This document shows positions 1-64,000 of a DNA stretch of 64,000 bases, piece after piece. Below the pieces are notes generated by a model, which worked only from the letters and a program-made list of their open reading frames with translations, had not been told where the DNA came from and searched no databases. The translations under genes and the position numbers were made by a program. This DNA is from Kudoa neothunni (lineage: Eukaryota; Animalia; Cnidaria), in NCBI GenBank assembly GCA_964304625.1, contig OZ199838.1, forward strand, positions 11,944,524 to 12,008,523. Direction: 5' to 3'. How positions within the stretch are numbered: the stretch's first letter is position 1; each line of letters opens with the position of its first letter.

Positions 1-219
1 TAGTGATTCATACTTTTGGATCAACAAGAGAAGATTGGTCCCTGTATCATCAAAAATAGCGGGGGATATTTTGTCAATTCCTATCCTACTACTTCGATCG
101 TTGTTGAAATAAGCTTTTCAGAAACGAGGCATTTATTCACACAATATGGATCTTCACTCTCAAAAGAAAAATGCTCAATGATCATGCAGCCATATTACAA
201 TGAAGACATTAAATTTTAA
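1..219 (+). pseudogene. C-terminal fragment of a hAT transposase (dimerization domain-like)
   Basis: ORF 16..219 contains PTTSIVVEISFSETRHLFTQYGSSLSKEK, resembling the hATC pattern PxTSxxxERxFSxxxxxxTxxRxSL; cut by the window edge. Confidence 0.45.
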
Positions 220-668
220 TAATTGATATTATTATTGATATTTTATTTATTTTTCTGGATTTTAAATGACATTAAATTTATGCATATAATTATATTATTT
301 TCTATCAGTTATTAATTTTCGTTATAATAAAATAATATTTTTGATATTTATCTAATTAAATCATGTAATTTTGATAACCAATTAATTTGTACATTATATG
401 TAGATGTTCGGACTTTTCAACAAACCTCCAAATGGTTGCATTAATCCTTGTTATGAGAAAAACGTCGATTTCAATCGAAGATTTTTGTAAAAATTAGCGT
501 AGAAAATTACACGCTCTAGATATAAGTAACGAATTTATTCATTTAATCTATATAATGAAAGTTTATTATATTGTTTTCCTGGTAGAAGTTATCTTTCACG
601 GTTAAAGAAATGTTAAAATTTCAAATTCTTTTAAAATAAGAGTGAAACGCTATCAATAATATAGAATA

Positions 669-710
<42 letters not shown>
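669..710. repeat. compound (CA)n(TA)n microsatellite
   Basis: acacacac... followed directly by tatatata... Confidence 0.95.
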
Positions 711-1029
711 GAAGCCTTTAGTTTCATACTATTTCACAAGAATACGTTGAATGCAAACCATTTATATAAAAAGTAATTTAAATGCGTTTTATTCATTAGT
801 AACAGACTTAATTTAATAAAATATCACGACTGGTTACAAAATTTAATGTTAAAACAGCTAATTATTAGTTACAATATTATTTATTAATAGCTTAATAGAG
901 TTGATATAGTAATAGAGTACGAAAATCACAAAATTAATTCGTTCATATTTTTTTTCTATTTGGTATTTTCCACACGTGATATAGATATTTGATTTGAACT
1001 TTAAATGTTTGATCTGAGATTGTATATAT

Positions 1030-1620
1030 CAGGGGCGGCCAAACCATGGCTCACGAGCCACATGTGGCTCTCGAAAAAAATTTTGTTAGTTGAATTTTTT
1101 TTTAATCAACCAACACGTTAATTCAGAGAAGTACTTAGTTTAAACTATTTAATCAAGCGAGGAAATTAAATCTTTAATCAGGAACTAAATAATATTTTTG
1201 ATTAGAAAACATAGTTACAAACTACCGTATAATTCTAATATTTGAAGCAAATTGGAATTATTACTAATTTCATTAGGCGATATATTTAGAACTAGTGTTT
1301 ATCCATTATCAAAATAATAGATATCGAAAGTATAAAACATTCATTAAAGCTTTAAACATGATTCATAATTCCAACTCATCAAAGGAATTGTGGAAATAGG
1401 TTCTAGAAACTAAATACTCAAAGTTAAAAGAAATTCGCCTCAAACTTGTTTCTATATTTGGAACAACTTATTGTTGTGAGTTTATTTCTTCGGCGATTAA
1501 ATTTGTAAAATTGAAGCATCGCGGATCCCTTCCTCACAAGCAAACACCTGACGGAACTAATTCGTACAGCGTTAAAAGCATACAAACCGGATTACCGTCA
1601 GCTCACTGATAATGCAGAAA
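1030..1620 (+). mobile_element. truncated hAT element (Charlie/SPIN/GTF2IRD2-like) with decayed transposase C-terminus
   Basis: Left end CAGGGGCGGCCAAACC-ATGGCTCACGAGCCACATGTGGCTC; 1380-1610 translates, with frameshifts, as SIFGTTYCCEFISSAIKFVKLKHRGSL...KHLTELIRTAL; no right TIR found. Confidence 0.7.
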
Positions 1621-2820
1621 CATAAAGAACTTGAAACATTAGAAACAATTTCTAAAAAAAACGAAAGCATTAAATTCATGTGTTATTACTTTATTCGTAA
1701 ATATTTAATTTTATTTTTTGTTCGACTATCATACATGATTAAATATGGAAAATATTTTATTATTTTTGCGACCTTTTTCATAGAGAAAAAGATTCTTGAA
1801 CCATTAACTACAAATGTACTTTTATGGAAAAAACATAAATTATAACTATAAAAATTATATGTAAGCTTTTTAGGGATTCATTGAATGAGAACAAATTAAA
1901 AAGCCTATAGTTATAATTCTACAACATTTTATCTTCATATTTACCAAAAATTAAAGTTTTAAATAAGGAAGAGGTATATATAATGATTCTGTATATAGTG
2001 ATTATAATGTTTGGATTTAATAAGTACATCGACCAAATAAAAGTAAATGAATATTAATGATAATTAACGTATTTAGTGATAGTTGAAAATCCCATATGAA
2101 AGTTCTTATGTATTAAATGTTCTCATTCGTCAAGCAATTTACGGATGGTTTGTTTTTTAATTTAGATTTTTTCGTAAACTGCCAGGACTACCGCGTAAGA
2201 ATATTTAGACTATTCCCAGTTTTTTGATAATATTAGGATATTAAGTAAATTTCCAATATCCTAATATTTGAGAACAATTCAAATTACAACTAGGTAGAAA
2301 ATTATCCAAACACCATAAATTTTTAACTTTTCTATAAAGGAAATATTTTATTTTTATTTTTATGAATAGAAAAATTCCCATAAAACAAGTTTGGTTTATT
2401 TATAACTATTTTTATTCTATTTCAGAGGTTACAACGTGACGCTCTCTTTCTGACCAATAAACGATAAACTGGCAAAAGATCAAAAATATGATACTTCTTA
2501 ACGTTTGAATAACCTTTCTTGAAATGTTTATAGGCCACTTTTTAAATAAATCATGTCATGAATATTTTTACAATAATTTAATTTATTTTTAACCCAAAAT
2601 TAATGTACAGCATTCCCAAAGTAATCAAAATAGATACAGTAGACAACCGATAATACGCACTAAAAATGCGTGTATGGTTATTATTTTTTTGTTTTCTTTA
2701 TTTTTCAGAATGGGTATTACACCTTTTATTTAATTAGAATAAAAAAACATTAGGATTATTTGGCCGAAAAATACTTCGCAATTTTTGTTTAATCATATTT
2801 ATTGGTAAAATATTTATATC

Positions 2821-3307
2821 TAGGGATCGCAGTTTTCGATCTTTATTTTGGTTGATCTAGTAGAACGCACGCGTAAATGCTTAAACATTCCAAATTTAAA
2901 CCAGTTTGAAAAGAGCTCCTCACCAAAAACTTTTCTTATCAAATAGTGATAACGGAAGAACGTCGAGAACAATAACAGAAACCAAATTTTTCTCAATTTT
3001 TCTATTTTTTATCTCTACAAAAATAACTTACAAAGAAGTATCTTGAAGCATTTTTAACGATGTTTCTTTTATTTTATTTTGTAAATTCTGTTTTGTCGTA
3101 GAGGTAATTTCACGTTGCAATATTCACAAACGAATTCATTTTCTACCTTATCCATGCCGATCTATTCAACAAGGAAACTATTAATTTCTCTCCAGTTACT
3201 ACCCAATTCAATTGCTTCGGAAGATTTCGAATTTTCCCCGGAAATAAACGCCGATTTTTTTTAAATTCGACGACTAAATCGATTTTAATCGAAAACTACG
3301 ATCCCTA
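2821..3307. mobile_element. hAT-type MITE
   Basis: 20-bp TIRs TAGGGATCGCAGTTTTCGAT / ATCGAAAACTACGATCCCTA (1 mismatch); 8-bp TSD tttatatc / attatatc. Confidence 0.85.
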
Positions 3308-3399
3308 ATTATATCTTTTTACACGGGGATAAAATTTAATGAATGGCCTGTTCTAAAAAATTATAAGTATTATTTTATTTCTTATTCATTTTTTAGCAC

Positions 3400-4000
3400 A
3401 GTATGAAATTTTTTTTTTATATTTCAATCGCAAAATTTCTGTTTACGTGCATAAATACCATGCTTTAATTGTCAACTACATTGTCTCGAAATAAAATATA
3501 TTCTATTTTCAATTTCATAGAAATGATCATTTTTTGATAGATGTCCCAAAAAACTTTTCTATTCGTTCAAAATTTCAACCGTCAGAATTAAAATTTTCCT
3601 CCGTCTCCAATAAAAACCATTTAATCTACGTGATATAACCGATTGGAAATGTGCTAATTTAATTCATAAATATTTTTAAGACTTATCTTTTTACAATCAA
3701 AAAAATATTATAAAATGTTTTACCCAATATAAACTTTGAATACGTCGTATCGATGAAAGTGCGTGATATCGTTTGCCCAAAGTATAAGAAATTTTCTCCC
3801 CAGGTCATAGCTAATTAAAATAAAACAATTTCCGAAAATTGATAAACAAAATTGGAGTTTTTTATCATGGCAATTTATTCACAAAAATTTAGTGATTATG
3901 TGGATTTTAAAATTGAAAAATTTCTATGCCGACCATAAATTATTTAATTACATTAAAAAACTTCAAGATTTTAATTTCGTAGTCAATAAATCAATATAAT
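3400..4000 (+). pseudogene. highly decayed piggyBac transposase fragment
   Basis: Scattered motifs in piggyBac order: TLSRNKIYSIFNFI, RIDES (about 3748), FYADHKLFN; many stops and frameshifts. Confidence 0.3.
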
Positions 4001-5753
4001 TGAAATCAACTTTTATATAAAAAATAACTAATTAAAGGTACGTTAATAAAAGCTATCGCTAAGTATCTGCAGCTTGATTATATTTCAAATTATCAGGGAA
4101 ATCCTTAAGAATTATCAAATAATTCATCGTCAATCTGTTCAACAGAATTTCGATAAAAATGCTTTTTATCAAGCTGATTCACATTTTTTTTACAACTGCT
4201 TAATAGAATAACAACAAGGGTAAAAATTTTTGATAAAAAATTATTTTTTATATTATGCAGGATAAATTTTATTTGCTATATTTTCTTATAGTTTTGAGAA
4301 ATAACCTTTAATAGTAAAAATTGGTACTGATAATGCCATGACATGCTACCATTAATTGAACAATCATTGGCATCCTTACATGCTATCTTAGAAAAATATT
4401 ACAAATCATTTTTTAGACTTTAGGTGAACGCTGAATATAAAGTTGACATTAAACTTCAATGACATATACGTTATAAAGACTCTAGAATTATATTTAAAAA
4501 ATTGTAGTGTTTTCCCAATTAATCATATATTCTCATTTAAAAACATGAATATATACGGAATGATCTTGGCACATCAAAAGTATATCTATAGTTGGTAAGG
4601 ATTACTTTTTTTCTTAAATTATTGACTGAATTTTTATGAAAACATATCTATTATCAAAAATTTAAAAAATTGTTTAAAGTTATTGAGCTCTTGTATCAAA
4701 TTATTAAAGAAAATTATTTTTTTAGCTTAAAAGGTTAAATTAAAGTTAACTTTTAGATTAATTCATGTAAAATAAATATTTTTTAATTTCTATTTAATAA
4801 ATTACGGCGTGAAAATAACATATTCGACCTTAGTGAGTAAATATACAGAAAAAAAGAATATTGATACGTTATTCTTTCTTCATTTAAACAATAAATTTTA
4901 TCAATCGCTAAAAACGAATATTCTAAAGATGAATTTATTCTCTATGTTTGCTTAGACACATCATCATCGAAACCTTTAATAACGACCAGGAAACGCTCAC
5001 ACATAAGAAATGAAATTAATATTTAAGTAAACTTTTGATTCATTTTAAAGAAAAGAATAGTCATGCACACAAAAAAATACAGATGGAAAAATTAATGAAC
5101 CAATTATGCCTATCCTTACCAATTTTTTGAAATTATTTAATTTTGTAATTAAAAGAATTAGAATTTATTTAATTAGTAATCTCTCAGTAAACGTTAGTCA
5201 GTATAGTCTACAAAAAATCTTTTCCATTTTATTCTTAAAACTTTCTACAAATTCCTCAATAGAAAACAAAATGATCATAAATATTCTCTACTTAATCCAA
5301 TAAATACACATCTCGAATTATTCCTTTCTTATCAACCTACATAATACCAGGAATAACAAACGTCTAGAACAGTCATTCTTAATAAGAATTAGAAGTTTAC
5401 ATAAAAAGAGAAATTGTAGAATTAAACTTCAAATAATTCTTATTTACGGTTGTCTCAAATACACCCACCACGGAAACGCTTTGCTATAACAGATATAACA
5501 CCATTTTTTAAAATATTAAACATATGGAATTAAAGTCATGAGACTTACATGAACAAAATATAGAAAAGCTGAATGTTAATTCGTACAGCTTCCACAGGCC
5601 AAGTAGCAATTAAAGCGAAAATAAACCACAATGCACAACATGGTACTATAACCGAATGTGAGTACTAGTTAGATTTGTGAGAGAGCTGCTTCGGCACGCT
5701 CGTCAAAATGTAAGTAAACGACCTCAAAGAAGAATGATGAAACAATAAATTTT

Positions 5754-6907
5754 TCACAATAGAGGGTATGCATAGTATTTTGATATATTTAGGTATCCAT
5801 TTTCATCTTTAAGTACACGAATGTAACCATCTTCTCCCCAGAGACCACCCCAACTATTCTTTATGCACCAAAACTTTTCGGATCCTTCTCTACCGAATCC
5901 AGTGACAAGAACTGCATGATTAGATAAAACAACTTTCCCTTTGTTCTCTTTATCATCGTATATTCCGCTGCAGTAAAACTGGAAAGATTGGCTCGAAGCA
6001 TCCAAACCAATCGCAATGGGTCCGATCCTCGCAACCGCTAGCGCAAGGCCATTTTCATCAGGCTGTTCTTTTATATCGATGCTACCCTTTAGAACGTAAG
6101 AGTTAATCCTAAACCCAGTGAAGCCATCGTGCAGACACGTCCCTGTGTCATCATTATTCTTTATTATTAGGCCGAATAATATAGCTAATTACCCTTTTTA
6201 GGTGTATAAGGGTACTCTTCCTCAGTTTGTAATCCATTATGCATTAAGTATTCGAAAGCCAAATGGGGTAAACCGCCTCCACATCCATTATTTTCGGACG
6301 AACAATCTACTAGTTGTTTCTCACTGAAGCTGACAAGCTTATTTGTAGTCCTCGCATGCAATGCCTCTACTGCACCAACTGCTGCAAACGCCCAACAACT
6401 TCCACAACTTCCTTGGTCCTTTATACATGTTACCACCTTTTCAACTCTCCAATCGATAGCCAAAATGTCTTGGGATGACATATCTGCAGATTTTTCCAAA
6501 TGCAGATCTTGCTTATTACGTTTCTCATCATAAAGAAACCGGGTTCCATGATCTAAATGGAATCTTTCAAGGGTAAGCCTCTGAAGGTATTCCTCACGAC
6601 TCTATACACAAATTATTCATCGAAAATTTAAAATTATGTATTTTTAGATTAAAATTTTGATGGATAATGTGACCCGTTAAATAATTAAAGATAATTATAA
6701 CTATTTATATTTGATTACCAAATGGGATAGAGAATTATGGCCACATGTAAAAGATGCAGTTTTTTTGGCGTTGAAATTTTCAATGAATGAATGATTTGCC
6801 GTAAAGTAACCTAATCGACGAGTTTCATCTTCTACGCCCTCAGTTACGATGTTATGGTGTGACTTATGGGACATCCAAAGTCTCCTCGAAACATCGTCAG
6901 ACGACAT
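5754..6907 (-). CDS. cathepsin L-like cysteine protease (C1A) with I29 propeptide, copy 1; exons 6907-6719, 6601-6193, 6142-5754; 328 aa
   Basis: QGSCGSCWAF, NHAVLVTG and KNSWG catalytic motifs; ERFNIN-like propeptide; two GT-AG introns (117 and 50 nt) give a continuous 987-nt ORF. Confidence 0.93.
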
Positions 6908-8004
6908 AATTATATTGTCAAGTCAAGATAGATATGGATACGCTGCGCCGAATATATAATGAGGAATTAAATAATTATCAGGTACTACCTTTTATTCTTT
7001 GAGATAAATATGAATTTTTTAATTGTGGAATGAAATAAAATTTTGTTGTATGTTCCTGATTATTTTTAGTAGAATATTTTATCACGAAATTACACTTTTT
7101 CGAGATAATACATAGAAAGTAAATTTGAAGATACAAATTTTAATTTGATTATGGATGGATTTTATCACGTATTGCTGTCGTGATTACCTTTAAATCAACA
7201 CCGACAAAGAAGTTTTATCATTTGCGCCATACAATGTCGGAGAAACCTATAACCCTATGAAACTTTATATTTACATTCTATGTTACATTTCTTACAACTG
7301 TCCAAATGGCGTATAAAATAAAAATTTGTCCTTCCCCAAACTTGTCGATATTCAAGCTATTCATACAATACAATTATATATTCATTATCCAAATGAGTCG
7401 TTATCAATATTATTTTCGGATAAAATGCACTCCTTGGTCATGACACCCTGAGTATTATTTTGTGACCGAAACCTAACGATTGATTGCCATTAAAATTTCA
7501 TTTAAATCATAATTTGCATAGTAATTAAATATTCTTTATAAAATATTGTCAGTTGCTTGATCAATTTTTGTTCTACTTAAGTATTCAAAATATTTAGGAT
7601 GTTTTAATTATGTAGTGGATTATATATTTAACGAAATATCGGTTAGGTTAATTCAGACCGTTAAGACAAAAGACGTATGAGTATAACTGATAATGTCTGT
7701 TTGGAAGAGTTAAAGTTTTATCAGAATTGTTAAATTTATCAAAAATTTACTGATTTTAGATGTATTTCAATCTTAATAGCATTGAGACACAGGGTTACAT
7801 AGTCTAATTAGAAACTACTTTCGACTATCTATCTTAAGTTAATACATAATAAAATAATATATAAGGCCTATAAATCTTAAATTCCGCCTATAACAAAGAT
7901 ATTGGGATAAGTTATTCTTGTTACATAATTTTAATTTGTCCTATAACTTCAATGATATATTCTGGTTATTCATTACAGAGAAGCCAAATTATCAGAAACT
8001 TATA

Positions 8005-8085
8005 TTAACTCTCGAAGGACCGACCTAAAAAAACTTAAGCGAGGAACCAACAACCAACTGGGGTCATGTTTGACCCCAGGACTTT
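8005..8085 (+). mobile_element. isolated piggyBac-like terminus
   Basis: TTAA followed by CTCTCGAAGGACC and a subterminal palindrome CTGGGGTCA-tgtt-TGACCCCAG. Confidence 0.4.
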
Positions 8086-8248
8086 TTCATTTTTTTAAAC
8101 AGCTATACTCTTTTAGTTCATCTAGTTGTTATACTTATTGTATGTATTTAATAAAAATTAGGTGATGGGATTTCTACCACTACTAAGTTACCATTAAATG
8201 CTTACATCGCCCCATAAACCATTATCCATGTTATTTGTATATTAATGG

Positions 8249-8950
8249 ACTAGCGCAAGAGCCCCGCTTTGCATGGGCTTCCTTGTCCGGCCAAGTAGAT
8301 TAAAGCCTTGAGTAGGCCAAGGTCATTTGAAGTTCAAAGTAAATTAAGAGTATTTAGATAAATAGTACAAAGATTACCCAATTAACGGATGATTTATTTA
8401 ATTATTTGGACGCATGGACCTTATTTAATATTTTTAAAAACGAATCAACACTACTGAGCGTTCAAAATTTCCTCTTTAGAGCTTCTAAAAGTCGATGTTC
8501 TCCTTATTGTTTGCAGTAATCTCTAAATCATACCATATGAATTTGACTAATCTTGTTAAACATCGACAAATGAATTTCGTATTAATGCTTGGCTACATAA
8601 CCTAATATTATCTTCCTTATTTGAACTATTTCAATTACTAAATTACTTTCCAGTGACGTTAAAGTAAAATTAACACTATGGTACGTTTAAGACTAACTTT
8701 TTAAAACTTAAACGAAATGATCTATATGTTTCATAAATCCTCAAATCATACCAATCATTACACGCGAAAATGTTTTTTGTCATTTTGCCGAATGCAAACC
8801 TTTTGTAATTTTTAACGTATTTTTTTGTATTAAAATAAAATTTGATCTTTCCATATGTATGCTCAAATGGAGCGATATATCTCTCTATTAAGAATTAAAA
8901 ATGCGTACATACACACACACACGGATATGGACTCTAACGTTAAAGTAAGT
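8249..8950 (-). mobile_element. non-autonomous Helitron-like element
   Basis: Minus strand ends in a GC hairpin (GCCCATGCAAAGCGGGGC) followed by CTAG|T at 8249-8253; (GT)n tract near the other end at about 8910-8925; that boundary is approximate. Confidence 0.45.
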
Positions 8951-10151
8951 TTATGCTGCTATAGAAAATTCCTATTAATAATCCTGTTGAATTAAAACTC
9001 TTCATTTAATATGAATTAATATAAAAATGTAGGAATATTGGAGTAGAAAACGATAAACATTCAAAAAATTTACATAAAGTATAAGCTTTTTTCGGATAAC
9101 ATCAAATACGGAGTGCAAATAAAAAATTGAACTTGAAAGGTTCAATAATTAGTACTTTACTTTGCGGTGAACGTATTGAACAACGAAAAAATAGTCAACG
9201 TGAAGTATTTAACTAATAGTCAATGGGAATTTCAAAAATATGATTAGAATGGTAAATTATTTATCAGACCGTATTTCATTTTTCTTTATCTCGAATAGTC
9301 TGACAAAAATTTTAAAAAAATGTAGTTAAAATTGCTTATTTATTGTTGTTATAAAATTCAAGCAAAAAAGTATTAGGCGGGTTAGGTGGAAAATTGATCG
9401 CAAACAATCAAATCATCTTTCGAACCATGTATTAACTAGGATTTTGGATTTGATTGCATAATATTGAGAATAAAATATTTTAAAACTTCTTAGTCAAAAA
9501 TATTATATATTAAAATAATATATTGTTTCCAATATAAATCAACATCACAAATTCTGTCTAATTTACAAGGCTGTACATACGGACAAACGCTGCAGTAAAA
9601 CTGCTTATTATCTCTATTTTAAATGTTATGTTGATGCTAGTATTGAATAGATTCTTATTTAACACTTAAAAGCTAACCTTGGGATCCGCGAACCAACTTA
9701 ATATTAATTTGTTGTAAAAATTGTTGTATTTTGTGTATTTTCTCTAGAATTACATCAATTTTTTTAAATATTACTACCAATAGACCAATTTAGTAAATTA
9801 GTTGAACTTGTATTGAAAAATACAAAAAATAATAAAAAGATAGAGCTTGGAGCGAAAGGTTAGCTTGAAGGATTAAAAAATGTTTTGAATTAATGACTCT
9901 TACTTCTCAAGTTTTGATTCAAATAACGTTAGATTCTATCAGCATACGATTCCTCCAAAATAATAGAGAATTATTAATCTCAATGATAAAATAAATGGAT
10001 TACTGAGGATTACATTATTATTAAATATTTATACTTTTTGCATACAAATAAAACTACATAAAACAATAAAAAGATAAAATTACTAAAAAAAATTGTTTGC
10101 CTAATTAAATCATAATATAGGTGATAAAATGGAAAATATGGCTATTTATGT

Positions 10152-11309
10152 TTATAATTTTGGATATGTGTAGTATGTGGATAAACCCATGTACCCATTT
10201 CCGTTTCTATAGACATTACAATAGCCCTTATCACCCCATAGAGATCCCCAGCTATTTTTTATTTTCCAATAGTCCTGATCGGAATTTTCCGTACCATATC
10301 CAACAAGAAGAACTGCATGATTAATTTGAAATTTTTTATCCCTATTTTCATGATTAAAGTATACTCCCTTGGAGTAAAAGGAGAATTGGCGACAAGTAGC
10401 ATCGATTCCAGTAGCGACAGGTCCTACATTTGCTATCACTTTCATCAAAGTGTCTTCATCGAATGGGCTTTCACAATGTTTGTTGTAGCATCTCAGTGAT
10501 TTGATTTTAACTCCACGTTTTCCATGGTACCTGCATTCACCTTTCTACCCATAATTAAATTAAATAGATAAAAAGATAATTCACCCTAGCTGTGTATGGA
10601 TAAGCTGATTCTGTTGTTACGGCATTTTTGGTTGCGTACTCGAAAGCCTTATGAGGTAAACCACCATCACATCCACACTTATCATCAGAGCAATCGAGTA
10701 GTTGTTGCACACTCAAGCTCTCAAGTTTTTGATGTGTGATAGCATATGCTGACTCCATCGCCCCAGCAGCTGCAAAGGCCCAACAACTTCCGCAAGCTCC
10801 TTGATTTTTGACCGCGGTCACCACATATTTTTCGCACCAATCAACTGCAGGGGGTATTCCTAATTTAACATATTTCGAAACTTTGATAGCATGTTTTTTC
10901 TTTTGTGGTATATATTGGGGCTCTCTTATGGTTGACCTTTGTAACTGTTGGAGTTTCCCACTTTCTGAATTCAGCCAATTAATGTATTCATCATGAACCT
11001 TTAAAAGTATTATTTAATCAATTAAGAAGTTTAAACCAGTTGTTATTCATACATAAAACAAAAATCGACAAAAAATTCACTAATGTTTTTTACCAACAAG
11101 TGGATCAAGAACAAACTTACCCAATGGGACAGTTGATTGTGAGCACAACTAAAAGTGATACCCCTGCTGGCGTTTACACTCTCAATGAACGAATGATTGT
11201 CTTTGAAAGTCTCCAAACGACGACTATCCTCTTCCGCATTACTGAATGTTACATTATATTGCATTTTATGTGTCAACCAAATTCTTTGAGCGACATCGTT
11301 GGTTGACAT
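10152..11309 (-). CDS. cathepsin L-like cysteine protease (C1A), copy 2; exons 11309-11121, 10998-10585, 10544-10152; 331 aa
   Basis: QGACGSCWAF, NHAVLLVG and KNSWG; ERFNIN-like propeptide; two GT-AG introns (122 and 40 nt) give a continuous 996-nt ORF. Confidence 0.93.
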
Positions 11310-11979
11310 GATTCAAAACAGTTTTCAGGGCAGATTAATACGAAATTCAAAATCTCGTTTACGGAGATAATCTTTTAAAAGGTTGTTATTACTTTTTAAT
11401 GATTTTAACGAACATTACTGGTTAAGTTAAAATTAGAGATGAAAAGTTCCATAGTAATTTGCAGGTTTGTATGCGCTATATTATATATTTTAAAACTTTA
11501 CAAATAGATTTGACGAAGATATTTTTAGGGCATCTCAACATTGTGAAATCTACCTACAACATAACTGGTTCATGATTACATTTAATTAGTCACAATAAAT
11601 GAATTATATTGTTAATTGGGGGAAATCTATACTAATTTTAGCCATTATAATTAATTATTCGTTAATCTCACACATTATCTATTGTTAAAATCATATATAT
11701 TGATAAGTGTAAAACCACTCTTTATAAAAATAAATTAAAAAAATCATGGAAAATTATTATTTACAAAAATATAATGAGACGAAATATACTTGAGATGATT
11801 CTGCTCCAATTCGATATTATAAAAGATCGATTTACCATAATATGGGTTTATCTGCTACTAAGAGCAAGATAAATTATAATTAGAACATACCTTGCAAAAT
11901 AAATTCTAATCAATTTGTTAACTATTCAATACGAATAAAATTTTTTATAGAAGTTATTGCCCAAAAATGATGATTGATC

Positions 11980-12510
11980 GGTAAAACTGCAGCAAAGTCG
12001 CTGTATGTCAAATCAATGACAATGGTCAAAAGCAACTCTGTTGATAATTTTATTTTTGTGCATTTATCTGTGTTGATGAAACAAGATTTTGCATCAAGAA
12101 TCCAATTAGTTATCAATATTAGTTACTTCACTTTCATATTGAACTAGTATTCTCTCATAATCATTTTTAAATGTAATAACACTCAGTCAAGTAAAGTGTC
12201 GCTTATGTAATTTTAAATTTGGCTGTGGCAACTTTAATTCAGATGCCTAATCACAATTTCTCCTTAACTATTAGCTATTATAAATTCTTTGTCTATGAGA
12301 GTTTCTCATTTTATGCAACCTTTAAATATTCAAATTTTGCAAATGCATAACGCTAATATCAAAAATAAATTATTGGATGGAATACAGGAAATCCCTCTAC
12401 AAATTATTAAACAAATATCACATTAATTTGATTTAACAAATGTAGGATTAATGTGAGAATTATTTAAAATGTTTAACTGGAAATTGCAACCACCATTCTA
12501 CATTTTAACA
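11980..12510. mobile_element. MITE family A, copy 1 (most decayed)
   Basis: Homologous along its length to 18279-18821 and 26375-26930; right end CCATTCTACATTTTAAC; left end GGTAAAACTGCAGCAAAG. Confidence 0.6.
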
Positions 12511-13099
12511 CATGAATGTTAAATATCGTTAGTTATTTATACGTATGCTGGCTAATACAGGCTAAAAATAACAACCCCCAAATATTTTGTTATTGCAATC
12601 TCAACGTACCCTTTAATCCATTAATTTATTGTTTTTTCATCTTAAATCCGTAAAAAATTTCTATTAATTTTTTTATTAATCTCTGTAAAAATTAGATTTA
12701 CGAAATTAAAAGGTAAAATAAAAATAGGATTTATGCATTATATTGTTAAACAAATAATTTACATTTTAACTGATTTTTTATAAATATGGATATTAAATTA
12801 TATTTATATACAAATAAAAAACATAATCAACCAAAAATCATGACGAATATGTATAATTATAAATAATTATTGAACGGATTTCTATTCGAAATTTCATTTT
12901 TTGAACATTAATCAATTTCCAATCCATCACTTTTACATTATTTAGGTTCACCTTCATATTATTTAATTTGATGTATAAATTCAAACCGACATTGTATTAT
13001 TATTTTTATACAGCGTAATTATAAAATACACCGTAAAAACCGATACCGGAATTTACGCCGCCTGAGGATTTGTTATTGTTGAAATTTTTGCAATATTAA

Positions 13100-15750
13100 T
13101 AAACATATGCGAATCCGTCAGGGTATATAAAGATTCAATTTTTTTGCAATTTTGCATTTCTCGTTCCAATCTCTCATCAAATCCTGAAAATATGAACTTT
13201 TCTTCCACTTTTGTCACTGTAACACGAGATCGTAAACATTCATAAAATTATTTGAATGATTGCAACATATGATGACGTGTCAACGAACATTAATTATTAA
13301 CAAGGGAATATCGGCCGGATTTATTATAGATTTACTAGATCGGTTGTGTATGCCGTTATGTTGATTCATTATAAAATCTTGGAAAATTTCACTACAGTAG
13401 TATTCCAGGCTTCCCACATCGGTTGATCGATTAGCAGTATGTCTCTAATTAGGTTGGAAAATTCGACGAAGCTCTGATCGTTGCCAAAACCGGTGATTAT
13501 TTGTCACATGTCTCTTTCATTTTCAAATTTTATGGTTCTGATACGACGCATCGTCGCAGAATCTTCTATTGCAAAGCTTGTAAGTTGGTTTACCGCAATC
13601 ATTAATTTGGCTTTATTGTTAAACGTTATTAATTGATTACTATACAGTAGCCTGAAGGTTATAACGTATCCACCTTAAATTTTTAATAAAAATTTTATTA
13701 ATTCATATATGTACATACCATTCAATATCTTTATAGTGGGAATTGAAAAGTGTCCCCTTCGACTCGCTAACTATAGCCAACAATTTATCAATGAAAGGAG
13801 CTAATCTTGGATCGCAATCCTGGCTAATTTGGTTTTTATGGTTTTTGTTAACCACGAAAAGATCTCCAGGCACGCAATAATTGAAATGACCAAAAAAGTT
13901 TTGGATTGCAGACATTAGAATGGGTTTGCCATTCCTACCCTTAGGACCGTACAAAAACAAAGGTGTTTGTGTTTGCGAGGCTTGCGAAATTTTCTCTAGT
14001 AAATAATTGAGAAAAATATTTATAGGGTAATTGTTTAAAATGGTTTTCAGAAACACAGTCCAATTAGAATATGTGGTTGTTGTGTAATTAAATTGGGATC
14101 ATTTAACGGGAATATCCTCTTCTCTTTGGGTCTGTAATCTCCTCTATGTTTATTATATATATAATTGGCGAGATGTATATTATTTAAATAACAATCTGTT
14201 GCAATATTGGATTTTAAATAGAATTTTTCCAGAATGATTGACTCCTGTACCATGCCAATTTTTGGAATTTTTATTTGTTTTATTGCTAATTCAAGTAGGG
14301 AATCAAATTCGTAATCATATTTTTTAGAACAATTGGTAATCGCTTTCCTAATTCGCTGAGGAAGGTGTGTATTTTGTTCTTTAACCAATTTCCTTTGGAC
14401 CAATGACCACTGATTATTTGGTGTTGAATAATAAAACCATGGTTTAGGTCACCAATGTAAACATAATCTTGAATTTTTTCGGAAAACAGAACCGGATTCA
14501 AGCATTTGTGATAGATTAGATTTGGTATTAAATCTCACATGGATTCAATGGAAATGTTTTATCCTTTTACAATGATTTTTTGGGAAATGACGTCTAATGG
14601 GCTGGATGTACTCACTAGATCAAAGATTTTATGTGTGTTATTTGAAAAATTCTTATTTGCATGCTATTAAAAGGCAAGAATGTAATTGGTTATTATTATC
14701 AGGATTCTCCTAACTTCCAAATTGATAATCGTATTTGAATTGATTTTTGTTGAATAGAATTCATTGTAATTTTCCAAATTTCGGATTATGTGTCCTTCTT
14801 CAGTGTTATAATGATCACGATAAAGTACATTTATATGTGGAGGTTGTTTTCAGAGGTGACCGGTGACGTGTACAATTGGTCATTTTGGTTTAACGCCGTA
14901 ATATCTGGATCGATCCTTTTAACGTCTTGGACATTTGTGAGTTTAACTCATCCTTGTACATGAGCCACTTCAAACCCTGAAAGTCCTTGCGAAAAAATTG
15001 GCAAAATTTCTTGAATTTGGAGTCGTGAAACCTTATTACACACGATGAAGGAGTAATTACTCCATATAGATAATTGAGTTTATGTGTACGATTGTTCTTT
15101 TTGCAGAAACCGTTGAATATGTAGAAGTAACAATTATTTCTCCAGCAGAAATTGACGGAACGATGAATATTTTCACCACCGTAAAACATTGATTATTTCT
15201 TTTATAAATCCATTAATAACGATTTAAGGAATTTTAGCCCAGGTAGTTGAGAGATCACACGGAAATGTGGAGAGGTTTAATAAATGATCCGTACTAGAAA
15301 TTTCAGGTTAGTTTGAAATTTTCCGGTTTAAATTTATTTAAGTTTGAAAACTTTTCTTAATTGATCAAATTTTGAGGCATTTACAAAAATCACTATTTGA
15401 CCCCTATCTGTATGCCCTCGAACTAATAAAATGTAAGGAGTAATATCAAGGATCGTTAACCAAGGAATGTGACGTTAGCTAGTAAAAGAATAATTGAATT
15501 TGAGGGGATTATTCGTTTATTTTTTCAACTTGATGTCTTTTAAGTCATCAATGTTTTTTAAATCGAGGTTTTGTAGAATAGAATTTCTGTCCGTATCGAA
15601 GTAGAGAATAATGGGTTTGTCTTCATGACGTATTCGAATACGTTTGATTTTTTTAATTTTTCCACAAGAAAACCATAAGTTCTGGTTGATAGCGTAAACT
15701 ATCCCCTCAGTTTGCGATACTTTTTGTTTCAATATTGTAAATGGGTGCAT
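13100..15750 (-). pseudogene. AEP primase (PrimPol/NCLDV-herpes type)-Zn finger-D5-like SF3 helicase fusion, copy 1, decayed; 45-nt intron at 13718-13674
   Basis: ILYFDTD (AEP motif I), YSLH (motif II), FCKKNNRTHKLNYLY...HD (Zn finger), LYGPKGRNGKP (Walker A), LAIVSE (Walker B), KILNG|GYVITFRLLY, LMIAVN (motif C), DSATMRRIRTIKF (Arg finger); multiple frameshifts; 3' boundary approximate. Confidence 0.8.
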
Positions 15751-16049
15751 TATTGCAATAATTTGGTAAAGAGGTCTACTATTGGATGACGGATAACGAA
15801 AAAAACACGATTCAGTAATGTCACTGGCGATTCTAAATTAGTGTCACGTCATCAACTCCCCGAAGTAACCGTAGTGTTAATACTAATGTTATTATATGAT
15901 ACAGAACTTCGAAATCACATTGCACGCGGTATCTATCGTTCGGATCAAATTGGGGTTTTTTGAATTATTTAGAACTTTCAATTTTAAAGATGTACTTTAA
16001 GAACATAAAGAATGATATTTATGAGATTCTTGTCAATTGTCACTGGGTG

Positions 16050-16335
16050 ATTCAAGTTTAATTAACTACATAATGACTCAGGAACGAGCGGCCAAACCAA
16101 TAGAGAGATCGCTTCGAATATTAAAATGGACTAAAATACGACAAGGAAAATAATTAAAGCTTATGAGACAACAGAAAGATTTTGTCCTTCAACAAGAGGT
16201 GGTGATAGGCAATCAATTTTGTTGAACAGTCACAAGCAATTCATTATGGAATTAATCAACGGCGATTGCACAATATCGCTTAAAGTTACACTGGATAAAT
16301 AAATAGATAACTTTAATATAAAAGCATCAAAACTT
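16050..16335 (+). pseudogene. IS630/Tc1-mariner-type transposase N-terminal (HTH) fragment
   Basis: Translates as TTRKIIKAYETTERFCPSTRGGDRQSILLNSHKQFIMELINGDCTISLK. Confidence 0.55.
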
Positions 16336-16489
16336 GCGTTAATGATGTGATTTTAAATCTGATTTAACAAATTTCAGTTTGCATCATTATTGAGAACGGT
16401 CTTATATTGTTTGGTGAATCAATATTCATTAAATCGTATTTTCTGGAATGTTTATACGACGAAATAGTTGAATTGACTTAAACTTTTTT

Positions 16490-17166
16490 TATTATTACTT
16501 TTAAAATATGCCGATTGAATATGGCCATGTTTTATGCTGTGGTTACATACAACATCCTTAAATTTGCATTTATTAGGTGAATGTCTTTTTTTTCACAGGA
16601 GTAGAAAACTCCTTTTATCATTTGAATTTTGTTTATTGGTTCCTCTTGAACAAAACTAGATAGTTTTGCTCCGTTTTCAGCCACTTCTCGATCAGAGAGA
16701 AATGAAACCATTGCTCCTCATATTGGATTGGTAGATTTAACACATCATTTCGTATTTTACCAGAGTGCAAACCATTTATTTGACGATCCCTCAGGTTCTC
16801 GTTTAAGTTTATACCAAACCGACATGACATATGATATTACCAGCTTTTTTAATTCTCTGATGTATTCAGCAATGGTTTCTTATCGGTGTTAATTTCGCCA
16901 GTTGAAAATTCCTCTCATAGCAATTACGTTTATAGGAGATGAAAGACATTTTACAAGAGATTTCTCCAGATTTTTCAAATTAACGCCCATAAATGTTAAT
17001 GGGAAAGCTTAGCATTGATCTCCTTGTACTCAGTAGTGTTCATGCTCATTAATATTAGAGATTTCTTCTTACCGTCATCTAATATTGAATTAAGCAAAAA
17101 GTATTCGCGGATTTGTTCGACAAAACAATTAATATCTTCATTCTTATCGTATTTAGATATTTTCAT
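16490..17166 (-). pseudogene. Ty3/Gypsy LTR retrotransposon gag remnant
   Basis: MKISKYDKNEDINCFVEQIREYFLLNSI..., ETIAEYIRELKKL, CRFGINLNENLRDRQINGL, and a degenerate Zn knuckle CKFKDVVCNHSIKHGHIQSA. Confidence 0.7.
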
Positions 17167-17544
17167 TTTTAACGAGTCTTCGCCGCTAGTTGTTAATGCC
17201 GTGCGTTACGATCATAGGAAGGGTTCATTGTGCTTATAAAACATACCAGTGACAAAGAACAGTACTCTAACTAGACCGTTTGTTTATATAGATAGGGAGA
17301 CATCATGTAACACATCTAAAATGACGTCACGTCTATGAACTAACATATTTACGATGTACTAAATTACAAATACATATGAAAATTAATAATAATGTTAACT
17401 AACACATACTAACGTTACTCCGCGAAAAAATAGAAACCAATGTATTAACGAATAATGTAACTGAATTTGAAGTGATGGTGACCGTATTAGTAAATAGGAG
17501 TTAACCCGGGCGTATTAGTTAGAATAACGATAACCAATTAATAA

Positions 17545-18185
17545 TTAAGGAAATCAGCACGCCTAGCTGTATGGATGCCATAAGGTTGGTCCATAGTAAA
17601 CAACTTCCTTTGGTGTCATAACAAATGGTAACTTTTAAATAAAGCACTACCAGTTATGGACAATGTATCCCTCCATAAAATCACTGAACGCTTTTTTTGT
17701 TTACAAGGTCAAAACCCGGACGCAACTTGTTAGGTTGTGAAGTTCGGGCTGGTTAGGCCGTCTCCAGTTACGCTTTAGGCACCGCAACGCCATATTAAGG
17801 CGACTTACGCTTATGCGGTAGAGTGGGACCATAACCCATTAAACATCTTCGTTTCGGAGCAAACACCACCCAAAAAATACCCCGGACTAACCCTGAATTA
17901 GTCCGGGAAAATCGTCTGTATGCGGGCGTCAGCTTTACGGAAACCCCCTACTGGGTTGGATTTCGTCCCTGTAAACCGGCGTTTATGAGCGCCCAAGTTC
18001 TACTATTCCGCCAGGTTTCCCTCCCAAATGCAAGCAAGACTACGATAAATCGTATAATCCTTGCGATTACTACATCCTTCCTACTTAATTTCGGATTAGG
18101 AGTACAGGAACGCCCCGACTAGGCTTCGAACTCGCAATCTCACGGTATGCGATCCCGACCTAAAACCACGATGCCACATTGTCCA
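17545..18185 (-). mobile_element. tRNA-derived SINE-like element
   Basis: GC-richer island; minus-strand head has A box TGGCATCGTGGT and B box GAGTTCGAAGCC in tRNA spacing, without a perfect cloverleaf; internal palindrome CCCGGACTAA-ccctgaa-TTAGTCCGGG; tail boundary approximate. Confidence 0.6.
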
Positions 18186-18278
18186 GGCTACCGAGATATG
18201 GGGGATCAATAGCTGAATATTATCGTATTTCATATTCTTATCTCCTTATTTGTCTTTTTGAAATCCACTGGAAAATAT

Positions 18279-18821
18279 GGTTGAAATGTAGAATAATGGT
18301 CGTAATCTAAATCAGCGACACCAGAAAACAACGAACCTGTTGATTATTGTAATTTTTGTATTTATCATTGTTTCATCACCCGTAAGTTATTTTAGGCACT
18401 GTATTTGTTATCAATAATAGTTGTTGTAAAATATTATTTAATAACTGCTTGCCTCTCGCGGTTATTTCCAAAAGCAATATCATTTATCGATCGAGTAAAG
18501 ATTGCTTTATTTATCCTAAAATTTGAGTGTAACAACTATGATTTTTTATCAAACGTCATATTTCATCCTTAGCAATTGCCTACTATTAATTAAATGCCTA
18601 TAAGAATAAGAAATTCATATTTTCTGCCAGCAATAAATGTTAAATTGTATCAAATGCATAACGTTAATATCAAAAATTATTTATTATAATTAATCCACTA
18701 ATTCCTATGATTAAATATTCAACAAATTTCATACTAATTTGATTTAAAAAATTCAGTATTAATGTCCGAACTAATTACAATATTTAATCCGTACATGCGG
18801 CCATTATTCTACATTTTAACC
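18279..18821. mobile_element. MITE family A, copy 2 (GG-ended 24-bp TIRs, possibly Merlin-type)
   Basis: Left GGTTGAAATGTAGAATAATGGTCG versus reverse complement of right GGTTAAAATGTAGAATAATGGCCG (22/24); no ORF; TSD not recognisable. Confidence 0.75.
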
Positions 18822-21800
18822 GACCTGCCTCATCATAGATTTTGAACATGATTTTTAACTATACTCTACGAATTACGAACCTCCAAATAATGTTTTTTTA
18901 CCTATATTAGGTTTGGTTTTTAAATTCTGGCATGAAACAAAACTCTCCTGAAAAACGAATAAAACCATTTTCATAGTTCCAAATATCACTAACCATCAAA
19001 TCCTCCTGCCCCCCTTATGATTAACTCACATAGATCAAATTTGTCATATACATTGGGTGTCTATTTTCAATCAATGTAAAAAACGGAATAAGCGGAAATA
19101 ATACAAATAACCAACATTACATGAATATTTAGAAAATTAAATGTACAATTCTATAATTAAGAAACCAAATAATAAATACAACTTTTACGCGTATTAAAAA
19201 AACCAAAAAATAAAACTTCACAACAAAATAATACCCAGAGAGTCTAATTCGATAAACGAATCGACATATTTTGCTCTTTTGAAAATCCTTTTTAAAGCTC
19301 TTCCATCTCTCTTCTTAGTTTCCGTCGAATTATGATTATTTTACGGAGATAAGCAATGAATTCATATTTTAATTGCTTATTCACCGTAATATCGTTATCT
19401 TTAATGATTCTAGGATCATAACTCTCCACGAATTCTCTGAAACATACAAAGTCATCTTCACTACCCTCACACAGATGTTCATCCAAGAAATTCTGCAATC
19501 CCCCAGTATTCTCTTCTCTGAATACACATTCCACCGAAAAAGAAGAATCCTTTAAATTAATTAAAGAGACATCTTTGATGATATTAACGAATTCTGACAG
19601 ACACGAGTCAGTGGACAAGTCTCTTACGAGAGAAACCATGTCCCGCTCTAACTCACCCTGAAATTCATTCTCAAATTTTATTACTCTCACCCTACGACTA
19701 ATAGCAGCGTCTCCTCCAATAAAACAGGTATTTTGTTTGTAGCTACTATTATCTTTGATTTATTGACAAAAGTATCCGATTACTAATTCATTCAAAAACA
19801 ATCTTCTGTACGATATACCATCATTCACTATGTTAAAATAAATAAACAAATTAAAAATTATCGAAAACTAACCAATTAAACTTTTTATGAGGGATGTGTT
19901 GCATAAACAACCTCGGTTTTCTCCCACCGTTGTCAATTTTGTTGTTGAGAAGGGAATAAATCTGAGGTCATTGTCCCTCGCAACGTCACCGTTTCCATTC
20001 TTGGATATTACAAGGAATGCACCCGCAACGTCATAACGATACGGTTCAAACAGATTTTTAAGAATAAACAAAAGTGTGCTTTTCCCATTGCGTCCTTTTG
20101 GCCCATTAAAGAACAGAATTGTTTGAGACAGTTGTGATTGGAATAATGCTTCCGTTAGATAATTTAGAAGGATATTTTTGTCCTCTTCTCCAAGCAGGGA
20201 ATCCAAAAATTCTTTAATTTGTTTGGATGAGATATTGGGTACATAATTGAAATTAAAAAATTTCAATGAAAAATCCCCCTATTCTTAGAGCGTGTTTTGA
20301 AGTCTTCCAATGAAATCAAACAATTTTTAAAATGGATGTGGTTGTAAAAACTAGAAATCGCGTCGACCGATTTTATCATAATTTTTCCGTTATTAATCCC
20401 CAGTTTACGGAGTCTCACTTTGTAAGCTTTAGAAGATTTTCCATTTCTTTTATCACAATGCAGATATTCGAAATAAGGGAAACCCCCGGATAATTCATTA
20501 AAACATTCTCAGTTACGCTTACCAGAATACTTCCATTTAGATAAATGTATTTATATATGGAGCTATGTAACAATTTTTTAGGGGTGAATCCCATACATTT
20601 ATCTCATCAAAAGCGGACCATTCGCCCCATTCCAATACATACATCAACTACTGCTGGTAATCCGAGCTGAGTATTACATCAACCCAGTTGAAGTAGGTTA
20701 AATTATCAAATAAGTTTTTCGGATTTTCAAGGGTAGCCTGCGGAAAGAATATATTTAATTCCTTTAGGATAACGGAATAAGAATTCGCCGACATGGCTTC
20801 CGATGGATCCTGGAGATCTTTTTAAGAATATTAATACACCAAATTTACACGAGAATAAAAGGTTACTTGAGTTTAGATTGAAGGAAAGGTTAACTATAAC
20901 GTTTAGATTATAATTCACACCTCATAGATAATGGGTTGGCCTGAGTTTTTGGGTATTTTATGTGATTTAGGAGATATTTTATGGGTATAATGAGTTGGGT
21001 CCACCAGTTTTAGGTTGTCCTGATTAGTCAGAGTTGCCTCATATTGATTTTGTGATAATTCCATGCTTCCCACTCCAACATCTGCATTCCTCACCAGTTG
21101 AAGTAATTGTTTTGTTAAAAAGTCGTTGTATACAACTTATTCCAATGGATATATTTGTTTGATATTGGTTTGTGTTATGAGCCCACAAGAGGAGTCATGA
21201 CATGAAATCATGACTCTTCTTGGGGTGAGGGTACAATATAGGTTGTTGGAATTGTGTTTCAGTTGGGCTTCTTTGCATATACCCTCAGAGTCAAGAAAGT
21301 AGCAAGTTCTTTTGTATTATAAGGAGAGGAAATCGTCTATATTTTGCGGACCATAAATTTCGGGAATCATTCCTTTCATAATCTCCTCTATGAACGAGTT
21401 AGGGGAAATTTTTTGGGGAGCTAATGATTGGTTTGAGGGTTGGGGAGAGGTGGAACCAATAGGCGGGTTGTTGTTTGGATTAACGGATACTTCATTATGG
21501 TGGATCGATAAATCTAAGAATGAAGAAAGATTGGCCGAAATTTCTGCCATGAATATGGTTGTTGGTTTGTCTTTATAAAATGTCAAAGTTTTTTTTATGA
21601 AGTCATCACTGGCATCCACTTGAGCGGGCATAATTGGCAGAAGTTTACGATGTTCCTTTGCATTAGATGCATATACATTTCTGAAAAGCTCCCCTCCTAT
21701 CACTGTAAACATAGGAATCGACATCTCTTATTTGGAAAAATGAGTTCTGATTGAGGAAATTTTTGAGACTGGTAACACCAGGGAATACTAACAATCCGTT

Positions 21801-23106
21801 ATCGTTTTTAGTGTACATTCGTACCATAAGATAGGCGGAGTGTTTCATTGAAGAGTTGTGGAAGTCGTGGGATGTAATCAAATAGAACTCAATTTGAAAT
21901 ATTGATTCAAAAATATTATTAATCATTTCTTGGATTGTTCTGATAGTCTCATTGCCCATTTCAATGGGGGATTGAGGAATGATGTCTTCTGGGTTCATTT
22001 TTATGTCCACATCGAAGTATGGGATAATGTGAGAGTCTCCTGGTGTATATTTAAATATGTTATGCGATTTTATTTTCTGGACAACGTTGTCGTAGGATGG
22101 GGTGGGTTTATGACGCCCGTAGTGATTCAAGACGTATACAATCCTACCTTTGTTCAAAGCACGTAGCTTAGACGAACTCATTTCAATGATTGTGAGTATT
22201 AGAGCTTCTTAAACACGCGGATGTAATGATTAAATTTGATGCCTGATGAATTAAGCACAAAAGTGGCGATAAAATGTTATGCGTGATAATTAGAGTAAGA
22301 TAGGGTGTGGCATATAATGTTTCTAAAAGTCGAACGTGATATTCTTTGTATCATAAACACAGAATCGATCAAGGCATGCGTGAGATAAATTGAGTGTTAT
22401 AGTTCTAATTAAGTTAGAAAAAATTACTTCGATATATTTTCCATCCTAACAAGATAATTACTCTACAATTTTATGAAATTTTAAATAAGTTTAATATTAT
22501 AATAAATTAAAAGATGTATAAAACATATTATTGTGTTCTTGTCTGTAAAAACGTTTACTTTCTATAGCTAAGGCGACCTTTAATGTTAAAATTCGAATTC
22601 CTTAATTTTAGAGCTATTAAAATTTGTAACCGTGATGAAAAAGGGATCAATCCTAATTCATCTCACGCTCATTAGTTAATATTACACACTTCACGTTACA
22701 CGCGTAGAAAGTCTAATTTGAAAAATATTTTATGCAGTACGTATTATATGGTCAAACAAATGTTTCATAAATAAACATCGTAGGATTTGGTTTCAAATTT
22801 TAAAGAAACGGTAATTCGTTTTAGGCCTTTTTAAGGGATTATATTTCTTTTAAAGTCATATGCATGTGTACGAAAGATATTTAATGAGAATGCACTAATT
22901 ATAATGCTGATTGAAGAGGGTTTAATGGTAGGTGTAATTTTTAAAATATAATGTTTGTAACGACATTTCGGTGGGAGGTATGCTATCGGAAAAATTTTAA
23001 AAACCAAACTTTATTAAGTATAAACAAAATATATAAAAATCAGGTAGATTTGAATTTGGTAAAATGTAGTAAAAACTCATGCATCGAAAATATGATGAGG
23101 CACGTC
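18822..23106 (-). mobile_element. putative TIR-bounded element carrying only a primase-helicase gene
   Basis: GACCTGCCTCATCATA at 18822 and its inverted copy TATGATGAGGCACGTC at 23091-23106 (15/16); about 44/63 ungapped identity over the first 63 nt, plus shared GTTTGGTTTTTAAA further in. Confidence 0.6.
19292..22181 (-). pseudogene. AEP primase-Zn finger-D5-like SF3 helicase fusion, copy 2, frameshifted; 45-nt intron at 19872-19828
   Basis: IPYFDVD (motif I), KHSAY (motif II, His to Tyr), VDSYVYS...FRNVYASNAK (motif III), CKEAQLKHNSNNLY...ISCHDSSC (UL52/PrimPol Zn finger), FNGPKGRNGKST (Walker A), KLTTVGE, IIVATNKIP, DAAISRRVRVIKF. Confidence 0.88.
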
Positions 23107-23610
23107 TAATTTTTAAATATTAGACTTGCCTCATCTGTATATCGTGTAATTTTTATGTAAAATGCATCAATGTAAGTTATACCTAATTCCTTTGGAATTA
23201 ATATATCAATGTATAAATTTAATATATTAGGTATACCGAATTTCAATATTGAACCTTAACCTTAGATATATTTTTTCCGTTTTTGGAATAAAAATTAATT
23301 TTTACTTTATTTAAGAAAACTTTACATTTTAAGCATTCATTCAGAAGTTAAAAAATTTATATTTATTAAGGATGAACAAATAAAATAATTATTAAAGATT
23401 GGTTTTTAGGCTTTGAGGATTAACATAGGGTCTAATATAACAAATTTTGATAGATGTATTATTAATTGAGCCTGCAATTTTCCACGTTTATTTTTGGAAG
23501 AATCGAAGTTTTAAATCGAAAATTGCATGTTCTATTTATTAATAATAGATTCCATTTTATTTAATTCCGATATTTTCATAATTATTACAAAGGAGTATCT
23601 TATACATAAT

Positions 23611-23613
<3 letters not shown>

Positions 23614-23651
<38 letters not shown>
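23614..23651. repeat. (TA)n microsatellite
   Basis: Uninterrupted TA run. Confidence 0.95.
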
Positions 23652-23652
<1 letters not shown>

Positions 23653-23976
23653 GAGCAACATGTAGTATGAGTATGGGAAATTATTTTTCTCTTAAAAGCA
23701 GTCAATAAATAGGAAAGTGTGTGGTTCGTTAATAACATCCATTGATAATTTTTTTCCAAATCTTTTAAGTTTTTATTATTAGATTTAAAAAATCTAACTA
23801 AATAATTCAACTAAATATGATAAGTTTTTTTTAAAACGTACTGGATACGAGATAGTTGGCAAACTTGATCTTATTCGTTGTTAATCTAAACAAAACAAAT
23901 TAGAATCATTTATTGTTGATATATGCTAACTTTTACATTAGCTATGTATAATAGAAGCATATTTTATACTTTATCG

Positions 23977-24523
23977 CAGGGGTCGGCAACCTACCGCCCT
24001 CCAATTATTTCTGTACGGTCCACCATAGAAGTAACTAGCATAATTTTTCTTTAGTGTCTAAAATACGTAAATAATTTTTATGCTTTTATCTAGATCATCT
24101 TCTACATGTGAATATGTTGAAAACTAAAAACATTTCAACCGACTAAAATTCATTTTCATTAATAAAAAATCGGAATAAATGACTATCAAAATAAAGTTAA
24201 AATTATTTTTAGAAAAATATAAAATATTCTTAAAATTGCATATAGGTGCATCACATATTATTTGACATAATCCAATAAATAGTTTTTCCGAGAGTTAAGT
24301 AAGAGTTGGTTACATCGCAAACGAAAATTATTAATATACGATAATTTTTATTCGAAGTAATTTTATCGTTAAAATGGCTTTTATAAATTCTAATTTATGT
24401 ATTTATATTCAATATTTGGATTAGGAATATTTTAACATTCTAGTAAATTAAATTAGTTACGACCCGCATTAAAGTTAGAGTACGCTTGCTAGGCCCGACA
24501 CTCACAAAGGGTGTCGGGCCAAA
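23977..24523. mobile_element. hAT (Charlie-like) MITE with remodelled right TIR
   Basis: Left TIR CAGGGGTCGGCAACCT; perfect 8-bp TSD CTTTATCG at 23969-23976 and 24524-24531; right TIR matches only 9/16. Confidence 0.75.
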
Positions 24524-24609
24524 CTTTATCGGGTTCATATTTGATATTATCATCTCTTCCATTTTTATATATAGAATTTGAGTTATTTATCGGTCAACTG
24601 CTGTAACAC

Positions 24610-24686
24610 AAGGTCCGAATCGGGATCCGAACCTGGGTTATTTGTATTAAAAGTCGGTGATGCCATACCGCCCTGCTCTCAATCAC
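24610..24686 (-). pseudogene. decayed tRNA-Lys(TTT)-like sequence or SINE head
   Basis: Minus strand ...GGCGGTATGGCATCACCGACTTTTAAT...CCAGGTTCGGATCCC; B box and CTTTTAA anticodon loop present, stems broken. Confidence 0.4.
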
Positions 24687-25229
24687 GCATCCGTGGATCC
24701 ATGGTTAGTGGATTACAAGTTGTAATTCGCATGCTACAATTACAAGCATATAATGTTTATTTTAGTCTATATACTTTAATATAGATTTTATGTCGTTATA
24801 AAAATTTGAGTCAATCTATTATAATATTATTGTACCGAAATTTTAATCATGGTGATATGTTCGGTTTTAAGACGTTAGGACATCCAAAATGTTTTAAAAC
24901 AAACGTATTATCGAATAAATTTGATATATTCACTAATTGAGGAGATCATTTATTCGATATAAATATAATATTTTAGGAATCTATTTGTTAATTATCTAAT
25001 ATGTGGTTCAACTCGTCTATAGATGTGATTTATTGGAATTGTACAATAAAATGAAAAAATAGTGGCAGCAATTTATATAACCGTCAAAAATATACACCAA
25101 ATATCAATAAAAAAATTGACTATAACAAATTTTTATAAAACGTATACAATTATCCACAATAACGATATTTAGTTATAATAGTAATTTCATTCGTATCTCT
25201 TCCATTATGGCAGAGTATGCGTTGATTTT

Positions 25230-25960
25230 CTGTTTTTTGAATAGAAACTCTGCAACGCATTCCTACTGATGGACTCTAATGTTGGGTCCTTTTGTGCCTA
25301 ACCATTTTTTTAGTTTCATCCAAAAGTTTTCAACCGTTTGAGTACGAATCAACGAATTTTGAGGATCCACTAAGTGGTAATCGTGTTTGACCACCGAATG
25401 ATTCATACCCAAACGGTATAAATTGTTGTAGGATAGCCATCCGTCTGTGACAATGATTGTGCCTGTTATTATTCGTCTTTTGATGATTGCAAGAAGAGTA
25501 TCGGCGGCCCTGGTCGAGTCGGTGAACTTTATGAAAAAATCGAATTTTTGTTGGCCATTATTATTTCGGCAAATACCACCAAGAACACATTGTTCAGGTA
25601 GTGGACGCCCTCGGTTGTTTTTCCTTCATACTAACAACGTTTCGGCGATTTCAACAACTTGATTTGAACCACCGATTTTAATAGTGACGTTTCTTTCGTA
25701 ATATTGGATACATGATTTGCGAAACAGTCTACTCCAATCCACAACAATATGAAAAGAATAATGAAATTCTTTTTTTATCAATCCAATGGAGTAATTATGA
25801 CTCCACAATCGCAATAATAGAAATATTTTGAAGAGTCATTTTGGATTCGAAAAAACGGTCCATTTCTGGTGGATATTTTTGTTGACATCCACCATCTCTA
25901 GGTGTAATTATCAATTATATAATGACTGGCACGGATCATATAATGGTCACTATTCGGACA
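25230..25960 (-). pseudogene. Merlin / IS1595 (ISXO2-like) DDE transposase pseudogene
   Basis: KIGGSNQVVEIAET...RKNNRGR...VLGGI...GTIIVTDGWLSYNNL...HSVVKH...VDP...TQTVENFWMKLK, with stops. Confidence 0.85.
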
Positions 25961-26374
25961 TATTTGTTTATCTGAAATCAAACCATCGTCTATACAAAAT
26001 TTTAGAGTATTTTTATTGTTGGAATAAAAAATTCGACAGACTCAAGCAACTTCATTTTGTCTGAAATGAGATTATCAGTGCAACTGAGGTTATTTATAGA
26101 GTTGACACTACATAAAACAGCGAAATTGAATGTTATCTGTTACCTAATGGTGTTTATCAAGTTGAAAATAATTTTTAACTTAACTCAAAAACAACATCAT
26201 AAATAATTCTAATTCGATACCAACTTTGTCTGAATTTTGATTTTGTTTGCACACACATTAAATTATATATTTTAAAAGGGTAATCGGAAACTCTAAAATT
26301 ATTAATAAGGAATCAGATAAGAGAAACCCGAGTGTAAAAATATATCCCGCGTGGAAATGACGCATGCGAAGGTA

Positions 26375-26930
26375 GGTAAAATTGCGGAATAGTGGCCGTA
26401 ATCCAAATCAACGACAACGGACAAAAACGAACCTGTTGAATATTTTATTATTGAGTATTTATCAATGTCGCATCTCCAATAGGGCAACATTGACAATTGC
26501 TATTTCTCATCACAATAATAGTTGGTGTAATCTATTATGTATTGAACTCCTAGCTCCTCGCGATTATTTCAACAGGATGTACCGCCAATTAAGCCGGTTC
26601 GAATAAAGCAAGCTTTATGTATTCTAAAATTGAAGTCGGAAAACTCTGATTTTGATGGATTATCACAATATAACCTTAGCAATTCTCTACTGTATCAATC
26701 CATTTTCTATAAGAATAAGAATTTCATATTTTATATAAGCACTAACTAACTAATTGTCGTGAGCGTATAACGTTAACATCATAAATAATTTATTGAGTGA
26801 AATTCGGACATTATTTCCATTAAATGGTCTAACAATATCATACTAATCTGATTTAAAAAATTCGTGTTTAATCCCCAAACTAATTATAACCTTTATTCGG
26901 CAAATATGGCCAATATTCTACGTTTTAACG
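26375..26930. mobile_element. MITE family A, copy 3
   Basis: Left GGTAAAATTGCGGAATAGTGGCCG, right TGGCCAATATTCTACGTTTTAACG; internal blocks shared with copy 2 (ACGAACCTGTTGA, CCTTAGCAATT, CTATAAGAATAAGAA). Confidence 0.7.
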
Positions 26931-28010
26931 AATAAAATATTTTAGAACATTGTTAACATGAAATCATTAAAAACCGTATTTATCGGTGTAAAAATTAGAA
27001 ATCGGAAATTCATAAATCAGCTTAATTAGTTGGGCGGAGGATCATAGCACGGAAAATATTGGAATTTAGATTTATTATTTTTACATTGCCCCTTATATTT
27101 TTTTTGTTGAAAAAATAAATGAAAAACGTGCGCGATTCATGATGAATTTTTGGAGTCACAGCAAATCATTACGTTTCAGATTGTGACATCCAAAATTATA
27201 TTGGTCTTAAATAATCAATTAAATTTTATAAACATCGCCTTCCAAACCTTTTTAACACATCCAAACAAAGTATTTTGGGATTTACTCAAATTTGAATACG
27301 GTAGCGAATGTAAACGGGTAGACTTTTTCTGCGGCTCAATCTTTAAAAATTATTACACCTTCAATTAAATATGAGATTTTGTTAAAATGGTATCTGAAGT
27401 TAGACCAACCATATTAATTTACATTTTTGTCAGTAAACACATCATGTTATAATAGGTAACTACAAAGCAGAGACTATTACACGGTAAATTTAAATCCTAA
27501 CCTGCGTATACGCATGCGCATCGTTACTTTGTAAAGCCGAGCCAATTTTATTCACAAACTGTACATGAAGTTAATTTTTTAAAATATATTATATCGAATT
27601 ATTTACCATTCAAATAGCCACTTTCGAGTTATATATTGATGGTTCAAACTTGGAATTAATCGGACACTTGATTTTTATCAATGTTACATGGCTATAATTT
27701 TTATTGATAGACTTATCTCGAATTAATTGTAATTAGAGAATAATTTCCTATTTATAAAATATATTAATACATATATCTCCTTATTAAACAATTTCCTAAA
27801 TAATAAACGCTAAAAGTTAATATGGTACGAAACTACGTTAGGTAATTATTCGAATTAGTTTCTGGTTGGATTGAGCTAAATGATATCAATTTCGCTTGAA
27901 TAAATGCGTATAAATTAATTGTATTTATTAATTTACTATAAATCAACTCTGCCGTTTATTTTAGATAATAAAGGGTTTAATCGTGATACTACACACGATA
28001 AGAAGATGCG

Positions 28011-30806
28011 ATGTTGGGGCTAGCAATTGCAATCCTATTCCCTTGTATAGGTATATCTGATTGCGATAAATTTGTTTATTCTTACAAATACAGCCAGTCT
28101 AAATATGGAAGGAAAATACGAAATGTGTAGATCGTGCCTAAATTCCAATAATAAAGCATGGTGCATAGACGGAGTATATGCAAAATAATATGGCGCGATT
28201 GAATGTATTGTTTATAGAATCGTCGAGAGCAATCTCAATGTGTATCAAAGCTCAATGAAGATTGCCAAGATTATTTAGAAAATCATGTAAAAATTTTGCG
28301 TTCAATAATTCGAATAAATGCAACAATCTTAGTACTTGGAGGACGTTGAAATCGATGAAAACGATCTTCGGGATCCACCCATATATCTTTCAAAGATGGA
28401 TAAAAGTTATTAATAAAGAAACTTTGATGAGTGATTTTACGTTATTCAGTAAATCAAAACCAATTCCAAACAATGATAAATATCAATCCTACATCAAAGA
28501 GAAGCACCCAATTCTATTTTTTGGTAGATAGAGCTATAATGAATACACGACAATGGGAAGTGCTACTAACCGATTTGAATATATACGGTAGAAAAAATGA
28601 GATTGAATTTAACAGTATGATAAGCATTCTAATTACATTTAGTGACTTCTGCAGATTTTCAGCACCATGACCAAATAGGGATAGGAATCTATCATAATAT
28701 GAATAAGTTAGTGTAAGACATGTTTCTCTCTGATCAAATTTTAGTTATTATTTTTTTGAGAACGTGGTTCCAATAACTCATGATTACCTCAATTTGGTAT
28801 GTAGTAATGCTTTAGTGATATTATTTATTGCCCAAAGAAACGGCAGATCGATTCATTCTCATTCAGTTCGACGTTGAATAATAACGAAAAGTTATATTCC
28901 ACAATAGATGCTATTATACATGTGGTACAGAGTAGACAAGTGACATTTATGGCAAAAACACCTTCTTCATTAATATTCTATGTTATTTATAGGTAGGATG
29001 GAATAAAGCACAAGATGTAGTAAAAATATTGTATATTGTTCCGAATTCAACCTTAGATTCGGTGAGCATTAATTAACTATTACATGTATTAATTAGATAT
29101 AACTTAAGGAATCAATTCACCCACTAAAATACGATCAATTTCACCATCTTATACACCAAAAATCTATAATCTATCATGTAACATAATTTTTGCTTAAATT
29201 AATGAAATACTAGTCAATACTGAATTAAATGTAGTTACAATCGATCCTTTATGAGAACATGATCAATTTTGTCGCTACAAGGTCAGAGAATTCTGATACC
29301 AATCATGTTATGGTCTGTTTGTGTAATATTAATCGTTATTAATTGTCCACAGAAATTAATTCGTATTACCCACTATTTAAAAACAAGATCTCTCTTATAT
29401 TCTGACTGTACTCGCACGAAATACATGCGAACATGCTTCTTTTTATTTGAACTTAGAAGAGTATGTTTTCTGGTTATCAATATAGAAAAATCTAGTTTAT
29501 GTTAGGATATGCACTCCTTCATGAAATATCTACCGCCTCAAAATAATGAATATGTTGATTTTTCCATAAGAAAAGATTGTGGGTATTTGAATTCCTACCA
29601 TCCAGCACTACGTGAATATTTATGTTGATATTTTTAGTCGTGAACATCGCGATTATGGTTGTGATATAAAAACGAATGTACGTATTTACTTAAATGTTAT
29701 CATTAAAAAATGCATACCTCCTGAAAATTACAAAGAAAACACTATGTACTTACATTTTCGATTGCTAATATATTGCGTTTAGCTATTATTTGCAGATTAC
29801 CGATAGCAAACCTATTGCAATAGTTGTCGATAGCAATAAATGTCTGTGCCAATGTGAATTAAAAAGCTCTATTACTTATGTGACGATTCGTTTGTTGGCC
29901 TTATTCAATTTAATTACAACGGTAGATGGAGGATTCGGAATATTGTTCCTTTAAAGGGGACCGTGTATGTGGCCATTGCGGATGTTCACAGAATTTGTAA
30001 ATATTGTCTACTTTCTTTTTTAATAACGTATTTAGTTTAGGAAATGATTGTTCCTTGATTAGAAGTATTGACTCGAGCACTGAAAGTAACCATCTAGAAT
30101 GTTGCATTGAATAAGTATACAAAGGTGGTAAATTGGAGAATGATGATAAATGCGCGAGGAAATCGTCTATTGAAGGACATGCTGTAAATTTCATCGATTG
30201 TGAATCTAGATTTTGGAAAGATCATTGTTTATGCTCTTCGAGCAACACAGCATGTTGTTTATTTGTTACGTCTATAAATAATAATTTAGCTTTGTAATAA
30301 TAAGGGATATTTGAAATTTGGAAAGTGTTTTTGTTATTATGGATATAGAGGAGAATACTGTGAACATACGGTATATATCCATGTTATCTAGCATCAAATT
30401 TTATAGATCGACAACATAAACAACGAATTCATCGAAGCTTGTCTTCACAGGAAACTCAAATCTACAATAAATAAATTGGAGGAATTGAAACTGCCAGATA
30501 ATTATTGTGATTTGATCCAAATCGCTTACAATGGGAGTAATAAGATGAATTTTCTGTTTTATTGTTTCACTGATAAACACACGGTGTATGGCTACAATGT
30601 ATCAAGCAATGGTTCACATTACAATGTTTTGGTTGGACAGGAATATGGTGATCTTTTTTTATTAGGATAGAATATATCTTTCCTTTTCTTTAGATTTGCC
30701 TGAATCTATAAACAAATCGTTTGCTTTACGCGTTAGTGTGCTAGGATCAATTTTGTTTACTTCATTAATGACACTGATGATTTACGTTTGGAGAAAAATT
30801 CATTAG
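28011..30806 (+). CDS. highly diverged integrin beta-like membrane protein, multi-exon with tiny introns; middle exons not resolved, could be a pseudogene
   Basis: Signal-like MLGLAIAILFPCI; PSI-like CRSCLNSNNKAWC; FYFLVD at the vWA beta strand; CLCQCE; I-EGF repeats CSFKGDRVCGHCGC and CNNKGYLKFGKCFCYYGYRGEYCE; TM VSVLGSILFTSLMTLMIYVW then RKIH-stop. Confidence 0.6.
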
Positions 30807-31758
30807 TTCAAGGAGAAAGTCGGTGTATCAACAATTATAAACCCTCAATTATTTCAAAATTTTCAATTATTCCAATTAATACATGTATTTCTGATAGTGC
30901 CTCTGTCTTGATATTTTATTGAGTCTTCTTTTTTTTCAACTAATATGTTGATTGATTGATCAGTTTTAATTTACTTATAAAAGGATCTTTCATTCATTCA
31001 TTCATTAATTTCAACTTCAATATTAATAGCTTAAATAATTAAATGAGAACTACAGTAAGGACTCGATGCTGCAAGGTTTAAAGTTCATCTTAGGCCAATA
31101 TATTAAGTCATTTGTTTGTAATTATTGACAGAAGTATACACTATATACGTGAATGAAATATAAATTATCTAAATATTAAAAAATGGCGAATTACTTTGGA
31201 GCTAGTTATTGTGTAGCCATTTTCTGGATTTTGGTATGTATCCATGAATTGTATTTCTACAGTGTTCAGTAAAACTGAACGTTAACTATGGTTTAATGAG
31301 AAAAATAAAAGTTTAAGATTTTATAAATTAACAAAATAAATTTAATGTCAAAAAGACATGAGTGCGAAATATTTTAACTGGTCAGATGAAGAATGCATAT
31401 TACAGCCTCAATAATTTGAGGAAAGCCATTTAATCATAGTTATAATTTCTAACTAAAAAATTAGAATAAAAAATCAAAATTTCAAAAAAGATTGAAAATC
31501 ATTTGATCGATGGAAGTATGAACGAATTGAAAACAACTGCCTGACTGGATGGATGGATGGATGGATGCGATTGGGGATAAAGTGAAAATATGTCTAGTCC
31601 TTTTAATGATTAAAGTTGTATAATTCCGGTCTATAAAAATTGATATTCATTATTCAAATATTTCCAAGAAAATAAAAATTTTATATTCACAAGGAGAAAA
31701 CTTGATCGAGCATGTGCAACAAAAATTTCGATTTACGGATTACAGATAGGAGCATTAA

Positions 31759-34155
31759 CCCTTTCATGCCTATTGTGCGGTATATTGAACATTAACTTCT
31801 CCTTCGTTTAAAATGAACATTTAACTATTGTTTAGCATTCGTTACAGACACGTAAGTTTAACTCAATTAAATGTATAAAAATCGTTAATATTACATTTTT
31901 TAAGAAATTTTATGTGTAGTAAATTTCATTAACAATGTTCAATTCTCCATATCACGTTCGTCCTAAAAGTAATGTATTAATTTGTATACCGAATTATATT
32001 ATTTTTTGGAACCAAAATTTTTGCAGTTACAATATGTTGTTGTTAATTAAATTTGACTCTTTAAATTTTAAGAAACTTATTATTATCTGAAATGATACGA
32101 TTTTAAGTCTTGTCAGTAAATTGAACAACAGGAGCACGTGGACCTATTTTTGGACAATCGCAATGGATTACGACATTTGTAACGATGAGGATAAAACTGG
32201 AAAAAGAACTTCGGAAATTATAGTGCTACCTGATGTCGACATATCCGAACCGGGTACATATTCTGAAGACGATACAACATTTACATCATCAATATTGAAC
32301 AAATTTTCAGATGCGAAAAAATGTTCATCATCCGATGATTCTGACGCTGAAATTGACACTGGCCTTCAATGGAAGAAACAAGATATTAGTTCAAATTTAC
32401 CAGAGGAATTGTGCAACTTAATGCTTAAATGACGAATTTGAAAAGTTAGATCATTTAATTCACCCCCATCGATTATTTCAACCAATTTGTTGACGATGAT
32501 TTGATTGAATTAATTGTAAACGAATCAAATCGATACGCCATACAAAATAATTCGAATTTTAAGACAAACGGTTTAGAAATTAAAACTCATTTGGGAGTCA
32601 TAATTTTAATGGGGATTGTACAGATGCCTCGTTATCGATGCTATTGGTCCAACCATTTCAATTATTCACCTATTTCGGATGTCCTTTCTAGAGACAGATT
32701 TGAACAACTCTCAAAATTTTTACATTTTAATAATAATGACAATGCAACTAACGATCAATCTTCCCAAACGTTTGATCGGTTTGTCAAAATTAGACCTTTT
32801 TTGGAGCACTTGAGGCAAGCATTTTTAAAAATCACTCCAGAGAGCATAAATTCGGTCGACGAACAAATGATTCCCATTAAGGGTAAATGCCGAGAAAAAC
32901 AGTATATATCAAATAAACCGACCAAATGGGGCTTCAAAGTTTTTGCTAGATGTGGAATAAGTGGGATAGTGCATGATTTTCATTTGTATGATGGAAAATC
33001 GCCTGTTGTACAAGAAAGTTGTGGTTTGGTTTCTGGGGATTTCGTAATAAAATTATGTGAACAACTTCCAAAGAATAGGATGTATCTATCGTATTTCGAC
33101 AACTGGTTAACATCATTCCGGACGCAACTTATATTGAAAAAAAAGGGGAATATATTCGGTGGGACTATTAGAAATAATAGAATTAAAGGATGTCCTTTAC
33201 TCGGTAAAAAAGATTTAATGAAAAAAGAACGTGGCTTATTTGATGTTGCTCAAAGCTCTAATGATGCATTAATATTAACTCGATGGTATGATAGCTCCGT
33301 TGTGACTTTACCATCCACTCATTCTGGTAGTGAACCTCTAACAACTGTAAATAGATATGATGGGCGACAAAAAACGCGTTAAAGTCGATTGTCCAGCTGT
33401 TGTATTGGATATAACAGAAACATGGGTGGTGTTGATTTGTCCGATATGCTAATGTCACTATATAGGTTAAACCATAAATGCAAAAAATTTTACATGCGGA
33501 TATTTTTTTGAGGCATCAACACCGCGATCACTAAATCATGGTTATTGTATCGGAGGCAAAATTCCATGACTAATGTAAACAAGAGTAGAGTTCTTGATTT
33601 GCTTTCGTTCACATATTCAATCTGTGAATCATTATTGTATAAAAACCAAACATTAATACAAACTCGAAAACGTGGTCGTCCGGTTAATGATTGTAATTCA
33701 CAAAAAATAATGGAATCTACTATATCGAAACGCGAGAGAAATACTCTTTTATCAGATCACATTAGATATGATAATGTCGGCCATTTTCCAGAGGTAGTAT
33801 CTACGCCAAGTAGATGCAGAAGTTGTGGAAGAAACACTCAAATAATTTTCTTAAAATGTGGCGCACCTTTTTGTCTTGTAAAAGGTAGAAATTGTTTTTA
33901 TGTGTACCATAATACTTAAAATTATTGTTTTATTGATAACTCTATCTGTTACTGGTATAATAATTCGATTTCTTTATTGAGCATTTTCTTTACCACAAAA
34001 TCCCATTGTTCAGCTTACTGACCAAAACTTCAACTTAAAAATATTGGCCCAAAAAAATTTCTCGCTCCAAATTTTTATTTATTTAGTATTAGAAGAATAT
34101 ATTGTATTAAAAAAATTTTTTTAAAGGTGTAAATAAATATTGAGGCACGAAAGGG
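31759..34155 (+). mobile_element. full-length piggyBac transposon A
   Basis: TTAA TSD at 31755-31758 and 34156-34159; 13-bp TIRs CCCTTTCATGCCT / AGGCACGAAAGGG (1 mismatch). Confidence 0.95.
32163..33919 (+). pseudogene. piggyBac DDD transposase (PGBD2/3-like) broken by a few frameshifts and stops
   Basis: SVDEQMIP, YFDNW, MGGVDLSD catalytic motifs; KPTKWGFK; C-terminal Cys-rich RCRSC...KC...CLVKGRNCF..YH. Confidence 0.92.
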
Positions 34156-35061
34156 TTAAACTCTGAGCTTATATAATGTTGGTAACATATAAGATATCAT
34201 AATTATCGTCAACCAGTTTCTAAAGATATAACATAATTATAGAAACTTATTAAGATTTTAGAAATTAATTTAAAACGATACTTTTGAACAAATCCTTCTT
34301 ATAACTAGTTCTACTGGCGCGAGAAAGAGTATTTAATCTATTATTTAAATCATTGAATAATATTACAGATATAATTTTGTATAGCATCATAAAACTCGAT
34401 CACATCGTTTTTGTGCGCTCTCAATGACGTTGCAATTTAATATGGAAATATTATTTTATTCCTGAAATTCAAACTGTTAGATTCTCAACTTCAACTCTGA
34501 AAAGCGGAAAAACGTATCAATAACGTTAAAAAACTATTCTCTTTAGTGTTTACATCATTATCATCTATTCTACTTTCGATGCTGTTCGATGTGTACGTAT
34601 AACTACGCTACCTTGGGTAAAGTTTCATAAAATACGGTTTTACAGTTTTATGTAGACACTCAATCTAATTAATCAATTTTCTCATAAACTTTCACGAAAA
34701 ATATAACAACAAAATCTGAATAGCATAATCGAGCTATATTGGTAATGGTAATACTTCCCAGCTGGAACGACTAATGTATTAAATATATGTTTTTAAACGT
34801 TGTAATATAACAATCATACAACAACCAATCTTAGTTTACTGTTTATAGTGCAAAAAGGCAAAACGAGCCTAAAATTTATCTGCAGATTCAATAGTCACCG
34901 CCTAAAAGAAAAGGTACTAAAATCTGTCTGAAAACGTATTAGGTTTAATCTCTCACTTCAAGAAAAACAAAGATGTCAAATCTTAGTTACTAATATAGGT
35001 AATTTTTTGAATGCAACAATGAAATCAAAAGGAAAAGTTGCAAAAGTTTAGTTCGGAAGAG

Positions 35062-35134
35062 AGCCCTCGGCGGGACTCGAACCCACAATCCCAAGATCCG
35101 AAGTCTTATGCCTTAGCCATTAGGCCACGAGAGC
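35062..35134 (-). tRNA. tRNA-Arg (anticodon TCG)
   Basis: 73-nt cloverleaf GCTCTCGTGGCCTAATGGCTAAGGCATAAGACTTCGGATCTTGGGATTGTGGGTTCGAGTCCCGCCGAGGGCT; all stems pair. Confidence 0.92.
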
Positions 35135-37545
35135 CCGCCTTGGTTGGTGGACTCCATCTAAATTTATTATGTAAATTGAAATAAAAAGTGCAACAAAATT
35201 TAATCATAGAACAATTAGTAAAATAATTTTTTTTCTCTGTTAAAATATAATATTGAATTAAACCTTGTTAAACTAAGCAGCTGTCTTCTTGGCTTTGTCA
35301 TCTAGTAGATATTAGTGCGAAGATCAGGCGGTGCTCGGAAGAGTTAGGCTGACTGTTTTAAGTCATGAATAGCCAATTTTTAAACATTTCATTCTTTTTT
35401 AAGTATTAGAAACAGAATATAATGTTTAGACACTACACGCAAAAAAAATACCAACAAAATAAACCACAAACAACGGTTGTACATATTAGTTTTTATATTC
35501 AAATTGAGATGCATAAATAATCAATTTGAAAATCTTTTTTTATTCATTTTGCAAGTTGGAAAATAATTGTAATAATAAAAAATGATGTCCAGTAGCTCTA
35601 ATTGGTAATGGTAATTCCATCTGCAGCTCCAAGTGAAAACCTTTATAGGTTGCCTAAAAAGGATTGGGTTGGAAATAATAATTAAAGAAAGACATTGGTT
35701 AATGATAGTTATTTAGATGATGAGCATTGGCGAGTGTTAGAACAATTAATCATGTTGAGAATTTATCAACACATAATACATGTGATGTATGGTGAATCCT
35801 TGAACAAAAATATAGCAAATGACAACAATGATTTCATTAAATATGCTTATGGATAGAAATTTTATTAACGAACGATTTTGATTGTTTATGACACCTCAAA
35901 ATTAATTTTGGCTTTATTGTCTTCATTTCTTGGTTGTGCCAGTAAGAGTCAACTCTAACTTATTCTTTTCGTCCTTATTAATCTTAAGATTAATCCTTAT
36001 AATATAACGCAATATCGTTATATTAAGATGGATATTTTCAAAGCCAGTTGATGATTTTAGAACATTAGGAGGTTATGGAATAAATATATTAACAATCTAT
36101 GTCTCCAAAAAACAATGTGATGGGAATCACGTTAATAGCAAACAAAACGGATGGTCGATAGAACAGAAGAATGAATGTTATGGTGAAAATATTTTATAAC
36201 ATACATGGATATGTAGTTTGACAAATCATTACAACCTGTATAGAGATAGGGCATAAAATATATAAGGATTCTTGCTTGCATGTGTTACCTCAAGATTTAG
36301 GTCTTGCCCAAGGAAAAAAAAATGAAAAATGACTTGTATATTCTCAATGATATAACACTGAAGTAGACTGGAGGGAGGCTGTCAAGATACAAAATAGATT
36401 CCTAAAGAATAAACGAAATTTCTATCAACTGTGTATTTTATTCCATATTAATGAAGTTATTAATATAAAACTTAATTTTCATAATAACTTTCCGGCTTTC
36501 TCAAAATTAAATTCAACTTTAATGTAAAAAATTATCGCCACCGATATTTAGTTATCAATTATTGCCTCCTCAAAAATTTGGACGACAGCAGGGAAAAAAT
36601 GTTCAAGATTGTGTAAAGGGAATACTCAAGATGAAGTCGTCGAATCACAAATTTAGCCTTATAAATAAAATTTAATATGAATAATCAAAGGATGATTTAT
36701 CAATACAACAAATTGAAGAGGGGAAATCACACGATTATTCGATTGAAAAGTGTTTCTGAAATTGTATTAGATCAAATTTTTCGTTTTTGAAGATGTATTG
36801 AAGCATTCATTCAGATAGTAATTCTGTTAGAACAAAGATACAGAGGATAACACACTGATTGGTATAAAGTTTCCCAATTAATTTGAGATATTTAAGTTGA
36901 TATTAGCCGATAAACTCAGTTTATCCAACATATCACTCGGAGTGAAGCTTATAAGGAAGCAGGACATTTGTAAATATGCCAATTCTGAGAAATTGATCAG
37001 AAATAAAAATTTATGTTATTTAAGAGATTTTTTACTCCAATGAGAAGAATTATCAAAAAAGAATGCAGATGCTTCCAAGAGTAAAAAAGAAGAAAAAAGG
37101 AATCTCTCGCATGTGGGCTTTATTATGGTGCTGAATAGTGTTACATTATACCACAGAAATCAACAACTTTATACTGTCGTTGGGTCCGAGGTTCATTATT
37201 TTTCAACTAAGTCGTCATTCTAGAATTGTTACGCATTTCCCGCGTTGAAAAATGAATCTTTGTAAGTGGAATACTTTAAATTATAAACCAGATAATATAA
37301 AATATGCATTTAATTAAATCGAAAAAACAAAACACGCAAATTCTTCTGATGGTTCGAATCAATTTTTGAAAGAGAACATCTGATGGAAGACAGGCATGCG
37401 TTAATTTCGTCAAAGTATAAACAATGAGAACGGTAAATTCTCAGTTTGATTAATTGTGCATCTCAACTTGAATGAAAACTACAACGTTATTTATCGTTCA
37501 TGAGAAGTTATAATATATTCCATCCAATCAAATAGGTATAATTAA

Positions 37546-39879
37546 CCCTCCAAACATGCCAAAAACGACTATACACTTAGCCGTTTTGAGGTCCAGAAAG
37601 ACCCCACTCTTTTCTTTCATATTTTTAAAGATAAAATTATCAAATATTGTTTTAAGAATGAAAACATAAATCTATCGACTAGATAGAGAGGAAATGGATA
37701 AAGATATAACTACAAAGATTGGCGACCCAGCCCGAATGAATAAATAGCTCCTCTTAGATTTTAAATTTGATTAAAATTGCATAATCTCACATCAGAAAAC
37801 CACATTTAAATTATTCCGTGCATTATTTTAAAATTTTGGGTATCTCAGACCTTTTATAATGTTTAAACTGCAAGATATTCTTATTATATTAAATTATATT
37901 TTTCATTACTATATATTACATCAATTATTATTTCTTAACAGACTAACAAATCAACAATGTCTTTAAAGAATAATTTCTAAGATGAGTGATATATCCATTA
38001 ATTTAAACACATAACCTCTTATCAATATAAATATAATCTAAATTCATATTTATTAACCGTTTCAAATATTCTAACGCCAGAAAGAACAAGACCAATGATA
38101 AATAAAACAATACTCAATGATAGACGAATAATTAATGTTTATATTTTTTTACGCAATTGCAACAAACAATTTCAGAGTGATTATTACAACAATATTTTGA
38201 AAAGCAAAAACATATTGATTTTGTTTTTCTATCCGAACCTGGCAAACAAAGATTGCACCTTTTTTTAGATTTAAAAGTGAAGCTTTCATTATTCGAAATA
38301 ACAGGATCATTCAGAAATGGTTTCACTAATAAATCCGCTAAATCTTCTGGATATTTGGCCCACGAGATGTTAGGATTATTAAATATAGTTTTATACAAGT
38401 AAAACGAGTTGACCAAAGTTAAGTCAATCATATTGAAAAAAAATTTAAGATCGGTCATCGTTGGATGATGTAGCCAACAAAATGACAGCCTTGTTCTTTT
38501 TTGACACATAGGATAACATCATCTTTTTCTTATGATGAACAAAAATCGGACTAAAGATTTCCCTCATTTTGTTCGGCTTCACAATCGGCGCAATTTCTCT
38601 TTTGTTGTGGTGAAGAGTTCTTAGTATTGTTTATCCAAAATCAAGACGTTTTTCAGCCAACTCGATCGAGGTAAAGAAATTATCACATACGATAGATACT
38701 TCTACCAGATCCTTTTAGATATGACGATAGCTCTAAAACAACCTTTTCTCCCACATTCTTTGTAACTTCATTGGTAATTTTACCCAGATAGATGGAAATA
38801 TTATGGGTATAATTGGTGTGTGGATTGGTTAATAGAAAAAACTTTATGCCATAGACTGCAGGCTTAGATGGCATGCACTGTTTAAAGGGGCGTCTGCCAC
38901 GAAATGCTACCAGCTGCTCATCAACAGTAAAACTTTCAGAGTGAGTTAAACACATTGGAAGAATTCTTTTCCATTTATTAAATAAGTCAATTATTTATTG
39001 AGCAAAACTTATCATTTCCACGCAGTAAAGCCCTGGTCTCAAAATCATCAAAATGAATACTTCTGTTGATTTATGTGAATCATTCTAGCGACATTATTTT
39101 TCTAAAAACATCTCGTCCTTTATTCAATTATTCTAGCTCCACAATTGTTTGAGGGATTCCATCTTGGATTTAAAAATACACATATACATATATATAAGAA
39201 TTCCCCGTATGCTTTCATTTCCACTAATGTTAATTCATTCCATTTATTTCTGTAATGGAAAGACCCAAATTTGTCTGCGTTATTAATAATGATTTTATAA
39301 AATTCGTCCTCAAAAAATAACGAAAAACAATCTATAAAACAACAAATTCTTGACGATGCGAATGCAGTTGTTCCCGGGACTTTGTTTAAAATATTCCCCT
39401 TCGCTGTTTTAATATTTGAGGGAATATCAGGAAACCATACAACATCGTTTTCATCTTTATACATATTAATCGGCTCAAACACATCAACGCTGTCACAACT
39501 ATTAGAAGAAAAATCATCTTCCACATTATTGTCAATTTCACTGCAATTTGATTATTCACTTGATGGAAATTCAATAAACAAGATCTCCATTTTGTTTGTC
39601 GGTAGGTAGGTATCGTTGGCTATGGGGAATGATCGGCTGTCATAAAATCATGTTTCACTCAATATCGATAAGACCAAATTTTTTAATAAAGCAGTATTTA
39701 ATTTTATAGGATTTTGTACATGTTTTAAATGAATTTTTAGTTATAAAACCTTTTTTGTATTCTTCGTAAAATATCCGGAGAATAACGCCAGATTTCATTA
39801 AATTAGCCATTTTCAACAAGCAATAAATTGGCCCAGAATTTGGTTTGGAGTCCAAAGGACCCCAAACATGCTCGGAGGT
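37546..39879 (-). mobile_element. piggyBac transposon B (PGBD4-like), decayed transposase at about 39600-38132
   Basis: TTAA-CCCTCCAAACATG at left, degenerate inverted CATGCTCGGAGGT-TTAG at right; FTVDEQLVAFRGR, KPAVYGIK, CDNFFTS, C-terminal RCNLC...CCNNH..IVCCNC. Confidence 0.85.
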
Positions 39880-39883
39880 TTAG

Positions 39884-42127
39884 TTATTTCAATTATTTAG
39901 ACAGTTGCTCAAAATCAATGTTAAAATTTTTGGGGTAATAAGGTAGTTCAATTTATGCACAAAAAAATCGGCAAAATTAACAATCACTACAACACTATAT
40001 GTTTGACAATAGGCAACATTCTTTTTAAATCTGTGTGATGAGCAGATAGGTCTTTTACAATTATGACACTCTACGTTGGTTTTTCGATCAGCATTTCTTG
40101 AGCAAAACACAAAACTTGATCTTTTATATACAGGACTCAACCGAATCGAATCGGATATATCATTATTATTTGTGTACTTGTTAAACCGTTCAAAACTGTA
40201 TTTTATATGTGATTAATAATTGGATCCCACAGTTTGACGAAGTAACACATTCGACTGTGCTGAATCGATACACAGAGCTCTTAAGAAATGTTGTTTGCGA
40301 CTCCGATCGTTAGTTCTCCAATCAGGGAATTTGGATGTCCATATGACACAAGCATTAAGAGCTGATGTATCCACCAAATCCATGAACATACGTAAAGGCT
40401 ACCTTCTAGTTGATCTTGAACAACTGTACAACCCGTTGATTCTGTCACCGTTATCAACCGCTTCTTTAGGTTTATTGTAGTGGAGAATAATTGTTGGTCT
40501 CTTTCTTACACCCGCTTCTATTTCACCATCATTTATTTTACTGGATAATAAATAAACAACCCGATTCTTTTTCGGGATATATGACATCATTGTAATGTCA
40601 TTATAGAAACAAAAGGTGGACGAAAGCTCAGGTTGATTTTTAAAATTCAATAAATGTTGAGAAATGTTCGTGTTATTGCGCCTAACAGTACCCGTTAACG
40701 TAATTTTATTTTGTAACAAGATAGTTGCTAGCGGAACCGTTGTAAAAAAGTTATCAGTGGTGGCACCACGACCTGATCCATAAACAGGTTCATTTAGTTC
40801 CTTGACAACTTTTCCCTCTGTTTTGAATCTCTAATGCCTCAAATCTTACCAGTGTAGGGTTCAATATTTGATAAATACGACGTCTCGACATCCGCGGCCA
40901 CCCATAACTTCATACCGTGGCGAGCAAGTTTATTTAAGTACACTCGAAATGGGTATCTTCCGCGAAATGCCACCATTTTTTCATCGACGGTTATGTGAGA
41001 ACCAGGAGAATAGTTTTTTTGGAAAGAATCATTTATTTCATTAAAAGTTTCCAGAATGGGTTCGAATTTATCATTAGATAAATAAAATCTAAATTGTCTG
41101 GTTTGTTTATTACCGAACCGTATTACTATATATATATATGAGAAAAAAGATTTCTTGTCATCGGAACAGAAAAAAAAATATTGTTTGAATAGCGGGTTTG
41201 TATCCCAAATATTTTTTAATGATAAATTTGAACCATTGCATCGTCCAGAAGCAATTAATATCCCAATAAAAGATTTTAACTTTTCAATGGTTATTTTTTT
41301 TCATTTCTGTACCTGCTATTGGAATCACAAAAATTATTCGTGTAATTTTGAATCTTTTCTAGAATGGAGTCAGACATAAAAAATTGAAAGCAATCAGAAA
41401 TCCTGTTCACATTTTTAGCATCACCTAAAAGTCTCGAGTTACTTGTGACGATATTATGAACTCTAGTTCGGGTTCTTGTTTGATTTGTAATATCCCACAG
41501 AATTTCTGATTTCGACATTGATTTATTGTTATCAGTTTGGCATTCATTATCATTTTGAGAATCAGAATATGGGTCTGAATACGGGTCTGAATCTTCCACA
41601 ATATCCTCATAATATGAGGCATCCGATAGGTCACCTTCAAATTCAAGGTCTCTATCGGAGCTTTGATCAATCTCTACATTATCATCAATTAGTTTATTCA
41701 GATCTTTGTAATACGACATGACTAAATACATACAAATTTCATTTCAAACTACCCGCGTAATTTTACGGTAATGGTGTACTTACCCGCTACCAAAATTAGG
41801 GATGATGTCGTGACTTTTTTCGGCCGATTTTTTCGTAGATTTATTTCATTCATTCTAATAAGTTGCAGCATATAAAAATAAGTCTATTTTTTTGTTTCTA
41901 ATGTTTCCTAAATTCGTTTGCCATAACCTATTAATTGAGCATAACAAAACGTGTCACGCCAAATAAAAATAACCTCAAACTATATATTTCCTCACATTTT
42001 ACCGCGATATATAACTCATAATAATATAATATTGAATCTAATATAGTTATGCATATATGTGATTTAAGTTTGTATTTTATCACTTAAGCTTAAGGATGTA
42101 CGTTTTCAGAAAATAAGGCGGCAATGG
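39884..42127 (-). mobile_element. piggyBac transposon C (PGBD4-like), decayed transposase at 41731-39900, 3' end missing
   Basis: ITVDEKMVAFRGR, TTDNFFTT, YNKPKEAVDNGD, CHNCKRPICSSH; terminus GGCGGCAATGG-TTAA at 42117-42131. Confidence 0.82.
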
Positions 42128-42499
42128 TTAAGATTAAATCAGACGATGAGTTTTTTTTTGCTTATAAATAATAATTAAATTTTATTTAATTTCTTTGTTT
42201 CGAAAAAAATCGTCTAGGGCCTTCCAAAACGATGTAGAAACTGTAGAGGTTGCGACACTATGTATACCTCTACAAGAAAACCTACAAGAAAGAGAAAGGA
42301 AAATAGCCAATTAATTTTTTCATTAAATAATGATGAAAACATAGTTTATACGTATGTAGAAAGTAATTGAAATACAATAAATGGTTTTCATTAAATACGA
42401 CAGATGTAAAACAAAAAAACCTTTTTTACCGGAAATAATGAGGGAACAAAACAAAAATTATCTACCAAGAATATCTTAAAGATCTTTTACTATTGGTCT

Positions 42500-43379
42500 G
42501 TAAATAATACTATTGAATCAATTTCATCAATGGTTCGTGTCTCCAAAAAATCGATTATAAATTGGTTTATTAAAATTCGAACCATTTGTACAAAGCATTT
42601 CCTAAATCGACAAAAATTCGGCGGTGAAGGATACGTTATTGAAATTGATGAAAGTCTATTACATGGCTAAAGAAAAAATAACAGGGGCCGTTACTTGAAT
42701 GGAGATTCTTGGAAACAATCTTCTACAAAGGAAATTTTTATCCTTGAGAATTAAGTGACAGTAAAAAGAAAAAAAATTTAATTAATTTGTTATGTCCTCT
42801 AGATGGATGGAAGTGGAAGTGAGTATTGCCTGATTGTGGAGAATTGTCCGACGAATATATGTGTATATGTTATTTAACTATACGATGGTAAATTTTATAA
42901 ATTAGCTCTATGTTCGAATTCTGAAAAATATGGGAATAGGGTGGACGGTCTCTGGGTTTTTGGTCTTTGCTTGTGCTCAGTTGATCCTGATGGGAAAAGG
43001 GCTCTAAAAGAGGTAAGGTATTTCAGTGTTCAAAGAAGAAATCATGAAACTCTAATACCAATAATTGAGAACGAGGTTTTTAAAGGGTCAACTATTTACA
43101 GTGACGAATAGTATGCTTACAATAAACTATCAGAACTAGGCTACAGTCACATTCGAATCAATCATTCTCAAAGTTGTTGTATTAATGAAGCACATTCGAA
43201 TACTATCGAACCTTGTTGGGGTCGGCTCAAACTTAAGATCCTTAAAATTAAGAGGTGTGAGTCAACTAAATTTCAATAGTTACCTGCATGAAGAATGGTT
43301 CCGATCTATTATGGGTGGGAAACTCAATTTATTTAACAACTATTTGAATATTATTAATAAATATTATCCAACTGAATAA
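42500..43379 (+). pseudogene. Merlin / IS1595-like transposase pseudogene with two putative introns
   Basis: KFGGEGYVIEIDES, RKNNRGR, WVFG, TLIPIIENEVFKGSTIYSDE*YAY, HIRINHS, HSNTIEPCW; in-frame stops. Confidence 0.85.
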
Positions 43380-43986
43380 ACCATCAGATTTTTTGCGCAA
43401 TAAAAGCATAATAAATGTCTAAAATTGATTGGAATAAATTTCTCAATCTAGCATCATAAATATTTTTCGAACTATTTCTATATTCCAGTATTTTCTAACA
43501 GCTCTTACTAAAAAGAACATCTGTATGCGATCGGATAAACTACGGAACCATAATATTGTATTAACACTTCGCCGTGTGAGACTGGTAGTAATTTTATTAG
43601 ATGTGAAATAATCTATTATCAATTTTACGACCTGCTTCTTTATACAGAGTTATCTGTGTAATCGAAATTTATGGAGTAACATTGTTTATATTACCTTACA
43701 AATCATTAAACGCATAACCAGCGAATAGACATCGTTAGGCCGTTTAACTGAGAGTGATTTCATTGATGCAAGCTATATAGACGAGACAGAAGTACCGTAT
43801 AAGCATTGAATGTTCTTATACTGCATGAAATGGAATCAAATAGAACTATTGCAAAGATAATATGTTTTTAATATCAATGTTGTAGGGAAATTAATTATTA
43901 ACTAATAAGTTATTTATCGCTTGTTTATTTAAATTTTTATAAAAAATTGATACTAGTTATGAAAATTAAGTATAATAATCTTAGAA

Positions 43987-46900
43987 ATGCTGTTTAAAAT
44001 GCGGAATCAAGTAAAATTATAAAAATTCTCAGCTAATATAGGTCCATTATCTGCTCGATCACGACCGAGGCTTAAGAAACGAAAGGAGTTAACTTGGCTG
44101 CTTGTACCAGTCGAAATTTGGATTAGTTAAAATGAACGAGAAATCTACTTGTAATGACCAATCAGATTATTTACAAGGTGATTTTTATGAATATGCAGTG
44201 AAATTAATTGTAAGTGCTTAGCAACTGGATTCAGTTTTGATGAGGTTTTAAACGACCTATCAAAAATAGTACTCTCCAAGTCTGACACAAACAATTATAT
44301 ATATCAATGCTTTAAGATTTGTGAGGTATTTAATTTTTCTAATGAAGGGAGAGACTAACATTTAATTGTTTTACAGCTAATACTTTATTTTATCTATAGA
44401 TAGCAGCAAATGAGAATCAAAAGAGAACCATAGAGAGACATATAGATAGGATAATAGATTTGTAGTTAGATCTAACATTGAAAAATCTGAAATAAACAAT
44501 TAAATATAGAGCCATATCTGCATTTGGGAGTCGTAGTGCGAAATTAAGGGGAATCACCATTCGTTTATTGAGATATTGTCTGTTGAATAAAAACATATGG
44601 ATGAAATATTTGAGAAAGCGGGTCGACTTTTATATTACAAAGTAATATATATATATATATATATTTTACTCAATCAACTGATTAATAAATTTGTAGAAAT
44701 CTAGATTGTAGTACGAGTGACAAGGAAATTGAACAAAGTATAAAGTTCCTTGTGAATGTAAGAATTACCGTTCAGTATTAAATAATAAAAAAACTAATTA
44801 TTATTTTAGGCTATTGTTTCCTATCCAAAAAATCTATCAGAATCCATCGCCAGTTGCGTTCAAGCTCATTGTGGGGATATAACCAAATATGAAGATAAAT
44901 TTGATTCGGTTTACGTTTATATGCTGTGCACAATAGGTGAAAAATTAATAACTGACGGCTGGATTCTTTATTTTGGTTGTTACTATAGTTTTGGAAAATC
45001 CGGACTTTTTAAGAAATCCTTATGTGAAAAACACCTTTTTTAAGCTGTTATCGAAAATAAGTGTAATTTTATGACGACAATGTAACACATCGATTAATAA
45101 TATCTACAAACATAGCACAAGAAATCGTTAGAATGTATTGTGGATGTTATATTGTATACAGTAGAGTATATTTCACCCGAATCTCCTACGTTTAAGCAAA
45201 TAAATTATTTTGTAAATAAATATTAATTTATTTTGATATGTATAATGCTTGATTTAAAAAACCCAGAGAATGTTAACACCGATAGCTTTGACAACTAACA
45301 CCGACTGTAAAGTGAATCTTTCTACCATAACCCATGTGTACGTATTTATTTAAAACCATCATATTTGTTAACTCACATAAAGGTATACTAAAATGAATGA
45401 ATTATCAGAATATCCGCTCAATATATCGTTAAAGTTGATATTGGATACTTGGACAGGAATATTTGATTTTGGAATGGACCCTCTTGGTTTAAATACCACC
45501 ATCACCCAACTACCGTATGAGGATATAAATTTCCAGGTGCGTATCTGTTTATACGATCGTTCGTAATAATTATTTAGATGCACTTTATTACGTTATTATA
45601 CGACCTAATTGATGCTCCTTTTCCCGCCTATAAGAATTCTTTAGTTGATACATTGAAAAGCTATAGTAATTATTAAACTTTGAAGCTGTTTAAAATTATA
45701 TTGAGCATACTTATGTTCAACATAATTTATTTATTTATTTATTCAAATATCTAGTGAGTGACATTGAATCGAGTGTAATCAATAACAGCAACAGTTCGAC
45801 TCATTTCAGTGCAGCCGAAGAAGCGCTACATGAGGTTTTATCGATAAACGGCCCCAAAAATCATATGTAAGAACTATCGAACTTTCATACTGATTGAATT
45901 AATAATCAATTAGAGTCGATTTGGATAAGGTTAAAAAAACCTACAAGATTCTTGTTCTCTATCATTGTGATATTCTAAAATATCTCACATTGCTCATCAT
46001 GGATACTGTTAATATGGAACTGAAGACAATATATGTGATTCTTTTGAGTGAGATAATTTTCCAAGTTAGTATTTATTTAAATATTAAAAACTTGTAATTG
46101 TTTATTTCAATTAGATCGACACCTTTCTTCCAGCATTATGCACCCATGGAATGGGTATATTGGATGAGTTGAGAAATAAAATTTATCCATTACAAAATGA
46201 CGTCATGACGTATTAAAAAATTATTCTGTTGTAATTTATTTACCACTCCAAATAGCAAATTTGACTTTGTTGTTCGTTCGGTATGTCAATACATTTCATG
46301 GAAATCACAATTTAGTTTCATATCCAATTTCTCGTTGTTAACATACTCATATTTCTATAAACTGGTGATATTTTAGTTGAACTTATCTTTAATTATTTAT
46401 ATATGATATTAATTAGCCCAAGTTTGATAACGTCAAATCCATCACCTCCAAAAATAAAGCTTCTAATTACTCTACTGATCGAATTGATCCCTCTAATGCG
46501 TCGAATAATTCCAGAGTAAGACTTATGCAAAATTATTGAGTGGTTGATGAATTTATTACTTTAAAAATATTAGGATAATGACTTGTTCTCAGACGAGATT
46601 GTTTCTATAGAGCAAATGTGTAGCAATTCACCTAATAATTGGAATTGGGAAACGTTGTTGAAGTTTTTCTATCATCCAGAATTGATATCGGTGGGGAAAC
46701 ATAGTCCAGGTTTGCTTCTTTTTATTGATTTTTGTAATAATAAATGAAATTATTATTGTAGGAATTATTAGAATTTTGGAACATTTATTAAATTTTTTCT
46801 CTTTCGACTTCAAGACGCATACCTATAAATGCTTGGAGAACACTGAAATGAAAATTATTTCTCTGACTGGAATCACCCTATTGCGATACCTCTCTCGAAT

Positions 46901-49900
46901 GGAGACAGTATTTCTATAGATAATTACTAATTGAACGAAAGGAGCATTCTGATTTTCTTTCACAGATTCCATCTATTGCCACATTGATCTCCTCCTACTT
47001 CAAAAAAATGTCTAATTTTATTATACCTGACGAGGTGAGAATATGTGATGAGATTCATCTAATGTATTTTGGTAGAAAATCGATAAAACCTATTCATATA
47101 TTGATTGCGCCATCGCGTTAGGAGACCTCATCTCCGATTGTAGATTAAATATTGTGATCTATATGCTAGTCATCTCAATGAACGATCCAATTTTGATTCA
47201 ATACCTTCATGAGACCAATATATTTATAAAGTTTGAAATAAAATATTATAATTTTCTAATAAAAACTCACTTTGTTTTATCATTTTACATTTTAGGCTTG
47301 AACATTTGTGTGAGATGAGCGAGTGTACCGAATTTTTCAAAAACTTAATCGTTTCCATGGATTACAATTTCAATTCACCAACTATCAATATTCTCAAAAG
47401 ATGTTTATCAGCTCTAAACAACGATGTATTAGATATGGATTTGAGATGAGCTTTGTATAACAATTTGGTTAGCATTTGAGATATTTTTCGACAAAGGTTC
47501 TGAGAATTATTCTACGAACGGATATTGAGTCATTCGAAACCTGGGCGCTAAATCTTCTTGTTGTAATGATTTGGGACAGGAATCCTTTGATCGTTAAAGA
47601 AGCCTTGTCTATTATGATAGAAGCTCTTACCTACAAGGTTGTTTCTATTTTGGTGTATTTTTTTAACTGTTTTTCAGTCTATTGTATACAAAGTGTATGA
47701 AATGAAAATAACATTGACTTCCATACCAGATGCTGAAAAATTGCTTCCTCGGTATAGTTATTGACTAAATCATAATTTTTTATTCATTATTATTGAGTAA
47801 AACCCGTGTGTAATTTAAGGTGAATCTATAATTGTGATATTGTGACACTGTAATATGTTAACGAGTATATTAAATTTTTGCGGAGTTTTTTTAATTTTCC
47901 TGAAATTGTCAAGGTATGAATTTAATAAATTCAGCGAGGGAGCGAGAAATAATATTCTTGATTATATATAATTTTAACTATTATCATCTAGTTATGTTTA
48001 ACCTTAAATTCTATAATTTAATCTAATTATAAGTGCCTAAAGTGGAATAAAAACGAAAGGAAGTATCCTAATTATACTTATGTTTTTAGAATTACAATGT
48101 TACTTAATATATATTAAAAATTATATTACTTTTCGGTAAAATTAATTTTAATTTTTTAAACAATTTAGATACAAAATTTTTTATAATCTTGTGAATGTAT
48201 TTTTCACTAGTTTGGGTTGCCTAAACATTCCTTGAATTGTTGGGTGTAAATGACATAATTACGTTTAATTTAGAATCATATCAAAATTTAAATTTATTCT
48301 AAAAATATTTTGGTAATATTTAAAAACATTACTCGAATTATGGTTTACATAGCTTGTGTGATAAGATATTCTAAACATTTTTATGCAAGACTCCCAAATT
48401 TTATTCGCGGATACTCTAAATCAGCGGTTCTCAACTGTTTTTTCACATTTTCCCCCTAATTTGGAAGTCAAATTCTCAAATTCATATTTACTTTAAGGTT
48501 TGTTACTTTACTGGTTTAGCTATATTAATGGCTACTTACAAGGTAAATTACAATCCTAAAAGACATATACCCTTGTCCAATGACTATTTTTAATTCCATC
48601 AACTCTTACTCACAAGCCATCTACAGATTTAATTTTTTAGATTTTGCTAAATTAAATTAGTGATATCTAAATCCTATTTACCATGCAAATTTTCACTTTA
48701 AATATTATTATTATTAGGCTGCATAATTAAAAGATAAATGGAGCATAAAAGAAAGATACTGATTATAGTTTTATAAATAGCTGTTAAATACTTATTTCTA
48801 AAAACATTTTAAGCATTTCTGCCAACTTCTTATTGAGTTTAATAGCTCCGAATACTATGATTCCTTAGAAATCCTTAATTACGTCACTAACCTCATCATA
48901 AAAAATTACCCCTATCCATTTTTAATGTTACTTAATTTACCCCCGTCATACAAAATTTATCCCCGTGTTGTGAACTTTCCCCTGGTTTAGAACCTGTGCT
49001 CTAAATAATGATTTTTCATTATCAGGGTAAAAAATTTTTAGATCTTAATTTTAAAAATAATAATATTATTAATTTGAATAACAACAACTTCTACTGTGTT
49101 TATACTCCAGAGCTTTATCAATTTGTTAACTTAGATTTCTATGTGTTCCTTCAATAGTTACTGCTTGTATCAAGAATGGTTATGCGAAACAACTTTTAAA
49201 TGAATGGATAAAGGTACGTATATATTATTTTAATTAAATTAGACTGATTATTTTTAATTAGTGTTATTATTTTGAGTACCCTAACTGGGTGAAAGACTCC
49301 ATCCACCAACACACACATAACTCCAATATCAAATCGTAACCTAGAAAATAATTGTATAGAAAATACAGAAGTGATATTTAGATTTTATCCAACCAGTATC
49401 TCACCTCCGTATCATCTCTACGGTGAACTCTGCCAGACAAACGAAGGATTTCAGTTACTTTTCGGCTACGTATATTTTTGGTTATACAGTTTGATATTTT
49501 TAAACTATATTTTGTTGAAATAGAAACTGGTTGAGAAAATTGTGTTTGACTTTAATAAAAATTATCTTATGAGTATGAATAACACATTTTTCAATATTCT
49601 ACCGTCATTATGGGCAATTGGTCATATTGGTTCGACAGTGCTTGGCATAAAATATCTTCTTAAAATTCAACCTCAAATTATCAGTTTTTTGACTAAACTC
49701 GTTCACATGCCGATAAAATTTTATTCTGTCAAAGGAGTTACCATTTATGTGTTGAATATGCTGCAAAATACTAAAGCGGGCCAAAATGAGTTAAACAAGT
49801 GTGGTTGGATTAGGAACAGCTCGCTTAACAACAATAAGAATTCATCGTCATTAGCTAGCGAGAAGAACACTCAAAAACTTATCGTAAATTTGTTGTTTTA

Positions 49901-51616
49901 ACATTAACTATTTGGTACTATATTTTCTTTATTTGGATAGAGATCTGTATCAAACAGTATGGGAGACATCAGAAATAAAAATATAGGTATGTCAATGGTG
50001 TAAGCGGTGCCCTATGCCCTATTGACTTTGTTTTTATTAGAATTCTCACCAGAAGTGCTATCAAAAGATATTTCTACAAGTCTCCACAGAAAACCAAAAC
50101 TTACTAGAAACTACACATTAGAGTAGTTGATTGGAATCGTTAGATTTGGCTGGATATTTCTCTATAGCTTGAATGACGAAATGGTTCCATCCAATTTCAA
50201 TCTAGCGAATGAAAGTATGATTGATAGTGTATCGATATCTACTTCACAGTTACGTGTATCCCGTCCGATTGGTAGATCCACTTCTTCATGTAAAGCTATT
50301 AGTAAAAAGGTATTAAGATGTTATTAACTCATACACACATCACCTTGTATTCTATTAATTTATTTAGAGTAAAAAAAATATAAGAAAAAAATCGTCTTCT
50401 ATCACGGTATTTTTTGGTTGATCTGGTTAACTGTAAATATCGGGATGATTCCAAGTGGAAAGGTGTATCTTCAAGAATGAAAACATTTCTTTTGGCAAAA
50501 AAAGTATATAATATCGTGCACAATCAGATAATATATATTTATTACTATGCTAAGCACTCGGCTGGAAAATTTGGTGTTATGGGTGATGGTAGATATAAAG
50601 ATTCAAGACTATTCCATCATAATTACACCCAACTCGAAACATTTCTGTAGTTTTCATTGCTAGTTTTCCTTACCTATGAATTACTTGATGGGCCGTAGAT
50701 CTATCAGTTCTGAACATCTCGATTCGATCAACAACGATAGCTTCGACCTAACCATAGCTTCCAAGTGTTTCTTTAGTTATTTCAATACTTCAATCGTTCT
50801 TCCTGAAAATTATCAATTTGTTAAGGTTGGAATTTTTATTTTTCTATTGTTTTAGTTGGTTTATTTAGTCACTTTTCAAGTTGAATTATAAATTCAGCAA
50901 CAAGAACAAATACAACACTGCTCACGATGATACAAAAGTAATGGAATCTAAAGAGGTCGGACAACCAAACCTTCAGCCATTGAAAAAACCTACCAAAAGT
51001 TATTTTATACTAACCAGATTATCATTCTAATTCATCGATTTTTAACTCGTAGATTTCAACTCACGGATATCTCAGTTGGCAACTAATAGCCAAAATTTTG
51101 ATTACAATTGCGTTTCTTGTGGGCCAAATTCAAAATGCTTCAATCTATTGCTTAAGCATGACTCCGGAGGGCGCACTTCAGCGCTGTCCAACGAAATTTT
51201 TCCATCCTCAAGATATTTTAACTCTCTACTCAGTTCAAGCCAGAACATTAATGATTCCTCGGAGTGCAGTGAAAAAGCTACCTCTGAACTATTACGATTG
51301 ATATTTTTAGTGGTTACTTCCAAGTTGACCAACGAACTGGAGAAAAGTCTGCGATTGTAATTCACTTATCTTAAATCTCACATTATCACCACTATAACTT
51401 AATAGTCTCAAAAGCGTCTATCCGCAGCTATTCAAATCTCTTTGTGTATACGATAAATGTATGTACATTGCGAACCATTACTACGGTTCGTTGGAGTCTA
51501 GGCGGTTGATCCATCAGCTTTTTAGTATTGAAAGAGACATTGCTGTATTTAATTTGAGCAAAGGATTGTGTTTGATTGAATTTTAGATACCAACAATTGT
51601 TCATCATACAGATTAA
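43987..51616 (+). CDS. RICTOR: rapamycin-insensitive companion of mTOR, multi-exon; 5' exons approximate
   Basis: RYFSTKVLRIILRTDIESFETWALNLLV, PPYHLYGELCQTNEGFQLL, SLWAIGHIGST, SVKGVTIYVLNMLQNTKAGQNELNKCGW and C-terminal ELLRLI...YPQLF...RRLIHQLF match RICTOR/Avo3 blocks in order; many short GT-AG introns. Confidence 0.88.
48422..48998. mobile_element. hAT MITE inside a RICTOR intron
   Basis: Left CAGCGGTTCTCAAC, degenerate right GGTTTAGAACCTGTG; perfect 8-bp TSD CTCTAAAT at 48414-48421 and 48999-49006. Confidence 0.85.
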
Positions 51617-52714
51617 TGACTTTTATAAATAATTTCGTAACCATCCCATCAATAATTATATTCTTTATTTTTCTCTGGTGTGATTTTTGTACGACTGGAG
51701 TAGATTTTGCAATCAACTATTTTCAGTGTATCTCAATGTTTATTATACTATTTAAATTTATAAATTTAAATAGCTCTAATAATTATAAATAAACAAATGC
51801 ATTAAATCTTGTCAACTAAAACATAATGGTGATCAACTCTACGGTGAACTTTACAATTTTTATTTGTAAATAACATCTATTTAAGCTTTTATTATTATCT
51901 GAATGCAAACCTATTTACAATTTTTCTTTTTTTCACAGAATATTGGAAGGGAACAGATATAAATGTTTAGGGGATGGATGTGGCGGTTTATTTTCATCAG
52001 ATTCAGCCGTATACAACATTTAAGGCGGCTCATAAAAGTTTTTCTATCTATAGCTGAATATTCGGCGTTATAATTATAATAATTTTATGTTTTGAATAAA
52101 TAATTTTCCCGTAAAAATTCCCCATCTACCTGAATACCTATTATAAGATAAAAAATTTAATTCATATTCAGAATCTCGCGGTTTGTTTTCTAGCAATACA
52201 AAACTTGATATTATACTAAAAACGTATTTTATAAGCTCATAAATTTTATTCACGATAAAGATTAAAAACTTGACTTTTGGTGATAATATGTTTAACCTTC
52301 TAAGCAACAATTGATCAAGCCTCCTCGGTGTATAGCTAGGGTCAATCTGGACCCAGAGTTTTTTGTGATTTCGTTTAATAATAATGTCTTCTATCAATCC
52401 ACAAAATTATAATTTTAAGAAATGTTTCTTTCGTTAATAATTTCTCCCTTTGTTTTCCATGTCGCGTGCGCCTATAGGCAATGTTCCTATACAAATGGGA
52501 CGACTGATTGTTTTAATATGACAGATATTGGAATTCGTTATTAACTCCACAAACACATAATATAGATTCTGGATTTTCAAAGTGCAAAAATTTTAAGCCA
52601 TATTTTGTTGGTTTACATTTTATATATTGTCTAGCAGAGCAGTTGCTTCTAAAAGAAACAAAATTGCTCATTACGACATATTTTCTCCGTGCTTTAATTT
52701 TTGTCCGTCAAATT

Positions 52715-53240
52715 AACCTAAATGTCCTCTATTTCTCAAATTGGGGGAAATTTATCGTTTCGCTGCCGTTCCTCCTTAGTTTCTGCATTATCAAAGTGGA
52801 GCGCCCTTGTTAATTTCCTGAATCCGTATAAGGAAAAAAAATCTTTGTATATCCTCCTACCTTCGTCACAACTGAAAATTTCAACAACTGGCTCTTGGTT
52901 TTCCTTATGGATAGTTAGGTACAATAAACAGCCAATGAAACCATGTATTTCATCAACATAAACATCTTCCAGTTATTTCTATAATGGTTCTTACCGCACT
53001 GAGTCATATATTTAATTGTTTGTTCCATTATTTCTATTGGGAAGAAATGCTGAAAATATCCTGCAATACTAAAGATCCTTTGTGTGGCGTACATAGTCAC
53101 ACCTTAAAGAAAATTCATTTTATTCTTTGCCGCCATCTTGGTTTTCTTTGTTTTGATTGCACTCCATAAATCGTTGTTTTTGTCTACAAGCGAATACATC
53201 AATATCGGTTCTATTTGCCATTTTCCGTACATGCGCCGCA
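52715..53240 (-). pseudogene. piggyBac transposase N-terminal fragment (PGBD4-like)
   Basis: FFPIEIMEQTIKY...GRRIYKDFFSLYGFRKLTRALHFDNAETKEERQRNDKFPPI matches the pre-catalytic RFxxLxxxLHFD...DKxxPI block. Confidence 0.75.
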
Positions 53241-55040
53241 AATATTTTACTTTTAGTTTTACAAATTTTCGTATTTAAATTATTACTAATCAATATTCAC
53301 TTAATTATTGTTTATATGAGACAAGTGTAACAATTTTAAATTTTCTTTAAACTAAACTAAGTTTTTCCAGTATTAGTGGAAAAGTCATTCAAAAAATATT
53401 GTAACATAAATATATGTTTTAGGAGATCAAAATATGTTAAAACAATATATAAAATTACAGACTTGAACTATTAGTAATTTTGGAGAAATTCATTGTCGTG
53501 TCAATAGACAGTTCGGTCAAGGGACTATATACTAGCGTGTCAACAGCCATTGTCTTAGAGAAAATTATAAAGAAGCCTATAAAACTATTCTTGGCCGGTA
53601 AACTATGTTGACGTTATAACAGTACATTTAAATTAAATCAATCTATTCAAATCAAATCAAAGGTTACTCGTACCGTCCAAAAATACACAATATACATAAC
53701 AACTTCTCGTATAATTCTTTTAATAAAAATAAGCCCCTCAGAAAAAAATAAGCATATACCATATGTTAATAGCATATTTCCATTTTGCACATATATTTAG
53801 TTGATCATTCTATTATTATTTGGTCCACATAAAAAAGTATTAATAAATAAAGTAAATATATAATATATCCGTTTAGGTCTTATTGTTATGGTCCTACAGT
53901 AACTAAGTAATCAGAATTATAATTTGCGAACGATAAACGGTATTGTAGAAATCATATTTACTAAGAATCAAAAAACCAAAACATATATAAAGTGAAAACA
54001 AATCTGAATATTTGAAACCCCCTTTCTTCAAAATCTAAGATTTAACGACATTAACATTAAGATTTTTAAATTTAAAAAGCAGTGTTTCCCCATTTTTTAA
54101 AAATTATTGATTTGTTAACTTAAACCGCTATAAACTTTGAATCAAGCTTCGTATCACTTTAAAATTTGAAAGCGATTTATATATATATATTTCCCTCCTT
54201 AAAATTAAAATGTATTCTATCAGATCTAATCTAATTTATCGACGGACCTCAAAGATTAACATTTTTAGTTCTTCACTTCGACAAAAACAACGTTAAATGA
54301 AACTCGTAGTAATCCAACCCGCAGTAGGCAAGATAAGTGTATACGAGATTTATAGACCGAAAATAAGGAATAAAAATTTAAAGTTTATCGATCAATATTA
54401 TATTAAGTTAAACAAAAAAGGTGGAGATCACGATTAAAAATATGATTAGATGGGAAACAAGACCATTTCGATTCTATTGGGGGGAGGTTAACGACCGTAT
54501 TAAATGTTAAGACATTTTTATATAATTAGTTATTGTTTTGTGGTATTCATAGTCATTAAACACTAAACGATATCAATAATCGAGGGAATGATTTCCAAGT
54601 GCGCCACACTGCCCAATTCTGTAACCATTATCCATTTCACTTCAACGCTCAGGATTTTCTACATCCTATCAGAGCCGTTCACAAACGCTCATAAATGTCC
54701 ATGCCCCATCAAAATCTTTCCACGTTCCACGTTGGGAACCACTACCTTAAATTGTATTTTTCCAAAAATAACATAGAGTCAAACTGACAGTAAAAATCCA
54801 AAGAAAAATATCCGAAAAATACGTTGTCCATATTAAACAACTGTTTAGGGAAGGTACTGACAGGTGTAGATTCAATTTTACTGACAGCGGTTCTAATAAA
54901 TAATTATCTTTTAATTTAACATAAGATATACATTAGGCATTATTGGAGATATAGATTATTTCAAACAAAATCGTCGTTAAAGTTATTTTTGGGTATAAAT
55001 AACTTTTTTAATTTATTTAAAATAATTTTTTCGAATAATA

Positions 55041-56291
55041 TTAATTAAAATATGAAATTTTATGTTGAATAGTGCTAAATCTGGAGTGGAAGCAAAGATA
55101 CACATTATAACCAATAACTTTGTTTATAATTGACTTAAAATGGCCCAAAAACACATTATAATCATATGCACCTTGACTATGATTACAGTTTGAATGAGAA
55201 AACTCATTAGACTTTTCCAAGAGAGTGGTATCGAATGGGTTGTATCCCTTATCTAAATAGCTACAAACTTGATAGCAATATGGTAGTGTTCCAAGCAGAT
55301 TTAAATTAAATTCGCGGGAAAGTTGGCAACCACCACTAACTCCATTATTACACAACAATTTATTTTGAAACTATAAAAATTAAAGAAAAATCGTAAAACC
55401 AATAACAAACTTGGCACTTTGGGCACACAAAAAAGCTCATATTCTCGATTATTCCCAATACATCGAGTGTGGTCTTTTGGCAGAATGTGATTTCTCTCCT
55501 GACATCGTTGGTAGCCACTTTCTATTTTTACAAATAACAAAAATAGACATAATTGGAGACAATAACTCATAAATAAACCTGAGGAGTGGTGACTAAGATC
55601 ACATGAACATTATTTTGTTGGTATAACATCTCGGAAAGTGTGATATGTTCATCACTTGTACCTAAAAGAAAAGATGAGGAAAAAATTATGTTGTCTTGGA
55701 TAGAGATAAAAATGAATTAAAAACCTGGTGGAGTATCTATAATTAGAAAATCCAGGTCATTCCAAGCAACGTTTTCAATCATTTCTTTGATCATAGCTGT
55801 GAATTAGGTAAAACCTCAACAAAGCAAACACAAGTACAATTCTTTTTAGGCCCTCTCCATATGATAGCGTCATCTTCGTTTTCGAGGAAATAGGACATGG
55901 AAATTGCGCACAAATACTCATTCATTGTTACTGGTATCCATTCGCTTATAGATTTTGTTGAAAATTCGAAAAAACAAGAAAACACTCTCACTCATCAGAT
56001 CCTTTGATTACATTGGTGTTTTGTAGTTGACTGGAAAGCATTTTGCCAATACTGGGTCCGCACAAGTCGAGATCAAGCAACCCTACCTGCCCAGCAGCAT
56101 TCCACACGTGAATCAAAGAGGAAAATCTTTGCAAATACTTTATTCTTGTTATGCGAAAGGTATTGAGCAAGCAGTACTGAAAAGGTGCTCTTTCCTACGC
56201 CTCCTTTTCCTGACATTACCAAAATAATTTTTTTCACCAAAGACACGCCCTTCATCAAATTGATCCACTCTCCTGTTGTATCCGAGCACAT
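55041..56291 (-). CDS. NUBP2: cytosolic Fe-S cluster assembly factor NUBP2/Cfd1 (Mrp/NBP35 ATPase), multi-exon
   Basis: [65 protein letters not shown]; no N-terminal 4-Cys cluster of NUBP1 seen. Confidence 0.9.
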
Positions 56292-56523
56292 GCGTAATAA
56301 CAATAATATTTAAGCCATTGGTTGCACATATACGTATTTATTCCTTCTTCTTAGGTGTTTTGTTTAGAAAAAATAATTTTGGATGAGTTAAACGGTACTT
56401 TCTATGAATTTGTTAACCATAGTAATTGTATATTTAGTGAATTTTCTAATTTTATTATTTACATAATAAACTCATGAAAAAACCACAACAGATTAAAAAA
56501 ATATTTATAATCTAATTTTATTA

Positions 56524-57359
56524 TTATAAAATATGACACCGCTTATGTTTTTTATGTGATTCTTTGTTCTCATTCCTCTCCAAAATTTGACTACTAATAA
56601 GATCGACTATATGATTGAAAACCCTTGATACACATTTGACATCAAACGAATACACCTCGAATAATTCACTAAATTATTTCAAAGATAAATATAAACATTG
56701 ATAGACAAATTGATCTACCATCCATAAAGTTTGGAAACCAATTCAGATCTCTCCTTTGATACCTCCCTTGCAGTGACCATATCTGTTTTTGTGCCAACAA
56801 TCACCACAGGTACCTACATTTGTAAAATTAAGACCGAAATTCCGATCGAAAAACACATACTAGTTGGGATCTTTCGTGAATATTGTAGATTTTATCAATT
56901 ATATCGGATATCGCACGGAATGAGGAGACATCGATGATTGAATATACTACCACAAATCCGTCACTATAATAAATATTTCGATCCATCGTTTTACTTAACC
57001 ATTCCTAGCAGTTATATTCCAATATAAATTTTTTTATAGGTAAGGTGGTTTTGTGAAAAGAATATAATTTTACGTGATAGGTAATTTCTGTGAATTTTAC
57101 AGTGAACTTGGAACTTCCGTAATGGAATTTCTACAGTGTAATATTTGAAACGTATACATAATTTATGGTAGTAGATACTTGAGAGAAACATTGAAAATAT
57201 TCCATCAAATCCTGACTTTCGCTGAGTTTATTTTTTAAAAATGTGTATTCCTTAATGATGATTGTTGAAGAAAACAATTGTTATGATAGTAAAAATAACC
57301 ATAGATGTCTTTCCAACATTTGGACTACCTACAATCACTACATGAAGTTCATAATCCAT
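56524..57359 (-). CDS. atypical Ras-family small GTPase with CAAX box, multi-exon
   Basis: VVIVGSPNVGKTS (G1), DGFVVVYSIIDVSSF, VPVVIVGTKTD (G4), C-terminus KKHKRCHIL; short GT-AG introns keep the frame open. Confidence 0.8.
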
Positions 57360-58251
57360 TAGTCTAATTCATTAATAATAATCTTTATTGAATATTATGT
57401 GAAATACTATGGTCCAGTGAAAAATAATTAACTTTGCTAAACAATAATTTTGTTGTGGTGATTTTGATGATAGTTTATGAATGTTCATTAATATTTTGAT
57501 ATTAATTACTATTATATAAATTAATAGCTGATTCATATTGAGACAATTGTTGCAATAATATTTGATAAAAAGATAAATTTGTTGCTAATTAAAAGCTCTT
57601 CTGCTTGATGGTAACGTTAATTTTGCTCACAATGCCTTATCACTACTTACTTGAGCTAATGCACATAAAATAATAATAAGTTTATCCGAAACACTTAACA
57701 TAATTCGTGATAGTGAATTAAAATCTACCTGGTGAGACTTAAGAGATTATCCAACTTATAAAAAATGATTTCAATGAAAAATTTTTTTCAGTTGTAACCT
57801 ATTTTTAATTAGACATCAACTTAATTTACTTCTCAGACCATAGAATTTTAAGTCATGCATAAGGGGTAACTTATATAGTGTCATTTATCTATAAATTTTA
57901 ATTTTCTGAATCTAAGCTAATGGTATTAGATTCGAGCTTTTTATCAAACTATTTTATAATTTACTATGTTAATTTAGTTTTGATAACTAATTTTTTTATT
58001 TGTATGAGCCAAATTTATGTTATATAATGGTTACATGAATATGACATGTAAAATGATAATGCAAACTTGGTAACTAATTCGGCTGAATTAATTATAGTAA
58101 TAGTAGCACTCATGCAAAGTTAAATTTATTATTTCTAGAATTGGCCATTACTATTTTGAAATATCATCTATTTATAAGAATATTGTAAAGAATTTTGAAA
58201 TTTTTAGCTGTTAATAAAATAAAAAGTGGGATACCTCATATTTCTCTGTGG

Positions 58252-59774
58252 CAGTGTTTCCCTACAGGGGATGCGAGGAACTACCGCTGGGAGTTCAGGA
58301 GTCATTCCAGAATAAATTTCAAAATTAATCTTAATATATTCATTTCGTAATTTTCGTTAGTCCCCGTCTAAATCATGTAAGGACGTCATTCATGTAATAA
58401 TATTTTTAGTTGTTTTAGTAACAATTAGTTTCTATTCAAAAAATGAGATATGAACATTTATTTAATTTATAATTTGTTTTACTTAATTCTACCAAATAGA
58501 GGCAATAAAAAAATACTTTATATTAAGCCTATTTAACCTACAAAGTCTATCACTCGCTATTTTCATGTAAAATCCTAACTGTGTTGTCATTTAAAGTAGC
58601 ATATTTTTATGATTACGCTGTAATTACGTTGTCGGAATTTTTATCTTCTTAGGAATGATCTGCATCCTTAAAAATAAAACTATTATGAAGTTTAAACTTT
58701 GTTTCCGTCTAAATTTGAGGCCCGTCATTTAATTTTAAATTCTTTGTTACGTTACATTTTATGTTTTATGCTCGAATTTGTACTTGGCCTCTGATATGAA
58801 TTTTAACTAAATTGTCCTTAAAAAATTTTGGTAAAACAAAAATCAGAGCATTCATTTATACACTTAAATAAATGAATATCAATTTTAATAGAATAATTAG
58901 TTAATTTTATTCAGTTACATTAAGAAGGCATCTGTTTTGAATTTTCTGAATTCTTCTAAACCCATTGTCTCAATGTTTAAATTAAAATCTGACTCGATGT
59001 AGAATAAGGAATTCATTAGATTTTACCTCACAGGTTGCTATATGAGGCGAACGTTTCGACTTTATTGTATAAAAATAAAAAGTATCGGAATTCCTTGAAA
59101 CTCCAAACGATTTACAAGTATCATTTCCCAACAATGTTTCACACATTGAATTACTTAACAAAAACTGGTGAGAGCGAGAAAGCCGCCAGATCAATTAAAC
59201 ACCAAATAACATTTTTGTTTGAAATGGTGAGTTTTTTGTGAACTGCGTGGATTGGTTATTATTATTTAGCATATTTAAATTTCTCCTTTAAATACAGAAC
59301 TTAATCAAGCGACTATCATTTTTATTAATGCAATCCGGTATGGCTTTTATATAAATTTGTTGTTTCTAATATTTCGAAATAATTATAATTACATTTTAAG
59401 TTAGAATTGTTTATTACATTACATAAAAATGATAGGTTTAAGCAGGAATAAATAATAGCTTCAATCGTTGAGTGTTAAATCATGTGGCAGCAAAAGATAT
59501 TTTTTCTTTTTAAATAGTACGTAGAAAATTGAGTTGATCAACAAAATTTTGTTTAAATTGATGCAGTTTAAAAATAATTCGGAAAATTAGAAAGTTGAAA
59601 TATCATTTAAAATAATAAAAGGTATAATTTAAAAACGTTTTTTACCGATATTATTATTTTCGCATTTAAATAATAGGTCAAATTAAGCCTTGACTGTCAC
59701 ATGAGGGTAGGGGTGCGAGGTGGGCGGGGAAATTAGCATGGGGGTACGAATGTAAAATTTCTAGGGAAACACTG
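58252..59774. mobile_element. non-autonomous hAT element
   Basis: Perfect 13-bp TIRs CAGTGTTTCCCTA / TAGGGAAACACTG; degenerate TSD ctctgtgg / ctctataa. Confidence 0.75.
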
Positions 59775-60509
59775 CTCTATAACAAATACGTTCAACAGCA
59801 ATTCGGTAAGCCAGCATCGGTCGTTAAATGTAGTAAATGGTTTTCTCTTCGTCCACTCATTGAGCTACAACCATAACGAGATTCAATGGCGACCGTATTC
59901 AAAATTACCCCAGTTAGTAGTTAGATGTAAAATACTAGAGTTTCGAATAAATCATAGTAAGGTATTGATAGTTAGTCTGTCTCATTTTAAATATCCATAA
60001 TTAATTATTTTAAAATTTAGAAATAAACTCATGAGTTACTCTAAGTCACTTCTCTACAAATATCGGACCAATAAATGAAGATAAGTACTAACTTAATAAC
60101 ATTTTCGCGTTCTAATTTTTTATTTGAGCTTCGCCAATAAGTCATCGAACTAGTAAATGTCTGTATGAGAATGTAAAATGTAACTTTTCCTTTGTAATTA
60201 ACTGATAAAAATGGAAGTCAGTATATAGAATAGAAGCATCACAATGTTTAGTTTAAATAAAATTTGAACCCTGAAAACATCCATTCGAAATTTTGTTAAA
60301 CAAAATGGAATTGTTGATACAAACCTCAAACTCTATTTGAAATTAGCATAAAAGATAATTTTCGGATAATAATTCAGATGATGGAATTTTCGTTTATGGA
60401 AAACCAAATTTAAATATCGTAATAAGAAGTGAATTCCTTTATTACAAAATAAGTGAAATCAAAAACCACTGGGAAATTTTTTAAATGTCATCTATGATAA
60501 AAATCCTTT

Positions 60510-60600
60510 ATCTCTTATATATATATATATATATATATATATGCTGAGTTTTCCGTACGTGTGTTTGTGTGTGTCCTAAGTACACACGCGCACGAAAATT
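60510..60600 (+). repeat. (TA)n microsatellite followed by a (GT)-rich tract; possible Helitron-type 5' end
   Basis: ATCTCTTATATA...ATGCTGAGTTTTCCGTACGTGTGTTTGTGTGTG. Confidence 0.5.
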
Positions 60601-61866
60601 TTTTCCTTATAGATAGATATTTATTTTACTTTTAACAGTTTACGATATTATTTGTTATTACATTGACAGAAGTTCAAAAATAATGGTTCAAATTGTGTTG
60701 TCCTCGGTGTTGGGTTTGTTAAACGGACTACGTGGTTTCATTAATAGGATTGTATTTGTTTATTCATGGCGACAATTATATATGTACACTGAACTTGTGC
60801 AAGTTATTTTGAACGATTTTAAAGGTTCAAACATAAGCTATAAATCTATGATTTCAAGATACATCTTATATCGTTTATCTATCTGTACATTTAAAGTAGA
60901 TGTGCTTACTTGGATGTGTGCTTAAATAGACTCCATACTTTTAGAGCTTTTAATATATTCGCCTTGATAAATACACTTTGAAAGTTCTACAGATGGCATC
61001 TAAGATAGCAAAAATATGCAAATTTTCTAAATTAATGAAGAATTGGAAGCGTATGTTGTAATCAGATGGATTCAATCCTTACATACTGGAACTAGGTTCC
61101 AAATTTCATTATAGCGACCGTTAGACTTAATTATAAGCGATGATAGTTAATATATAGGTTGAAATCTTACTTTATCTAATTATTTAACATATCTTAATTA
61201 TATTGAGAGGCTACCCGACAGTTTTGAGAAGAAAGTGTATAAAAATGTGTCGGATAAAGATATTAATTTGAGCAATAAAAATTAATCATCGTAAGTTATT
61301 ATCGATTTATTCAGGTCTTGCTACTTTCATTATCTCTCTAAAATGATCTCAATTTTTACTGTGCTCATCACAGTCGTTGTAAGTATGATATATAAAAAAA
61401 AGAATTATTTAATCTCTCCTCAGGGCTAACCAAAAGTGACTTATATTTCTTTATTTTTTGTCCGTATTCTTCTATGATGAAATTTTCTCAATTCCGTGTG
61501 AAGCTGGGCAGTCCGCGTTAATATAGACAAAAAATGGGGGTTTAATTTTACGAATAAATTACAGAATGTGGGCGAGCACTATACATCATTATTTGTTAAT
61601 CCAAATATAACTACTAAAGTAAGATTTGAGAAAAAAATATGTTCATAATCGTTAATGATCTTCAGAAATGCAATGTTGCTGTGGTTACTAGAGACAAATT
61701 TTTCAAAAAATCATTTTTGGGTTATTCAATAACATTTTTATTAACATTTTACTCAAATGGAGTTAACTTCTTTTTCTCGCGAATAAAAAAAAGTTAATTT
61801 TCACATGTCAACTAAGGTTGTAACGTTTCTCGAATATTACTCATTATTTTTTTGAATAATATATGA

Positions 61867-62581
61867 AGTGGCTATATCTCCGAAAATGAATTTCTCTCAA
61901 TCTTCATTATATATTACTATAAAATTTTACGTTTCAGCCAACTAATAAACAATTTGTTCATATTTACATTAGATCACCCAGATATCTACAATAGATACGT
62001 ATCTCTTATTAGAATTTATCCCTTCTATGAATTATTCACTTGTTTAGTAAAAAATATATTTTTTAGTATTAATTATATTTTTTAAGCTTTGGTGTTCAAT
62101 AGCTTTAAATAAGTAAACCTTGGAAACATTCAATATGACAATTTTTATCATCCAGGGAAGAAAAAACATCGAGAGATCGTTTGTGTTAAAAATATGCGGC
62201 CGTATTTTTTTTCTTTTTCAAACCAATCGTCGTTGAATACCTACCTCTCAAACATCTAATCGGTTTCACGTCTGAGGGAATTGGATTGAGTTCCGATCTC
62301 AAGCATTTTCAAACACAGAAACTAAAGTAGTACGTACACTGCCGGATGCTTGGTTCAAATTAATATTAAAAAAATGTCTGTTTTTTAAAGAAATAACATA
62401 CAATATAATGGGTTTGACTACAAAAAGTATTGTTTTTGATTACATGAGACCAATATCTTCATCAAAATCTCAATTGTTCAAAAATTAAAAAAAATAAAAT
62501 GGATAAACATAAATTGGAAACTAAAATTATATAGTAATATATGTGATTTTTGAGATATTCACTGTCTGAGATATAGCCACT
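61867..62581. repeat. inverted repeat pair, probable arms of a decayed MITE
   Basis: AGTGGCTATATCTCCGAAAATGAATTTCTC versus reverse complement AGTGGCTATATCTCAGACAGTGAATATCTC. Confidence 0.55.
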
Positions 62582-64000
62582 GCTTATAATGTATCCAGAA
62601 TACAGCCTTGTTTTCTCTCTATTCTGGAAATTTTTAATTGGTTTAACAATATTTATTATTTCTTAACATTTAATATTATTTCTTTTATGTGGTTCTAGAT
62701 TGATAATAAAATTTAATTTAGTCATATTTCTATAGTGCCCTAATACCAGCAACGTTGAGTAAACTTATTGTTATTGTGCTTTTGGGCTGATTACGACTTA
62801 ATAAATACAAATTAAAAGGTTCTAATCTTGTAAATTAATAAGAGATTTAAAAAAATTAAATAATCTACAAATTGTTTTCAATTTCTATCATAATGAGTAC
62901 GAATTTGGTTTAGAGCATCGGGCGAAAACAAAATTACAGATGAGTATCGTTAAAAATGTAAATTTATATGTTTAGTTAATAATGAACAAACATGGAGAAT
63001 TTAAATTTTGATTATACATTTATTAGGAACATTACTGGTAAAAAATATGAATACATAGTTCTTTACTGTATTGTTTATTGGAGTTTACAGAGTTTTGTTG
63101 TTTATTTACTATTATCAGTTAGTTGGTAATTTTGCAAAAGTGTTATTTACGTTTTTGTACTCATTAATGGATATTTTAGACTCGATAATATTGATATAAT
63201 ATTTTTCTCACGCATCAAAATTATAAGAAAATATTATGCGGAAATATCGCCAACAAAGTGCAAAATATAATATGAAAATTAACGGATTGTATTATTGTGG
63301 GATCTGTCTTAAAGACTTATCTAAGAATATCAACAACAGATTTTTTTCTAAGACATCGTAAAATAAAACGTAACATTTAATTTCAAATGTAAAATTAATG
63401 AGTGTTTTTAATATTTTTTATTAATTTTTCGAAAAATATTATTTTTAATCTTGATTATTTAGCCCAATTCATTGGGACCGTGATCTAAATCCGCCTTACA
63501 CACCAATTCGCATTAACCTTTTGTTGTTTATCAAATTTGTTCGATGATAGAAATTTTTTTATTAATAAGAATTTTTATACATAATAAAACTTTAAGAGGT
63601 AATATATTTGATGAATTTTGTGAGATTTTCCCCCAAACACAATAATCATCAATTGTAGTTCCAATGATACGGGATTATTATTAATTTTGTTTATCACTGG
63701 TTAGGTTTAAAAGTTTTGTTAAACTAAATTTCCGAATAATCAAGGTCATTATGGAGAGTTTGCTATGGATTTTTGTTTATTCGTTTTTCCAGTTGATTAT
63801 TTATTGTTCGGATGGACCCTCGTAATTATAAACTGACTTCTTTTGTCCTAACTATCAGCAATAGAACTCCAAAACCTCGGGAAAATTCAACGAAAGGTCC
63901 CCTACTACCATTAATTACTCGTGTAATACTTTGATTAAATTTTCCGTGACTATCATTATTAAAGGTTAAAATACCCATCGAAACCAACCGCTACGCTAGA

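Follow-up and report, generated by a model that had tools for sequence, protein, structure and literature searches.

A shared 45-nt intron-like segment in two decayed, putative primase-helicase genes of viral type in Kudoa neothunni

Introduction

Two decayed genes for viral-type helicases in the genome of Kudoa neothunni are interrupted at the same codon by segments of the same length, which raises the question of whether these segments are copies of a single spliceosomal intron and, if so, what kind of genetic element carried it. We analyzed the genes and their surroundings within a window of 64,000 nucleotides (GCA_964304625.1 OZ199838.1:11944524-12008523), all positions being counted from the first letter of this stretch.

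Results

Two dead, putative primase-helicase genes

Both genes, denoted here copy 1 and copy 2, combine a helicase with an N-terminal primase-like part and a Cys/His-rich segment between the two:

13330..15700, minus strand: copy 1 pseudogene (putative primase, Cys/His-rich segment, D5/SF3 helicase); ends approximate, primase part weakly aligned
19295..22181, minus strand: copy 2 pseudogene of about 2.9 kb (putative primase, Cys/His-rich segment, D5/SF3 helicase); the first 172 codons form an open frame

The copies are collinear, with offsets of 6154-6197 nt, and no third helicase copy is present within the 64-kb window. Outside the 45-nt segments, both genes contain several stops and frameshifts, and both are dead. 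Contigs from a public sample match both copies (one other letter and three gaps over 8849-17748; no other letters and no gaps over 18648-23000), which means that the breaks are not artifacts of this assembly alone, with the qualification that the sample may be the source of the assembly.

The helicase part retains the marks of superfamily 3, namely, the Walker A and Walker B motifs and the downstream arginine motif. Four helicase fragments match TIGR01613 in register (E-values 2.7e-7, 4.4e-6, 4.4e-4, and 5.6e-3, all below the curated cut-off), the pieces also match PHROG primase families, again below the curated cut-offs, and a comparison with the profile of its own homologues yields 1.1e-22. 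No close relatives were found by word-index protein searches or among the viral and metagenome contigs scanned.

The primase half of both genes was not part of the original prediction for this locus. The open N-terminus of copy 2 (172 codons) groups with AEP_C962R (PF23162) clusters in a language-model search (Atlas score 0.97; recognition 2337, just over the threshold of 2300); Pfam and PDB sequence searches of the N-terminal part were blank, and a single-sequence structure model of the N-terminal ORF has a pLDDT of 38. A DxD motif occurs in both copies, in a weak alignment. The predicted identity of this part as a C962R-like AEP primase, which comes from a single language-model search, is a lead. 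The Cys/His-rich middle segment is common to both copies (E-value 3e-8), and Pfam searches with the broken frames yielded no match to the middle domains PriCT2 and D5_N.

A 45-nt segment with splice-site ends at one codon

The segments in question are located within the helicase part:

13674..13718, minus strand: copy 1 intron-like segment; 45 nt, GT..AG, phase 1, GC 11%, in-frame stop
19828..19872, minus strand: copy 2 intron-like segment; 45 nt, GT..AG, phase 1, GC 16%, in-frame stop; same codon as in copy 1

The original prediction of AT-rich, phase 1, 45-nt GT..AG segments at one codon of the D5/SF3 helicase holds for both copies in coordinates, length, ends, and phase, as well as in base composition and the presence of an in-frame stop (one in each copy). 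Two details of the prediction were inaccurate. Removal of the segments, claimed to restore a KxLxGxD motif, does so inexactly in both copies, with Tyr at the Asp position in copy 1 and Val at the Gly position in copy 2; furthermore, the sequence KILN read before the donor of copy 1 is out of frame with the upstream helicase ORF because a frameshift precedes the donor by a few codons.

By chance, GT..AG ends occur in a 45-nt window of the same strand with a probability of about 0.002, and the donors of both segments have the form GTnnGT. When both genes were scanned without bias for AT-rich segments of 38-65 nt with GT..AG ends, five candidates emerged in copy 1 and four in copy 2, and every pair at a homologous offset falls on the 45-nt site; the same scan detected no second intron shared by the copies. 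Inside the segments, the GC content is 11-16% compared with 34-36% in the flanking exons. The copy 1 segment is the lowest-GC 45-nt stretch of that copy (7 of the 2377 windows, all on the segment), and the copy 2 segment is one of the two lowest. As predicted, the length matches that of the introns of the host: introns picked by eye in the NUBP-like, cathepsin, and RICTOR genes, one of the 12 being backed by homology, measure 21 (doubtful), 40, 40, 40, 41, 47, 52, 54, 57, 57, 63, and 117 nt, that is, 40-63 nt in 10 cases. The medians of 22-27 nt given for myxobolid introns in the available text of PMC13644364 are unlike the introns of this window.

These observations bear on the possibility that the 45 nt encode a fast-evolving 15-residue loop, with the stops acquired after gene death. 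A length divisible by three and the occurrence of stops elsewhere in both genes would suit such a loop, but the GT..AG ends, at a chance of about 0.002 in each copy, the shared form of the donors, and the drop in GC content relative to the exons all speak against it.

Comparison with intact homologues

The copy 2 read-through was compared by phmmer with 1.84 billion representatives, which produced nine matches: five D5-type primase-helicases at 27-37% identity, one fragment of 77 aa in which Pfam recognizes no domain, and three proteins (two with LRRs and one of the peptidase S74 type) that we discarded as spurious. None of the five D5 homologues contains the segment, or extra residues at this position, which again speaks against the loop. 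In both copies, about 72 codons separate Walker A from the donor, compared with 67-70 in the homologues, a spacing so similar that there is no room for 15 more residues.

When aligned with the profile of the five homologues, copy 2 with X at the junction scores 48.7 bits, the alignment continuing into the R-x-L-F motif, compared with 45.4 bits for the read-through. With copy 1 taken by itself, the same profile favors the read-through (23.8 bits versus 19.5 with the intron removed) because the 3' end of the copy 1 insert mimics the arginine motif; on its own, this score would count against an intron and for a coding loop. The exon end of copy 2 resembles the pre-donor stretch of copy 1 (11 of 18 nt) more than the pre-acceptor stretch of the latter (7 of 18 nt), a further point against the intron. 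In a test for an origin of the intron by tandem duplication, which was negative, 803 and 1094 of 2000 shuffles did equally well.

Divergence of the copies and age of the segment

Over 286 aligned codon pairs, the two copies share 40% amino-acid identity, and the dN/dS-type comparison proposed with the original prediction yields a pS of 0.85 (saturated) and a pN of 0.39, with a bootstrap difference of 0.34-0.55. Identical bases occupy 37% of the third and 64% of the second codon positions, and only 8 of the 27 fourfold sites agree. The 32-codon AEP block included in this comparison is marginal (score 49 versus a null maximum of 46); with the comparison restricted to the helicase blocks, the outcome is unchanged (200 codons, pS 0.87, pN 0.38). 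By comparison, the interiors of the inserts are identical at 11 of 41 bases versus 16.5 expected from composition.

This pattern of substitution indicates that the copies diverged under purifying selection on the protein, with the interior of the insert free to change and its ends, length, and phase kept. Constrained exons, a free interior, and conserved ends, length, and phase are most simply explained by a functional spliceosomal intron that had been gained by the time the copies split, and the 45-nt segment is very probably an intron. A 15-residue coding loop, with which an interior at chance identity is hard to reconcile when the protein outside is 40% identical, appears highly improbable.

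The survival of the splice ends through the saturation of silent sites points to selection on splicing and hence, presumably, to transcription in the host nucleus. Thus, with respect to the original proposal that the ancestral gene was transcribed in the nucleus and kept its splice sites, the second part stands, the intron being older than the split, and the first is suggested indirectly. The proposed long residence in this host is one possibility; alternatively, a virus or element replicating in the nucleus could have acquired the intron first, with the integration of these copies following later. Bacterial contamination, which had been discounted from the outset, is indeed unlikely given that the genes sit between intron-bearing host genes and that contigs from a public run, possibly the source of the window, carry the same sequence.

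Inverted repeats and neighborhood

Several repeats were identified around the genes:

18822..19165, plus strand: downstream arm of the inverted repeats around copy 2; identity with the upstream arm is 68% over 239 aligned nt and about 60% farther inward
22762..23106, minus strand: upstream arm of the same inverted repeats; partner of the 18822..19165 arm
23038..23188: imperfect palindrome, in which the 13-nt terminal motif occurs for a third time (start at 23123) and faces the upstream arm head-to-head, with 16 nt of AT spacer between the two
18279..18821: MITE-like repeat of approximately 545 bp that has 24-nt terminal inverted repeats and abuts the downstream arm of copy 2
11980-12509 and 26375-26929: related MITE-like copies

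Copy 2 is the only gene inside the approximately 340-bp inverted repeats (18822-23106), which were absent from the original prediction. The repeats score 124, whereas the highest scores reached are 69 among the shuffles (0 of 200 as high as the repeats) and 63 among 634 control windows; the inner part alone scores 83 versus 57. No inverted repeats are detectable around copy 1, where 34 of 100 shuffles score as well. The palindrome has a fold z of -5.4, for a region picked after being seen, and the sequence past the third terminal motif is unlike the arms beyond about 70 nt. No target-site duplication was seen at the copy 2 element, one end of which abuts the MITE and the other the palindrome. 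The MITE-like repeat is probably an independent passenger.

Host genes adjoin the primase-helicase copies on both sides. The neighboring cathepsin genes form a tandem pair, and their matches are named animal proteins at 33-51% identity. Three RNA runs under the same species label contributed no reads to an 18-kb stretch in which the host cathepsins are included, and another run contributed 17 partial reads; the absence of the organism from four runs of that label would suit a parasite, presumably a fast-evolving animal one. In a Pfam scan of 18 flank frames (three stretches, 9.7 kb in all), the only matches were host EGF/integrin-like domains, with no match to a capsid, ATPase, or integrase, although decayed genes may escape Pfam. 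No capsid protein, packaging ATPase, integrase, or tyrosine recombinase was found among the 32 ORFs either, and there is no room for them inside the copy 2 repeats; an NCLDV hallmark gene cluster was not found in these ORFs and flank frames. An Rfam scan returned one tRNA only.

The neighborhood is informative with respect to two further scenarios. The copies might be dispersed fragments of a large DNA virus that had integrated, either NCLDV-like or another with a nuclear phase, the paralogous primase-helicases of which already carried the intron. The clusters with which the N-terminus groups are mostly from Nucleocytoviricota (taxa assigned from few members); spliceosomal introns are reported in mirusviruses, decaying endogenous nucleocytoviruses, pandoraviruses, and some chloroviruses (PMC12768974, available text) and in 61 of the 506 genes of punuivirus (bioRxiv 10.64898/2026.10.09.758095, available text); and lone, repeat-flanked accessory D5-like helicases, proposed to be mobile, are described at entomopoxvirus termini in the accessible part of PMC11296320. 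Nevertheless, the flank frames yielded no other viral gene, and host genes lie close on both sides, so this scenario appears quite unlikely. Alternatively, a captured viral primase-helicase might have become a host gene that gained the intron, was duplicated in tandem, diverged under selection, and was later lost in both copies. The two copies are indeed on the same strand and collinear, about 6.15 kb apart, next to cathepsin genes likewise arranged in tandem, and a related MITE is located downstream of each. We nonetheless consider domestication unlikely: long inverted repeats bracket copy 2, the flanks of the copies share nothing but the MITE, and both copies are dead. Moreover, the MITE copies, which are 65-70% alike, are closer to each other than the genes with their saturated silent sites, which is inconsistent with duplication of the entire unit in one event.

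Discussion

The primase half of the genes together with the inverted repeats around copy 2 points to a mobile element, and several known systems invite comparison. According to the available text of bioRxiv 10.64898/2026.06.19.733378, animal group 2 Maverick-Polintons often possess an AEP-SF3 protein that replaces pPolB. As in these and in Polinton-like viruses (PMC11296320, accessible part), a putative primase-helicase fusion is found here beside inverted repeats, integrated in an animal-like genome. Unlike Maverick-Polintons and Polinton-like viruses, the element spans 4.3 kb and has one gene, with capsid, ATPase, protease, integrase, and recombinase not found; the long terminal inverted repeats of those elements are matched by copy 2 only. 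Another difference from Maverick-Polintons is the spliceosomal-type intron, the word 'intron' being absent from the main text of bioRxiv 10.64898/2026.06.19.733378. The element resembles the replication end-module of Maverick-Polintons and the helicases of entomopoxviruses but is not a member of either group because capsid, ATPase, and integrase were not found. The entomopoxvirus genes, as far as they are described in the accessible part of PMC11296320, share with copy 2 the arrangement of a lone D5-like helicase between repeats; they differ in residing in the genome of a cytoplasmic virus, beside T5orf172 nucleases, none of which were found here.

The apparent order of the parts, namely, putative primase, middle region, D5_N-like stretch, SF3 helicase, and tail, resembles that of African swine fever virus (ASFV) C962R and poxvirus D5, and the size is close to that of C962R (about 950 codons here versus 962), as given in the available portion of PMC10516667; the N-terminus of copy 2 groups with AEP_C962R clusters. 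In contrast to these two proteins, to which there is no PDB or Pfam sequence match, the genes analyzed here have a Cys/His-rich middle segment, no detected PriCT2, and an intron, and both copies are broken. The host-sized GT-AG intron is a feature in common with genes of endogenous giant viruses and mirusviruses, where, in the available text of PMC12768974 and of the punuivirus preprint, such introns are read as a sign of nuclear transcription. Those genes, however, come from large genomes in protists and algae, whereas the host here is animal-like and the replication gene stands alone, with one intron conserved between paralogues at 40% identity.

It seems reasonably likely that the two copies are decayed representatives of an integrated element family, nuclear, bounded by inverted repeats, and either Polinton-like or NCLDV-derived, whose primase-helicase would have copied the element from the repeat ends. 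We infer splicing, mobility, the replication role, and a parent element from the sequence, in the following sequence of events. The 45-nt intron would have been gained once, in the common ancestor of both genes. The host would have transcribed the gene in the nucleus and spliced the intron like its own introns of 40-60 nt, and replication of the element would have proceeded from its inverted-repeat ends, carried out by its own primase-polymerase and SF3 helicase. Because no integration enzyme is encoded here, one would have been supplied from elsewhere, by a larger Polinton-like parent or by another element. The lineages then would have diverged to 40% protein identity while functional, with the splice sites kept, before both copies decayed.

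A bolder proposal, which we advance tentatively and regard as doubtful, is that these genes represent an undescribed class of minimal eukaryotic mobile replicons: about 4 kb in size, with long inverted repeats, a hairpin-like end, and a single intron-bearing primase-helicase gene, residing in the nucleus of an animal parasite and lacking capsid and integrase, with host-type splicing kept while silent sites became saturated. Such a replicon would presumably be a linear-plasmid or transpoviron-like relative of Polinton-like viruses. Introns in endogenous viral genes are already known; in the openly accessible literature covered, no report was found of a single-gene, inverted-repeat-bounded, intron-bearing primase-helicase element in an animal.

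The intron-like feature itself appears to be real and well supported, being known from two dead copies in which splicing is predicted. The conservation of the intron ends between viral-type paralogues at 40% identity suggests that splicing was under selection while the protein worked. Conservation of this kind separates the gain of an intron in a living nuclear element from the intron-like decay of a dead insertion, two situations that are usually hard to distinguish. Should more copies bounded by inverted repeats exist, they would define a minimal primase-helicase element of an animal lineage, one for which the database searches returned no relative.

Repeats and transposon relics

Several repeats and decayed mobile elements lie in the window:
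18279-18821, 11980-12509 and 26375-26929: MITE-like repeat, three copies of 530-555 bp
25266-25835 and about 42400-43400: IS1595/Merlin-type transposase remnants
17692-18190: GC-richer high-copy repeat
7836-9003: second high-copy repeat region, between two cathepsin genes
16500-17240 (-): decayed retrotransposon gag-like remnant, upstream of copy 1 of the primase-helicase pseudogenes
32091-33919 (+), 38132-39551 (-), 39889-41743 (-) and 52739-52972 (-): piggyBac-type transposase relics

The three MITE-like copies are mutually 65-70% alike and end in 24-nt terminal inverted repeats with GG as the first bases; many contigs assembled from the public run pile up over the copy at 18279-18821. Our guess for a possible mover of this repeat is the IS1595/Merlin-type transposase. 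The GC-richer repeat, which has a sharp left edge at 17692 and for which no ORF family and no Rfam match were found, is possibly a SINE or LTR. The gag-like remnant was recognised by eye, as was a zinc-knuckle-like stretch within it, and had no match in Pfam. Among the piggyBac-type relics, Pfam (PF13843) confirmed only 32459-33379, the rest being recognised by eye.

Host genes

The following genes and gene parts were assigned to the host or to tRNA:
5757-6922 and 10155-11312 (-): tandem pair of cathepsin L-like genes
35062-35134 (-): one tRNA gene (Rfam RF00005)
55268-55248 (-): candidate 21-nt GT..AG intron in a NUBP-like gene, seen by eye
about 27900-30700 (+): host gene of several exons, weakly matching EGF repeats of the integrin-beta type

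The cathepsin L-like genes share their intron positions, and the one at 5757-6922 appears to carry a damaged acceptor or a frameshift near 6150-6190. The 21-nt segment is a possible, if doubtful, intron. The integrin-beta-type EGF repeats, weakly matched as they are, support an animal-like host.

Follow-up and report, generated by a model that had tools for sequence, protein, structure and literature searches.

A pseudogenized D5-type primase-helicase enclosed by long imperfect inverted repeats in AT-rich eukaryotic nuclear DNA

The self-synthesizing eukaryotic elements known so far carry a protein-primed polymerase or are full viruses. Polinton-like viruses (PLVs) as well as virophages, as described in the available text of PMC11296320 and PMC10120064, place a primase-helicase beside their terminal inverted repeats (TIRs), and endogenous PLV-type viruses are intronless in the consulted part of PMC10120064. 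Mavericks/Polintons are characterized in the available sections of PMC8097293 by pPolB, an rve integrase, capsid genes, a 6-bp TSD and intronless ORFs, with intact Mavericks described as intronless. Additionally, KolobokH and AcademH are presented as TIR DNA transposons that carry accessory helicases in the accessible text of PMC9587614 and PMC10045372, the TIRs of entomopoxviruses contain mobile, repeat-flanked D5-like helicases according to the corresponding part of PMC11296320, and primase coupling is noted merely as a possible route to new elements in the available portion of PMC6431247.

The unit described here occupies 4.3 kb of the window, by which we mean the whole 64-kb stretch of DNA that was analysed. 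As far as the available texts of these sources go, it resembles the D5 end module of PLVs and virophages, being TIR-bounded with a putative D5-like AEP and an SF3 helicase adjoining the inverted repeats; however, the latter elements span 15–30 kb, whereas the present unit has no detected capsid, tyrosine recombinase or rve integrase and does have a predicted spliceosomal intron. Within the same texts, long TIRs and a viral-type replication gene are features in common with Mavericks/Polintons, but none of the hallmarks of that group (pPolB, rve integrase, capsid genes and 6-bp TSD) was seen. KolobokH and AcademH are likewise TIR elements with a helicase separate from the transposase; in the accessible descriptions KolobokH combines a RecQ helicase with a DDE transposase and a defined TSD, whereas a putative AEP-SF3 fusion with no detected transposase and no recognisable TSD is present here. 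The entomopoxvirus D5-like helicases, so far as they are described there, are also lone, repeat-flanked genes without a transposase inside, but they lie in viral genomes beside T5orf172 nucleases, while the gene studied here lies in nuclear DNA, bears a predicted intron and is not accompanied by a nuclease of that kind. No nuclear, intron-bearing, TIR-bounded element with a D5 primase-helicase alone was found in the full-text literature, a scope that leaves most subscription papers, Repbase and supplements outside; the available portions of PMC12730594, PMC8855578 and bioRxiv 2026.07.28.741278 hold nothing specific to such an element.

The window consists of AT-rich eukaryotic nuclear DNA (GC 25–36%), and the unit in it is delimited by two arms, the left of which adjoins another repeat:

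18822..19053, plus strand: left arm, strong over 18822-18940 and weaker from there to about 19053, with MITE A cutting its outer end
22864..23108, minus strand: right arm, strong over 22990-23106
18279..18821, unstranded: MITE A, an abundant separate repeat beside the left arm and outside the unit

These inverted repeats are real, well above chance and co-linear over two blocks. The sequence-only reading had reported a 16-bp core at both ends, about 70% identity over 63 ungapped nt, a second shared inner block and a right end that opens inward with TAGAC, and each of these observations was reproduced. The core is present as GACCTGCCTCATCATA at 18822 (plus strand) and GACGTGCCTCATCATA at 23106 (minus strand), 44 of the 63 positions are identical, and TAGAC is read inward from 23108. 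The inner block, the 14-bp GTTTGGTTTTTAAA, lies 90 nt inside the left end and 98 nt inside the right end and occurs once per strand in the window (18911, plus; 23009, minus). The arm pair is the longest inverted repeat within the window. Its local score of 134 compares with 40.0±6.3 (maximum 63) in 200 dinucleotide shuffles, none of which reached 134, and with a maximum of 70 among 144 window pairs of comparable spacing, taken as an empirical null. The outer 120 nt scored 82 against 26±4 in shuffles (0/200) and nt 120–260 scored 38 (1/200), the signal being weak to about 230 nt, and similarity past nt 260 was not significant (67/200 shuffles). No iterons were found in the arms, which enclose exactly one gene with margins of about 470 nt and 900 nt.

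In agreement with the earlier remark that MITE A abuts the left end and that no TSD is visible, MITE A ends at 18821, where loose ends occur in at least 22 contigs from run X1, and the left arm starts at 18822; with its left end cut in this way, the unit has no recognisable TSD at its ends. The left tip was plausibly lost through an adjacent deletion at MITE A. A superfamily assignment from the TAGAC start was dropped because the true tip is undefined. Neither a partner arm near either arm, nor a second element with these ends, nor an autonomous partner sharing them was identified in the window, and no empty site for the unit was found.

The enclosed gene, hereafter copy 2, comprises the following parts:

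19292..22181, minus strand: D5-type primase-helicase pseudogene, with stops and several frameshifts
21663..22181, minus strand: AEP-like primase region at the N-terminus, with an open frame of 172 codons
21173..21316, minus strand: predicted zinc finger, C-x5-H-x-SNN...CHD-x2-C, partly common to copy 1
19873..20305, minus strand: SF3 helicase, pre-intron part, with Walker A GPKGRNGKS
19828..19872, minus strand: predicted phase-1 GT-AG intron of 45 nt, 16% GC, with an in-frame stop inside
19292..19827, minus strand: SF3 helicase, post-intron part, and C-terminal region

The pre-intron part matched PHROG primase (E 1.3e-8), and together with DUF5906 in the atlas and D5-type phmmer matches this identifies a D5/P4-type SF3 helicase. 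Among 1.84 billion representatives, phmmer returned seven weak matches, four of them D5-like and three to unrelated repeat proteins; three of the four D5-like matches were confirmed by Pfam (D5_N/DUF5906/Pox_D5). The language-model features of the AEP-like region reached 0.97 to AEP_C962R clusters, those of nucleocytoviruses and preplasmiviruses, with a recognition value (2276) just below the tool's line of 2300. This region had no match in Pfam, PHROG primase or PDB, and its single-sequence fold was uninformative (pLDDT 37.5); we take its motifs to be like those of AEP primases. The predicted zinc finger, also lacking a Pfam match, has positions C14, H21, N24, H40 and D41 in common between copies 1 and 2, and its Cys/His cluster presumably resembles the zinc fingers of PrimPol and poxvirus D5. 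An 18-bp inverted repeat with a 7-nt loop (21183-21225) lies inside its coding region.

Copy 2 is a pseudogene, a point missing from the sequence-only reading. Six stops were counted in 740 codons of its best-kept blocks, the frame changes near 21650, and several more breaks fall within 20305-20920. The stop counts correspond to about 0.05 substitutions/site (95% 0.02–0.12), a lower bound because only the best-kept coding blocks were used and the most broken block, 20305-20920, was left out. The arms differ from each other by 30%, which, set against this divergence of the gene, fits TIRs that were imperfect from the start. Sequencing error is an unlikely source of the breaks, since contigs of two runs reproduce the sequence: in one X1 contig that covers 18648-23840, 1 letter differs and 24 are gaps, and neither differences nor gaps occur in five X2 contigs lying within the interval, both runs being from one sample that is possibly the window's source.

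The description of the 4.3-kb interval as holding only the primase-helicase gene stood, as no transposase, recombinase or capsid was detected. A six-frame Pfam scan of the interval returned no families, and the same scan also missed the primase-helicase itself; being blind to a known helicase, it may have let a very decayed transposase escape. Pfam, whose sensitivity for decayed genes is low, revealed no remnants of capsid, ATPase, protease or recombinase genes in the interval or the right flank, where a Merlin-type transposase alone was recovered.

The 45-nt insertion, which the sequence-only reading did not mention, interrupts the helicase. The preceding part ends at residue 592 of the D5 homologue P0008; the one that follows is back in register, its residue 37 aligning with P0008 residue 628. 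A second gene copy has the counterpart:

13426..15837, minus strand: primase-helicase pseudogene copy 1, 30-39% identical to copy 2 in aligned blocks

In copy 1, a 45-nt GT-AG insertion (13674-13718, 11% GC) occupies the same codon position and phase, and an alignment of both copies past the insertion scores 123 against 31±5 for shuffles. Nearby host introns, judged by eye in the cathepsin and NUBPL-like genes, measure about 40–63 nt. Because the insertion is of host intron size and common to both copies, the gene family was likely spliced in the nucleus. We infer that the insertion is a spliceosomal intron gained before copies 1 and 2 split. This common intron-like insertion argues for a long nuclear history over a freshly integrated viral replicon; the ORFs of PLVs and Mavericks are described as intronless, in contrast to the predicted 45-nt intron in both copies here.

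Copy 1 lies 3.5 kb from copy 2 in the same orientation and is surrounded by other repeat remnants. The copies are 38% identical in the helicase domain, with no DNA-level match. Inverted repeats above chance were not found for copy 1 (score 64, reached by 21 of 100 shuffles), nor was any match to the copy 2 arms around it. Primase-helicase copies lacking the arms had been named in advance as evidence against a TIR-bounded element, and copy 1 is such a copy, though one of only about 38% identity that is set amid other repeat remnants. Head to head with it lies an HTH remnant (16066-16359, plus strand) with the look of an IS630/Tc1 transposase N-terminus (Pfam E 0.11–0.18), which may point to a two-gene arrangement of copy 1; no counterpart was found around copy 2.

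The right end of the unit includes a further structure that had not been noted earlier:

23094..23135, unstranded: 42-bp palindrome with 21-bp arms, no loop, 2 mismatched pairs and centre TTT|AAA

It joins the tip of the right arm to a third core at 23123, which faces outward. Its fold z is −6.3. Microsatellites aside, no better palindrome occurs in the window, and this one can also be read as 17-bp arms about an 8-bp AT core. The palindrome may have arisen as the end of a second element placed back to back, as a recombinase-type site or as an opened hairpin. Extension of the third core past its first bases was not significant (p 0.03–0.48 over 10 tests), so that no second element is supported there, and no partner of this core was found downstream or elsewhere in the window. 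The six bases AAATAT that precede TAGAC at the third core also end the stretch left of MITE A (18272-18278), a match that may be due to chance in AT-rich DNA.

Contigs of runs X1 and X2 were compared with the region at 80% likeness. Among the matches listed, the summed depth over 18904-23115, arms included, was 8.0–11.4 in X1 and 5.1–12.7 in X2, and that over MITE A and the 17692-18189 repeat was 180–930 in X1/X2, values that do not equal copy number. No young family of the element is evident from contig depth. Among the same matches, contigs of either run piled up on MITE A and not on the arms, which speaks against the arms as ends of an abundant MITE. Close protein relatives were absent among 4122 candidates for the helicase region and 151 for the AEP region, and locus-level relatives among 221 metagenome, 176 viral and 10 viral pattern matches. 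The exact DNA patterns of these ends had no match in viral and metagenome contigs, PDB sequence searches yielded nothing meaningful, and the three Rfam matches all fell below gathering score.

We tentatively favour, at a little under even chances, the reading that the copy 2 unit is a dead non-autonomous copy from a TIR DNA transposon lineage in which the primase-helicase was a regular accessory gene. The gene would have originated in a D5-bearing virus or virus-like element and would then have acquired the spliceosomal intron and undergone diversification in the nucleus. A transposase or recombinase, either provided in trans or since deleted from within the element, would have bound the arms, while the primase-helicase would have primed and unwound DNA, either to copy the element or to repair its gap. 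Later, MITE A would have taken away the left tip and any target duplication, and the palindrome would mark where the end of another, related element joined it back to back at an AT-rich target. By analogy, the helicase-bearing TIR lineages KolobokH and AcademH may support this reading; the AcademH helicase is of a class that differs from the putative AEP-SF3 fusion. Against mobility, no TSD, second element or empty site was seen and copy 1 has no TIRs; there is no direct evidence of movement under any reading. The sequence-only reading had offered either a TIR transposon carrying a replication enzyme or an integrated linear replicon: the TIR-bounded, lone-gene unit is upheld, mobility is not, and a hairpin-ended replicon is left a small chance by the palindrome. 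If the favoured reading is true, a nuclear transposon lineage took over a viral replication enzyme and kept it long enough for an intron and paralogues of less than 40% identity to arise; dead and alone, copy 2 points to such a family without proving it. We regard as decidedly unlikely the broader proposal of an undescribed group of small nuclear eukaryotic elements, about 4 kb long, in which a lone spliced D5-type primase-helicase would copy the element from long imperfect TIRs whose tips are palindromic (hairpins or recombinase sites), as a capsid-less, polymerase-less self-priming replicon or transposon.

The enzyme might have had no role in mobility if an unrelated TIR element accidentally took up one resident virus-derived D5 gene, a Pack-type capture that we consider unlikely yet deserving of weight. 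Copy 1, at 3.5 kb in the same orientation with the common intron and without TIRs, fits such a source, and DDE remnants crowd the region (Merlin-type at 25.3 kb, four piggyBac-like); however, the whole gene fits between the arms with short margins, no further cargo was detected, and both copies are dead, unlike a host-kept gene. It is improbable that the unit is the relic of a PLV or virophage-type provirus, an end module of TIR and primase-helicase that outlasted the capsid genes and the tyrosine recombinase or rve integrase, with the palindrome as a recombinase site. The TIRs and often adjoining primase-helicase of PLVs (available text of PMC11296320 and PMC10120064), the likeness of the N-terminal region to nucleocytovirus/preplasmivirus AEP clusters and the 17-bp-arm reading of the palindrome suit it, but no capsid, ATPase, protease or recombinase remnants were detected in the interval or right flank, such elements are intronless in the descriptions available, and no relatives were found among viral contigs.

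At least as improbable is an integrated linear nuclear replicon with hairpin ends, in which the TIRs would have served a single primase-helicase as origins or telomeres and the palindrome would be an opened hairpin joined to the chromosome. A zero-loop 21-bp palindrome with an AT-rich centre does lie exactly at the intact end, beside one replication gene without integrase or TSD; yet the left end is cut by MITE A, the arms have no iterons, no telomere resolvase gene is present, no extrachromosomal form was seen and copy 1 has no such end. Finally, it had been conceded that the arms might be ends of independent small MITEs, but no partner arm was found near either arm in the window, nor a contig pile-up on the arms among the matches listed. 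The related composite, in which MITE A copies would flank the Merlin-type transposase and the primase-helicase, would accord with the presence of MITE A some 0.5 kb downstream of each gene copy and with the Merlin-type remnant 2.2 kb outside the right arm. No MITE A ends have matching flanks, however, and MITE A copies are 65–76% DNA-identical while the genes have no DNA match and were thus not duplicated together; we hold either version to be very improbable indeed.

Genes in the window comprise two cathepsin, one Rictor and one NUBPL-like gene, plus many DDE transposase remnants. The cathepsin relatives are animal proteins (33–51% identity), which makes the host a divergent eukaryote and possibly an animal; a myxozoan-like parasite would be a guess. 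The two diverged cathepsin L-like genes (5754-6933 and 10152-11335) have short introns and an unusual insert ahead of the mature domain. MITE A is present in three copies of 530–555 bp (11980-12510, 18279-18821 and 26375-26930) with GG-starting TIRs and DNA identities of 65–76% to one another; no target duplication was found at any of the three in the window, and two adjoin remnants of other mobile elements. The abundant repeat at 17692-18189, with a summed contig depth of up to 930 among the matches listed, opens on its minus strand with what we take to be tRNA-like A- and B-box motifs and closes on that strand with an A run; it is likely a tRNA-derived SINE. A minus-strand remnant at 16750-17205, lacking a Pfam match, presumably resembles a Gypsy gag N-terminus. 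The broken Merlin/IS1595-type transposase lies at 25263-26070 (Pfam E 1e-11), 2.2 kb beyond the right arm. Four distinct piggyBac-like (DDE_Tnp_1_7) transposase remnants occupy 32091-33919, 38132-39551, 39889-41743 and 52739-53184, and a small element at 61860-62588 has inverted repeats of 37–76 nt that are 80–84% complementary.
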